From Blasia pusilla (taxonomy: Eukaryota), in NCBI GenBank assembly GCA_050084515.1, contig CM114271.1, forward strand, positions 24,986,001 through 25,050,000: DNA of 64,000 nucleotides, in the 5' to 3' direction. The notes beneath the pieces are model-generated. The model ran no database searches. It was not told the origin of the DNA and saw nothing but the letters and a program-made list of their open reading frames with translations. How positions within the stretch are numbered: the stretch's first letter is position 1; each line of letters opens with the position of its first letter. Shown one piece after another: positions 1 to 64,000 of the stretch. Both the position numbers and the translations under genes were made by a program.

Positions 1-2956
1 TCTTTCAATTCATGTTTTTTTCCTTTTTCAATATCAATGCCAATATATTTCACATTCTAATATGCTTTTTATTTTGACATCTATGTCACGAATCCAAAAA
101 GAAGTTATGGAGTACAAGAATGTTCACTTAAACGAGCCAGACCTCACCCGATAACAAGCTGCTATCCATTATTCTAGATTGACAGGTGGTATTAAGCCTG
201 ATCAATTTAAGGAGCTACGCATGATAATGAAACTACCAATCAGCATGTTGATAAATGTGTCAGCTCCAAAAGCCGCACATTTGCAGGAACGCATGAAGAT
301 CGCCAAAGAAGCTGGTACACTTGTTACTGAACCAGCAGATGGTGGTAGCATTTCTAACAGCTACTCAGACACACCAAGTTCTAGCCAAAATCTGTTACCG
401 ACACCACGATTCCAAGGTTCTTGGGTGTACAGCGACACAACACCCTACTAGGGACTGTTGCTGCCCGAGTCGCCGAACAAAAGGAAATATGTTTGATCAT
501 GGTAACTGACCTATCCTGCTTACGTGTAATAAGTGATTTTGTTTCATTCTAGCTTTATGACAACTCTTTCATGTACACTCTATTTCGTGATCTAATCCGG
601 CTTTCTGTGTTGATCTTGTATCAGGGAAACTCCATATTGCAATAGCATGACAAAACCACCATAGTGGCTACTACTACCGACTATATACTATGTTATATTT
701 GCTGCTAGACTTGTGTTTATTCAGCAAAGGGACGTTTCCCTACTCACACTAATCTAAACTTATCAGTTATGCTCTCTATATACACATAGTTACTTTTCGG
801 ATATTCAAACCATGGCTTATCACTGTCAACTGAGCTATTTTGCAACATATTATTCCAACTGTAACCGCTTTGATGCATCAATTTTTGTTCCCTTTGCATC
901 ATGTTTTTTTAATTAATATTTTCCTAATGCCATAATGTTTGTCGTCACTACATTATAGGTCTCATTATGTTCAATGATATTCGGGCATTCCCATTCCTGG
1001 ATTTAATGTTTGTTGTTGTATCTTTGATGTTATTTAGTATGTGCAATCTATGTCTCATTTTTCAGTCTCTACTTAGTAGCTTCTTCAGTACCTATACACT
1101 GTTGCATGTAGCTAGCAACTAGCAGCTTAGCAGATTGTATATAGCACATTTAATTAATGAAGACTCTTCTGCTACGTGCAAATGTATTGTAATTCATGTG
1201 GCAGGACGTCTCCTCATATCGTGGAAGTGATCCTTACCACACTCCTGGCTCATGGAAGGTTGCACCACGTAAAAGAAGAAGACAATGTTGTTCACCTAGC
1301 ATAGAGATTGAACTTCCAAAGATGGGAGATCCGACCTACTGCAGTGACACACAGTTCCAATTTCTTTGTTCGATGCAACGCTCACAAACATCAGCATAAT
1401 CCAAGACCGTCTTGATGAAAGTGAATATCAGAATGATATTCTATGCATAGTGATGGGATCAGTGGCTGAAGACAAGAACTTCAGTGTTGAGAAGGCCTTA
1501 TGTTTCTGACAATGAATCAAGGCTATTCTTGATGGCATAATTTCGCTTGAGACTCACTATATACAAAATTATAACCGCGATGTAGATTTTCATAAGCAGC
1601 TTCTGGAAATAGGTCTTCTGACCAAACACAGTGCAGTTCCTGAATAAGTATATCTCAAGTTAAGTTAAAAGCTAACCATCTTGGTTGTTTAAGGTGGAGC
1701 TATTGTTATTTCCATAAAGTAAAATTCCACGGAGCTTACATCTTGGCTTGCATTCAGTATTTCTCGCTATTTATTATCTGCAAGCTCTACTCTCTCATAG
1801 TTGGAATTTCTTTTCTTGCTTAACACTATCTATTCCCACGTCTTCTATTTTGTAAAGTTGGTGACCAGCTAACTCAGTCGCCATTAAAGGAGTGTTGGAA
1901 TTATGTCATCCATGCTGCAATTTTATTTTTAAATGTGAATTCCAGCAAGCATAGAACACATATTTGTATATGTCTTCTTTGTGTTCAGCTTACTTGCTAA
2001 AATAGTGCACCACACCTCCTCTGTGCTAAATTATATGTGCCCCTCTTATACCGCACATCACTCTAATACTTCATGGGCCATCACTTCTCGTCAGGATCAT
2101 CTAATCTTTAATACTTGCAGATTCTGTAGCACAAATTTCTACATCCAACAATTTTTTGAAATTGTCTAAATTGTACTTTATGTTTGTTGTTTGTTATCTG
2201 TTTCTATGTTGCATTTGGCTACAACATTTCTATGTGTTGAAAATTCAGCCTTATTAGTGCATAAAATCATTCATATGTACATCCATCCTTATTTAGGCAA
2301 CAAAGGCTGTTTGATCCCTACTTCACAACATAAAAGAATCCCAATTTCCTTTGCCACCCTCATAGGCAGTTTAAAGCCAAGCACTACCGGCTTGCTACTG
2401 GCCCTATGAATAAATAAACGGCAGCACCGTAATATGTTCACAGCGTATTCACAAAGAACATGATGGAACAATGTCAAAAATAATTTAACAGAACATATTA
2501 AACAATTTATCCACCCGTGACCTATAATGACGATAGTGATGCACCTCGTTTCATCCACTTTTACTATTATTTTGAGCATTCCGCTAGTTGCTCTACCTTT
2601 TTGCGGATTGTGCGCTTATTCATGATATTCAATTTCAACAAGTGCCATGGACTACTAATCTAGTCCGCGTGAGCCAGGGGCCGCATTCTTGTTATATCTA
2701 TTTAATTCTTGCAATTTAAATTAACTTTACCATGACACATCCATGATGGCTAGATTTTTAAATTTTAAAAAGATTAATCATATATCTTTTCAAAATTTCC
2801 AAATCTCCTTCATATTCATTAATTATTCGTGTATTCTACAAATATTTTTTTAAATCAAATTTTTGAATTTGGTGGGGAGGAAAATTTAACTTTCTATTTA
2901 AAAAAAAGAGTAGGTATGTTTTTATCCTCTAAATAGAGAGATAAAAATTTAAAAAA

Positions 2957-3145
2957 CAAAGTTGCACATAGACCGAGTCCATATCCGCGGACTCATGTTC
3001 GTCCCAAGAACAGACATGTCCATGTGGCCCTGAGTTTCCCTCATCCACACTCATACTCATCCCACCCCACATGCAACGTAGACTTGGATTCGGCCAATCC
3101 ACACCCCAATTCCAACGATTCGCCGCTCATTTTGTAACCCGCATC
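2957..3145. mobile_element. Degenerate hAT-type MITE end (CAAAGTTGCAC), related to the 41392, 53889 and 56629 elements
   Basis: Terminal motif followed by the gtcc/ggac/catgtcc subterminal motifs seen in the other copies. The right end and TSD are not resolved. Confidence 0.35.
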
Positions 3146-3790
3146 GAGCCCACTCTCCCATAATAATTTAGATGGTTTTGAACTAATTTTGAAACCAACC
3201 ATAATTTGATTCTCTCCTCATCTAAAGGGATTTAACCTTAAACATCCATACGGAATAAATATTACAAATTTCTCAATGAAAATAAATTATACTAGTGTGA
3301 AGAGCGAAAGCACTAATCATGTTGCACATCCTGCTGTCAGGGAAACAGGGGAAACATTTTCTTGTCACATGTCACGAATGAGGTGTTTGCAAATCAAAAA
3401 GGAGTTGAGTGCTTCTATCGTCCTTTTAAATTGAAGGAGAGGTGAATGGGCGCGAAGAGCGCAACCAATGGAATAGACGGAGAAGGTGAAGCACTCGAGA
3501 ACATGCACTCACACAATCTGTGTCGGAACGCTTCGATTGATTATCCCTTGAGCTTTCGTAGTTTTGCGGGTGCTGGCGCCTCTGAGGCCGAGTTTCTTTG
3601 AAGGGAAATTGAAGCAGATACACAGATCTCCCACGGCCTAACCGGCTCCAGATGCAATTACGGGTTGAAGCTGATAAGCCGATTTCCTCCCGAAAGATTT
3701 GGTTTGACGAGATGGCGTGGAGAGAGGAGGGAGGTGGAGAGGACGTGAGATGTTTCCTGCAGCAATGAGCACATTGGAATTGGAATCGGA

Positions 3791-5454
3791 ATGGAATTAG
3801 GGCGGATGGCAGACATGAATGTCGGGGGAAAAGAGGAAGTGGGAGGGAAGTCGAAGATGGGAGGGAAAGAGAGGCGGAAAGTGGAGTCCTTGGGATGGCT
3901 GACAGAATCGTCTGTGATGCCTAAAAAGCAACGGGCGATTGGTGGTGTTGGCGCGTCTTCCATCGTGGAGTTACGAGCAGAACTTTACAGGACGCAGGAA
4001 GATGTCCGGAAGGCCAAGGAAGGGGGCGTGGATCTCGACGCACAGAGGTCACGAAAGAAGTTTGGAGTGCCTGACAAATTCTCACTGAAGAATGCGGGAA
4101 TTGAAGAGAGAGCTGCAAAGTGAGACTCGCATTTTTCTGTAATAGATGGTCGTTTTGGTTTTGCAGTGAGACTACTTGCTATTCTGATGTCGAGAATTGT
4201 TGTTTATTTTGACAATATTGCTACTCGTTCGGCGTAGGGTTAGCACGAGTCGAAATTGACTGCTGATTATGACTGATGTGCTGTTCTTTCCTTCTTCTTT
4301 TTTCACGTGATGAATCGTTTTTTTGTTGGGATCCATTTTTCGTGACGGGCTGCCTCTGTTACTTAGTATGGGACGACAGTTGTGCACGATAGAAATTTGC
4401 ATCGGGAAATTCTCTTGAACAATTTCGTCTGAGGTTCGCTGAAAGTCTAGGCTCAAGGACTAGTCTATGCAGACTTTAAAAGGATGTTTCTGGTTGAGCT
4501 TTTGTTGTTCGTGCTCAACCTGAAATGTATGTGATCGGATCCGCCTATTCTCGACTAGGGCTCAGAATCTCATTTCGAATTCTTTGTTTTTGTAGAGACA
4601 AGCTGCACTTGAAAGCCGAAAATGATGGTTCAGCAAGCTATGCTGCTCTTGAGAAGAAGGCTGAGCTCTACGAGAAGCTAGTAAAGGGAGACGTTCCAGA
4701 CGACGAAGCAGAAAAGTATAGCGTGGATTTTCTCAGGAAAGGGTTTCTGGATGATGAGTACCAAGAAATGGAACGCGAAAGAAGGGGAGAACCATCGACA
4801 CCCACTCGTGATGCACAAGACAACAGCACAGGCCCGTCAGGCTCTCAAAGAAACAATTCCAGCATGGGTTGGACACGGGATGGTGCCAGGGGACTCAGTC
4901 AAGAGCACAAGCAGATAATCAGGTATAATCACTCTCCAACCATTTTTGTACCGTCATCTGAAATCAGGAAGCAAAAGAATCCATACGATCTCTGGCCAGG
5001 GTTGGTTATGAGGTAGTATTCATGTTTGTTGGTCAGATGAAGATTATTTGCCCTGCAACGCTACCTGAGAAATCGCATGTTCAAGAGTAAAGTAATTGCA
5101 CCACTTACTGTTCTCATCAAGAAGAACGAGGCCATGATTTTACTGGTGAAGTACCTACTAAGAGCTTCACTGCACACCAAGAATTTGTCTTGCTTATGGA
5201 ATACCTATCTGGCATGACACTTCAGGGAAGTCAATGAGGAGACAAAGAATGCAAGGGAGAGGACATCCAATTTGAAGCAGCAACGGCAAATGCAAGCTGC
5301 CAAGAAACGAGAACAATTACGACATGCCTATCTAAAACGCCAGGTCGAGAAGCTGAAGGCAGCTGCTCAACAAGTAGATCAGGAGAAAGCATCTGGAGAT
5401 GTGTCTTCTTCGGGTGCTGCAATCACCAAAACTCTGGCAGTCGAGAACTCCTAA
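3791..5454 (+). CDS. CCDC174/DUF4078-like coiled-coil protein (Arabidopsis At4g18257-like), 3 exons: 3791-4119, 4596-4922, 5226-5454
   Basis: GT-AG introns join in frame: ...KVESLGWLTESSVMPKKQRAIGGVGASSIVELRAELY...ERAAK|DKLHLKAENDGSASYAALEKKAELYEKL...EHKQIIR|EVNEETKNARERT...REQLRHAYLKRQ. The start could be the ATG at 3791 or a slightly downstream ATG. Confidence 0.85.
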
Positions 5455-6710
5455 CAACAGCAACATTTGGGAGCGGTCCTCTTCTCTAAAATGTATTTTA
5501 CAAATTTTCGGAGTATCTTTGGAAGAACCATTAGTCCCACCAGAAGGTTAGCTCCTGAAACTATCTGGAAATCCTGTAGTCGTCGGTATAATGACTGTCG
5601 ACCATGTATGAGTTATCGAGTAAGAACGGGTCCAAATTATGCTGTGGCTGCCAAAAGCATTACTTAAAGAAAAGGGAGTTGTAGGTTGTTAAAATGGAAG
5701 GTATCCATCAATGCCTTCTAAAGTGTATGATATTGTGAGAATCAATGGAATTGGGCTGCACTGTACTTCTGCGAAGGAGGACCCTGAGGTGTCGGTTCTT
5801 AGGCATGGTAGTCTTGTCCATTTCGTGGTAATTGTTCTGATCCCAAAAGTCCAAATGCCAGTCACAACAGAAGAATTGTTAAGACTCTTAGGCGCCACAG
5901 GGCTGGCAACTATACGTTCAACACACTGCTAGAGCTCAGCTATAGGCCTATCTGGCCAACAGATTATCAAGACACGTCTAAGCTTTGGGTGTGATTCTGA
6001 GGTCGGGGAAAGAAAAGTTTGCTCTACACAGTCCCAGATTTTTCCCAGTAGGTTTCCCATCTAGACCGTCAAAACCATTAGTCTTTCCTCTTTAGTTAAT
6101 GTTTGGTATAAAAGTGTGATATTCATGCCCTCTTTATGAGATCTGGTCATTTGTTGTGATATTTCGGTCAATCCCATGAGTATGCTTATGCAAGAACCAA
6201 AGTGAATCATTGGTACGCTTGTTCACCAGCTGCCATTAAATGGGTTTGTGGGTATCCTCAAACAACTCCAGGAAGTGCATCACTCAATACCTTGGTCATA
6301 TACATTTAATCCTCTTCTCATCTCCAATGTAAAGATCTAGATAACTCCTCTGACAATTGAAGTAATGACAAGGCAGTACACTCTTGGTTTCGACAATTGG
6401 GTAGATTCATTGAACATCAGCACCTTCCGGTCTAATTAGAGGTCGACACCCAATATTCAATGTTCAGCTTCAAAATCTTGTGCTCCAATTCCATTTACTT
6501 CCACCCTCCATCAAGGTGGTAGGTCTGCAACAAAATGCACTTGTATTTTGAAAGTAATGCATATGCAAGTATTGAGAGAGTTTCTCTCCAAAAATAACTT
6601 GAACTACTTGTAATTTCAGCTCCTGAAGAAGACCGGACAACAACTCAATACACTATTCAGACGTGTGGTCACTTACAAGGTCCTATTAAGCTACCAAAAA
6701 TAAATGCAAC

Positions 6711-9700
6711 TTAACCGACAATTCCATGGGGCAGCATAGCTGCTGCTACTTGTCTACCCTCTTCATTCAGTATATTGAAAGTTGAGGCTGCATTTCTCTG
6801 CACATAATTCATACACAAATTCCAAATTAAAATCCCGAAATTCTCTGTCATGATTGCCACACGTGCGAATGCTGGAAGGTGGTCAACAAGGAACACCTTC
6901 TAGGGATTGTTTACCATCACTACAATGGAACCAGGTAAGAAAAAGTAAATGCTTGCAAAAACTATCATTCCGAAGGTGTCCACGAGAATCTGCGCAACTA
7001 CACAGCATGAACATTTCCAAGAAACTTCTGGGACTAGATGTATGTGCTGATCAAACACGGACACGATGAATTTACCGTGTCAATGACTTCCAGTTTTATG
7101 CCATTGGATCTCAAATATGCTCGCGCATTCGGGTTTATCTGTCCAATCGTCTTACCACAACCCATCACCAGTATTTCTGTTATAATTAAAAGAAACGAGA
7201 CAGTTATTATATGGCAAGCCTGGGCCAGACAACATTGACATCGTTACTTCCAGATGCAAGATTGAGATGATTACCAGGAGCAGGCCGCAAAAGCTGGAAG
7301 ATGGCTAAACTGCACGAAGGTGTAAATGTTAGTCCAATCAACGGGGGATGTTGGGGCCAAACGAACATTGCTTCAGGACATGCACCCAACATCGAAGACT
7401 TGAAACCTGAGAAGCATGATAAAGTAGAGTTGGAACCCTCCTTGAGTCTTGTTTTAAGACAAAAATCCAGCCTGAAGTCAGGAAGTGCAATTAAAAATTA
7501 TTGGGCCATATAGTCAGCTACTCTCCCCAAACCTTTAAGTGATAGTAATATTCGCAATTTATTCAGTCAACGCCTTCTACTTCAAATGAAGGGAAATCCC
7601 CAACCGTACCTCTCTGGAGTAATCTCCGCAAGTGTTTTTGGGGTCCACGTAAATGCCAACTTGCCAAGACAAATAAGCGAACCTTCATACTTCACACCAT
7701 TTGCAGTAAACCCTGTATCGTCATACCTGCCGAACTCCAGCCAGCATGAGAAGTGTAAACTAACCCGCATCAGCCCAGTACATTTAATGATTCCAGGGAT
7801 CTTATCACAATCATGTGTTGGCATAGGACATAAATCACATCCCTGTGTACATACAGGCTTTCATCAAATCACATTTAAAGAGTGAACTTTGCACTCGTGT
7901 AAATGTCATTTTCTAATCTTTAGCTTTTTGGGAAATATAATCAGAAAACGGATCTATTGGAAACAAGACTTTACAAAAGGGCTTGGAATATGAGTAAAAT
8001 CCATCTAACTGTAAGAAAACCACTAAGTGGCTTTCATGATCAACTCTTGCACTATTTAATGCTGCGAATGAAAGAGTGCCAAATATTTAAAGTATTTCGT
8101 CCTAACAGACCGATATAGCTATTCTAATACCAGAGTTGCTTTTAGCCTTCATGGATTAACTTCTTGTTTCCTATTCACTTACAGCCTCTATGAAGCTTGA
8201 AGAGAACAGTAAAAGTAAATCCAGGATCATTTCAACATCTCAGCACCACTCATAAAGATCTTGAGAGTAACTAAGAGGGACCTTGTGTCCAAAGAATCTT
8301 GATGGAGTTCTCAGTTTAAACTACTCTAAACTCATGATGAATTTTGATGCACACGTTTGAAAACAAGTTTCACTATACCATGACAGGTGCTGTGTCAAAA
8401 ATCTTCTCTTGTCTGAGTCAGGAACTGTCAGTGAATTGAAATTCAGTTCAAGATGTGAGAACTGCTAGATAGGATGCTACAGCTGGGACTGAGATTGGGT
8501 ACCACTATCATCTCCAAGATTATCCCGGTTAGAACGTAGAAGGTAGGACAAACGGAAATCCCTATGATGCTCAACTGCACAAAAGGAAGTCGTTGGAAAT
8601 ACTATTCATTAAACCATGATAAGATACGAGCTGCAATCTCGTCTCTTTCCCAACATTATCAGGAAAAACCTTTCCTGACAAAACATGCCAACCTATCAAT
8701 TCGTTTCAATGGACACCATGAATCAATAGGAACCCAGTACTTAATTCCTCCATCCATAAACTTTTCATAGATTAGACGAGCAGTTTCCACCAGGAAACTG
8801 GCAGCTCTCCGAGCAAAGACTCTATCCCTCGACTCACATCCATCTCTTATCGGGCTCCGCCAGAGTACAGAATCGTTGGTGGAGAGTTAGTAGTTATTAC
8901 TAAGCAAATGAGGACAGATAATATGCTCTTTGAGAGGCGATGATTCGAGTTGAAATGTATCCATCCTAAAATTATCGACTTTATATATGCAGCAAAGCTT
9001 GAATCACCCACTTTTGATGATATCCGCTATCCCTTAACAAGAGCTCGAGTTTCGAATGGCTGGACTGCAAAACATAAATAGGAGCTGTAGTCTATATATT
9101 GATTAGTAAACCACAATTCTTTAGTCTGACCTCCTTTGTCTGCGAGAACAACAGGGACCAGTGAAGGTGCTTCCTCCAAAACGCTTCTTGTTCATCAGTT
9201 TATCCACCAGAAGTTCATGCACTTTCCTGTTTGTAATTCTGTTGGAATTTTTTTAGTTACTCATTATTCACATGAGTACGCATACAAATTCCAACGTAAT
9301 TGACAGTGATTGACATATCATACCCCTCAATGCGCACACGGTCCTCAGCTGCTCCGGCGAAGACATCAAAGTCTTCGTAGATGCTGTATGATCTCCTGGA
9401 TACATCGGAACAAGATGATCAAACAGAAGAATCTCCTATAAGCTACCAACATTCACGCCTCTACATTCAAAACCTCCAATTGGTGATGTATTACCCATAT
9501 ATAATTCACAAGCTCTTGTACTCATGACACCACTTTGGCTGATTAGTTATTCGGATAATTCAGCAGCCCGGTCATACTCCATGTAAGCAATTATAGTTGA
9601 TGAAAAAGAATCGCTTGTGGTGGTGACTATCTAGATTTTAGAACTCCAATCTCCATGAATAATGCACGGAGCGATTCTTCGATAGGATCGAGTAAATGGC

Positions 9701-10551
9701 CGATTAATCACCGGGAAAATCAGGGAAACGTGTAGTAGATAGCTCCAGCGGTGGGTATTCAAGCAAGGTGACGATGTGCCGAGCGGCAGCTCTGTTAAAC
9801 GCAGGTGACGTTTAACAGAGCTACACGTATTGGTTGAGTGGTGCAGGGAATTCTGGAGATCGAGAGAATTTTCGAATTCAGGGAAAGCAGGCAAAGGTAA
9901 AACCAGATCTAAGAGCGTCTCGGCTACATGGAGCAATGAGATGGTGTCATCAAGAGTCGGCCATACTCGTACAAGATGACGAAATCACAACTAACGTGTA
10001 TGCGCATCTACTGTGCAATTCTTCCCTTGTCAAGAAAGTACTCAACAATTCTAACTCAAGGATTTCGTCCCATTTGAGCTTCCCTCTGGTTACTTTCTGG
10101 TACTGCCTCCTAATCCGATCGTATTCTCGTCCTTCTCTTTCCTTGGCCGCTGGTATTTTTTGGACCACCAAACTGATTGATGGAATGATTCATCCTTACA
10201 TTGCTTCAAGATGAAAGAAAGGGTTCCTAAAAGGAAATCTGGACCGTCGCAAAGCGCTCACAGGTGAGCGTGTCCGATTCATGGCAGTCACGAATAACCA
10301 GACATTGACATACAAGCTCACTCAAAGCCTAGGCCTGTCACACCCGTACCTCAGCAAGAGCAGACGTGGATGCGAGGAAATCGAGCGATCCAACAGAGGG
10401 CCGGACTCGGAAGCAACTGACAGCGTAGGAGAAGGATTCACAAGTATGAAAACGCTTGGATACCAGCAGGCGTGTGCGTGCCGATAGCTCACCTCTGGGC
10501 CGATGCACTTGAAAGCGCGCGCCGCACTAGAGCTCCGCCAACTCGCGCCAT
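6711..10551 (-). CDS. NDUFAF3: NDUFAF3-like mitochondrial complex I assembly factor (Mth938/DUF498 domain); exons 10551-10493 (probable), 9395-9324, 7726-7610, 7309-7275, 7176-7076, 6797-6711; about 156 aa
   Basis: Phase-compatible GT-AG exons give MARVGGALVRRALSSASAQR|RSYSIYEDF...RIEG|YDDTGFTANGVKYEGSLICLG...EITPES|LAIFQLLRPAPE|ILVMGCG...GIKLEVIDT|RNAASTFNILNEEGRQVAAAMLP*, with recognisable Mth938 motifs and an Arg/Ser-rich presequence-like N-terminus. The first exon is less certain. Confidence 0.85.
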
Positions 10552-12462
10552 GCATGCACGCTCACCACCTTCTCAGTATGAGTTGGCAGAAGCCCTGGTA
10601 GTGTAATCGGATGAACCGACCAAAACGTCCGTCATGTGATCCGGCTTCCAAGATACACAAACTTCACTCCTCTCTTCTTTCAAAGCTTACAATTGGTTGC
10701 TAGTGCAGGCATATCAAGCCTAGCTTTCCGCTCAGTGCGACCGTTTGAAATGAGTGTACTGGGGAACACCAGCCTCATTCGTATTACGTCGGATCTCTGA
10801 GAGTTAGAACGCTTAGCGCACCTTTCTCGATATTACACCAGACATAGGTTTCTTCGGGATTATGTATGAAAAGGACGTTTTAGACGTCTTTCATGTCGCG
10901 AATGGATGACCGTAATGATTGATCATGAGGACGCTTCACCATAGTGGGATCACTTCGGAAGGATTCAGAATACGGGCTCGCTGTTAACACTCAGTAATCC
11001 ATCTTAAAACTTGGTACTTCCCATTCAATCAGAAAATAGGAACTTGCGTCACGTCATTGGTTGCACGTATGGCAGAAAGTCTTGTACCTTACCAGTTTAA
11101 TCCACCATCATCAATCTTTCGATAATACCCCCACAAAACCGTATCTTCGATGTACATACGAAACTTCAACCATCTTCTCGCGGAGAATGACTCAATAGTA
11201 ACGTGTTCTTCAAAAAATTGGAGATTCAGTACTCCGACGCTTGAAGCCATCTTCACCTAGGTTTGATCACCAGACCTGACCCCCATGGGAGATGCTTTCC
11301 AAATTAATGAAATGATACTATTGCATCTTCCCTCGCGGGATGAACCAACACATAACCGACTATTTCCAAAAGCAAAAATGTTTCTGCTTGGCGCATACTT
11401 CGTGGCATCTGTAGGCTATTGGTTTACAGTTCTACTCGTTACCCATACAATGATCACCAGAAGTAATCTGGAGAGATGCTTTCCAAATTGGTGAATGGAT
11501 ACTATTGCATCTTCCCTAGCAGACCTCTCAGAAAATCTGCTAGATTTTTAAGTCAAGTGCATTGGCGTGTACCTCATGAATTTCTAAAGCAAGTGGAAAA
11601 CTAGTATCACAAGTGAATCAAAAGGAAACATAACAATTACCTTCAATGGGTGTATATAAATCCGACTTCCAAACATGGTGGACGTAAATGAATTCCTAAC
11701 ATGCCGAATTAGGGGAACTAGATCCCCAGACATTTTGGCGAATGCAATGCACAGAGGCAGATTACTTTCCACATGGACTTTACACAGTTCATGGATCCAT
11801 ATCCAATCGTTTAATTCCTTTAGTTCGTACCATATTTACCAGGTGACAGTCGTTTACATGACAGTCTAATTCTCGACATTTCCCAATTTTCGCTTCAAGT
11901 GTAAAAGTCGAGCCATCTCTCTTATGCTCTTAGCAATTATTCTCACCCTAGATTCTACAAGACGCTCAAGTTACTTAATCCGGAGATCCTGTGAAGACGT
12001 CGACACTTCTGCCGATAGTGGGCTTGATATACCACTTTTGCTTCAGCAGGAATTCACCAATCCGACAGGTGTTACGGATGCCTGTGGGGTAATCTTCAAC
12101 GAAAGAATGTTGAAGAAATGTTCACTTCTTCCACATGACACATGCTTTAAATCATCAGGCAAATATGAGTTTTCCAATCCATGAGAAGGATGTACGTCTA
12201 TTAAAAAAATCACTCGCCAGATTTTTAGGGAAAGATACGCTCGTCGTTGAAAGATAACATTAACTTGACAACATTTACAGGGCTCTTACATTATCAGACT
12301 AGCATAGAGATGCATGTGGAAACCTGGGAACAGTCACGGGCTTACATGTCCAGTATGTCCAGGCAGCGATGGTTTTTACAAGCCTACATTTCACACCCAA
12401 ATTTCTAACAAAACTCCGGAGGAGAATCCCCAACCACTCCCAACCACTGCTGCAATGATTTT

Positions 12463-15400
12463 CTACTCAAGATAGTCAAGATCTTCCGTAATGCCAGCCT
12501 GCCACCCATAACACGTAAGAAATCAACTCCCCTTCATGAGTCCCTTAACATGAAATATCTACCACTGATCGAAACCGAAGATCCATACAAACCATACACT
12601 ATGGACTGTCACCCCTATTTTATAATCCATTTCTTACCCTCCATTAAATATGAATCATGTTTCGTCTATCCCAGTTGCCTTCGTCAAACATAGCATCCTA
12701 TTTGTAATACCTCGGCTGCCCAAAGTCCACACTCGTGCCGAGGACTCACTTTTATCACACTCAGCCAACTCCTCATCTTCTGAAACACCGGGTACTAATA
12801 GAAGAGCTTCTAACTGCAGCCGGAGTAATTCATCACATTCTTGATAAACAAATTCATGGAAAATAATAGAACTTTACCTCAGAGTAAGCTTGCTCAAGGC
12901 TTTCCTTTGCTTCAGGGAAAGTATTCGAACACCACTGCTGCAGTGCAAATATGTTGTCTGGAAAAACAATTTTTCTTTAGAATAGTCCATTCATTACTTG
13001 CGACCAAAAATCCGGCTGTAAGTGCATGCATGAGTTCTGCAGATATCTTCTAAAATTCTGTTGGAAAGAGCAAGCAAACCTGTCCACCGATTGGCAGCTT
13101 TGTGTGCAACCTCAGTTGCATGGCCTGCATAGAACCCAGTCATAAGAAGCCAGATTGCTCCATTAGGCACATCATTTGTCTGTTCTACTTTGACTAGTTG
13201 CTAGGTCTAGTTATCAAGACACCTAATACTGCCCTCGCATGACTAGAGTCTAACTTGACCAGCAAACAACCAGTCAACTAGCTAACACAAGATCTCGCTG
13301 TCAACACCTATTATTTACAACCTTGAAGGTCCAATGATTTAAGTTTGGGTAGCCATTCCATGAAAGCATCCTCTCTGAGTTTTTAGTGCACTCTTAGCAA
13401 AGATACTGCACCCAAAGGCAAACAGAACTTACTCAAAGCTTCAAAAACTGCAGGGTCACTTTGCGCATAGAGATCAAGTTCGTCCTGCAAGGGTCCACTA
13501 TTAAGTTACCTGATGCCCAGGAGAGTATGATCTTCATTTTTAATGTACGTGTCCTTGAAGTTCTCAACCAGACATGCTTAAATACGTGTGTACTTGTCAA
13601 GTCTTCACACTAGGGCAGCGTATAAAATAGGAGCATCAAACGCTCACTAACACCTGAGTTGAGATAGCATAGCTAGAAGGGAGAAATTACAAGATTGGCC
13701 AAATTAAGTAGCACAATGGAGAACAAATTCTCAAGCTACTGTGAACCAACCTTAACAGCCTTGTGTTTTTTCTGCAGCTCATGTAAGGCGATTAACGCAT
13801 TCTCTCTCTCAGCCTGCAGACACGACACATCCTGATTCAATATACAGAAACAACTATATCCATAGCATCTCTAATTAATGAAGAGCCTGTCAGCCGACTG
13901 CTGGGCAGAGAGAGAACCATTCTTAGTAAGAGATGGCTACAGCCCTGTATCCTCGTATCATGATGAATCTGACAGAGGTAAAGGAGGAGAGATGAACCGA
14001 CGGAAAGAAATTGCAAATGTAATACAGAACTAGAACCTTGACCTCCATAGAAAGGCTTCAGTATCAGTCCCCATTCATTTAAATTAGTATGTGCAGAGAA
14101 AACTTTCCAACTCAGGACCTAGAATCAAAACTTATGGCTGAAGTACCACTTTATTCATTCCTGCCTGGGAGGAACGTTTTGGTCTTCGGAACACTAGTCC
14201 TGGAAGTAAGAGTAGTGACTCACAGAATCCTCTCTCCCCTTCTTTGCAAGCTCCCGTTGTTGTTGTAGGTCTGCCTGTCGCTTCTTCGCGGCCTCCAGTT
14301 CTGCTTCCAATTTAATCCGCACATGCTTCAACTGATTCATTTCCAAAGAAAAACATCTAATCTTGGTGAATTGTAACAAATTTGAATTTTTTTTGTGAAA
14401 ATAAGTCTAATAAACAATTGAAGTAAACCTTGGAAGAACTGGTTGACATTCCTCCCCATCCCACGCATGTAGAAAAGATTCCAGCTCCACAGGACAAATT
14501 CTAGTGACAAAAGTGGACAAAGAAAATTCTGAGAGCTGAAATTGGGAAAAAAAGTTGCCATGATAGAAAAACAGAGAAAATTCTGGCAGTGGAAAGTGGA
14601 AAGAATATCTTGGAAAACTCAGCCGAAAGAAAAGAAACAAAATTAATTTTAGCAATACAAAAAAGACACGTGGCACTGGGACAAAATTTTAACAGTACAG
14701 AAATGCGCATAATAGTATAGATACAGGAGCAAGTGTTAGCTACCATACAAGATAAGGCGCTCCACAAATGGAAAATGGAAAATGGAGCCTTAAAATCATA
14801 TTAGGTTACCCTTAGCAAGGTTACGTTAGTTGCAAACCTCTAGGTGAAGCTCTGTGAGACTGACAACTGTCTCTCATAGACTCTCCTAGTTGAACCTTGC
14901 TGTCAGCGAAAGACTTCGATGAGGGCTACCTAATGTGTACCTGATTCCCAGCTTGGCTTGATAAACTCCAAAAATACACCTATCCTCGCAGATAATGACC
15001 ATTACGTGACATATTAGTGGCACAACAGATTTGGAATCAATGAATTACAAAAGATACAGGTGAAATTAGCTGTTTAGGTTACTAGAATCCATTTCTTTCA
15101 AGTGCGAGGTAGGCATGTAGTTACATACAGAGGTTCCAATCTTATCCTTGAAAACAAGATCGTCGTCCACCAGACTTTGAACCACATCCTTGACGGACTG
15201 GCTGATGACACCCTTCTTGGGACCGAGCTTTTCAAGTTCCTTTAGCTGCAATGGAAAATGATGTCAACACTCGACAAATTAGGCCACAATTAACCATCGG
15301 TTTCACAGGACAGCTCTTCCAACTAAAAGTAACGGCTCTTCAAAGTGCCACTATGTAAGCCATTTGGAAATCCAAAATGACCAACAAAGGCCTCTACAGA

Positions 15401-15848
15401 AGGCTATATCATATACTTCATACTAGCGTTGAGAATTGAATTTGCTTCGGCGACATGTCACACACAAGCAGAGGATTCCATTCTAGCAGCCAAATACACG
15501 ATTACGGAGAAAGAGAGGGTCACAGCCACCATAAAGCTAGAACCCGAAATAGATGTTCGCGCACTGATAATCTGTTGAAGTTCCGATACATACCTGGTAG
15601 AAGCTTTGACTCTCATAGAAGATTTTTAGCATTTGCTCCCGCTTGTCATCCAAAGACAACCCTCGCTTTTTAGACTGCCAACAGCGAAGGAGCTCAAAGT
15701 CAAGATCCCCACATTTTCTCCATGGGAATTGCGAAGCTACGAATTTCGTTCTACAATTCGCAGTCCCATACCCCTAAAGCCAAAATAAGCGGGAAATTTC
15801 TACATGCAAATAAGAAAATAGCAGTAGTATACAGAATAGACTTGCCAT
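12463..15848 (-). CDS. MND1: Meiotic nuclear division protein 1 (HOP2 partner); exons 15848-15846, 15674-15594, 15245-15129, 14979-14941, 14331-14224, 13813-13751, 13484-13433, 13124-13080, 12957-12878, 12498-12463; about 207 aa
   Basis: Spliced protein [80 protein letters not shown]|...[20 protein letters not shown]...|[11 protein letters not shown], closely matching plant MND1. All phases are consistent. Confidence 0.95.
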
Positions 15849-16321
15849 CGGCCAAGACGAAAATATCGATGAGGCATACGGGCGAGGAGGCGAGGAGGCG
15901 AGACGGAAGGAGTACCACGGCAGGAGGCATTCACTTCACTGGATACGTGCAAGAGAAACAACGAGAACAAACCAGGACTTCCTCCAAATCCCGTGTGTTT
16001 GTCCCCCGCGCAATTTTAAACTTTCCGACCGATCGGAGGAGAGAGGTTATCACATGGGGTGAAAATTTACAAAACTAGTGTAAGTACGTGATATGGACGA
16101 ATTTTAATTAATTTTTTATAACTACGTTTTAATATTTGTAAATATCATTTTTATCAATTTTGAACCATTTTTTAGTTTAGAAAGCAAATGTTAAGAGGAA
16201 CGAGAGGAGTTTACTAAATAAGGGGCACACTTCAATTACTATGTAAGCCCTCTATTCACGGGTTTAAATTATCTTAGGTAATTAATTTTCAAATGCCCAT
16301 TGGTTCGTAAGACCTCTGCCA

Positions 16322-17375
16322 TCCTATTTCTATTATTGAAAGCGGAGCGGTTTTTAGTGGCAACACGGGAGCGCGTGGCATGATAGGGGAGGGTTAGGGG
16401 AAGAGGGCATTCAAATAATAATAATAGGTAAAGAAAACCCATAAGGATTTGAATGAAATAGAAAAATATTTTATTAGGTAATAAATATTTTATTTAATAT
16501 TATAATGGGTGATTGTAAATATTAATAAAATAGAATAATTTTGATAAAGAATAAAATTTTTAGAATTTGTGTCTTAATTCACATATTATGGAAAGGGAAA
16601 ATAAATTTTAATGGAAAAAGAGTAGATTAAATTTTATGGAAGGGTAAAATTATTTAGGGAATTAGGATTTCATTTAAATTTGAATGGAGTACTTAGAGGA
16701 GTGAAATGTTATTACTCTTCTAAGATTTTAGAAAATAAGAATTATATTTTAAATTTGAAATGAATGATGTGATTATTTTTAAAATTAATTTTATTAACTC
16801 ACATGTGATATTATGGGTAAGGAATATAAATTTGAATGGAAAAGGAAAATTAATTAAAATTAATTACGAAGTCTTTTAGTGAATGTGATTTTGGTGTAAA
16901 TAGTGGAAGGAGAAGAATAATTATTGTTGGAACTTTTAGGGAAGAATTTTACAATAATTCTTAAGGGGAGATGGATATTATTAGAGGTGATTTTCTTACT
17001 CTTTTAAGATTTATAAATATGGAAATTATACTTAAATTTTGAAATTAAATCTATTTTAAAATTTTAAGTATAATTTTAAAAAATATCATCGACGACCGTT
17101 TTTAAGCCCTTCTATTGAGGAAACCGTGTTAGACGTGCATGGCACATGCAACATCTATATTATTATGGGAGAGTACCTTCTTGATTTGCAAACACCTCTT
17201 TGTTTGACACGTGGTAACTAGGTAGCAAGAAAATGTTTCTCCTGCTACGGGCAACAAAAAAAAAGTTTGAATTTGTATGCAGCATCATTAATATCTTCCC
17301 TTCATAGGCTATACACTAACAAAAGCTCTTCAAACACTTTCTTATTTCCCGTGCATCACACGAGCACCTTACTAG
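16322..17375 (+). mobile_element. Non-autonomous Helitron (AT-rich family)
   Basis: A|TC start at 16321/16322, 3' hairpin cccgtgcatcacacgag then CTAG|T (17372-17376). The interior is homologous to 45190-45790, 55320-55870 and 62010-62745. Confidence 0.7.
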
Positions 17376-17537
17376 TTGGTTGAAAGTCAAAAGGATAGGA
17401 GTTTGCCAAATAAAAGGGTACTCTTCAATAATAATACATACTCAAATTAGCATTTAGGGATCCACAATTTTTCCGCACTTGAACCAGTAATTATTACTTC
17501 TCAATGATTCTTGCCTATCAACACTGCTCAAGGAGTA

Positions 17538-18030
17538 TGTCACGTCTCTTAGGATAGATTGTGAGAAGCGGAGGACAGGCTCAATAGGTTGAGGATGACC
17601 TGCTGAGGCCCCGGGAAAGATGAGAGAGCACCTTTCCCCTTCGTTTCGGCTCATTTGGAGCCATATAGAGAAACTCACTATTTGAGGTAAGTACCATTTT
17701 GAGTATGTGATCAACTTTCTATTTTTGGTAAGTGGCCATTGACCTCCTACATCAGGTCAAGAGCCAAGGAGGTGACTTGGGAGCATAGGTTACTATGGAG
17801 AGAGTTTGGGAGAGGGGAGGGGTATACCTCAAGGAGAGAGAGCTTGAGAGCTCATTCTCTCTTTGTTGAACCTCTTGGCATGAGGCGACAGAGCTATGGT
17901 CTTGCTTGCCTTGTGTGTGTAACCCAAGCCTCTCATTAGGAGAATGGATTTGGTTTGACATTGAGAGACACATGTGAGAGTGCACAGATGTGAGAACTAT
18001 AGTGTTGTGAGAGAGATTTGGTCTTATTTT
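17538..18030 (+). repeat. Terminal repeat B1 (LTR-like, contains a putative promoter)
   Basis: Homologous to 26186-26681, 30475-30895 (-), 38128-38640 (-) and 38828-39211. TATA-like gtatac at about 17822 and Inr-like CTCATTC at 17851. Confidence 0.85.
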
Positions 18031-18046
18031 ACAAAGAGAGAATGAG
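18031..18046 (+). promoter_or_regulatory. Putative self-priming primer-binding site
   Basis: ACAAAGAGAGAATGAG is the exact reverse complement of CTCATTCTCTCTTTGT at 17851-17866. No TGG-type tRNA PBS is present. Confidence 0.65.
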
Positions 18047-19449
18047 TGAGTGAGAGAGCTTCATGGGGGAGTTCGTTGGTCACTCGCTGGTTTTGCAGGT
18101 TGGGGATCGTATTCCCCGTTCAGCGGTTCATGGTAATGCTCACCGGAGCAAGAGCCGCTTACTTGTGATATTTCTTTTGCGGATTTTTCGTGTGGAAGAG
18201 TGGCGCGCGGAAGCGCTACCCAATTTTTGATAGGGATTGAGTATGGAGGCAGGTTGCCCCATGTCGGTGCTCTCGGGAGCACCATGTAGCTTGCGGATTT
18301 GTTTTCTCACATATTTTACATTTTCGTTGGGTGAAATCAGCGCGAAAGCACTATCGAATTATGTGTAGGAGAAAGAGACATTTGGCTTTACAACAGTCCC
18401 CGTCAGTTTTTACTGGAATGTCCGATTCCAAATATTTTTTGACGCTTTTGTAGATCGTGAAGCTGTGCACATTGTGCAACAAACAGTGCATAATTTGGAG
18501 TTGCAAAAAAGAAGTTATGGTCAATCTTGCAAAATTTCCATTGCTAGGCGATTTTTAGGGTTAAATTGTTCAAACCCTCAATCAGCCGTTAATGGTCAAC
18601 GGTCATTATCAACGATCAACCGTCGCCATCAACGGTCAACCATCATCTTCAATGGTCCACCGTCCATTGTCGGACGTTGCCGTCCCCTAGCGCTGCTCAG
18701 AGCTGCATTTGGCCGTTGTCCACCCTTTGGTTGCCATTGCCGCCATTACGGAGGGTCTTCCACGACCACCGTTGATTCTCTGACTTGTGCTGCCACCACG
18801 TACTTCGGTTTGGCCGCCACCGTCATCGTAGTTTCATCATCAACCAATGATGGCAGGTGACCTCGGGTTATGGTGTTTGAGTTTTCATTTCATGTTGCTA
18901 TATTGGGATTGGTAGCCGCTTGACGATGATCGAGTACCGTGCTGTGACGCCCGTAGCCGTAATGCACCACCGTTTGCGGCGCCGTTGTGCATGTGGCCGC
19001 ACCGCACCGCACCGCACCGTCTCGATCACGGAGCCGCTCCTTCACTAAGGTGCAGAGCATGTGAATTGCTGATTGAGGAGGGTATGCCACCGAGTGTCAT
19101 GCCGTTTGTAACTGTTCCGTGCCACGAGTGCCACACCGGACCGTTGGACCTGTATCGCACATCGAGGAGGTTTGAGTAGCGTCAGTACAAGAAGAGTACG
19201 ACTTGCTGATTGGAGGAGTTGTCTCACGACAGAGTTGGGGTTGAGATTTGCAATTGCCGAGGAGCGATATCGACATTATTGTCCAGTTACCCATTATGGT
19301 CTCTTACCCAGTGCGTGTGAGGGCTTTCCGGATATTGGGAAGTTATTTGGGATATTGGGTTTCGTGCTGATGCTAGTAGCATCCATAATGTATAGGTTTA
19401 GGGGACATAGACCTGTGTGGGATGTCCAGAGTTGAGGATGGTTTGTCGA

Positions 19450-19980
19450 TGCTTGGTGACGGAGGCTCAGGCTATCCAATCATGGTACGCGATGTTGGAC
19501 CGGACCCTACGGACACATGTGCGGGAGGCGGTGCTTCTTATGAACACCTCCCCTACGTTGAGAGATGTTTTTAGGACCGCCGAGAACATTGAGCACAACA
19601 TGGCGGAGGAGAGCGTAGCCACCATGGGTTCTCGGCGAGAGCAGTCACGATTTCCTACACCACCTATGCAGCAACGTGGACCCCGAGATAGGTTGACTTT
19701 GGTACCACGAGATGAGGGAGGTAATTGGGAGGCCGTGCCACAGAGACCTGCGCCTTCATATGCGGCTCAGCAGTATCCACCAATGATTACTTATTGGTCA
19801 TATGGTGGAGCCCATCATGAGCGTGATTGCACTCGTCAGGGTCATGGAAGTGTGCCTCAGCATGGAGGAGGAGATGGTGGTACACCAGGAGGTTATCAGT
19901 GTGACTATTGTCAGAGATATGGTCATACACACGCCAGGTGTTTCAATTTACATTCTGAGTTACGTCCGGACCGAGGGTGA
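19450..19980 (+). pseudogene. gag: Gag C-terminal part with two CCHC zinc knuckles
   Basis: CDYCQRYGHTHARC intact. The first knuckle is decayed here (YWSYGGAHHERDC) but has Cys at those positions in copy 2 near 35400-35450. Confidence 0.8.
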
Positions 19981-20773
19981 GAGAGGACACCAGAGCGAGT
20001 AGCCGGTCCGAGTGGGGCTAGAGATTGTAAACCAGGCGGTCCCGTTGGGGGACGAGGATCTGGAGTTGCCTGACAGGGTGGTGGAGCTGCCCGTGGAGGA
20101 GGTAGAGTCCCACCACCTACACGCGTTGAGGGAGACTCTGGGCGTGAGGCTACGATGGATGCTTAGATATATCAACTACATGAGCAGATTTCCGCTATGG
20201 CATTGAGATTACCGGATCGGAATCTATGGCATCAACATCATATGGAGCAGCCAGAGATATGGAGGATCCTGGTTGGATGTGCGGGGTTGCCCAGATGGAG
20301 GCCGCCCAGTTGTGACGCATGGAGTAGCCGCAAAGTTGGATCCACAGCAAGGGGAAGCCACGAAATAGACTAGGCTTCCTGGATCTTTCACGTTGTCTGA
20401 AGCGATGAGGATCCCATCGATGGGTCCTAATCAGAGTTCTTGGAGAGTTGGTGATGTTTTTGGTGTGTTGGCATGAAGGGCAATGGGAGAAGTGATTGCG
20501 ATGACTCCCATTGTTGATGCTCAAGAGGGGCATGTGTCGAGCACGTTGTTGGGGGTGGCCACCGTTGTGTACCGTGCTCCTTTATTTTTTGCTTCCGATG
20601 TTATGATGTTGGGAGGTACGCACGCCGAGGTTTTTCAGCTGGCCGCTATGTGAACATGGAGTTGGAGTTCTTTATCATATTCAGAGGTGATTGTAGAGGA
20701 GGTGATGGACTTGCCCTTTGAGCGGATGCTGGGGCCGTCCACGTAAGATTCATGGCAAGCTGCGGCTACTAGG

Positions 20774-21250
20774 ATGGCGGAGATGCCTGCTAGACCCGCG
20801 ATAGAGCGTGCCATGGTTTCTCTTGGTGTTGTGTTGCTGGATAACCGAGGAGAGGTCTTCCAGTTGGTGAGTCTCGGAGGTAGAGCTTTTAGTCCACAAC
20901 GCGTCTTGTTGGATTCAGGAGCGCAACCCCTGATGTTGGGGAAAGCGTCATTCAGAGGATTGGGCTTGACGAAAGCGGATGTGGAGCGTTGTCCATTCCG
21001 GGTACAGACATCCTTGGGTGGAGCAAGTGCCACATAGTATATCACCTGACAGGAGGTCGTGGTGAGGATTCACCCGGGACATCCTACAGTTGAGTCCGTG
21101 GTGCGAGCCGAGGTGATAGTGACTGATGTAGAGTCCTACGACGTCTTGGTTGGTGGAGCAGTGTTATACCCAATGGGATTTTCCCTGGATTATTGGGAGG
21201 AGTCAGCATCCAATAGACCAAGATGGCAGTCAAGTGATGTGCGCCTTAGC
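20774..21250 (+). pseudogene. Retropepsin aspartic protease
   Basis: RVLLDSGAQPLMLG active-site motif and YDVLVGGAVL C-terminal motif; internal stops. Confidence 0.85.
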
Positions 21251-21618
21251 TCATTACCCGTTCGATTCACATGTGTCGAGATGGAGCGTCGGCCATGAGA
21301 GATCGCGACCTTAGCAGTATTTAGCAGTGCCATCACTTGGCCTAGTGATTTGATTGAGGGACATGTCCATGCAGAGGATACTCCCGTTCCTGACATTTCT
21401 ATGGAGAGGAGTGTCATGGTACCCGCATCAGTCTGTGGAGGAGAGGTGCCGCTTTGGGGATTGACTGAGGATCTTCGAGGCTTAGCCACTAAGCATGTGC
21501 AGATCGCGTGGAGCGAGACCCTTGCACCAGAGTGTGATGGATCAGAGGAACCCCAAGTAGGCAGGAGTGCTGCTATGACCCCTTTGGACACCACCCTTAT
21601 TGTGTGGTGCATCCCAAA

Positions 21619-22490
21619 GAAGGGTATTCGGGTGTTGGATCTCTTTGGAGGGATCAGCACTGGGTTAGTTGTTGTTTTGCACGCTGGAGTGCGCGTGCAA
21701 CAGTACCTGTATGTGGAGATTGATGATGTTGTGAGGCGCGCTTCACTTCACCATGTGGCACTGTTACACCTCCATTTTCCTGACTTGTTGTCTGCGTCCG
21801 CCATTCAGGGTTACCAAAGTTCCCTACCGAGGGACATTTCATTGTTGGGGGCGCAAGACTTGGAGCGGGTAGGGACCATAGACTTGGTCATTGTTGGTTG
21901 CCCGTGTTAGGGCCAATCGAGTGCTAGACGAGGTAGCATGTTAGCTGACACTCAATCTAGGTTTTTTGGGAGATGATGCGGATCTTGCAACATTTACAAG
22001 AGCATCAGTCTCCAGCATGGATCGACCCGGCGGTGTATTGTTAGATGCAGCGAGTGTGGGTTCACGAGCACATCGCCCGCGTCTTTGGTGGACCAACTTG
22101 GTACCACATGAGGTATTGCGAAGGGCTTATGCAAGAGTGGAGCGTCCCTCCGATTTGTTGGTGGATTGTATATTGGATCCGGGTTGTCAATCACAGGCAG
22201 TGAGGCACGATGATCGACTACCGTTGACTGTCATCAATAGGATTGGCATGCCAAAAGCCGCCTTTCCCACATTGGTGAGTTTTCCCGCTTCCTATGCATT
22301 CAAGGAGGCAAGACCTGGCTTGGTTTGGGATGACCAGGTATAGAGGTTGGTGGAGCCCAACACCAATAAGCGAGAGCGAGCGATGGGATTCCCCATAGGA
22401 GTGACGGCAGTACCGTCACTATCGGAGGCATCACGACGTCATGTCTTGGGTCAGGTGATGGACCCAAACTGCTTGACATGGATTTTCAGC
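21619..22490 (+). pseudogene. DNMT3-like C5-cytosine DNA methyltransferase domain inside pol
   Basis: Motif I IRVLDLFGGISTGL, motif II YLYVEID, motif IV IDLVIVGCPC, motif VIII AHRPRLWWTN, motifs IX-X ERAMGFPIGVT...SRRHVLGQVMD. Motif VI is deleted in this copy but present, mutated, in copies 2 and 3. Confidence 0.9.
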
Positions 22491-22802
22491 TTAGGAGTAG
22501 TTGAGCAACATTGTTTGAGGATGCAACAGATCAAAGTTGTTGCGTTTGCGAGCCCCATGCCTATCGAGACGGTTGAGGCAGTGGCTGGGGGCAAGATCCG
22601 AGGAGATCGACACACCAGGGGTGATCGGGAGAGACACCCTTGGACTTCCTAAGATGTTTTGCAAGTACGCCAGGAGATGATAGCCACAACATTGAGCGTG
22701 GTTCTAAGTACTGCACGTGGAGATGGGAGTTCTATTGTCCGAGACGGGGTTGCACCATAGCAACCACCGACATCCGCGTCGAAGAGTCCTATCGTAGTCA
22801 CG

Positions 22803-24250
22803 ATGGAGACTTGGGAGCCAGATATGGGGCCTAAGTTGATAGGAGGAGAGCGGCATCGGATACACCAGTTCCTTAGGAGTTATAGGAGATGTTTTGCATT
22901 TAGTATGCATGATTTAGGTACACTGAAGGGTCTAGGGATCCGCATTGAGTTGTCGAGTGACACGCCGATCTTCCGACAACCCTACAGGTATAGTGACATG
23001 GAGAGGGCTCTAATTTAGAGTAGGATCCAGGACTTGGTTGGAGCAGGACTAGTGGAGATGTTGCATGGAGAGTATGCATCTGCTATTGTCATGCCCGCCA
23101 AGAAGGATGTGCATGGCAACTAGACAGATAGGCAAATGTGTGGAGATTACCGACCTATCAACCGGTAGACAAAGGCCGATAGGTATGCCATGCCCACCCC
23201 TAAGGAGATCTTTGATACAATTGGGCATGCAAAGGTCTTCAGTTCATTGGATTTGCAAGCCGGATACCATCAGTTGCCTATCAGATTGGAGGACAGGAAA
23301 AAGACGGCATTTTGGGGCATCGATCCTCAGGGGAAGGATTGTTTGTACCAATGGCGGTTCTTACCATTCGGGTTAAAGAACGCTCCGGCTTAGTTTCAAT
23401 GGGTCATGGATAGGATCTTGGCAGGTCTAGATTTTGCTAGGTATTATATTGATGACATCGTAGTCTTTAGCGCCACGGTTAAGGAGCATGAGGGACATCT
23501 AGAGGAGGTGTTTCGACAATTGCAGTTACATGGGCTAAAGCTACATCCAGGCAAGTGCAAGTTCTTCTACAACCAGATTGAGTACTTGGGTCATACGATA
23601 TACCCTGGGGGCCTTGGTGTGCAACAGATGAAGGTAGAGGCTATTTCACGCATTCCATGCCCTATAGATGTGAGTCGAGTTCATGCATTCATGGGATTGG
23701 CAAACTTCTATCGACGATATGTCAAGCGTTTCAGTTTGATTGCAAAGCCGTTGACCTTGATGACCAAGGTGGATCAGGAGTGGCACCGGGGAGATGAGCA
23801 AGAGAGAGCATTTCAGATGCTCAAGGACAGATTGACGTTCGCGCCCATATTGAGGAGACCAATCAGGGGTCGTACTTTCCACTTGCATATTGATTGGAGC
23901 ATGTTGGGGCTTGGAGCCGTGCTCATCCAGCATGACGATGATGGTAGAGAGTTCGTGGTGGCTTAGGCTAGTCGCTCAAACAATGATGCAGAGGCAAAGT
24001 ATAGCTCGTACAAGGGTGAGTGCTTGGCTCCAGTATGGGTTGTCGCACATTTCAGATGTTATCTATTTGGCAATCCCTTTACCATCATTACTGATCATGA
24101 GCCATTTTAGAGGTTGATTGAGTCCAAAAAGCTTACGGGGAAGCTTGCGAGGTGGGCTCTTTTGTTGCTCCAGGAGTATGATTTTCAGGTGGTACATAGA
24201 CATGGGATGCTCAACGAGGATGCAAATGGGCTGAGTCGTAACCCATGCCC
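22803..24250 (+). pseudogene. pol: Reverse transcriptase and RNase H
   Basis: FRQPYRYS, MCGDYRPIN, FSSLDLQAGYHQ, LPFGLKNAPA, YIDDIVVFS; RNase H LHIDWSMLGLGAVL...YSSYKGECLA...IITDH. Confidence 0.95.
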
Positions 24251-24338
24251 GAGTCAGCGACATGCGACTGAAGCTCGATGGCATGGAGAGAGTGATGAGG
24301 AGTTAGTGCCAGGATGACACGCGTCAGCCTATTTAGGC

Positions 24339-25875
24339 TTGTTGACTATGGAGAGCCAGAGTGTGGAGACTTTGATAGCGAGGTCTGATGGAGAGTCCTT
24401 GGATCCTGAGGCCAGTGAGGAGACGATAGGTGGCCGAGATATTCATGATGATGGAGTAGTCTTGGAGTATCTGCGTACTAGCAGCGTTGCGAGCACAGTG
24501 GGTGCTAGAGAGCGGGATCGGGTCCTACAGAGGACCAGACAGTTCCGCTGGGAGGGGACACATGTGTTGCGAGTGTGGGAGGATGGTAGAGTGCATGTAG
24601 TGCCTCATCCTTCACAGAGAGCATGTTTGGTACGTCATGCCCACGAGGAGTTGGGTCATTTTGGAGTGAAGCGGACATATAGCTTGCTCCAGATTCAGTA
24701 TTGGTGGCAAGGCATACAGACTGACGTTCAGAAATTTGTTGCTAGATGCATGGTGTGTGATCAAGTCCGAGCATCGTTCAATGCTCCAACTCCACAGTTG
24801 CATCCACTTCCAATCATGGGTTTAGGTTATAGATGGAGTTTGGATTTTGCAGGATCTTTGCCTTTGAGGGAGCGCTATAGTCGTTATGTGTTGGTGATGG
24901 TCGAGCGCTTCTCGAAGTGGATAGAGTTGGTTGCATTTCCTGACAAAGCGAGTGAGGGAGTAGCGTATGCCTTCCTAGATCGAGTGTTGAGTCATTATGG
25001 CGCACCTACTGAGATGTTGATAGACCAGGATACAGAGTTCCGTGGGGAGTTTCAAGCCTTGTGTGATCGGGCAATGACCGACCACCGCACTACTTCACGA
25101 GATCATCCTGAGGCGGATGGACTAGCGGAGCGAGGTTGTGGAGACGATGAAGAGAGGACTACACAAGTATGGCTTACAGAGAGATCACCTAGGATATTGG
25201 GACCTTCAATTGCCGTGGTTGGCGATGGGATACAAATTCAACAAGCAGGCATCCTTAGCGTCTTTCTCACCGTACTTGTTGCTTTATGGCCGAGAGCCAG
25301 ATTTATCATTCATCGAGAATATCGGTGAGGTGTTGAACCTTGATGACCATGATGTATGGATGCGAGCATGTTCTGAGAGGTCTGCGTTGTTTCGGAGAGT
25401 AATGCCCATGGCATTTGAGAACTTGGCGATTACGCAACATCGAGATACGTTGAGGTATGCGACTATTCGAGGAGGTGGTTATCGATCTACTATCCGGAGG
25501 TTTCATCAAGAAGACTATGTCTACTTGCATCAGACGACATCCACAATGTTGGATGTGACTGCAGGGCACACCATCTTGAGAGTGCGTGAGGTTTTGCCAT
25601 CCGTCGTTCTCTTATTGGAGGGACGTGATGGTATGGTTTGGAAGGATCATGTGCGTAATTGTGCGCCATGTCATCTTCCGAACATTGAGGGTACAATCGA
25701 TCCGAGCTTAGCAATAGTTCCTGCAGGCTTGCGGTGTATGTTGTGTGGTTCTGCCCGTAGTGCAGCCACTATGCTAGTCTATGATGGGTGTTCAAGAGGA
25801 TGGCATATGACATGTTTGACGCCACCTCTCACTAGGGTTCTTCAGGGATCATGGATGTGTCCCAGATGTACATAG
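24339..25875 (+). pseudogene. DDE integrase with C-terminal PHD finger (25735-25872)
   Basis: HHCC (HAHEELGH...CMVC), D (WSLDFAG), D (LIDQDTEF), E (GLAER), frameshift near 25135. Ends CMLCGSARSAATMLVYDGCSRGWHMTCLTPPLTRVLQGSWMCPRC, a C4HC3 pattern with one C>Y change. Confidence 0.92.
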
Positions 25876-26055
25876 AGTAGGTAGTTGTACATTCCGACTT
25901 GTGTCTGTGACATGGATGACAAGAAGGTGACTAACGATGGGGCCACATGAGAACCTGGCCTTCTTGCTCTTAGTGTCTGAGAGATGTATGTCATGGAAGG
26001 TAGGGATAGATGGCTATTTGGAGTTAGAGGGATCTAACCACCAGCTAGGGGAGCA

Positions 26056-26183
26056 ATTAGAGATATTTTGGTACTTTTTGTCTTGTTGTTTGGATGCCAT
26101 GAGTTAGCATGGGATTGTGCGTGTTTGTGTGTGTGTTCGGTGACAGCGATGTATGTTGTGTAGTGATGTGTATACGCACGATA
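26056..26183 (+). repeat. Repeat A, preceded by a short purine tract (26047-26053) and ending CACGATA
   Basis: Homologous to 30350-30474 (-), which ends CACGACA against unrelated flank. Confidence 0.8.
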
Positions 26184-26185
26184 AT

Positions 26186-26681
26186 TATCACATCTCTTAG
26201 GATAGATTATTGAGATATAGTAGAGCGCCTTCGTGAGTAGCAGAGGACAAGATCAATAGATTGAGGATAACTTGTTGAGGCCCTGGGAAACCTGAGAGAG
26301 CACCTTTCCCCTTCGTTTCGGCTCATTTGGAGCCATGTTGAGAAACTTACTATTTTAGGTAAGTACTATTTTGAGTATGTGATCAACTTATATTTTTGGT
26401 AAGTGGCCCTTGACCTCCTACATCAAGTCAAGAGCCAAGGAGATGACTTGGGAGCATAGGTTACCATGGAGAGAGCTTGGGAGAGGGGAGGGGTATACCT
26501 CTAGGAGAGAGAGAGCTTGAGAGCTCATTCTCTCTTTGTTGAACCTCTTGGCATGAGGCAGCGGAGCTATGGTCTTACTTTCCTTGTGTGTGTAATCCAA
26601 GCCTCTCATTAGGAGAGTGGGTTTGGTTTGACATTGAGAGACAAATATGAGAGTGCACACATGTGATAACTATAGTGTTGT
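26186..26681 (+). repeat. Repeat B2 of copy 1, truncated about 22 bp short of the B end
   Basis: Direct repeat of 17538-18008 sharing subfamily-diagnostic bases (gtatgtgatcaact, gacctcctacatca). Joined to repeat A through a 2-nt AT spacer. Confidence 0.85.
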
Positions 26682-28613
26682 TAATCATAAATCCCTAAAA
26701 TGAAAATACATGTTGGTTAATTTGTATATTAGATTTTATTTTGTATTTTGTGACATGGGTACCTTACTAGTCCTACTTGATATGAGTAGAAACTTAGTAT
26801 GAAACATGGTATTTAAGATAGGTGTAAGAGAGCTTTGAATCCATTTGGGTTCACATTTTACCGGCCATAATTATTTTCTGCAGTATTAAGCCTTTTTTAC
26901 TTATCCATGTCCTCCCCTGCTTAAATTATGTCATGGATCAGCAAGAAATTGTTTTTAAGAAATTATACCACACATGAGAACCACGAGCAACCCTATTCAT
27001 ATTAGTATTAGTGGGTAGAGAATGACTTCCTCCTTCCCCTAAACCACTACTAAGACTAAAGGTTGATTCTTCAAGGTTATGGAAATCATTGGTCCTTCCA
27101 TATGGCTAGATGAATATAGGCTAAAGGCAAAGAGACTCAATGGAATAACATAAAGGGTGTTGGAGAAGTGTTCTACACTCGATTGTCAACTCCTCTTCGC
27201 TAGACCCGTGAAGAGTTGTTTTGGGTTTAGGACTCCAACTAGCCAAATGCACAATTGTGCATTTGGCAAGTTAGACCCAAGATTACTTGGATGAGTCTCA
27301 AGAATTTTCTATTTAAAATTTCCATGATATACCCTCTAGTCATTCTTAGTAACTAAATACTACTATGTTATGCTACATATGCCCTCTTTAGTTAAATATA
27401 GTTGTAATTTAGTCTTATTGGACTCCACTTGTAAGTGACTTAGTGCTTAAAGGACCACATTCCTTTAGTGTTGCATTGAACCCATCCAAGTGATGAGGTG
27501 TAGGTTTTCTATTCCAGCCTTAGGGGGGCTTCCAAAGTGCAATGGGCCTTCTTTTGTTGGGTGTCCAAATATATGCCCCTCTCTTCATTTGGGTGTTGCA
27601 TATTATGCTGCCATATGGGAAAAAAATTAGTGTGAATTCTCAAAACTAAATGACATTTTATATGAAAATGAAGAAAGTGAAACTAAGTTCATAACATACC
27701 AACTCCCACCATATGTCCCAATTAGCAACTTTGAAAATATATCCCAATTAACACTTCATCACAAGTACTTCTATGGAGACGGACATCGTTCATGAGTATG
27801 GACTCATGAGGGGTATTTTTACAAACCAACCCCACACCAATTGTGCCAAAAGCTTAGAATTTGATGCTAGTGGCAATAAGCCCTTAAGAAAGAATAGACT
27901 TTGTATATCTTGTTGCACTCAACCTTCACAAGAGGAGGTGCAGAATAATGTTCACTATGACTTTGACTTTGTTGAAGGAAGTAAATATGAGAATGTACTA
28001 AAGAGAACGTACCTCTCAATTTTGCCTTGATTCTATTACTGGGTGAAATCTATGGATTCTTTATTGCATACGACATATGAGTCTCATTTGGCTACAATCA
28101 CAAGTTGAGGTTGAGATTGAATTGCCATGGATGAGTGTGGGAGGATATTCTAGATTTGAGTGTTGGAGTTTTCTTTCTTCACGTATCATGGATTCCATCC
28201 ATTTCTTTTACAGACTGCGCATGGTATTACTTGTTGAAATGCAAGGCTAATTGACTACATATATCACAAGAGTGTCAACTTATAATAATTGCAACTAGGG
28301 AAAATAAAATTCTAGTTTTTATATTAAGTATACTTCTATCTTTTTCATCTAGATCCAATTCCTCGTGTCACATTGTTATAGTTAGAAGTGAAAGCTAATC
28401 TTGATAAGGTCTTTAGGATGGCATCTAGAAAAGAACATGGTAATTTTTCCACACTAATACTCAATTCCTAGTACCCTTCCACTCAACTTGTGATTATTAT
28501 AAGTTCTAGAATTTTTATTGGTTTGAAGAGTAAAAAAAAGTCTAGTTCATATTGTGGAAGCTAAAGTGCTTTATGTGCCTTAGGGTAAGCAAAAGGTACT
28601 ACTTCATCTACTA

Positions 28614-28833
28614 CCACTGAAAGAACTCATAGGATTTTATTTTCCCTAAAATATACTTAATATAAAAAACTAGGAGTTTATTTTCCCTAAGTAATACTTT
28701 TTCTCCCAACTAGGAGTTTATTTTCCATATAGAAATACTCCTAGTACCCAAATTTTCCACATTAAAACTCAACTCCTTTATAGAAAAAGTATTTACTCTA
28801 TGGAAAATAAACTCCTATGAGTTCTTTCAGTGG
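28614..28833. mobile_element. About 220-bp MITE-like foldback with long TIRs starting CCACTG
   Basis: ccactgaaagaactcatagga-tttattttcc is inverted at both ends and internal taggagtttattttcc units repeat. No clear TSD. Confidence 0.6.
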
Positions 28834-30349
28834 AATAATTTAGCATGTCTAGTATGTCATACTAGATTTCAAAATTTAATGTAGCTTAATTTTTTTATGA
28901 AACAAAGAAAAAAAAGCATAAGCTTAATCAATCATATTTTCTCTTTTATGGAAACCTTTCCTCTACCATCTTGGCCTACAAGTTACTCTCCTTTAAAACA
29001 CCATTTTATTTGGAGGTGTTTTATAACCTAGATACATGTGGATGTTACCTTAAAAATTTTCAGCCTATGTACGTGGATATCTGATTTTTATTTTTATTTT
29101 CCTTATAGTAATACTTTTTTTCTTCTTATTTATCTTTGAGATTTTGGAGTGAGGGACAACTCTAGTTTATTGCTTTCTTAGAATTTTTCTACGAGGAGAA
29201 TTGTTTGGAATTAAAATCACCTCTTAGGTGCTTGAGGTGGAACAAGATAGATTAGGAATATGTTGTTCAAGACTTTTGTGTTATGTTTTAGGAGGGTTTT
29301 TCTTTTCTTTTCTCTCGACTACCACCAACTTAGACTTTTCTCACAATAATGCCTTGCCTTTCTAGTACAAACCCTTGCATGATATTTATTATTTATGTCA
29401 TTTGGTGTGGTTTGTTATTTTTTCAATCCACTTTTGGCAACTTGAGATAGATCTTCCTTTTACCATATTGTTGAAGGTAATGAACATTACATGCCTTATG
29501 CTTTATTTGTGTAAAAAGAAGGGTCTTAGTTATGCGGTAACAACCATGCGTTCAATAATTGAAATTATATTGAATTGGGGATTTTTTGGGCAAGGAGGGT
29601 GAGATTTTTAATCAGCAAAACTCCCTACCGCCAGTGTAGAGAAGAGTTAAAAAAAGAGAGGCATATGCTTAGAAGGAATGAAAGAAAGCGTTTAATACTT
29701 AGTAATTCTCAAATTCAATGCAAGAGGCTTTCTTGGTGGGAGGCAGTAGATCTCTACAAGACTTAAGTATTGTAGACAAAGTGTATTTTATGAACCCAAG
29801 ATGGATATGAACCTTTGTGACAAATTTAATAAACACTATTGTGAGGATTGTCAATGAAGTTTTGAGAGAGGAGGGGAGGAAATGTTGGCAAATGGATTGC
29901 CAATATATGTTGGGCTAGGGAAATATCTTTCTTCTAGAGATTGAAGTAGAGAATTGCAAGAAATAGATTGTAGAAATTACGAGATTGGTGACGGGATATC
30001 TTGACCTAATCACTCTAAATTTATTTGTTGATAAAGTCATAGAGTGGGAATAATGGTTTTATTTTTAGGCAATGAGACCTTCATATTGGTTGTGTAATTT
30101 GTCAAAGTATAACTTGGAATTGGTGAGGAAGAATATACTTCATTTTTTGGATTTTATTGATAAGCTAGAAGGGGCAAACATGAGGAAATATTTTGTTATT
30201 GAAGGAGTAGGAGGGATGTAGTTTCCTTTTTTTGGTGCAAATTCTCGAGACCAAAACTTATGAAATTGCTCGGAGACTCATTTGCATATGTTGCCAATTT
30301 GTTTAAAGATCATGGATATGGGAATGGAGATATAGTTCCTAGTTTAGCT

Positions 30350-30895
30350 TGTCGTGTGCATACACATATCTACGCAACATACATCGTTGTCAACGAACAT
30401 ACACAAAAAAACACGATCCCATGCTAACTCATGACATCCAAACAACGGACAAGAAGTACCAAAATATCTCTAATAAAACAATGAAGTCTCTCATCAACAT
30501 CTCACACCAAGCTCTCCATGCTGCACTCTCACATGTCTCTCTCAATATCAAACCAAACCCACTCACCTAATGAGAGGCTTGGGTTACACTCACAAGGCAA
30601 GGGACCATAGCTCCTCTGCCTCGTGCCAAGAGGTTCAACAAAGAGAGAATGACCTCAAGCTCTCTCTCTCTGGGAGATATACCCCCTTCGCTCTCCCAAG
30701 CTCTCTCCTCGATAACCTATGCTCGCAAGTCACCTCCTTGGCTCTTGACGTGCTGTAGCGAATCAAGGGATACTTCCTAAATTGGAAAGTCAACTATACT
30801 CCAAATAGAAACTTACTCAAAATAGTAAGTTTCTCTATATGGCTCCAAATGAGTCGAAACATGCTCTCTCACGTTTCCCGTGGCCTTAGTAGGTC
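30350..30895 (-). repeat. B-A repeat block (B 30895-30475 fused to A 30474-30350); probable 3' terminus of Gypsy copy 2
   Basis: The minus strand reads B...cattgtttta|ttagagatattttgg...CACGACA and then unrelated flank. Same subfamily as 38128-38640. Confidence 0.8.
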
Positions 30896-30899
30896 AAGG

Positions 30900-31570
30900 A
30901 TTTGGAAGTTGCTCTATTGTCTTAGAAGATCTATGCTAAGAGTATTTATATAGCCTTGCAAGATTCATTTAGAGAGAATAATCTTATTGGTACAATGAAA
31001 ATCGTGAATCCCTTTCACATGCCGTCTAGACAAGTAGGACTCATAAGTTGGGGATGTAAGGATATAGAAGAGTTGTTTGCACATTTTGGATCTGAGTTAC
31101 CACTGAAGGGGCATTTGCAACCTTCTATCATAAATTTTGTTGATGTCAAATGGGAGTTCCAATCCTTCAAGTTGATGGCGATAATTGAGTGGAAGGATCG
31201 TAATTTCAAAGATCTGTGGGTAATGGTGAATTGGAGTCCATGTTTACAATGCAAGTTTGCAAACTTATTGGTGTTGGCTAATGTTATGATGGTTCAATGT
31301 GGAAGCATTGCAATTTGTGAGAGAGCATCCTCAATTCAGAACATGATAAAGAGTAAGTGTAGGAATAGACTAGGTAGTAAGCATTAAGATGTTCTTCTCA
31401 GAATTTCTTTAGAAGGCCCTTACTAACTATGGGGATAGGCTTGTTGAACCTCTAGTTTTGTGGAATCTTTAGTTCTCTAGAAACTTTAGATACATGTGTG
31501 CTAATCCAGAAAGATATCTTTCTCCTCAAGTCGAAGTTAAAGGAGTTACACCTTCTATTGACGTGCCTTC
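30900..31570 (+). pseudogene. hAT transposase C-terminal dimerization domain fragment (ZNF862-like)
   Basis: FANLLVLANVMMVQCGSIAICERASSIQNMIKSKCRNRLGSKH*DVLLRISLEGP matches the hAT S..CER.FS....K...RNRL motif. Confidence 0.8.
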
Positions 31571-31737
31571 CTAAAATGATTTATGCATTCTTGTTTAGAT
31601 TTAGAGCCCCTTCACAATATTTGGGATCCTTACAACTCAAAAAATTGTGAAGGGGAAAAATCCTTGGCTCCCAATTGGTTGGGAGGCATGGCCAAGTTCA
31701 ACTCTTGACAAGGATCCCCTTATTAAATGTGAAATCA

Positions 31738-34700
31738 AGCACCTAACAAAATTTAGACCTGCCAAGATCTTATCCATGACCCTCTGAAACTCAAGTGGGG
31801 CATTCTTTAGCCCAAATAGTAAGAACCGCCACTGGTACAAACAATCCTTCCCGTCAAGATCGATGCCCCAAAATGCCGTCTTCTGCCTGTCCTCCAATTT
31901 GATAGGTAGTTGATGGTATCCGGCTCAAAGATCTAGCGAACTGAAGACCTTTGCATGCCCAATAGCATCAAAGATCTCCTCACGGGTGGGCATGGCATAC
32001 ATATTGGACTTTTTCTGCCGATTGATAGGTCGGTAATCTCCACACATTTGCCTATCTCTCCAGTTGCCATGCACATCCTTCTTGGCGGGCATGATAGTGG
32101 CAGATGCATATTCTCCATACGACATCTCTACTAGTCCTTCTCCAACCAAGTCCTGGCTCCTACTATGAATCAGAGCCCTCTCCATATCACTGTACCTGTA
32201 GGGTCGTCAAAAGATCGACATGTCACTTGCCAACTCAATGCGGATCCCACGACCCTTCAGCGTACCAAAATCATGCATGCTAAATGCAAAACAACTCCTA
32301 TGACTTATGAGGAACTGGTGTATCCGGCGTCGCTCTGCTCTTGTCAACTTAGGGCCCATATATGACTCCCAATTCTCCATCTTGACTATGGTAGGACTCT
32401 CCGGTGCGGGTGTCGGTGGTTGCTATGGTGCAACCCCATCTCGGACAATAGAACTCGGCTGCTCCCTTGTAGACAACTGCAAACTCTAATCTCCACGTGC
32501 ACTGCCTAGAACCACGCTCGATGCTATGGCTACCATCTCCTGGCATACCTGCAAAACATCCCAATAAGTCCAAGGGTATCTCTCCCGATAACCCCTAGTG
32601 TGTCAATCTCCTCGGGTCTCGCCCCTAGCCACTGCCTCAACTGTCTTGGTAGGCATGGGGCTCACCAACGTAAAAGTTATGATCTGTTGTATCCTCAAAC
32701 GATGCTCCTTAGCCACTCCTCAGCTAAAAATCCATGTCAAGCAGTCTAGGTCCATCGCCTGACCCAAGACATAACGTCGTGATGCCTCTGAGAGTGATGG
32801 TACTGCCGTCACTCCTGTGGGGAATTCCATCGCTCGCTCATCGGCATTGGGCTCCACCGACTGCTCTACTTGGTCATCCCTAACTAAGCTAGGTATGGTC
32901 TCCTTGAATGCATAGGAAGCGGGAAAACTCACCAATGTGGGAAAGGCTACTCGTGGCATGCCAATCTTGTTGACCACAGTCAACAACCGTCGATCATCGT
33001 GCCTCACTGCCTGTGATCGATGACCTGGATTGAGAATACAATCCACCAACAAATCAGAGGGGCACTCCACTCTAACATACGCCCTCCGCAAAACCTCATG
33101 TGGCACGAAGTTGGTCCACCAAAGATGCGGGCGATGTGCTCATGAACCTACACTCGCCGTATCCAACAACACTATCGGGCCGATCCGTGCGCGCGCTTGA
33201 TGTGCACTTGTTACTACATGGGACCTTGAATCGCCCAAAATTGGTATATTCCCCAGAATGTATGATGGAGAATGAGACTAATGCTCCTCTAAGTGTCGCA
33301 AGATCTGCATCATCTCCCAAAACAACCTAGACCAAGAGTCAGCTAATCCGCTACCTCGTCCAACACTTGATTGGCCATGACGCGGCCAATCAGCAATGAC
33401 CAAGTCTATGGTCCCTACCCACTCCAAGTCTTGCGCCCCTAACAATGACATTTTCCTCGGTAGGAAACTCTGTTAAACCTGGATGGCGGACGTAAACAAC
33501 AAGTCGGGAAATCGGAGGTGTAATTGCGCCACATGGTGAAGTGAAGCGCGCCTTGCAACATCATCAATCTCAACATAAAGGTACTGTTGCACGTGCACTC
33601 CTGCCTGCTAAAGAGCAGCTAAGCCAGTGCTGACCCCCCCCCAAAGAGATCCATAGTAGCATCCCTGGCTACCTCGGGTTCCCCTAACTCGTCACGCTCT
33701 GGTGCAAATGCCTCATTCCACGCCGTCTGCAAATGCTCATTAGATAAACGTCGAGGCTCCTCACTCGAGCCCCACAACGGCACCTCTCCTCCACAAATGA
33801 TGTGGCTACCATAACACTCCTCTCCCTAGAAGTGTCAGGCGTGGGGATGTCCTCTGCATGGACATGCCCCTCAATCAAATCAGAAGGCCACGTGATGGCG
33901 CTGCTAAAGTCTCCATCTCTCATGGCCGTCGCTCAATCACTCCACTTGTGAATCAAACGGGTAATGAACAAAGTTTTCCATCACGAGACTACCCTTCTGG
34001 TTTGTAGGACACTCACTCCTCCCAGTAATCTAGGGAAAACCCCATCGGGTACAACATTGCTCCACCAACCAAGACATCGTAGGACTCTGCATCGGTCAGT
34101 ATCGCCTTGGCTCACATCACACTAATCTGTAGGATGTCCCGGGAAAAGCCTCACCATGACCTTCTGTCGGTTGATATACTGTGTGGTACTTACTCCACCC
34201 AAGGATGTCTCCATATGGAATGGACAACGCTCCACATCAGCTCTCGTCAAGCCCAATCCTCTGAATGCCGCTTTCCCCAACATCAGGGGTTGCGCTCCCA
34301 AATAATAGGACATGCTGCGGACTAAAAAATCTACCTCTTGGACTCACCAAGTGGAAGACCTCTCCCCAGTTATCCAGCAACACAACACTAGAAGAAGCCA
34401 TGGCACGCTCTATCGCGGGTCTAGCGGGCATCTCCGCCATCCTAGCAGTCGCCGCCTGCCATGAATCTGACGGGGACGGCCCAAGCATAAGCTTCAAGGG
34501 CAGGTCCATCACATCCTCTGCAATCACTCATGAGTATGATGCAGGAACACCAACTCTACGCTCACATAGCATAGCGGCCAGACAAAAAACCTTGGCGGGC
34601 ATACCTCCCAATGTCATAACATCCGAAGCAGAAAATAAAGGAGCACGGTACACAATACTTGCCGCCCCCAACAACATGCTCGACACATGCTCCTCTTAAG

Positions 34701-37700
34701 CAACAACAATAGTAGTCGTCGCACTTGCTTCTCTCATCGCCCTCCGTGCCTGCACACCAACAATATCACCAATTCTTCGGGAACTTTAATCAGGATGCAT
34801 CGATGGGGTCCTCTTTGCCTCAGACAATGTGAAAGATTAAGGAAGCCTAGTCCGTTTCCTGGCTTCCCCTCGCTATGGATCCAACTTTGCGTCTACTCCA
34901 ACTTTGCGTAACAACTATGATGACCTCCATTTGGACAACCCCGCACCTCCAACTAGGATCCTCCATATCTCTCGCTGCTCCATAAGACGTCGATGCCACG
35001 GATCTCGCATCGGGTAGCCTCAATGCCATAGCAAAAATCTGCTGCTATGGCTAAGCAGCAGTTGTATCTAAGCAGCCATCCTAGCCTCATGCTTGGTGTC
35101 TTCCTCAACGCGTATAGGTGGTAGGACTCTACCTCCTCCACGGGCAACTCCACCACCCCCTCGGGTGAATCAAGTTCCTTGTCCCCCAACGGGACCACTT
35201 AGTGCATGACCTCTAGGCCCATCCGGACCGACAACATGCTATGGTGCCCTCTCTGGCCCTTGGTCCGGACATAACTCAAGGTGTAAGCTGAAACACCTGG
35301 CGCATGTGTGACTGTACCTCTAACAATAGTCACACTGATAACCTCCTAGTGCAGCACCATCTCCTCCTCCATGTTGAGACGCGTGTCCATGACCCTAACG
35401 GTGCAATCGCGTTGGTGATGGGCTCTCCCACATGCCCAACAAAAAATTGCAGGATGCTGTTGTTGAGCCGCATATGAAGGCGCAGGTCTCTGTGGCACGG
35501 CCTCTCGGTATCCTCCCTGAGCTTGTGGTGCCAGAGACCTATCTCAGAATCCACGTTGCTGCACTGGTGGTCCAGGCAATCATGACTGCTCTCGCCTAGA
35601 ACCTATGGTGGCTACGCTCTCCTCCGCCATGTTGCGCTCAATGTTCTTGGCGGCCCTAAAAACATCTCTCAACGTAGGTGAGGTCTTCATAAACAGCACC
35701 CCCTCCTGCACGTGTGTCCGCAGGGTTTGGTCCAGCATTACGTATCATAACTGGATAGTCCGAGACTTTGTCACCCCTTGAGTGAGGTTAATCAACCAGC
35801 GCAAGCGAGTGTAGGCTTCACATAACCTCTCACCTGGGCACCTCTAGAAGTCATGGATACTCCGTAACTTCTCTATCCGTACCCCATGGTAGCTCGTCCC
35901 CAACTCAGTAAAGAACTTAACCACGGGGTTAAACCTGGGATGAACCCCGACTGGATGGTGCAACTGCTCCAGTGCAAGTTACCCCTCCTAAAACATCACA
36001 AGTGGAAGAGGAAGTAGCCTCTCATGATTCCTCCTCCTCATTTGGGAACATCTCTATCCATGACACATAGTGTGGGTCATAGTAGAGTGGCCATGCCTCA
36101 TCTCTTGGGCATATCTGTGAGAGAACTCATGGTAATCGTCCATGGGTGCCCCCTCTAGGTGCTAGAATATACCATTCCATGTTGTAAATGGGTTGAACTC
36201 TCTAGAATTCCTAGCCCGTTGTGAGTCACACCAACTCCTAACTCCGCAATGAAGTGTAACTCTAAAGTGCCTATAGCACCCAAAAACTTACGCGATCCTC
36301 TACCCCGATCGTCCATCTCGTACTCCCAAGCGGTGTGACCACTAACTGTGTGTGGTGATGCACTAACAAACTCCTCTACACTCTCCCCCTCGTCTGAAGA
36401 TGACACAGAGGGAGATCGAAGTGGTCTCTCACGTGAAGACCCTCGAAACCTCGCGCCACTCTGCGTAAACCCTCTAGAGCTACTCTCAGGTCCACCACAT
36501 GGCTCTCAAAGTCCCGAAAGGACGCCGCGATGACCCTCGTGCCCCTCTCGCATGATCACTCTCACCCTTGTGAGTAACCCCTCAATCACTCAAATCAACC
36601 ATGCGACACTCAGTATACACTCCCTCTCCCCAAGACGTGTGAGGTGCGACAACAAGCTATGTGGTACGCAACTCACTAGGCTATCATCTCATCGGAAACC
36701 TACCCTCAACTCTAGACATCCCACACAAGTCTATGTCCCCTAATCCACCTACATGAATGATGCTCTCAACATCCGCACAAACCCAACACACCAAAAAAAA
36801 CTTCCCAATTCCCGGAATCCCTCACACGTGCAGGGCAAATGGAATAGAATGGGTAACCTAATATCGATGTCGCTCCTCGACAACTGCAAATCTCGACCGC
36901 AACTCGGTCGTGAAGATAACTCCTCCAATCAGAAAGTTGTACTCCTCTCGTACTAACGTTGCTCAAACCTCCTCAATATGTTGTGCGGATCCACCAGTAC
37001 GGTGCCGCACAGGCGGCACGGAACGGCTACAGAATGGCACGACACTCGATAATACGATGCGGCACTCCGCGGCATACCCTCCTGAATCAGAAATACACAC
37101 GCTTTGCTCCTTAGTGAAGGAGAAGCTCCACGATCGAGATAGTGCGGTGCGGCCAAGAGCGGCATGGTGCGGCAATTAGCGGCGCGTTGCGGCTACAGGC
37201 GTCACAACACGGTACTCGATCATCGTCGAGTGGCTACCAATCACAACATAGCATAATGAAATGAAAACTCAAGCACCATCAACCCGAGGTCACTTGCCAT
37301 CATTGGTTGATGACGAAACATCGATAATGGTGATGACCACAAAAGAGTACGTGGTGGCGGCGCAAGTCAGGGAATTAACGGTCGTCGTGGAAGACCGTCC
37401 ACTCCATGATGGAGGCAATGGCAATCAATGGTGGACAACGGCTGAACGCAGCTTTGAGCGGCGCTAGGAGGTGGCGGCGGACCATTGACGATGACGCTAG
37501 ACCATTGACGGCAGATCATCGACGGTGATGGTTGACCATTGACGGCGACGGCAACTGTCGGCGCGGCGGCTGGTTTAGGGTTTGAATAATTTTACCCTAA
37601 AAAAAATTACCTAGCAATGGCAGTTTTGCAAGATCAACCATAACTTTTTGTGCTCGCAGCTCAAAATTGTGCACCATTTCTTCCACAGTGTGCACGACTT

Positions 37701-38640
37701 TGAGATCTACGACAATGTCTCATTTTTTTTCATTCAACTTTCCCATAAAAACCGACAGGAATTGTCATGCAACCCTTCAAATGTGCACTCTTAGGACAAA
37801 ATTGGCAGCGCTTCCGCGCTAATTTCTTCCACAAAAATTCAAACCTGTAAAATCACAAACCAATGAGCTACTTGGTGCTCCCGAGAGCACTTGCATGGGG
37901 AAATCCGCCCCCAAACTTCATCTCTAAAGAAATTTGGGCAGCACTTCCGCGCGCCACTTTTCCACACAAAAAATCGACAATGGAAAATAGAAAAATAAAT
38001 AGCGCTTGCTCTGATGAGCACTCCCATGAGCCGCTGAACGGGGAACACTATCCCCAACTTGCACCAACAGCAAGTAACCAGCGAGCTCCTCCATTGAAGC
38101 TATCTCACCCTCTCATTCTCTCTCTGTAAAACAATGAAATCTCTTATCAACATCTCACACCAAGCTCTCCATACTGCACTCTGATATGTCTCTCTCAATG
38201 TCAAACCAAACCCACTCTCCTAATGAGAGGCTTGGGTTACACACACAAGGTAAGAGACCATAGCTCCGCCGCCTCGTGCCAAGAGGTTCAACAAAGAGAG
38301 AATGAGCTCTCAAGCTCTCTCTCTTGGAGATATATCACGTTCCCTCCGAAGCTCTCTTCTCAGTAACCTATGCTCGCATGTCATCTCCTTGGCTATTCAC
38401 CTGCTGTAGCGGGTCAAGGGCCACTTCCCAAAGTGGAGAGTCAACTATACTCCAACTAGAAACTTATCCGAAATAGTAAGTTTTTTGATATGGCTCCAAA
38501 TGAGCCAAAAAAAAGGGGAAACCTACTCTCTCAAGTTACCCGTGGCCTTAGCAAGTCCTCCTTGACCTCCTAAGACTGTCTTCTAGTATCTCCAAAGGCG
38601 CTCTACTAGATCTCGCCTTTCTATCCTAAAAGTCGTGACA
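31738..38640 (-). mobile_element. Ty3/Gypsy copy 2 (decayed): B1 38640-38128, leader, gag about 36500-35250, protease about 34450-33980, DNMT about 33650-32720, RT truncated at about 31738
   Basis: Colinear with copy 1 on the opposite strand; starts TGTCACG at 38640. DLFGGVSTGL, YLYVEIDD, IDLVIADWP, SYILGNI, HRPHLWWTN, VLGQAMD; RT motifs MCGDYRPIN and FGLKNAP. Confidence 0.93.
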
Positions 38641-38827
38641 AGGCTTAAATGAGTTGAAGAGGCAAATGCTTGCCTAATGAAAGGAGCACTTGGATATTCT
38701 TAGTCAAATTTCACTTAATGTTATCTAGACCAATCCTACTATTTCTTTTCCTTTCTGGAATAATGAAAGTCTCCAAAGAATATAAGAAAGGAGGAGAAGT
38801 AGAATGATGGATGAGGTTTGAGCGAAT

Positions 38828-39211
38828 TGTCACCTCTACTAGGATAAATCGATGAGATCTAGTAGAGCGCCTTTGTAGATACTAGAGGAAAATCTCAAGA
38901 GGTTGAGGATGACATGCTGAGGCCACAGGTAATTTGAGAGAGTAGGTTTCCCCTTCGTTTTGGCTTATTTGCAACCATATATAAAAACTTACTATTTTGG
39001 GTAAGTTTTCATATTGAGTATAGTTGAATTTACACTGTGGAAAGTGGCCCTTGACCCGCTTCAAGATGTCAAGAGCCAAGGAGATGACGTGCAAGCATAG
39101 GTTACTATGGAGAGAGCTTGGGGGAGGGAAGGGGATATACCTCCAAGAGAGAGAGCATGAGAGCTCATTCTCTCTTTGTTGAATCTCTTGGCATGAGGCG
39201 GCGGAGCTATG
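38828..39211 (+). repeat. Truncated repeat B of the same Gypsy family
   Basis: Starts TGTCAC (preceded by AAT); homologous to the first part of B. Confidence 0.85.
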
Positions 39212-39623
39212 TAAGCTTTTCCTTACGAGAAGGGTTGACATTAATTTTCTCCACCTTAATTTCTTGAGACTCTTGCCTACTTTCATCACTATGGTATTGT
39301 AGAATCCGTCCTCTACTTTATCTAGCTTCACCCTGAAGCACTCTCAACCTTGAGCTTTGCAAGCATAAGACTTAGATTGAGTCCCAAAGACTCCACCGGT
39401 TGCGTGTTCCGTAGGTAATTGAGAAGTCGCCAAACACTAATGGGATCGAGTCTCCCCAAGTGCGTATCATTTCCCTAAGAAGCCTCTTCCCCAAACCTTG
39501 ACCAATCTCCCCAAGTTGCTTGCCTAAAACAGAGTGTGTGGATTAATTCCTCAAGTTGTGTCCCTTAGCTCAAACATGGAACACGGTCAAATATGCATCA
39601 GAGTTCGTTCTTGGTTTAAGGGC

Positions 39624-39767
<144 letters not shown>

Positions 39768-40379
39768 CCACCATAGGTACTTCTAGAGTTTTCAAGGGGA
39801 ACCCTACCTTCCCCATTGTCCCCCTCTGATCTTGAATCTTGGCCCTCAACCCAAATCTAGTTGACGATCGGCGGATCGGAGTTTGACTAGTTATCCATTA
39901 AGATGGCTTCGCGGAGACTTATTACAGCTTATACAAATCTTATCTCCCCAAATACATCTTGGATCTTGGATCCGCGATTCATATGTCTCATGGCAAGCAT
40001 CCATTTTGACTTCCCATTTGGCGTCTCATGGTTGTATTGCCACCCTTTGTGTTTTGTGACTAGTCTTGTGACATCTCACCTATATGGACTACTTATGTGT
40101 TCCTATTCTCCTTTCTCACCTAAGGCTAGTCACAAGATACATGGGCGTCTTGCCTAGTGTTAGTCCTACGGCTAGTTTCGTTGCCCTTCCTAGTCTTGCG
40201 ATTAGCTAATCTACTTTGATGGGTCATACCAATGTCTTTCCTCCTTGGACCCGTGATCATGACTTGCTTCCCCGCTTCTCGCTAGTGTGGGCGCCATAGA
40301 CTAAGCTATTTTCGACATATGTTTGGCTACACATGGATCTCTATCGAGATCTCTATACTCATAATAATTTTTTTATTTT

Positions 40380-40830
40380 CTGAATTGTGATTTGGAACAA
40401 AAGGATTTTTTTTTGGATTCTTTACTTATCTTAGTGCATGTTTGTTGGGATTATCAATCTCAAAGTTTGCGTAGACATTCAAGCAAGTATACAAAAATTA
40501 TATGGTTGGTTCGATTTGATATGATCTTCATCAATTTACAACATCCCTAATCTTGGTCCACATATAGATCTTGAGTTAGCAAAGCATTACTTAGTACACA
40601 TGAACGCATCACATATTTTGGAAGACCAACCGTTCACAAAGTCTTCCGATGTTTATTCCTTTTGTTTAATTTTTTGTACAGTTTTTGAAATTATTTTTTT
40701 CTTTTTATATTTTCTACTGCATGACACATAAGGATTCAAAAACCATTCAAGGACAACATTTACGGATGAAAAGTTTGATTACTTGTTAAAGAAGATGGTG
40801 AATCCAACTTTAGGCATAGGGTCGTTTGTG
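40380..40830 (+). pseudogene. Highly decayed protein kinase fragment
   Basis: NCDL...FVGIIN...HIDLEL...DQPFTKSSDVYSFCLIF, in the order of kinase subdomains VIb-IX; resembles 58084-59001. Confidence 0.5.
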
Positions 40831-41391
40831 CACCTACTCCCTTGAGCATGAATCTTGATTATCAAGGAAGCTTGTGTTTAGCATGTCACAATCTCCTTTT
40901 TTATGTATGCCTAAACATATTTACATTATCCACATTTTGGATCAACCAACCTGGCGTCTCTCGAGTTTGGGTATTGAGTCATCCTTCAAACTCAATAAAT
41001 CTAGACAAGGTCAAATACTTACTTAACCCCTCACATCCCAAAACAAGAAAGTCATTATGAAAGACTTATGATAGACTTCCTTTTTAGTCTAGGGACATGA
41101 AATGACGCTAACACGTATAGCCATCCCAACTTCCTAATGGACCTTGAACAACTCCCTAACCAAAATTCAATATCTTAGCCTTACGTCAAGGTCTAAGGTT
41201 AGGGATCGACTCACCTTGTTGTCAAAACCCCAATGCCAACCTCTTAATCCATTATATGCTCTTGGTTCACCCCCATGGTTTTCAAGATGGGATTTACGTT
41301 CTAAACTCCCTTGGAGATCCTCCCCTTTACCTATAGTTCTAGACAAATATAACAACTCCCTTTATGGAGGGAATTCCTCTTAGGTTGCTCC

Positions 41392-41737
41392 CAAGGTTGC
41401 ACACGAACGTCCAAGTCTGTGTCTCTACGGGCCTCGGTGCTCGTGGCTCACACCCGGGCCTGTAATGTAGACATGGGCTGGATAAAGCCTACGGTAGGCT
41501 CGAAGGGCGGGGTGGGCCCCCATTGGGCAGGCTCAAGCTTGTGTGGGGATCGCGCGAGCCTTGAGCCCACCCTACGCAAGCCTCAACTTGCCTTGGGCCG
41601 CGCACGAGCTACAAAATGGGTGCGGACTCGACCCGCCTAGGTCTACATTACAGGCTCGATGGGCTCAGTTGAGGGCGGGGAAAATGGTTGGGCATGTCCG
41701 TCCCATGGAAAAACTTGTCCATTTTTGTGCAACCTTG
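41392..41737. mobile_element. hAT-superfamily MITE
   Basis: TIR CAAGGTTGCACA/TGTGCAACCTTG; 8-bp TSD gttgctcc / gtcgctct (6 of 8 match). Confidence 0.8.
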
Positions 41738-44700
41738 GTCGCTCTTTCTGCTTGTCCTTATGATCCTTAATCCAAATGATCATTGTGAAAATTTTGGGCC
41801 ACTTGCAAGGAATTTCTTTTGCATTTGTTTAGATCGTTGGTGCATTAGAATAAATTTCTCACAAGATTTCCAACTCTTTCTTATTCAATCCAAATGCGGA
41901 TTAGGTCTGGCCATTATGGCCTAAAACATGTAGAACTTCTTCACAAATTTTGCATGAAATTTCAAGGAATCCTAGAATACCACATGTATTGAGTACTAAA
42001 GTTGTGTAGGTAGCCAACTTCACCAACCAAGTAAACCATATGTGTTGTTGAACATGAGAATTATGAGCCAACACACCCATTCTCCCTTGGAACCTTCTTC
42101 AATTTTCATCTCAATCTATTTATGACTTTTTACTAGGATGGCAATGCAACTACTAGTAAAGGCTTCTACTATTTCACAAATCTCACCTTCATTTTTTGAA
42201 GAATCCTCCATTTGACCAACTAAAAAGAGAGACTACACATGGAAGTTATTATGTATAAAAGACCCTAATTTCATCTTATACACAGAAAGTATAACCCTTA
42301 AAATTCTCATTACCTTCAATAACACACAAAATATGCAATGAGGAATTCTAAGGAATCATGCGAATCTCTCAATATTCAATCAAGCACTTTTCCTCAACTT
42401 CCAAAATAAGAATAAGTAGCAAATAGGCCATGCAGTCTAATTATGTAAATATCAATCATGGTAATTATTCCAAAGTGACGGACAAATCTCTAAAAGATCA
42501 ACCAATAAATTTCTAATCTATCTTATTCCACTTAAGGCTTATAGGGACTTAGTAGGGAGGCATTGTTGGGTATGCAATTTTTCCGTCCACCTAAGGATAA
42601 CTTCCAAGAGCTTGAATGAATAAAAATTACCAAACAGAAGTATCAACCAAGTTGAAACTCTTAGGAAGGTGTCTCTAGTATTCATTAACATGTTTTTGAC
42701 CTCATTTTGGGAGAGAAAGAGGGGGAAGGGGTTGATATGTGATGAGTCTTCAAAATTTGGGAGGAAAAGAATAAATGGAGTATTTTGGAGGCAAAAGGGG
42801 GTTTTATGATAATTTTGTTTTTTGGTTTGTGAGTGTTATATGAATGATTTGCGAGTGCACCTAAACTCTTGCGTTGCAAGAAATTTTCCAATTTGTTGTG
42901 TCTCTTGGAAGTCGTAAGTTATGACGCATGATACTCGCAATTTGCAAGTCATTTGCGAGGCACACTCTTAAATCTTAATGGGAGGTATTAGTGAGTCTTT
43001 TACATCTCATTGGACTCACAAAGTTTGGAATGATTACAAACTATAGTACACTTGCATATGGCACGTACAAAGTGGAGTCACAAACTAGTCGTAAATGCAA
43101 ATGCAAAAAATGACAAATGTGCACCTCTCATTCCTAGTAGTGCTTATTAGGGCAAGTCAATAGACAAGTATAAGTTGTCCACTTCCTCAATTTTGCACGG
43201 TCTTCAACCAACTAAAGCATGACCTTGTAGTAAAGAAGATTAAGCATGTGTGCGTACGTAAGAACTCACCAACCTGGCCAAAAGAATGTTCCACAATTTC
43301 CTCAAGCCATATTAGTGTGGAGTGCGTGATTATAGCTTTCATAAAGCTTGCTCATGTGTGGGGCGATTCTTGAAAACATCTCCTGACTATCTTTATCGGT
43401 AGATAAAGATAGTTGGAATATAGAATATAGATGGAATTGGAAAATAGTTGCGTGTGGTTTCTAGGAATAATATATAGATGCATGCGCAAGTAGAGTGTTT
43501 GATGATTCTTAAACCTCATTCTACAAACAACCACAAGAAAGAAAGAGGATTTCACACGTGATTGTTTGACATAAAATTATTAACCAAGATAGGATTTGCT
43601 AATAGCTTTCATTCATCTATACTATTGAGCAAAAGTGCATATGCCACTATGAGATAAAATAGTCAAAAAATATTTTTAAAAAGAACTCAAGGTCTATTTA
43701 GGGCTTGAATGGGTCCCAATGACATACATAGAGGTTGAGGTCCAATTTTGGGAGTAACGAGTCTAGGAGGCCACTCTGCTAGTCCCTCTCAGATCTACAA
43801 ATTCCTCCATTTAAGATTCCTCTCCAATTTTTTAAAATCATTGCATAGGCATACTACATAGTAGCATCGATAGCACAAGTGGTGAAGAGTTTCCGACTGC
43901 TGGTTCTATTTTACGGATTAAACAAGTTTAGGAGACTAAAGTCACAACACTAAAAATAGTTGCCATTATAGTCGATCAATACTTCATACACACGTTCAAG
44001 TAAAAGGTGATACACAAGAAGATCTTTTATTAAGTCATACTTGAACTTGTCGATTCTATGTTCAAAACTATGATGTTTAAACAAGTTGATAACCTTGTGT
44101 ATAAGTAAATACTGCCAGTGGACTCGTGTTCAATGCACGAAGTAATTACCCTATGACTAATGATTTAATTAAATCCCAAAACTTTCAATTAATCTCTCGA
44201 ATCAATTTGAACAATTTTATTAGTTGGAGAGATTGAACAATGGAGCATGAAAAGAAACGAAAGATAATTCTTGGCGATATAAAATTATAAAATATTTATA
44301 ATCTATATTCATCATTATTGGAGAGAGTTTTTCATTTTACAAGTTATTCTCCTTTGAATGAGATCCTTCATTTTATGAAGCAGGACAAATAAGATGATTC
44401 AAAATTGATAAAAAATGACATTTGATAATCTATTATGTAAATAATTAAAAATACAATCAAAAGAAGAAACCTTCCTCCAATGGTAGTCTTTTCAAAATCC
44501 TTTTATTGACACCCATCCTCTCAAAACTTTCTATTCCTTTTAAGGGTGATTAAATTAAGAGGAAAAATCAGTCTTTTTAAGATTTTTCTATCGACACCCG
44601 TCCCTTTTAAGAGTGTCTTTTAAAACTTTCTATTGTTAACTAGTGTCCTTTTAAGGATAATTAAATTAAGAGGAAAATTGTGCCACCACGAGATAATTTA

Positions 44701-45045
44701 AGTCGTGCATAGCATGGACTTAATCTATTCCAATGGGGTTACTCGATCCACCGCAGGTCCGGGACTAATAGGACTCGTTTCCTTCTGACGGGGAACAAAT
44801 ACGGGGAGGAAGGAAAATTCCGTTTAGTCCACACGAGTGGACATTATTGAATAACAATAATAATAACTTCTTAGAAACAAAAAATAAAAAAATTCATATC
44901 GTCCGAAAGAGGACAAAAATCTCTTTAAGACGTCCCTAAAAATCGCCGTTTATAGAGCCGTGTGTAGGTATCCGTTTCTTCAAACGGGCAGTCGCCGTTG
45001 CCACGACTCCGAGGGGCCTCCCAACTCTGGAAGTGAGTGGCCCTA

Positions 45046-45955
45046 TCTATATAATAATTGGCGACCACATATGCATAATACGACTAGATAGCGGGACAAT
45101 AAGACAAAATAACAACGTCTTTGAATTTTTTTGCCTTGGCCTTGGTTAGAAATCGAACAAAGGCAACGAATAGGGATTTGAGTCGAATATATATTAATCA
45201 ATTAAAATTCAATTTAATATTATAATGGGTAATTATAAATATTATAAATATTAAGAATTTTGATAAATAACCAAAATTTTAGAAATTTTACCTCAATTCA
45301 TATTTGATGGAAAAAAGAAATAAAATTTTAATGGACTGGTAGATTTTGTTTAAATTTTATGGAAAGATAAAATTACTTAGTGTTATGAGATATCATTTAA
45401 ATTTGAATGGAGGATTGTAATTACTAAGAACTGTGAAATGTTATTATTCTTCTAAGATTTTTGAAAATAAATATCGTATTAAAAAATTTAAAAGAAATAA
45501 TATGATAAAATTTTTAAATAATTTTATTAATATACATATGATTCTTTTGGAAAGGAAAATGAATTTTAATGGAAAAGAGAAATTATTTTGTCAATTAAAG
45601 ATTTTGGTTAGTGAATGTTATTTTGGTGTGAAGAATGGAGGGGAAGAATAGTTATTGTTTGAGCTTTTACATAGGATTGAAATTATTTAGGGGAGATGGG
45701 TGTTATTTAAATGTGATTTTTTTTACTCTTTTAAGATTAAGTGGAAATTATATTTAAATTTTGAATTTTAATTTTAAATAAATGTTATTGACCCTATTTA
45801 TATTTGGTTATTGGAAAAAAAATTTCACATGTTATGGACAAGGAAAAAAAATTTAAATGTGTGCACCTTCATTAATTTCAAAACTTTATTTTTTTCAAAA
45901 AAAATTTAAATTTGTATACATCTTCAAACATTTTTTTTCCCGGGTACCGAACTAG
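45046..45955 (+). mobile_element. Non-autonomous Helitron, same family as 16322-17375
   Basis: A|TCTATATAAT start, CTAG|T end at 45952-45956, shared AT-rich interior. Confidence 0.65.
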
Positions 45956-46908
45956 TTCTCCTAAGAGAATTCCCTTCGAAGAAATCCGTATCTGCCCAAG
46001 AACGCAGTTTTTTAAAACTGCTACCGTCTTTTGGAAGAAATCAAAATTTTATGACTCTTTTTAAATTTTATTATTATTCTTATTTGAAGACATGCGGCAT
46101 CCTCGAAACTAAGTGTACTTGGTAGATTAATCGCTGTAAAAAGCCGAAGGCACAGTCAGGAGGCCCTTCATTCTGCTTTTAAAGGAAAGCTGCGAGCTCC
46201 AAACTACCACGCAAATCGACTCGGAGCATAAGATCGACACATCCGATTGGAAATGTTTCAATGAGCTCGCGTCTCTGTAGGCATCCCACCAGAGTCAAAA
46301 GTAGTACAAAATCCTCAATAGTTCTACTAAACCAAAGCCTATAAGTGATCCCGTGATTCTCCATGAGGCACTTCAAACGCTACTACTCATGAGCAAATAC
46401 GGTAGAATTACGGCACTCAAACTAAAATGAATGGGTGAGTTGCGTGGGTCCTAGACTGATCTAGTCTATGACCTTCCTCCTAAATTCCATCAACATATGT
46501 GAGGCCCTTGGTTGGAATCCGACCAAGTACATATCCAAACTGATTTCTCCGGTTGCGCCACGCTTTCCTCGAAAGCCGTTCACTGCCATCACTTGAACGG
46601 TCTGTAGTGAACTATGTCTGTAGGTTCTACATTGCTATGTCTGTCTGACCTACGGGAATGACCATCGACGACAAATATGCCTCGGTTCTCGGGATGACTT
46701 GGAGAGTGATTGTTTTGTTGGCGACTCCTTCCTGCTTCCAAAGACCGGGAGCAGTTAGAGATCCATCTTCGACAGCAATGCGCAAATGCTTGAGGGCCAA
46801 CATGGCGACAGGAGTATTCTTGCAACTAGTAAGTCTTCTTGTTACAGAAGCAAACATAACATTGTCAGCTTACCAGGAAATCGACTCCTCGGACGCTCCC
46901 GTAGTGCT

Positions 46909-49407
46909 TCAATCTTGCCCATCCTTCCGCTGTTTCTTCACTGTAGGAGAAGGAGAGGAATCTCTTCTTTCGGGGTTCCTTATTGTTTGGTGGTCTTCGT
47001 CTTCTTTCTCCTCCTTGATCTCGCTCGAGATATCTTCAATCACGCTGACCGCTTTGACGCCTTGACTCTCAATATTTCGTGGAACAGGACGATTCACACG
47101 GTTGCGTTCCTCTTCTAGCAGTAACTCGTAGCGTGTCTTCCGAAAGTCTTGGACACGTTCCAGTTTGGAAGAGAACTCATAATCGAAAAGTGCAGCTTTC
47201 TCGATGCGGTGCCGTAGAGATGCGAGCTCTGTGTGGTTGCACTCCCAGGCCTTGAACGTTTCATCGAAGATTTCGCGGGTTTTCCATATTTTGCAATATG
47301 CTCTCTTTCCGCGACCTCCTTCTCGTCCTTCCGCCTTGTAGCCGATCTGACAAGCTGTGCCGTTGAAGTAGGAGTATCTGAAGGTTCGAGCTTCAGAAAG
47401 ACTTTGAAATCCCCTACACACATACGTTTGAAGAGGACCCTTGAGGAAATCCTCGACGTTTTGATTGCCTGGAATGCGAGCGTCTGGTTGACACCAAGTG
47501 AAGACTGGCTCTGGTAAATCGGGGAGCTGGGAAAGGCGCTGGCTGACCAAAGTTCGCATCGCACTGCGTCCCGACCTGGTGGAAGTGGTGTTCTGCCAAA
47601 CACTCTCAGATTCCAGTATCACTTTCAAGTTTGTCTGACCTTGGCTCCGCAGCTCCAGCTCCATAAGTCTATCCACGACGAGTTTCAGTAATTCGCCATC
47701 CTGCAGCCAAATGAAGGCTAGGAAGATGTCCTCGATGATTTCCGACGAGGTTCTCAGCCGACCATAACAACTCCATTTAGAATAGAATTTCGAACTCTGA
47801 GTGGGTGATAGGAAGTCGTCTCTCTTCGTTATCGCCTGGCACAAAGTCAGGAACATGCCGAACCTCTGTGAGTCCTGATTTAGAAGTACTGATGGTTCCC
47901 CGGCGCTGGGATCGTCGCCTGGAACGATAGAAGTAGTGAACATTCGCTTAATATTGACAAACACGTAACATAAAGTGGCGGTGGTGACATTCAGGAGGTC
48001 CAGGTACACCAATTTGGACCAATTGAAGAGTTCCACGAAACAAAATATCATCGCCCAGATAGCAACTACGCCAGAAGTTTGAAATTTCTTATAAACTTTG
48101 CCCTCACTCGAGAGGAGCGTTAAAGTTTTTTTGGCCACAGCAAATGCGGCCGCGTTGCATCCACGAGACTGAAGATAGAGGGCGAGCATTGCAAAACACT
48201 CAGCCTGCTCCACAAACTTTGGCTGGACGAGGAGCTGCTTGATCACAGAGCTGTAGGCCTCCCATCCATCACGCTGCACTGCCGAGGCTATCTGCTTGGC
48301 GACATCGACTGTTAATATGCCGTGAAATTCCGACATTGTCCTGGTTTTACCTGGCCCGCTTGCACGAGATTCTCTTACCAAGATGGTTCGCGCCCGTAGG
48401 GCTTTTAGAACCCGTAGCACATCCCAACTGTCGCCATCTGACCGGAGAAGGCTCAACAGTCTGGCAGTCCATGCCCCATTGTCACGTCTGCTGAAGATTT
48501 CGTGGGTATAGCAGCTTGACGCCGCATAATGCGGCAGTTCCTTCTTCCAGGCCTTCACTTGGAAGTCGACGAGCTCACGCAAATTTCTCAAAGCTTCTGG
48601 GGATTTCTCATGAATCTTGACTTCAACTTCGTCCAAAGCTCTAGAGAAACTCTCGTTGCAGCGGATGTGCGTATTGCGGAATTTGGGCCAGACAACTATC
48701 ATAGCAACCTTACAACACTCACGGTCTTCCTCATGCCCATCGACCACCGCGATTCCGTGAAAATAATCTTCGTCTTGGTGCGTCTTGACCACTTCAGAAT
48801 CGACCTCGATTCCATTTCTCTCGAAAATGACAGATTGATCCTGCGTGTCGATCCAGTGACTCGTTTCGAAGTTCTCCACGAGTTTCCACCTGAAGTACCC
48901 TTCGTCGTAGCATTCCCAATTGTCGTCCGCATTCTCTGGAGAGCTTTCATCTGAATAGAGCTCATGAGACCCATAGCATGTACTGTAGCGCCATAGATCG
49001 TCGTAACCCCCGACAACTTTACGAAGCTGATATTTCGTGAGGAAGCACAGGTGAACCTCGAGCAAGGAGTCATAGCCTTCGTTAAGCACAGTCCTCTCTT
49101 TGCCACAGTTTTGAAGAAGGTCTGCAACCACCCGATCCTTACCTCTCAGTCCTGCAAAGCTCAATTCCTGCTCTGTGTAGAGATTCTCCAGTGGTATCGC
49201 CAACTTCTGTGGCGTTTCAGGTTTGTACAGTTTGAGATTCCTCACCCAGCGTCGCAAGCTATCTTCAACTTCTGTAATGCTCAGCCTTTGCCTCGCCTTC
49301 CTCCAGCAAATCTCGTCACCGACCGCAAAACTGTCATCTCTCTCTTCTTCTGTTGAAGCCGGGCCATTCCACAAGGCATCCAGCAGTTCCGCACTCTTAC
49401 GCAGCAT
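46909..49407 (-). CDS. Intronless 832-aa protein of unknown function; resembles the non-catalytic C-terminal region of a microbial 2OG-Fe(II)-oxygenase-associated protein family
   Basis: 2.5-kb uninterrupted ORF. Recalled family-like motifs: KLAIPLENLYTEQELSFAGLRGKDRVVADLL, VHLCFL, AMIVVWP, PVFTWCQPDARIPGNQNVEDFLKGP, GRGKRAYCKIWKT. Family assignment is from memory only. Confidence 0.75.
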   Translation of the reverse strand: MLRKSAELLDALWNGPASTEEERDDSFAVGDEICWRKARQRLSITEVEDSLRRWVRNLKLYKPETPQKLAIPLENLYTEQELSFAGLRGKDRVVADLLQNCGKERTVLNEGYDSLLEVHLCFLTKYQLRKVVGGYDDLWRYSTCYGSHELYSDESSPENADDNWECYDEGYFRWKLVENFETSHWIDTQDQSVIFERNGIEVDSEVVKTHQDEDYFHGIAVVDGHEEDRECCKVAMIVVWPKFRNTHIRCNESFSRALDEVEVKIHEKSPEALRNLRELVDFQVKAWKKELPHYAASSCYTHEIFSRRDNGAWTARLLSLLRSDGDSWDVLRVLKALRARTILVRESRASGPGKTRTMSEFHGILTVDVAKQIASAVQRDGWEAYSSVIKQLLVQPKFVEQAECFAMLALYLQSRGCNAAAFAVAKKTLTLLSSEGKVYKKFQTSGVVAIWAMIFCFVELFNWSKLVYLDLLNVTTATLCYVFVNIKRMFTTSIVPGDDPSAGEPSVLLNQDSQRFGMFLTLCQAITKRDDFLSPTQSSKFYSKWSCYGRLRTSSEIIEDIFLAFIWLQDGELLKLVVDRLMELELRSQGQTNLKVILESESVWQNTTSTRSGRSAMRTLVSQRLSQLPDLPEPVFTWCQPDARIPGNQNVEDFLKGPLQTYVCRGFQSLSEARTFRYSYFNGTACQIGYKAEGREGGRGKRAYCKIWKTREIFDETFKAWECNHTELASLRHRIEKAALFDYEFSSKLERVQDFRKTRYELLLEEERNRVNRPVPRNIESQGVKAVSVIEDISSEIKEEKEDEDHQTIRNPERRDSSPSPTVKKQRKDGQD

Positions 49408-52400
49408 ATCTTCACCCTTTCAAACAGACACGTCTGTACCTCTTCTAGAAAACGTGGGCCTTTCTGAGCACTTCAGATTTCACAATTCGAGAGTTTTCCG
49501 GAACATCAAGTAGCGCGACGAAGGGAATCATGCAACGCCGAGTAATCTGCCGCACCAATCAACCCGAGGCTCCGCTTATCCTGCTTCCAACACGATCGGA
49601 ATCAGGAAACGGAGTAATTGGCTCACATCAGACCGCGCGAATCGTGGCAAGCAAATGAAAACAGGAAAATTCTAGAGGAGTTGTACAGAGACTTTAGATC
49701 CCCATTAAGAAATGCAAAGTGCGATAGGGAAGTCCGTCGACTTTGTTCATTAGTACTATTCCGAACTTGTGAATCAAACTCCAGTCGGTGGGACACAATG
49801 CTTAAGAGGACCATCAGAACACACAAAGCTTAGAGGCCCACTACAACATGCAGACTGTGGTAGGAAAGGCTATATCAACAGTGGTTCACCGTCAGTAGTC
49901 CAGAATAAATTCGTTGTCATGCAATAGAGACAATACTTCTCGAAATACCTAGAATTGCCACCGGTTACGGAGATTGCTTTCAAACTTGATCATCCAAACA
50001 GGAAGACTTCTGGACAAAATACCCTCCACTCGACACTACCGGAATGAATATTCAAGGACTTCACAATCGCAAGGCCAGATGAACTTGGAAGTAAAAGATG
50101 GATCACCAATCTAATCATCGGGAAGTTGAGGAGATTTGCTGTTCTTGTGAAGTCGAATTCCGCTACAAGTGCAATGTCAATCAAGGATTATAAACGGGGA
50201 ATATGCATTCGTGGAATCAAGCGCACCACTCCCTCCGCCGCCCCTCCTTCTGTTCGCTTCTCATAGTGTTTCACAGGTCGATGCTGCGCCATTCGTACAC
50301 TCACCGCTTTAAGCTTCGAAATTGCGACGGATTGCGTGAGGAAGTCAGCCTACCCTTCAAGTCTCCAGCGGTGAGCGAACCGCGGGAAAGTGAAGAACAG
50401 AATTCGTTCTTGTCCGGAAGGAGATCGTCTTGTCCGGAAAATTGACAACCAACCTTACCGATTACGGAGACATGTCCTTCTGAATTATGTGAACCTTAAG
50501 GAAAGCGTGACTCCTTGCCCGGAATGGCAGACACCATTAAATCCCCGCCGCCACGCTCTACATCAGTCTCGGCCGTATTTAGCCTACCACATATCTCAAG
50601 TACCTACGATACGTCACGCACGCTATGATACCAAGTTCAGAAACCCAAGCCAACCATCGCCCGCGGAGGCATTGCGTTGAACTTCCGTCGGACGTTGTCG
50701 ACTCCACAACTCGCGCGCCATTTGCTTCGCCTTCGCAGTTCCCCTGACCCCAGACAGGCAGACCGCACTCACTAGTCACTCTCAGCCTCAACTTTGAAGC
50801 GCGCACAGTGACTGAATGCGGTTGACGGTGACGACGACCTCTCGCACGAACCGATATTATTATCCTGTGTCGACGGAAGTCCATGGAAGAGGCCCAGTTT
50901 GGTAACTACATCCCCCCTATTTAGAAAAAATTAGCATGGTCTTCGGTGACTGACCGTAACCGCGATGCGCTGATCTGGACTTTTCTCGCAATTCTTACTA
51001 GTTAGAGCGGCGGGTGTACTGCTACTGCTGCGACCGCCTTGCGCCAATCACATCGTAGATTGCGGGGTAAAGTCACGAGATTTGCCTGTACTGTCGCGGT
51101 TTCACGACCTCTCGAAAACTGCGCGAATTGGAAAGGAACGCGAGCGATGATAGGAATAGAAACAAACGGTACCTGGCGGATGAAGATTGAATAAAATATC
51201 TCGTTATGTTTTTTTGCAAGCGAATACTGTTGCGGTCCTGCGAGATATTTACTACGTAGCGAAGGACCGCGTAGTGATGATTGGAAAGGAAAGGAACGCT
51301 GAGTTGTCAGTGGATTCGAGATGGAAATTTCGTTCTATTTTGCGAGCGAACTTCTACTGCGAACGCTACTGCGTAGTGATTTCTCTAGATTGGGATTGAA
51401 TCTGCCCAATTTTTTCTTTATTTTTAGCTCACCCCGAAAACCTCACTGATCAGAAAATCTTCCCGAAACTGAATGAATCTGCATGGTTTTTATCAAATTG
51501 CAAAGGAACGCATAGTGATGATTGAATAGAAGCAAACGCCGACTCGTGTTGGGAGTCTGGACGGGAGACGGAAAGTTTCGTCATTAGTTGCACGAGAACA
51601 CTACTGGATAGTACTTTTCAATAGAGAAGGAAATGAAGGTATACGAGTCTGGATCAACCCATGCAAGGAGATATAATTCTTGTGCTAATGATCAGGTTCA
51701 TATTCCTGATGAACCTTCGCTCCCGTGTTTGGTGACACGAGCAGAAACTTGCAAAGGATTAGATGGTGGTGAGGAACTTCCTTGTTTCTAGAAACATTTG
51801 ACACTCCTCTGACAGTTTTCTCCACGTTATTGGCCTCAAGCTAGTTCATGTCTTACAACGAAATGCGGAAGCGGAGGACATTGACAGCCTTTCGCCCAGT
51901 GCATTTCGATTTTATCTACTACACGCGAATCAGGAACTCTCCGTCCCAACCGAGACATGCGTAGAACTCCATCAACTCATTGAAAGTACAAACTACTCGA
52001 TGTGATCAGTTTCTGGGGCTGTCCTCAAGATATGGATAGTAGCCATACGCTACCAACTGTACAAACTACCATCACCATGATCGAGGAGGATGTACCAGAG
52101 AAACATCTGAATGATTTCTGGAGCTAACCTTCACCCGGCGTAAGGGGTCTGGGTCCTTGGGGCCAAGCTTCAGTGACCAACGCTCAGCGAGAAGTCGGGT
52201 CCACTCTGCTGGAGGGCTGTTCGGACATGCTCGCGATCGTAGACTTAACTCTAATACTTGTCAAGCTGCTGGTGCGGGTAGTGAGACCCTTGGAGCTCTT
52301 TAGCCGTCTAAGGATGTCGTGAAGGTGTTTGCAGCCCACGTGTATCTTTACCCTTTAAGATAGCCGCCGAGGCATGGGTCAGAACTCTTGGAGATTACGT

Positions 52401-53888
52401 GAGGGTACCCATCTCTCTCTCTGTCTCCTTATTTTTGTCCACTTCTGCATGGTCCTATGCAACCGCATGCTTGAAAATCGTCGCCATCAGAGAAGTGCAG
52501 TTCAGTATTGAGGTGCTCACTGTCTCCTACATATATGCAAAGTCATCATCACACTCAGGATGATAGACCTTCAAAAAGTATAAAAGCTCCGCGCAAGAAC
52601 TACTGGAATCAGCGAGCAGTACCTGACGCGCTCGATCGATTCTAGCTAGCTAACGTCCGTTGGGACTCCAAAGCTCGACGCATTCAAGCAGTGACTGCTA
52701 CAAACATTCATCCGCAGAACCTGAGTCGCGACTGTCGTGGAAGGAAAGAAAGATTCCGAGGTTTCATTCTGACTCGGAAGACGTTGTGCAGAATATTTAT
52801 GTGCGTGCCAACGCGGCATTTTAGAGGCATAGATCGGGATCTGATTTTGGGGACTCGAACGATGGGCTATCCTGATTCCCGGGGATGAAACCCGATCAGA
52901 TCGGATCCGGTCAGCGACCATTCTTCTCACGAACACACTAAGTCGTAGAAACATAACTCGAGACTTTATGCAAATGGATCCAGTGAATCTAAGAGAGGAG
53001 AAAAATCTTTGTGAATACACACATTTAATTTCATTTTCCACCATTAAACTGGTTTAAGCGAATTAAGCAAACACACCCTTGAAAGCGCGGGGTTAGGAGT
53101 AAAAAACCATGTTTAATCATTAAAATTTATAGAAAATTAACAGTGAGGTGCGTGGGCATGTTTTCCACTAAATAAGTAAATGAAGTATTAGAAAAGAAGT
53201 CTATTGATTCAAGTTTACTAGAAGATGTAATGGTTACAACAATATCCAATTACCCTACATGAAGACTACATTTATATTACTAGCAATTTTTGGCCTTAGG
53301 TGAATGAAAAAACTCACATGTGGAGGATGATAATGTGAAATTAGAGGATACACTAGGAATAAGGTTGAATTTAAAAGAATGAGAAAATATCAAAAAGATG
53401 ATTTTTTATAGTACATTTAACTTGGCTCAAGACCATTTTTCATATATTTTCCTTTATTAATTTTGAAAATTTAATTTGTTCCTTTTCCAGTCAACATTTC
53501 TCAAAATGAAAGAAAATCGCATATTTTGATGAACTTTTTCCCAAAAAGAGGGATTAAAATTTTCCCCCAATCTAACTTGAAAGTTAAAAATAATATAGAA
53601 ATAATATGTCTACTTTTACTCTGAAGAATAATTCTTGTCCCATTAGTGTCCTATTATCCTTTTCATTTTTTTCCAAAATAAAAATTAACTTATCCTCAAA
53701 ACTAAACTTCAAAATTTTTTTCATGAGCCTTGAAAAAATAATTATAAATTTTCAAATGAAGAAAGATTTAAAAAAAAGAAAGAGACTCTAGAAGATTTCA
53801 TCGGGTAAGATGTTTGAATTTGAGTTAATTATAAATAATTATTAATTATTAAAACCTTACCCATTCTTGTTTTCTGTTTAATATAGGC

Positions 53889-54179
53889 CAAGGTTGCATA
53901 TGGACAAAATTCATGTCCGTGGACTTATGTCCGTCCTATGGAAGGACTTGTCCATCTCGGTCCCACTTTTTCCTACCTTTTGCTTCCACTTACTTGCCTT
54001 TGTGTTCCATACTCCCCCATTTCTTCCTCCCTCCACCTCCATTCCCTCCTCCCTCATTGCTCCACTCATCCATACCTTGCCTTCCATCATGCACTATAAG
54101 TGTGGGTCCCACCTCTTAGAACCCATGTCCATGGACATATCCGTCCATGTCTATCCATGTTTGTTTTTGTGCAACCATG
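53889..54179. mobile_element. hAT-superfamily MITE
   Basis: TIR CAAGGTTGCA / TGCAACCATG; 8-bp TSD atataggc / gtataggg (6 of 8 match). Confidence 0.75.
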
Positions 54180-54704
54180 GTATAGGGTAAAATAAAAAAA
54201 ATTATGCATTCATGGACAAATTTCAAATTGGTCTTCAAAGTTTCTCAATTAGTAAAAAACTCAATCTTGCAGTCTAATGATATCAAAAAAATTGAAGTTG
54301 CAATCAATTCCAATAATTTAAAATAACTCGTGTATACTCTACCTCTAATACTGGACACAAATTCAAAATTTATTTCTTGCTGCTCGTATTTTGGGAAAAT
54401 ATTTGACATGTGGCAACCAGGTAACAAGAAATTTTTTTGTGCGACCATGATGTAGGGTAAAATTCAAAAAATCATGAATTCATGGACAAATTTCACAATG
54501 GTCTTCAAAGTTTCTCAATTAGTAAAAAATTCAATCTTGTAGTCTAATGATATCAACAAAATTGAAGTTGCAATCAACTCCAACAGTTTAAAATAACTCG
54601 TGTATAATCTACCTATAATACTGGACAAATATTCAAAATTTATTTCTTGCTGCTCGTATTTTGGGAAGATATTTGACATGTGGCAACCGGGTAACAAGAA
54701 AAAT
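54165..54704. repeat. Tandem duplication, 2 x about 270 bp
   Basis: 54165-54434 and 54435-54704 are near-identical; each unit starts with the MITE right end. Confidence 0.9.
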
Positions 54705-55319
54705 TCAAATTATTAAGGGTGTTAGGCCTGGCTAGGAAGGTCCCCATGAACGCCACATGTGAATCCTTTCACTTTTCAAATTTTCAATTATTGTTTAATT
54801 TTCCCTATACTATGCTAATATTTGAATAGAAAAGAGGCTTTTAAATAATTCTTAATTTTTTTAAAGATAAATTAAAATTAAAAAAATCGAATCCCAAAAA
54901 AAATTTAACCTCTTTTATAATCAGTTTATTTTTTATTTTATAAATTAAAAATATTATATCAAACTTTGGGGGAAAAACTAAAAATTTAATTCCAAGTTAA
55001 TTTTGGAAGAGAAATTAAATATTACTTTAGAAACATGTCATTTAATCTCCTTTTCAAGCTTTAACTATGAGGGAATTTTTAAGAATATTTTGAGACAAAA
55101 TTTGGATTAAAATAATTGACCACCATTTCCAATGTATAGCTTGAAAACTTAGAGGTATTTACTTGAAGGGAGCCTAAAGGGATGTTCTAGTAAATAAGTA
55201 GATGAAGTTCTAGAAAATAAGTCTCTTGTTTTAAGTTTATGAGAAGATGTAATGGTTACAACAATATCCATAAAGAGCACATCTACACTATAACCGTAAA
55301 CCAAATATGGAAAATAAGA

Positions 55320-55920
55320 AGAAACATTAGGACAAAGTACCAACATGTTTGAATTTTTCCCCTTAATTCACATTAGATGAGTAGAAAAAATAAATTTTAG
55401 TGGAGGAGAAAATATTTTATTAATAATTTAATTATTATTTTATATCATAATGGCTGATCTTAGATGTACAATAAAAAATAGTAAGATAATTATAAAAAAT
55501 ATCCAAAATTAAAATTTTATCCCTTAATTTTAATAGATAAGGAGTATTTAAATTCTATGGAAGGGTGAAGTTATTTAGGGGTTATTAAATTTTGATATTT
55601 TGGGAAAATTAAATGAATTTTGAGGGAAAAGAGAATTAATTTTATTAACTAAAATTAAACAATAATTTAATTAGTGGATGTTATTTTGGTGGTAAGAGTA
55701 GCAGGGGAAGAGTAGGTATTTTGAAAATTTTATGGAGGAATAAATTTTTTTAGGGGAGTTGGATAGTATTTCAATTTTAATTGAGGAGTAGAATTATTTT
55801 AAAAAATTAATACTATTTTAAGATTTAAAAATGGATATTATCGTTAAATTTTGAAATAAGATTTATTCCTACATTAGTGAAAATTTTATTTTTGTATGCA
55901 AGCACGGACAGTTTGTCTAG
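55320..55920 (+). mobile_element. Helitron family copy, 3' part (5' end unresolved)
   Basis: AT-rich interior shared with the other copies; degenerate hairpin tgcaagcacgg then CTAG|T at 55917-55921. Confidence 0.55.
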
Positions 55921-57569
55921 TTATTTTAAATTGTGGTAGTTGATTGCAACTTAATTTTTCCCAACGTCGCTAGATTACAAGATTGTTGTTTTCTTTCTAC
56001 GGGGTGATAAGCTGACTACCATTTCCAATTAATTTCCATCGTCCTCCAAAGCTTGAAAACTTAGAGGTATTTACTTGAACGAAGCACCAACGGATGTTTA
56101 TCGAGTCGACCACACTTCAATTGAACTTTTCTACTTAGCCAAACTTCTAGCTCCATGATGTGGCATCTTTTGTTTGAGACTATTTTCTTGTTACTATCTA
56201 AGTCACAATGACGAATGTTCTAAAGCCATATTTACCTCGGCTTAAGGATTGGGGGTTTGTAACTTTTATTTTTGCAATTGCCACAAGTGACAAGTTCTTA
56301 TTTCAAGAAAATTCAAAAATGTCCATACTCAATGGTCTAGGTTTCACAAGTGGTATGATGATAATGTAAAGACGAGTAAAGATAATTGCATGCCACACAA
56401 TTTCTTAGATGGATGTGCAATTGATATAGTTGCAAATGGCTGCAATTGCTCCACCACCTTTACTCATACATGTAGATATATAGTCTCGGATTTTCGGCTA
56501 GATAGAGTGTCTTCCGCAATCCAAGAAGGATACACACCACTTGATCGACTATGAGAATGCCATTGTGCATCTCATCTAAATTGGCTCACTAGACAAGGTT
56601 GTTCCACCCTATGTGGATTCCCTATGACCAAGGTTGCACGCAGAAAAAATTCGTGCCGGCTGACTTACCCGTGTTTGTGTCTGCGGACTTATCTCTGTCT
56701 CGAGGACAGACATGTCCGTGCAGGACCACGCCACTCAAGCATTCCTCCCTTGCTTGGCCCGTGCGCATCACGCCCGGTGCCCATTTTAGCTCGACCCTCG
56801 TCGTGGACAAGTTGGGCCTATATCGGGCCCTCCCGATTCGTCGCGTTGGGCGCTAGCCCATGTACGAGCTCTAGGGCCTCTTCGAGCCCGCACTCGGGTC
56901 CGCACGAATCGCATAGCACCACGTGGCATCCACGCCGTAGCCTGCCGTTACCGCGCAATTCAAGAGTTGCCATATGGCGGTCTTTAAAGCCCGCATGGAG
57001 CCCGCCTCCCGTGAACCCCACGGAGACACACGGCGGGTTGGGAGTGCTTGGGGCCAAATTTTGAACTTGGCCTCCCTTCTCCTCCCACTTCACCTTTTGG
57101 GTAAAAAACCATAAGGAAAAGGTCCACAAGTGGCCCCAAAAAGCCCAAAAGGAGGGGATTAGGGTCTAATTAACCCACTTATCCCTATTTTTCTATGTTT
57201 TATCCTTTTTTTGTGACATATTTTGGATTAGACTGCAAATTTCATTGGTGCATTGAGAGCTAAGGGCCTCCAAGGTTACTAAGAACTTTGGGGAAATCGG
57301 TTGGGTGCCTTTTGGGGGTAGTTGGATTTTGTTTGTGACCAACTTGGAATTCCAAGAATAATTTCAACATGGCCATCAGAGAGGCATGGTTAGACTGGTT
57401 TTTCCAACTTTCATCAAAGAAGAGACCATCCTACATTTCGAGGGGTATGGATGCTTTCCATGACGACACCTTGGAATTGCAAAGATTGTCCAAGAGAGTG
57501 GCAAAGGCATTTAATTGGGAAGTGGATGCCAAAGAGGTTGATAGGTTAACTAAATTTTGTGCCCAATAA

Positions 57570-58060
57570 TATGTTCCCCTGGGGAGAGCGTATGTCAATC
57601 TCAAGATATATATAAGTAATCATGTCTTTCCTTCCTATTGAAACGTTTGATGGGAAACCCATCAGGATACAAAGGAGCGGGGCATAAAGAGACAAAAACC
57701 CATGGGCTAAAACCGGACCTGAAGAGACAGAAGGGGACCTTCCCCCCCTAACGACCAAACTCACCAACAACAGAGATAATATCAGCAACATCTAGAGAAA
57801 TATGGCTACTACTAAGTGGGCCTCTAGCATTGGCATTTCCAATCGTCTGAGCCCGCCGCAAAAGCTCATTTGCGTGGGCACGCTGCAAAGCTATGGAGAC
57901 ACGTTGCCTACAATTAAGAATTGCAGTGGCTAAGGACAACCCATTTCTCGACTGGAGATGATGGGATGAGAAATTGAATGTTGCAGAGTCCGCTCTCATA
58001 GAAAAATTCAGTGTAGAGTTAAGAAATGCTCAACATCTTTTCAAGGGACGTGTTACTTCT
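57570..58060 (-). mobile_element. 3' fragment of a CRE/NeSL-like (RLE-type) non-LTR retrotransposon
   Basis: RQRVSIALQRAHANELLRRA resembles the C-terminal QR.S..LQR.NA motif of these elements, followed by a stop and a short 3' UTR. Confidence 0.55.
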
Positions 58061-58083
58061 GTGGGGTAGACATTGACAATTCC

Positions 58084-59001
58084 ATGTGGAATAACATGGA
58101 TTTTTATAGTATTATAGTAGTAGGATATTATCCGAGCAGTATTGTGGGATCCGGTTCACACCGAACAATGTACCATTGTAAAATAAATGGAACCATAGGC
58201 TTTAGTGAAGATATGTACTATTACATGAAGGTGTATAAGGAATCATTTCTATCATTTAAAGAAAATCGATGATGCACGAGAAGTTTTTTGGGGGTTATTT
58301 TAAATCGCGGTGTCGTTTGCATGGTGGAAAGGTTAATCAAGGATCCACCGCGTACTATCTATCCATATTGGAATGGTAGGCACCTTGAAAATTGGTTGCG
58401 AGCATGCCATGCCTTGAAGAACGACGGGGCGAGTTTAGGAGAGTTGGAAAAGATCAAATGTCTCGCAATAGCATCAAATATTGTCCAGCTTGTGGTTGCC
58501 CTTCTCGGTACCATGGAGACTGTCAACAAGCGTGGGGTTTTTCGTACCGACCTCCATACTAGGAATATTTTCATCCATTTTGGATCCAACTCTAACCCAT
58601 ACATCGGCGTTGGAGATTGGGAAAATGCTATGTGGACTGATGAAAACTTAAACTCACCTCATAGATGGTGGCAGCATGAACAAAAAAATCATGTCGGGTA
58701 TATAGCACCAGAGTTGACAGCGGGGCCTGAGAATCTTCCTTTTAGCAAGACCAATGAAATCTATGCCCTAGGAATGATGGTGAAGAATTCGAACCATGTG
58801 ACATACCACCTAGTTGTCGGGGATGACCAAGCAAATGTGAGATTTACTTATTTGGAAAGGATTCGAAAGTGGACATTAGCTCCAAATTCCTCTGATGGTA
58901 AAAGCTTAGAGTATCTTATTGTAGATATAAGATCAAATGCAAAAATATTAGGTGTAGACGATGTAGATTGGAGATTAAGGCCAGTAACCGTGGTAGTGTG
59001 A
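58084..59001 (+). pseudogene. Intronless protein kinase with one in-frame stop (58270-58272)
   Basis: Gly loop IVGSGSHRTMY, lysine in YYMKVY, catalytic loop RTDLHTRNIF, IGVGDW, YIAPEL, EIYALG. The 58084 and 58288 ORFs are in the same frame. Confidence 0.8.
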
Positions 59002-59298
59002 TTGTAAATTCGTTCGAGGATTGGATATTTTTCATAAGAAATGGAAGACTTGATTGAAAAAGATGAATGTGTTACTCTGAATTTTTGTAAATGATGAAGA
59101 ATGGTTGATCCATGGATCTATCATGTGTCATCATATCACTATTATTGGAATCATTTCTAAATGACCCTTTCTTTTTGTATTTTGGTAAAAGACAAGATGG
59201 AGTTGCCACCTCATGAAGACCATAGTCCTCATGACAATGAGAATGACGAAAGAGGGGAAGAACCCTTCGATACATGGAGATAATCGACGCCCGTAAAG

Positions 59299-60914
59299 GT
59301 GAACAAGAAGACGGTCTCACAATTCGTCACGAAAGATGAATTGAAGGGGCACTTGGATAGCGCCATTGACCCACAAGTTTTGAAAGGAGAGTTCAAGAAG
59401 TCGCGACTAAAGTGGTCAGAGCGTGCGATTGGAGAATTTGCAAGAAAAGTGGAAGAAAATGAGTGGGCAAAGGATTGGGCTTTATTCAATGGCGTCCCAA
59501 ATTATGAAGATCTCCCCAAGAAGAAGAGGACGTTAGTGATCAAGGTATTTGTTCAGCTCAAAGTCGCGGAGTTGATGACGGATATGGAAGTTCAATACGC
59601 CGATGTGGATGAGGGGTCTTTGAGAAGAGATAAGAAACCCAAAGAAGAAGATTGTATAACCCCACCATTACAGTCTAAACGACCAAGAGTGGAAGCTTCA
59701 TCACCACGAGTGTCATTAGGCCATTATCAGCAAGGTGGATTGTCAAGAAGCCTTAGAGGCATACTATCTTCCTTGGATGGACAGAGAACAAATCAACCTG
59801 CTAAAGAAGAGAAACATGACGAGAGTGGAGATGAAGGGCGAGTGTAGACAGGGGTGAAGGATAGACAAATGACCTCAATGTAGGTCGTAATATGAGCTTT
59901 GATGGGCCTGGGGAGAGTTTTGATCGCCCAGTACATAGCAGTGCTCTTCCCTGAACCTTTCATGGGGAGAGTGCTCCGAATAGTAGCGAGGTAATATCTC
60001 GTCTATCGCAAATTGAGAGTTTAATAACAAATTCCCAATGCAATTTTGATTTGGCCGCGGAATTCAACTTTTTGAAGTGGAAGTATGAACAACTATATTA
60101 GGAGCACGACAGAGTGAAGAGAGAGATGGAGAGGCTTGTGAATGAATCTATTGCCAGAGATGGCCTCCTTAGAAGGCAAAGAGCTGTAATGGTTGACCAC
60201 ATAGATCAGTGGAGGAGGGCATATGAACACATCATGGCAAGCCGATAGCAAGAGATGGATGAACTAATGCGATGGAGAGCAAGGGATAAAGTGGAAGAAC
60301 TCACCCCCGAGACAACTCTACTTGAGGGTTGTCTTGTGAAGGAGGTTGATATGATCTTATTTCAACCTATCCAGCAGTTGTGGCCTCGAGCTCTACGCGC
60401 AGCATGGGACAATATTGTAGATCCAAATGCTGCCAACTATGCCTCTTTGATGTTGGCCCCAACATCTCTAAATTCGAGCACACAAGTGCAAGATCTTCCG
60501 GATTGGATGAAGGCAATCACAACAACTAAAGTAGGGGCCCTCACGCCAAACAATTGGCCCAAATGCATGATCTCCTTCAACCCAATTGCCGCAAAAGGTT
60601 GCTACATGACAAGCACATGTAAAGCTTGTTATTGGCATCCATATTGCCTTCAAAAGGCCATGCTACTATCTCACAAGTGTCCAACTTGTAGACAAGCTTG
60701 GTCACGAAGACTCTATCATCTTTTCATCATATCTTTCCGCGCTCCTGAGAGCGATGCATCACCTACGTATCACAAGCAAATCCAAGAGCGAGACAATTTC
60801 ACTTTTTTTTTGGGACATCGTAGCCCCCAATCCAACTATAACCCCGAAGTGAACATAGATGGAGTAGTTCACGTAGAAATCCCTCATGAGCAAAGGATTG
60901 ATCGGGCTATATGA
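59299..60914 (+). pseudogene. Decayed ORF(s): charged/coiled-coil region followed by a RING-like zinc finger
   Basis: 59299-59847 ORF, heptad-like segment near 60000-60300, and C...CKACYWHPYCLQKAMLLSHKCPTCRQAW in 60255-60914. Confidence 0.55.
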
Positions 60915-62009
60915 GCGTGGCTGATCCGCTTCATTGATATATATGATTGAAGAGACCTCGTCCACAAAACAGCCATAGATCTCCAAAATAGAGAGGCTAA
61001 AAACTTCTTCGTTCCTTGTTGAATCCACAGGAAGTTCAAGATGCCCTCAACACAACTTGACAACTTGTGCTAAACCATCATCAAAATCCATTGGTGGATG
61101 ACCTTGTTTTGAGGAGATTCAAATTGATCTTGCCACCTTTCTTATGGATAGATATTCCTCAAAGGACAGAGGGGGGATATCCTTGAATATACCATTACCC
61201 TTGTCGAATGCGAGAGGAACTCTTTGGATTCTTTGAGAGAGGGTGGGGGATATTTCCAACACAGCCAACACAAGAATGAGATGATGGTGAAGCCGATGTT
61301 GAGTTGGAGAGGACTATTCCTCGTGGAGGTGGGACGCTTGTAACTAGAGCTAGGGGAGGAGGAGGAAGAGTTGGTGAGACGTCACGACCGGTGTTACATA
61401 TATCTGATGATGAATCAGATAAGATAGAATGAGTTCATATTTATATCTTTGTAATGTACATAAGTATGAGGTTCCTCTCAATCCATATGTTTTGTGGGGT
61501 ACCACTCATTTTTTGTAAATAAATTTTCAAAATATTTCACTTAGGAGATTTGTGAATGTGAGTCACTTATGAATGTTGTCCATGAAATGAGTTCATGAAA
61601 TGGATCAAAGTTTTCTCTAAGGTTATAAGTCCATGGGTAAGGTGGAAGGTACGATGATTGAAAGGTTTGTTTGATATAAATTCAATTATTTTATTTTTTA
61701 TATTAAAAAATATTTGCATATTTTTCTTTCATTTTTTACTTATACATTATATAAGGAGTTCTGATTAATTATTTTATAAAATAAATAATATCCAAGAAGT
61801 GTATTTTGAACATTTTCCCAACGGGCCTATATTAAAGTGAAAAGTAGAACAATTGGAATGATTTAATCATTAAAAGATTAAAAATGATATTAAAAATTAT
61901 GAATTCAAAGTTTGAAAAAAATCTATTTCATATTTTGTAAATGTATATGATAATTTACGACATTGTATCCATAATACGACAAGATACTGATATAATAGGA
62001 AAAAATAGG

Positions 62010-62745
62010 CAACATGTTTGAATTTTGTTGTTTGAGCATGGGTAGAAATTTATAAGGATTTGAGTGGAATAGAAAACAAAAGCTACTTATTAATTAAAAA
62101 TTTATTTAATATTATAATAGGTAAATATAAATATTACTAAAATAGAAAATTGTGATAAAATGAATAGATAAATATTGTGTGCCTTGATTCATATTGAATG
62201 GATAGAAGTTGAATTTTAATGGAAAAGGAATATATTTTTTTTGAATTTTATGTAAGGGTAAATTTACTTACAAGACTAGGATATCATTTCAATTTGAATT
62301 GAGGAGTATAATTACTTAGAAGAGCTAAGTTGTCCATCACCGGATTGCTATCATGGTCTGTAGGATGATGACTCCTCCCAATAATTAAGGGAAAACCCCA
62401 TTGGGTATAACACCCGTATAATTTGTACTTTTTAAAATCTTAAAAGAACAAGAAATTCTCACTTTTATAGAAGACCCATCTACCCTAAATAATCTCAATT
62501 CTCCATAATAAGTTCAAACAATAACTATTCTTTCTCTTCCATTCTTCCCACCAAAATAACATTCACTAACTAAATTCTTAGTTCATTTTCTTTAACAAAT
62601 TTGTTTTCCTTTTCCATTAGAATTCATTTTCCTTTCCCAAAATCTCACATGTGAATTAATGTGATTATTTAAAAAAATTCGAATTATTCATTTTATATTT
62701 TAAATAGAATTTATATTTTCTAAAATCTTAGAAGAATAATTACAA
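62010..62745. mobile_element. Helitron-family fragments: 62010-62320 (+) and 62420-62745 (inverted)
   Basis: Homologous to the interiors of 16322-17375 and 45046-45955. Confidence 0.6.
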
Positions 62746-62746
62746 C

Positions 62747-64000
62747 TTAGCTCTTTGCCCGTTCGATTCACGAGCGGAGAGATCGAGAAAAAGCCATGAG
62801 AGATGGCGACATTGGTAGTATTTAGCAGCGCAAGGCGCATTTCACTTCAACATATGGCGCAGTTACGCCTCCGTTCTCCCGACTTGTTGTCTGCGTCCGC
62901 CGTATAGACGTACTAGAGTTTCCTACCAAGGCATGCTTCGTTGCTAGGGGCACATGATTTGGTTCGGGTAGGGACCATCGATTTGGTTATCGCTGGTTGG
63001 CCATGTGAGGGCCAATCGAGTGTTGAACGAGGTAGCGGGTTGGCTGACACTCGATCCAGACTGTTTTGGGAGATGATGAGGATCTTGCGAGACTTGCACG
63101 AGCGTTAGTCCCATTCTCCAACGTACATTCTGAAGAATGTGTCGATTTGGATGATTCGAGGTCCCATATGTGGACAAGTGCACATCATGTGCACGAATGG
63201 ATCGGCCCAGCAGTGTTGTTGGATGCGGCGAGTGAAGGTTCACAAGCACATGGCCAGTGTCTATGATGGATCAACTTGGTGCCAAATGAGGTGTTGTGGA
63301 GGGCGTATGCAAGAGTGGAGCGCCCCTCCCATTTGTTGGTGGCCTCTATTATGGATCATGGTCGTCAATCACAAGCAATGACATATGATGATCCACCGTC
63401 ATTGATCGTGGTCAATAGGATTGGGATGCCACGCGTAGCCTTTCCCACATTTTTTAGTTGTCCTGCTTCCTATGCATACAAGGAGGCTAGACCGTGCTTG
63501 GTTTGGGATAACCAGGTACAGCGATTGGTGGAGCCCAACAGCGATGAGCGAGAACAAGCGATGGGATTTCCCATGGGAGTGACGGTGATACCGTCCGTAT
63601 TGGAGGCAAGAAATGGACTTGAATTGCTTGACGTGGATCATCGGCTTAGGAGTGGGTGAGCAGCGTCATTTGAGATTGCGATAAGTCTCAGGTGTTGCGT
63701 TGGTGAGTCCCACGCCTACCAAGATGGTTGAGGGCAGTGGCTAGGGGTGATCGGTAGAGACACCCTTGGACTTCTTGGGATGTTTTGCAGGTACGCCGAG
63801 AGATCATAGCCACAACATTGTGCGTGGTTCCAAGTAGTGCAGGTGGAGGAGATGAGATTTTGCACTTGGTTATAGGGGATCAGTTGAGTCATGTTGTTTG
63901 AGATGGGGTTGCACCGTAGCAACCACCGATACCTGCCCCGAATAGTCCTACTATAGTCATGATGGAGACTTGGGAGCTAGATTTGGGCCCTAAGATGATA
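62747..64000 (+). mobile_element. Gypsy copy 3, internal fragment with DNMT motifs IV-IX; runs off the window end. An inverted piece lies at 62329-62412
   Basis: IDLVIAGWPCEGQSS, LFWEMMRIL, TYILKNV, EPNSDEREQAMGFPMGVT; colinear with 21246-22840 apart from deletions. Confidence 0.9.

Follow-up and report, generated by a model that had tools for sequence, protein, structure and literature searches.

A DNMT3-type cytosine methyltransferase domain in the pol region of decayed Ty3/Gypsy retrotransposons of a land plant

In a 64-kb stretch of Blasia pusilla DNA (the window from here on), one LTR Gypsy element is present three times, and each copy has a C5-methyltransferase (MT) domain. We have confirmed that the domain is real in all three copies and that these are dead Gypsy insertions of one family. 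Very probably, the domain belongs to an LTR Ty3/Gypsy element that left three old, inactivated insertions in the window and whose family is of the Gypsy-DNMT3 kind already published. To locate the MT domain we ran tblastn, using as query the domain of L001, a relative that is nearly intact. The features of the three copies (c1, c2 and c3) are as follows.

17538-26684, + strand: c1, a Gypsy copy running from LTR to LTR
17538..18011, + strand: 5' LTR of c1, starting with TGTCAC, its 3' end approximate (five-LTR alignment and LTR start pattern)
19456..19965, + strand: gag of c1, by tblastn to L001 gag (36% identity), in ORF 19411-19980, with a CCHC zinc knuckle in the translation
20771..21250, + strand: aspartic protease (PR) of c1 (LLDSGAQP), by tblastn to L001 PR (50.6% identity), with 2 in-frame stops
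21635-21967 and 21954-22496, + strand: DNMT3-like MT pseudogene of c1, by tblastn, motifs I, II, VIII and IX-X readable
23019..23672, + strand: reverse transcriptase (RT) of c1 (YIDD), 80% amino acid identity to L001 RT, with 3 stops
23793..24245, + strand: RNase H (RH) of c1, 75% identity to L001, RT_RNaseH_2 at E 1.5e-12
24606..25004, + strand: integrase (INT) of c1, zinc-binding H2C2 and core, in ORF 24318-25328, 82% identity to L001, no stop
25735..25869, + strand: PHD finger of c1, at the C-terminal end of the integrase region, PF00628 at E 7e-9 (36 bits against a cut-off of 24)
26186..26684, + strand: 3' LTR of c1 (LTR alignment and start pattern)
38640-30490, - strand: c2, a Gypsy copy
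38143..38640, - strand: 5' LTR of c2, LTR start at 38640, 85% identical to 30474-30895
33646-32717, - strand: DNMT3-like MT pseudogene of c2, in a single frame, by tblastn
31721..32170, - strand: RT of c2, N-terminal part only (tblastn and copy alignment)
30490..30895, - strand: 3' LTR of c2 (LTR alignment)
about 62745 to the window end, + strand: c3, a Gypsy copy that leaves the window inside the MT-RT linker
62824-63147, 63147-63608 and 63607-63651, + strand: MT pseudogene of c3, by tblastn, motifs I-II deleted

In c1, direct LTRs enclose gag, PR, RT, RNase H and integrase in Ty3/Gypsy order. A reading of the sequence alone had proposed a Gypsy element, and all of its expected parts were found (LTRs, CCHC gag, DSG protease, RT, RNase H and integrase). 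The 5' LTR of c1 is 91.6% identical to 26233-26681 over 450 nt; the five-LTR alignment resolved no target-site duplication, primer-binding site or exact LTR 3' end for this copy. Pfam identified RVT_1 (E 2.6e-13, on ORF 23394-23966), Integrase_H2C2 (E 2.3e-16) and rve (E 2.3e-10) in c1, and the protease stayed under the cut-off (Asp_protease_2, E 0.079). After the integrase of c1 no chromodomain was detected by Pfam and the PHD finger is found there instead. Copy c2 has no counterpart of c1 23442-26055, i.e., of the remaining RT, RNase H, integrase and PHD finger, and its 3' LTR is followed at 30474-30349 by a 130-nt piece that in c1 lies ahead of the 3' LTR. Nested insertions are frequent in the window in general, and an ORF of 836 aa at 46909-49419 gave no Pfam family and no Atlas match at or above 0.9.

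An MT-like reading frame was present in all three copies at the places where the sequence-only reading had put it, and its location between PR and RT was seen in c1 and in relatives. The motifs given by that reading were broadly as written and had to be corrected copy by copy. Motif I reads DLFGGISTG in c1 and SLWGGVSTG in c2 and is gone in c3 by an internal deletion, and motif II is YVEID in both c1 and c2. At motif IV, c1 has GCPC followed by a stop codon, c2 has DWPRH, with the Cys lost, and c3 has GWPCE. Motif VI is deleted in c1, GNI in c2 and KNV (YILKNV) in c3; motif VIII is HRPRLWWTN in c1, HRPHLWWTN in c2 and broken in c3. The motifs ERAMGFP and RR.VLGQ (IX-X) are also present in the domain. 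The catalytic Cys and the Glu of ENV occur together in none of the three copies and no copy has the full set of motifs. The tblastn segments of c1 contain 2 in-frame stops, with another stop and two frameshifts between them and the ENV region lost; c2 is interrupted by 5 in-frame stops and lacks 2 codons; c3, which has lost about 130 N-terminal codons, contains 4 stops and 2 frameshifts. Every local copy is therefore pseudogenised, by stops, frameshifts or deletions in each of the 3 MT domains, as had been claimed.

We also considered whether the domain could be a fragment of a host DNMT3, or a bacterial methylase, that came to lie beside a transposon by an accident of insertion or assembly. 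Nothing speaks for this except the general frequency of nested insertions in the window, and we give it virtually no probability. It was discarded on the basis of the position of the domain, which is the same in three copies that are 79–85% identical in DNA across the MT junctions, and relatives from several genomes carry the MT in frame with pol.

Judged by sequence closeness, linear motif order and modelled fold, the MT domain is of the DNMT3 type. When the read-through translation of c2 (with X at the stops) was compared with the PDB sequences, 29 of the 30 matches at E up to 10 were DNMT3A/B/C, the best at 2.8e-5, and thus the similarity goes beyond chance; the remaining match was an unrelated protein (E 1.8). 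The check with the Pfam profile PF00145 that the sequence-only reading had suggested gave a divided result. The local copies were under the cut-off of 22 bits (11.0 bits for c2 and 10.4 for the N-terminal part of c1, no match for the C-terminal part of c1, and none at the cut-off for three c1 ORF fragments), whereas the five relatives scanned all passed it with 28.7–42.7 bits. Hence, the failure of the local copies is due to their decay and not to the family. A profile built from 15 family members matched DNMT3A (5.9e-14), DNMT3B (1.3e-11) and DNMT3C (4.3e-11) in the PDB well ahead of tobacco DRM (1.6e-5), HhaI (2.2e-4), DRM2 (2.1e-3) and DNMT2 (2.5e-3), and DNMT1 and CMT were absent at E up to 10. 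Bacterial enzymes thus fell some 10 orders of magnitude behind DNMT3A, which also argues against the bacterial methylase. The alignment of c2 with DNMT3A is collinear (c2 residues 6-186 with 11-171, and 275-314 with 237-276), and the DRM matches of the family profile were limited to the region of motif IV. An AlphaFold2 model of an intact relative, P0004 (pLDDT 87.6, pTM 0.87), was searched with Foldseek and the matches listed, down to rank 50, were all DNMT3A/B/C, with a best E of 6.4e-20 and target TM scores of 0.79–0.83 to catalytic-domain chains. The proposal of a DNMT3-like domain that is not permuted as in DRM agrees with all of these comparisons. No PWWP or ADD domains were detected by Pfam in the c1 ORFs or in 26 relatives, the PHD finger after the integrase being found instead.

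The closest named relatives of the family are from liverworts and Sphagnum. Annotation of Marchantia, Sphagnum, Calypogeia and Riccia lists related elements as hypothetical proteins, and Closterium has them too. We show that the fusion of MT and pol in one frame exists in natural relatives, specifically in proteins of Marchantia, Sphagnum and Closterium and in metagenome contigs. For example, L001:321-6809 encodes gag-PR-MT-RT-RH-INT in a single frame interrupted by just 2 stops, the Marchantia protein P0077 has the order PR-MT-RT-RH, and the cluster P0268 contains uninterrupted polyproteins of 2703 aa with the order MT-RT-RH-INT-PHD. The PC(Q) and ENV motifs are kept in frame with pol in these relatives, contrary to the loss of motifs or frame that the sequence-only reading had named as an objection. 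At E up to 1e-30 the domain family comprises at least 347 clusters (50% identity), and the matches listed were all of transposon type. The catalytic Cys was kept in 18 of 18 rows of the alignment with MT before RT and in 25 of 27 with MT after RNase H, and the same counts apply to the E-N of motif VI and to the RxR of motif VIII. Altogether, each of the three was found in 43 of 45 rows, in the order typical of C5 methyltransferases. The residue before the catalytic Cys was Glu and not Pro in 31 of the 45 relatives, something unusual among C5 methyltransferases, and this replacement could mean an altered chemistry.

In 44 metagenome copies the domain gave a single alignment spanning 90% or more of it, and stops were absent from only 2 of these. 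We estimated dN/dS by NG86 for all-against-all pairs binned by dS (against L001 alone, the RT, RNase H and gag were saturated). The ratio for MT decreased with divergence, from 0.92 (dS <0.1, n=93) to 0.60 (0.1–0.3, n=2040), 0.53 (0.3–0.6, n=73) and finally 0.18 (1–2, n=63), these values being rough because dS is almost saturated in the deepest bin and NG86 takes no account of the hypermutability of CpG. In this last bin the RT had 0.12, PR 0.30 and gag 0.32. These data show that the MT has been under long-term purifying selection, with its catalytic residues conserved throughout the family. Neutral evolution of the domain beside a constrained RT, a possibility raised in the sequence-only reading, does not fit values of 0.18 and 0.12. 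It could still be argued that the domain is a decaying passenger without function all over the family, since it is broken in the three window copies and in 42 of the 44 one-piece metagenome copies and the closest pairs have a ratio near 1. We find this very improbable. The RT, RNase H and PR of the same copies show the same decay, which is therefore posterior to insertion, and the deep ratio of MT is lower than those of PR and gag; the nearly complete retention of the catalytic residues and the persistence of the domain over so many clusters also go against it.

We analyzed genomic and RNA runs chosen by a species label matching the species of the window (the RNA runs as raw data). In the genomic run X18 the summed depth was 280–990 in the internal bins of the element and 1725 in the LTR bin, compared with about 0.4 in five flank bins, as expected for the amplified lineage that had been proposed. 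Related copies (at least 90% alike) are thus found at roughly 10^2–10^3 times the flank depth, the latter itself estimated from about five reads. Three stranded RNA runs gave depths of 1–76 on one strand and, for the most part, under 4 on its complement, and the signal corresponds to the sense strand of the element provided that the first mate is antisense to the transcript. Most of the mapped RNA reads (90–92%) were only 90–95% like c1 and therefore come from other copies, which could be defective or read-through copies. Among the indexed sequencing runs listed as containing the element, none is on record as RNA. In the species-labelled runs, we show that related copies are high in number and transcribed in sense.

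By its backbone, the element belongs to a Gypsy clade of the green lineage in which a PHD finger follows the integrase. In the RT-RH tree, elements of both domain orders and those with only the PHD finger grouped together against chromovirus and animal Gypsy elements (SH-aLRT 100), and a Closterium chromovirus and the Chara elements fell outside the clade. The chlorophyte members have the MT between RNase H and integrase (RT-RH-MT-INT-PHD). The only named relative that we found in Klebsormidium nitens (P0347) is RT-RH-INT-PHD, with no MT, and a PHD-bearing relative without MT from this alga grouped with the MT-before-RT elements, although the branches joining them were weak (82–87). The PHD finger of c1 matched those of CHD4, KDM5B, KDM5A, DPF3, ATXR5 and PHF21A in the PDB (E 2e-12 to 4e-10), which are fingers of the type that reads unmethylated H3K4. 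By analogy with these neighbours, it may be an H3K4me0 reader.

The two domain orders could be explained by two separate captures of a host DNMT3, one behind PR-MT-RT in streptophytes and another behind RT-RH-MT-INT in chlorophytes, and not by one capture and a move. The MT sits at different junctions in the two groups, which were split on one branch (99) of an MT tree built without host DNMT3, so that host sequences could fall between them. Besides, each side has PHD-only relatives without MT (K. nitens P0347, P0267 and Tetrabaena P0358) and recurrent captures have been documented (de Mendoza et al., 2018; PMC5890265). On the other hand, the profile of the MT-before-RT domains matched the MT-after-RNase-H domains at E 1e-52 to 1e-77, compared with 5.9e-14 for DNMT3A, the variants GW[EP]CQ, AHRxRxxWTN and EPxxxERExxMG[FY] are common to both orders, and the RT and INT-PHD backbones belong to the same clade. 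We consider two captures unlikely. A single capture would mean that the MT moved within pol between the chlorophyte and streptophyte branches.

Very probably, the element has a single gag-pol frame with the order gag(CCHC)-protease-DNMT3-like C5 MT-RT-RNase H-integrase-PHD. As for the mode of action, we tentatively propose a mechanism that is possible but somewhat short of probable. The MT would be made as part of Pol and would travel with the RT and integrase, its packaging with Pol and its methylation of new cDNA being putative. It would use S-adenosylmethionine for the de novo methylation of cytosines in the new double-stranded cDNA or in the fresh insertion. The PHD finger would tether the complex to promoter-free chromatin, in the way that chromodomains do in chromoviruses, and the new copy would arrive already methylated and then be maintained by the enzymes of the host.

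These data do not separate action in cis from action in trans. Instead of the cDNA of its own element, the enzyme might act in trans on host chromatin, where it would blur the line that the host draws between genes and transposons, or it might act on RNA, or have no substrate and be a structural component of Pol. Genome-wide effects and RNA methylation were both raised as options by de Mendoza et al. (2018; PMC5890265), and the K. nitens domain produced no DNA methylation in yeast, in an assay that the authors call inconclusive. The replacement of Pro by Glu before the catalytic Cys points in the same direction, and through its PHD finger the protein could be recruited to nucleosomes of the host in general. 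On the other side are the conservation of the catalytic Cys, ENV and RxR in the whole family and the fact that the closest folds are de novo methyltransferases bound to CpG DNA and not the tRNA enzyme DNMT2 (family-profile E of 2.5e-3 for DNMT2 vs. 5.9e-14 for DNMT3A). We regard these alternatives as rather improbable. A broader proposal, that of one ancient green-plant Gypsy lineage, older than the chlorophyte-streptophyte split, which would carry a DNMT3-like writer and an H3K4me0-type PHD reader, persist in a land plant with some thousand copies and be transcribed there, and write the methylation of its own copies, is more doubtful still. If new copies did methylate themselves, the elements, and not the host, would be the source of part of the de novo methylation of transposons in bryophytes.

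Cytosine methylation is the main way in which plants silence transposons, and a transposon with its own de novo methyltransferase reverses this logic. The family would bring the study of transposon-encoded methylation to tractable land-plant models, Marchantia foremost among them. Another consequence is that counts of "DNMT3 genes" in bryophytes may include transposon copies.

Elements of this kind are known. The work on retrotransposon-borne DNMTs had been quoted correctly in the sequence-only reading, and it describes KnitGypsy-Dnmt3 of K. nitens (de Mendoza et al., 2018; PMC5890265), the published streptophyte case, from one alga, with few copies and no signal in yeast. Like the family described here, it has a non-permuted DNMT3-related domain in the Pol frame of a streptophyte LTR Gypsy element, with the catalytic residues kept and purifying selection on the domain (Ka/Ks <0.2 in their estimate, 0.18 in our deepest bin). 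Our family differs in its host, a land plant whose element has its named relatives in liverworts and Sphagnum, in a copy number far above the "fewer copies" noted for K. nitens, and, comparing by description only, in the plain direct LTRs of c1 as opposed to the DIRS-like repeats of their legend. SymbioDIRS-Dnmt3 of Symbiodinium also has a DNMT3-type domain in a retrotransposon Pol and methylated CG de novo in yeast (PMC5890265), but it is a dinoflagellate DIRS element with a tyrosine recombinase and, according to its authors, an independent capture.

The Gypsy polyproteins of chlorophytes (Scenedesmus sp. PABB004 "pol" KAF8056149.1, Haematococcus lacustris and Pleodorina starrii) share the RT-RH clade (SH-aLRT 100), a homologous MT and the PHD finger after the integrase, and differ in having the MT between RNase H and integrase and not between PR and RT. 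Gypsy-7a_cRei of Chlamydomonas reinhardtii is a green-lineage Gypsy with PHD among its pol domains, although its figure legend, on which this comparison is based, names no MT and gives the PHD before INT (PMC9940879). Chromoviruses too have an integrase whose C-terminal end is joined to a chromatin-reader module, a chromodomain in their case and a PHD finger (PF00628) in our element. Finally, the catalytic domain of animal DNMT3A/3B/3C is the best match in sequence and fold, with motifs I to X collinear and PC(Q), ENV and RxR in common. However, identity is only 20–23%, the activity of the element domain is only predicted, its chain lacks PWWP and ADD and the PHD finger lies elsewhere in the polyprotein, and most of the relatives have EC where DNMT3 has PC. 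In the open-access literature we found no text on DNMT-bearing Gypsy elements in bryophytes, although figures or supplements may already list bryophyte copies, and "streptophytes" are mentioned in general terms in PMC12344493 and bioRxiv 10.64898/2026.05.21.726589. To a kind of element already published, the present data add its occurrence in a land plant, its scale and the pairing of the methyltransferase with a PHD finger.

Comparison of the window with itself revealed one Gypsy LTR element in three decayed copies, named here c1, c2 and c3, with a G+C content of about 0.50 (0.33-0.41 in the surroundings). The anatomy of c1 was obtained from Pfam searches of the open frames and tblastn with L001, a near-intact relative from a metagenome contig.

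Element copies in the window and domains of c1 (by Pfam/tblastn)
17538-18011, + strand: 5' LTR of c1, direct repeat of the 3' LTR
19456-19965, + strand: c1 gag with CCHC knuckle
20771-21250, + strand: c1 protease
21635-22496, + strand: c1 methyltransferase-like stretch
23019-23672, + strand: c1 reverse transcriptase (RT; RVT_1, 2.6e-13)
23793-24245, + strand: c1 RNase H
24606-25004, + strand: c1 integrase (H2C2, 2.3e-16; rve, 2.3e-10)
25735-25869, + strand: c1 PHD finger (PF00628, 7e-9)
26186-26684, + strand: 3' LTR of c1, direct repeat of the 5' LTR
38640 down to about 30490, - strand: c2
from about 62745, past the window end, + strand: c3 (self-comparison)

The LTR pair of c1 is 91.6% identical across 450 nt and that of c2 85%, and the counterpart of c1 23442-26055 is entirely missing from c2. 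As the sequence-only reading had proposed, the methyltransferase (MT) stretch lies between protease and RT in c1, and at the equivalent place in c2 and c3.

Other repeats accompany these copies. A lone extra LTR in + orientation (38828-39211, 82% identical to the c1 LTR, internal sequence absent after it) stands head to head with the 5' LTR of c2, 187 nt apart. A second repeat family (16441-17050, 45045-45772 and 61941-62744; 70-77% identity, partly inverted) adjoins both c1 and c3, and c3 appears truncated on its 5' side beside it. Antisense within c2, where the stretch replaces the missing RT-to-PHD part, there is a 153-aa open frame (30926-31387, +) for which Pfam found no family.

The MT motifs listed from sequence were found in the window copies, although several readings needed correcting copy by copy. 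In c1 DLFGGISTG, YVEID, GCPC, HRPRLWWTN, ERAMGFP and RRHVLGQ are readable, with a stop codon immediately after GCPC and the ENV stretch removed by two frameshifts and a deletion. The c2 domain is a single frame (33646-32717) with five in-frame stops, the catalytic Cys lost (DWPRH) and GNI at the ENV position, and in c3 an internal deletion took motifs I-II, GWPCE is kept, KNV occupies the ENV position and there are two frameshifts and four stops. Catalytic Cys and Glu are kept together in none of the three; therefore all are pseudogenes, as previously claimed. The sequence-only reading was to be dropped if no C5-MTase profile matched, and taken alone the local copies fail this check: against PF00145 they scored 11.0 and 10.4 bits (cut-off 22) and three separate c1 fragments gave no match. 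The five relatives scanned all passed, which indicates that the local shortfall reflects decay and not absence of the family.

Read through with X, c2 matched 30 PDB sequences at E up to 10, and 29 were DNMT3A, 3B or 3C (best 2.8e-5), in an alignment collinear from motif I through motif X. Among 5.8 billion proteins it had 69 relatives of similar length (best 4.4e-112 at 59% identity) plus 16 longer ones, the named ones coming from Sphagnum (S. troendelagicum, S. tenellum, S. jensenii, S. fallax) and the liverworts Calypogeia fissa, Marchantia polymorpha, M. paleacea and Riccia sorocarpa. A family profile built from 15 relatives and run against PDB sequences matched DNMT3A at 5.9e-14, DNMT3B at 1.3e-11 and DNMT3C at 4.3e-11, tobacco DRM at 1.6e-5, HhaI at 2.2e-4, Arabidopsis DRM2 at 2.1e-3 and DNMT2 at 2.5e-3; neither DNMT1 nor chromomethylase was among the matches at E up to 10. 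The AlphaFold2 model of an intact relative, P0004 (mean pLDDT 87.6, pTM 0.87), had DNMT3A/B/C in all Foldseek matches listed to rank 50 (best E 6.4e-20), with target TM of 0.79-0.83 for catalytic-domain chains and 20-23% identity. Since sequence, profile and fold model agree, the DNMT3-like, non-permuted assignment already made from the motifs is supported.

Fusion with pol, the other part of that claim, was seen in frame in the relatives. In metagenome contigs, 117 of 169 pattern matches encode a relative, and 80 loci were kept. L001 has one continuous frame (321-6809) running gag, protease, MT, RT, RNase H and integrase, with two stops only; the Marchantia protein P0077 shows the order protease, MT, RT, RNase H, and protein cluster P0268 contains several uninterrupted polyproteins of 2703 aa ordered MT, RT, RNase H, integrase, PHD finger. 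Most family copies are dead, and among 44 in which an unbroken alignment spans at least 90% of the MT, 2 have an MT free of stops. Pairwise NG86 dN/dS (omega) was calculated for copies spanning at least 80% of each domain, stop codons dropped. For the MT it was 0.92 at dS below 0.1 (93 pairs), 0.60 at 0.1-0.3 (2040 pairs), 0.53 at 0.3-0.6 (73 pairs) and 0.18 at 1-2 (63 pairs), and omega dropped with rising divergence in every domain, as expected if young pairs mostly record neutral decay and old pairs the evolution of active elements. The dS 1-2 values are near saturation and so rough (RT 0.12, RNase H 0.13, integrase 0.26, protease 0.30, gag 0.32); constraint on the MT is therefore stronger than on protease and gag, if somewhat weaker than on RT, so that the neutral MT beside a constrained RT considered in the sequence-only reading was not found. 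Across an alignment of 45 relatives, 43 retain the catalytic Cys, 43 the motif VI E-N and 43 the motif VIII RxR. Unexpectedly, Glu takes the place of the usual Pro before the catalytic Cys (GWECQ) in 31/45 (P0004-P0362 alignment); Pro is present in the branch of the window itself (L001, c3).

The wider family is large: at 50% identity, cluster representatives matching the profile numbered 5205 at E up to 1e-3, 1135 at 1e-10 and 347 at 1e-30. By Pfam, 21 long matches carried integrase in 19 cases, RT plus RNase H in 18 and a PHD finger in 16, with PF00145 reaching E 1e-3 in 11. Mapping by phmmer on collected proteins of at least 600 residues placed the MT before RT, as in the window, in 28 (named members: the bryophytes and Closterium sp. 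NIES-53 and NIES-54) and between RNase H and integrase in 108 (Scenedesmus sp. PABB004, KAF8056149.1; Haematococcus lacustris; Pleodorina starrii). A PHD finger is present in nearly all of the closest full-length relatives of the L001 RT-RNase H (43-70% identity), and PF00145 frequently; Closterium NIES-68 has a chromodomain element at 36% identity. A quick-search tree of RT-RNase H with 54 rows groups elements of either domain order with three PHD-only elements, one a K. nitens protein, against chromovirus-type and animal Gypsy rows (SH-aLRT 100); in it the elements whose MT follows RNase H make up a single clade, and Marchantia is the partner of L001 (99). Read most simply, an ancestral Gypsy lineage that already had the PHD finger would have captured the MT once, and the domain would later have moved within pol. 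Two separate captures may also account for the two orders, which one branch (99) splits in a methyltransferase tree of 46 rows built without host DNMT3 or DRM, where c2 pairs with L001 (100). The members of the same RT clade with a PHD finger but no MT, namely P0347 (Klebsormidium nitens, with just 183 residues separating RNase H from integrase), P0267 and P0358 (Tetrabaena socialis), either represent the ancestral state or lost the MT secondarily.

Raw reads from one genomic run and three RNA runs labelled with the window's species were mapped to 15500-28000 at 90% likeness. Summed genomic depth was 0 to 0.67 in five flank bins (mean about 0.4), 280 to 990 in internal bins of the element and 1725 in the LTR bin, which bears out an amplified lineage; as a rough order of magnitude, its related copies number from several hundred to a few thousand. 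Of the mapped genomic reads, 46783/50999 were 90-95% like c1, and 454 of the 770 sites at which at least 30% of genomic reads differ were A-to-G or T-to-C relative to c1, indicating that c1 decayed mainly via G-to-A and C-to-T. Comparing the three copies gave the same picture (of 268 singleton changes, 126 are C-to-T or G-to-A and 65 of the reverse type); CpG observed/expected in the copies is 0.71-0.77. RNA depth over the whole element was 1-76 with first mates on the - strand (other strand mostly <4), which means sense transcripts if the libraries were stranded the usual way, and 90-92% of these reads were only 90-95% like c1, so that the transcripts come from other copies.

Many genomic reads join the LTR straight to a 130-nt piece upstream of the 3' LTR (26056-26185), by joints from 18030 to 26056 (160 reads) and from 26634 back to 26056 (140 reads, a 579-nt step). 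Such joints suggest that other parts of the genome hold elements with internal deletions or tandem arrays of upstream piece plus LTR; the LTR-then-piece order recurs at the c2 3' end (30349-30895).

Outside the element, a spliced transcript, apparently of the - strand, lies within 15500-15916, just upstream of c1: RNA reads skip 15675-15845 (13-26 per run; ends CT..GC on the + strand, GC..AG on the - strand), with a minor variant skipping 15670-15845. An 836-aa open frame (46909-49419, -) gave neither a Pfam family nor an Atlas match of 0.9 or more, and its CpG observed/expected (0.92) is above that of the transposon copies. There is a tandem duplication of a 268-nt unit (54164-54701, 92% identical) in an A+T-rich stretch, and 58273-60914 (+) holds three successive open frames (242, 187 and 221 aa), of which the first matches a protein kinase weakly (E 1.9e-4, 21.4 bits, under the cut-off of 31.7) and the other two have no family found by Pfam.

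The DNMT3-type domain is translated within gag-pol, conserved and with its catalytic residues kept, in an abundant and transcribed family that pairs it with a PHD finger behind the integrase. The nearest solved relatives of this finger are those of CHD4, KDM5B, KDM5A, PHF12, DPF3, ATXR5, PHF21A and AIRE (E 2e-12 to 6e-8), PHD fingers that bind H3 unmethylated at K4. Judging from sequence, the MT might stay together with RT and integrase and methylate the new cDNA or the fresh insertion, while the finger, as a lead, might target integration or methylation to chromatin that lacks methylated H3K4; we give this joint proposal slightly less than an even chance. Self-methylation of cDNA was proposed by de Mendoza et al. 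(PMC5890265), who showed CG methylation in yeast by the Symbiodinium DIRS enzyme and saw none by the K. nitens enzyme, a result they describe as inconclusive. The enzyme may instead act in trans on host DNA, or on RNA, or only structurally.

PHD fingers are described as common accessory domains in Chlamydomonas transposons (PMC8557442, PMC9940879) and in transposon fusions generally (bioRxiv 10.1101/2021.11.30.470311). Retrotransposon-embedded DNMT3 "in streptophytes" is mentioned in PMC12344493, and "streptophytes (Gypsy-DNMT3)" in bioRxiv 10.64898/2026.05.21.726589. In the full-text literature, figures and supplements aside (these may show some), we found nothing on DNMT3-bearing Gypsy elements in bryophytes or on the DNMT3-PHD pairing. 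The element of the window is of the same kind as the already published KnitGypsy-Dnmt3 of K. nitens (PMC5890265), and what it adds to that kind are the land-plant hosts, the scale, the expression, the pairing with a PHD finger and the shifted domain position.

Follow-up and report, generated by a model that had tools for sequence, protein, structure and literature searches.

In the textbook account, LTR retrotransposons insert a linear cDNA, the primer site determining one of its ends and the purine tract the other. Split direct repeats in the order A1-genes-B1-A2-B2 have been described for the PAT, Ngaro, TOC and VIPER elements (PMC4157794; PMC5890265, Fig. 1e legend). For a Gypsy element, KnitGypsy-Dnmt3 of Klebsormidium nitens, a DIRS-like repeat arrangement combined with Gypsy domains was stated in a figure legend (de Mendoza et al. 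2018, PMC5890265, Fig. 4c legend). Self-priming has been reported for the Tf1/Sushi elements and the plant Tcn1 Gypsy elements (PMC6317226), and cleavage of palindromic LTR-LTR junctions by retroviral integrases has been reported for PFV (PMC1180852) and HIV-1 (PMC1905944). The original prediction for the present locus, which was made from the sequence alone, held a split-repeat layout to be undescribed for Ty3/Gypsy elements; the legend on KnitGypsy-Dnmt3 already states it. Besides that paper, no second description of split direct repeats in a Gypsy element was found in our literature search.

We analyzed a window of 64 kb from Blasia pusilla (the whole stretch of 64,000 nucleotides), in which self-comparison revealed four copies of one retroelement family (Table 1). 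Both of the long copies are damaged. In copy 1, B2 stops 23 nt before the B end and no A follows it. In copy 2, the part from the middle of RT to approximately position 58 of the 3' B is missing, with 845 nt of unrelated DNA instead. Since copy 1 is without A2 and copy 2 is internally deleted, the B-genes-A-B-A arrangement in the window is a composite of two damaged copies, and the whole layout is absent from any single copy there. The AT-rich insert that replaces the RT-to-B2 part of copy 2 was observed at 30897-31740 and is unrelated to the retroelement family. Copies 2 and 3 stand head to head, such that their TGTCAC starts are 187 nt apart (38640-38828). Copy 2 is the sole copy with both ends. 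Compared with the 4-6 bp target-site duplication usual for Ty3/Gypsy elements, its flanks, AGCCT and AGCTA, match at three of five positions in what is an old, rearranged copy.

Table 1. Positions of the retroelement copies and their parts within the 64-kb window
Feature	Positions	Strand	Remarks
Copy 1	17538-26681	+	window self-comparison
Copy 1, terminal repeat B1 (494 nt)	17538-18031	+	starts TGTCAC after unrelated flank
Copy 1, putative transcript start and self-primer inside B (CTCATTCTCTCTTTGT)	17851-17866	+	start inferred
Copy 1, putative self-priming primer-binding site	18031-18046	+	exact reverse complement of 17851-17866
Copy 1, internal region	18047-26042	+	broken by stops and frameshifts
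PHD finger	25126-25872	+	Pfam E = 7e-9
Purine-tract-like stretch (AGCTAGGGGAGCAA)	26043-26056	+	directly before A
Copy 1, repeat A1 (127 nt)	26057-26183	+	ends CACGATA; family form CACGACA
Copy 1, spacer between A end and B start	26184-26185	+	AT
Copy 1, repeat B2	26186-26681	+	starts TATCAC
Copy 2	38640-30350	-	window self-comparison
Copy 2, terminal repeat B1	38127-38640	-	starts TGTCAC at 38640; then leader with self-priming site
Copy 2, internal region, leader to mid-RT	31741-38126	-	colinearity with Marchantia polyproteins
Copy 2, repeat B2, first ~58 nt missing	30475-30896	-	sequence comparison
Copy 2, terminal repeat A2	30350-30474	-	joined directly to B end; finishes CACGACA, then unrelated flank
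Copy 3, B fragment opening with TGTCAC	38828-39211	+	self-comparison
Copy 4, internal fragment (protease/DNMT region), cut off by the window end	62322-64000	+	self-comparison; piece 62322-62413 inverted
DNMT3-like domain	~21299-22658, 33667-32555, 62824-63784	+, -, +	between protease and RT

The coding content assigned the family to a class. Copy 1 carries, in order, gag with a zinc knuckle, a weak protease, a DNMT3-like domain, RT/RNase H, an integrase (H2C2 + rve), and a PHD finger. Pfam recovered RVT_1, RT_RNaseH_2, Integrase_H2C2, and rve in this order and then the C-terminal PHD finger. RT, RNase H, and integrase thus follow one another as in the Pol of Gypsy elements, the integrase having an rve (DDE) core. 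The DNMT3-like stretch matched DNMT3A/3B in a PDB search (best E = 4e-4); Pfam gave no significant match on the window's own broken DNMT ORFs. The interior is colinear with Marchantia polymorpha polyproteins carrying PF00145, and PF00145 is likewise carried by the liverwort relatives. The PDB match and these relatives place a Dnmt3-type C5 methyltransferase inside Pol. No tyrosine recombinase (PF00589) was found in the 20 ORFs scanned, and rve was present, which agrees with the DDE-integrase element of the original prediction. The DDE integrase and the inserted Dnmt3-like domain, together with the lack of a tyrosine recombinase among the scanned ORFs, indicate a Gypsy-type element. The Blasia pusilla element is a degraded, very high-copy Ty3/Gypsy-type retrotransposon family.

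The PHD region showed 71% identity to a Marchantia protein (P0014) over 248 aa. In chromoviruses a chromodomain follows the integrase, where the PHD finger stands here, and the PHD finger may be a targeting module. Protein searches returned relatives that combine DNMT, RT, RNase H, integrase, and PHD from Marchantia, Calypogeia, Sphagnum, Cymbomonas, and many metagenome contigs, and the nearest proteins were those of liverworts. K. nitens was absent among the named matches, most matches being without a name. Viral contigs scanned for relatives yielded either none or, at 17 loci, only giant-virus PHD fingers and phage methylases. The methyltransferase precedes RT in the liverwort type (P0004, P0008) and in the window. 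It follows RT in the metagenome/algal type (P0036, P0046, P0056), where YIDD lies upstream of the PCQ/ENV motifs. From this order of motifs, the methyltransferase domain would appear to have been either moved or acquired twice. The Dnmt3-bearing relatives are spread far wider than the single charophyte lineage treated in the 2018 paper (PMC5890265).

The ends of the repeats were read directly from the copies. TGTCAC opens B at 17538 (+), 38640 (-), and 38828 (+), with unrelated DNA before each, and CACGACA closes A at 30350 (-), with unrelated DNA after it. In copy 1, the two ends are fused internally as CACGATA-AT-TATCAC at 26177-26191. These starts, this end, and the internal fusion had all been predicted, and the coordinates of the starts and the end were right within one base. 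The TG therefore sits at the B start and the CA at the A end. The element is not bounded by two terminal LTRs of the TG...CA form; its left end is B alone and its right end is A-NN-B-A. Of the predicted GACA-AT-TGTC palindrome, the 4+4 inverted repeat GACA..TGTC is constant and stands, but the perfect palindrome is confined to copy 1; the spacer letters between the A end and the B start are AC in the read consensus and GT in one contig set. The internal site of copy 1 carries mirror-image transitions, by which GACA became GATA (26182) and TGTC became TATC (26187). The junction stays a perfect palindrome despite both of them, and the 5' end of copy 1 keeps TGTC; these mirror-image transitions may be due to chance.

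B1 and B2 of copy 1 showed 91.9% identity. Block A (26057-26183) has one other copy only in the window, at 30473-30350 (-), with 86% identity. This second A adjoins a B end: the minus strand of copy 2 at 30481-30468 reads TTGTTTT-A-TTAGAG across the B-to-A join, which can be placed at 30475/30474 or 30474/30473, since one A fits either side. An exact join of the B end to the A start had been predicted at 30474/30475, which agrees within one base. The B end in this join is the one that both 5' copies connect to the leader, and the A start is the one found next to AGGGGAGCAA in copy 1. B2 of copy 2 is 86.9% identical to its own B1 as against 77-78% to the B repeats of copy 1, indicating that the B-A end of copy 2 is part of the same insertion. 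Both 5' B copies (2/2) continue straight into the leader. The split direct repeats A1-genes-B1-A2-B2 were thus obtained as a composite of copies 1 and 2, with joints that occur family-wide. Two conventional arrangements were considered and rejected. An LTR consisting of A+B at both ends is incompatible with the three B starts, none of which has A upstream, and with the reads entering A, which mostly carry a B tail. An LTR consisting of B+A is incompatible with the two 5' B copies, both of which continue into the leader and its putative primer site.

The site at 18031-18046 straddles the B end, comprising the last base of B and the next 15 nt, and is an exact complement over 16 nt of the stretch inside B. 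None of 20000 shuffles of B reached a 15-nt complement, and such a 15-mer occurs at only eight places in the window. The self-primer and the site are paired in both the minimum-energy and the centroid folds of copies 1 and 2, and in this pairing the site is bound by nucleotides 1-16 of an RNA whose 5' end is placed at 17851; in copy 2 the pairing is kept through one G.U pair. Judged from this complementarity, the 16-nt complement is a putative Tf1-like self-priming site. A GTATA box lies ~30 nt upstream of the self-primer and is kept in 5/5 B copies, from which we infer that transcription starts at the self-primer.

The other boundary is marked by purines. In copy 1, A is preceded by a short purine tract (AGGGGAG) and followed by B2, and the longest purine run in the 30 nt immediately upstream is 7 for A and 2 for B2. 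This conforms to the prediction of a PPT-like tract directly before A and none before B2. The B-to-A joints in reads land at 26055/26056, which is the 3' edge of the purine tract. The self-priming site would fix the U5 end at the B end, and the B-to-A joints at the purine-tract edge would fix the U3 start at the A start; therefore, the reverse-transcribed repeat would be A-NN-B. Its ends so defined are TTAGAG... and ...TTTTA, without TG/CA, and the B-to-A join is an exact, loss-free join of these two ends. In both respects, namely a replicated repeat made of A plus B and cDNA ends that lack TG/CA, the original prediction agrees with the boundaries found here. The putative self-priming site and the boundary analysis appear to be new here and, together with the mechanism they would imply, are not in print as far as our literature search reaches.

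To evaluate the joints over the family, reads were mapped to positions 17400-26186 of the window, a stretch with B and A once each. Two raw Illumina runs with the same species label (X15 and X16; ~2 Gb each, ~1 in 100 of each run) were used, and the contigs of two older runs from other studies (X1 and X2) were mapped to the same stretch. X15 and X16, being equal in size, may represent a single data set, possibly from the sample behind the assembly. Mean depth in the sampled reads was 1000-4700, indicating that the retroelement family is very abundant. Split reads connecting the A start with the B end, or with B tails of variant sequence, amounted to at least 494 in X15 (212+46+47+7+133+49) and at least 491 in X16. 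Further reads entered A at 26056 with a B-tail consensus (at least 861 in X15 and at least 916 in X16; agreement 0.7), giving in all at least about 1350-1400 B-to-A junction reads per run. Mean depth in the leader bin just after B was about 1480 in X15 and 1504 in X16, indicating that B runs into A about as often as it runs into the leader. The same joint was observed in the contigs of X1 (at least 7+3) and of X2 (at least 1+1). Reads leaving the A end numbered at least 2641 per run, with the consensus CA-AC-TGTCAC... and an agreement of 0.48. Such an agreement fits a mixture of roughly half A-NN-B junctions, the rest being A-to-flank ends in varied flanks.

The joins go beyond chance: they occupy homologous positions in copies that have diverged, and hundreds of independent reads show them again. 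The B-to-A join is family-wide and not a one-off. That it might be a one-off deletion had been set out with the original prediction as a point against it, and the hundreds of split reads per run answer this. The predicted order B-ORFs-A-B-A was likewise borne out for its joints, which are family-wide in reads, but not as an intact copy in the window, where it is the composite described above. The integrated form of the family is B - putative self-priming site - genes - purine tract - A - NN - B - A.

Depth itself was less informative. The 3' coding part showed a depth of ~3670 as against ~1480 for the leader, and that of A was ~4000, which is not clearly twice the adjacent coding depth. Diverged subfamilies that align in coding sequence only could explain the depth differences. 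Because most mapped reads were less than 90% alike (125045 of 175330 in X15), coding and non-coding depths are not comparable, and the use of the depth ratio as a copy count of A against the interior was dropped. Among the differences listed between reads and copy 1, C>T was found at 1262 places and G>A at 1469, any other change being at or below ~400. Silenced copies whose methylated cytosines have deaminated would be expected to show such an excess.

As the best explanation of these observations as a whole, we lean toward a split-repeat Gypsy family whose end-joined cDNA is reopened internally by the DDE integrase, an account that we regard as somewhat probable. Transcription would start inside B1 at the self-primer and end in B2. 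Ordinary two-jump reverse transcription would then produce linear DNA with an A-NN-B repeat at both ends, and the TTAGAG... and ...TTTTA termini would offer the integrase no CA. The linear ends would be joined end to end, either as a 2-LTR circle or as an equivalent tandem repeat, creating the B-to-A join. Of the two GACA-NN-TGTC sites inside this product, one would be cut by the integrase, the nicks on the two strands being 2 nt apart. A single staggered cut of this kind would create both recessed CA-3'OH ends with 2-nt 5' overhangs, which are the usual substrate of strand transfer, and insertion of the opened form would give B...A-NN-B-A. The extra B-A on the right-hand side would provide the CA end and, for the following round, retain a second R region. 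It would be needed, since the RNA would have no 3' R if B2 were missing, and the CA end would be lost with A2.

Opening of a circle by the integrase is plausible and would be the simplest way to reconcile the two sets of boundaries. Points against the account are the short purine tract, with its 7 purines, the lack of a clean target-site duplication at copy 2, the absence of the whole layout from any single copy in the window, and the depths of A and of the 3' coding part given above. If the choice between the two internal sites of the circle were random, permuted insertions of the form B-A-NN-B-genes-A should also occur, and these would be indistinguishable in short reads. A stricter version is that this natural and highly successful DDE-integrase lineage integrates obligatorily from the 2-LTR circle or tandem form, its att site having moved to a CA-NN-TG 127 nt inside the repeat. 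We put this forward tentatively and hold it to be a little less probable than its opposite. If it is true, the split-direct-repeat architecture follows from circle-based integration, whichever enzyme cuts, and what the old circle-junction model proposed for retroviral integration would be the route that this lineage normally takes.

Among the alternatives, the one that survives best accepts the layout as real and dispenses with a free circle. The tandem A-NN-B-A would be made during reverse transcription, either by template switching, with the polymerase leaving one repeat at its end and resuming at the start of a different one, or by recombination of two cDNAs, and the integrase would pick TGTC/GACA on a linear multimer. 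The same junctions as those seen in reads are predicted by this route, and the exact, loss-free B-to-A join suits a polymerase-made join as well as a blunt ligation. However, no known two-jump pathway copies beyond the U5 end, and the integrase must still cut internal sites, so that the unusual step remains. We consider this route rather unlikely.

An ordinary element would also have to be considered, with B as the LTR and A in the 3' untranslated region, the B-to-A joins deriving from one amplified rearranged or non-autonomous subfamily. The sole B-to-A join in the window does sit in the copy with a large internal deletion, and the depth of A, not clearly double that of the neighboring coding sequence, would suit such a structure. 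Nevertheless, B-to-A reads are about as many as B-to-leader reads, B2 has no purine tract before it, and the edges of the primer site and of the purine tract coincide exactly with the join. Moreover, the B-A end of copy 2 is closest to its own 5' B, and the published relative KnitGypsy-Dnmt3 has the same repeat order by its legend (PMC5890265). We therefore judge an ordinary element to be improbable.

Integration in trans by the tyrosine recombinase of another element, as in PAT/Ngaro, with the DDE integrase vestigial or in another role, would account for a repeat order that is that of tyrosine-recombinase elements, and copy 2 shows no clean target-site duplication. Against it, TG...CA ends with a 4-nt inverted repeat are a hallmark of DDE integrases, many intact relatives keep H2C2 and rve while their precomputed domain lists are without PF00589, and so abundant a family is unlikely to rely on a foreign enzyme. 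These points render it very improbable. Finally, repeats so abundant are hard to assemble, but the junctions recur in raw reads and in the contigs of two other studies, so that a layout produced as an assembly artefact of a collapsed repeat is hardly credible.

We therefore return to end-joined cDNA reopened inside the repeat as the preferred account. Independently of the route, the boundaries defined by the primer site and the purine tract and the ends of the integrated form differ by a fixed permutation, in probably thousands of copies, and split-repeat Gypsy elements make up a large share of the Blasia pusilla genome. Elements of the form B-genes-A-NN-B-A will be delimited wrongly by LTR finders built to look for a pair of equal terminal repeats. 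If the proposed route is right, a DDE integrase would routinely make an internal cut to open its intermediate, whether a circle or a tandem repeat. This would link Gypsy elements mechanistically to PAT/Ngaro and would provide a natural system for the disputed cleavage of LTR-LTR junctions by integrase.

Compared with known systems, the Blasia family is closest to KnitGypsy-Dnmt3, with which it shares a Gypsy-type Pol enclosing a Dnmt3-type methyltransferase and a DIRS-like repeat order, although the host is different; in the text of that paper as available, no mechanism, primer site, or end sequences are given for KnitGypsy-Dnmt3 (PMC5890265). With PAT, Ngaro, TOC1, and VIPER it shares the repeat order, and this order can be read as that of a two-repeat form that has been opened within one of its repeats. 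However, these elements, as described in the sources cited above, have a tyrosine recombinase and no DDE integrase, whereas the Blasia element has a DDE integrase and TG...CA ends. Similar to Tf1/Sushi and Tcn1, the putative primer site next to the 5' repeat complements a stretch inside the repeat and not a tRNA; in contrast, those elements have ordinary LTR pairs according to the cited account. The proposed reopening would resemble the cleavage of retroviral 2-LTR circles, such that an internal CA..TG inverted repeat would be cut to give two processed ends. In retroviruses, as far as the cited reports describe it, the site is the U5-U3 join and the route is debated or accessory, whereas the site proposed here would lie 127 nt inside the reverse-transcribed repeat, and the U5-U3 join would stay uncut inside every Blasia copy. 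The layout has already been noted once, in a figure legend, for an algal Gypsy relative, and the Blasia family is a further case of a barely described kind.
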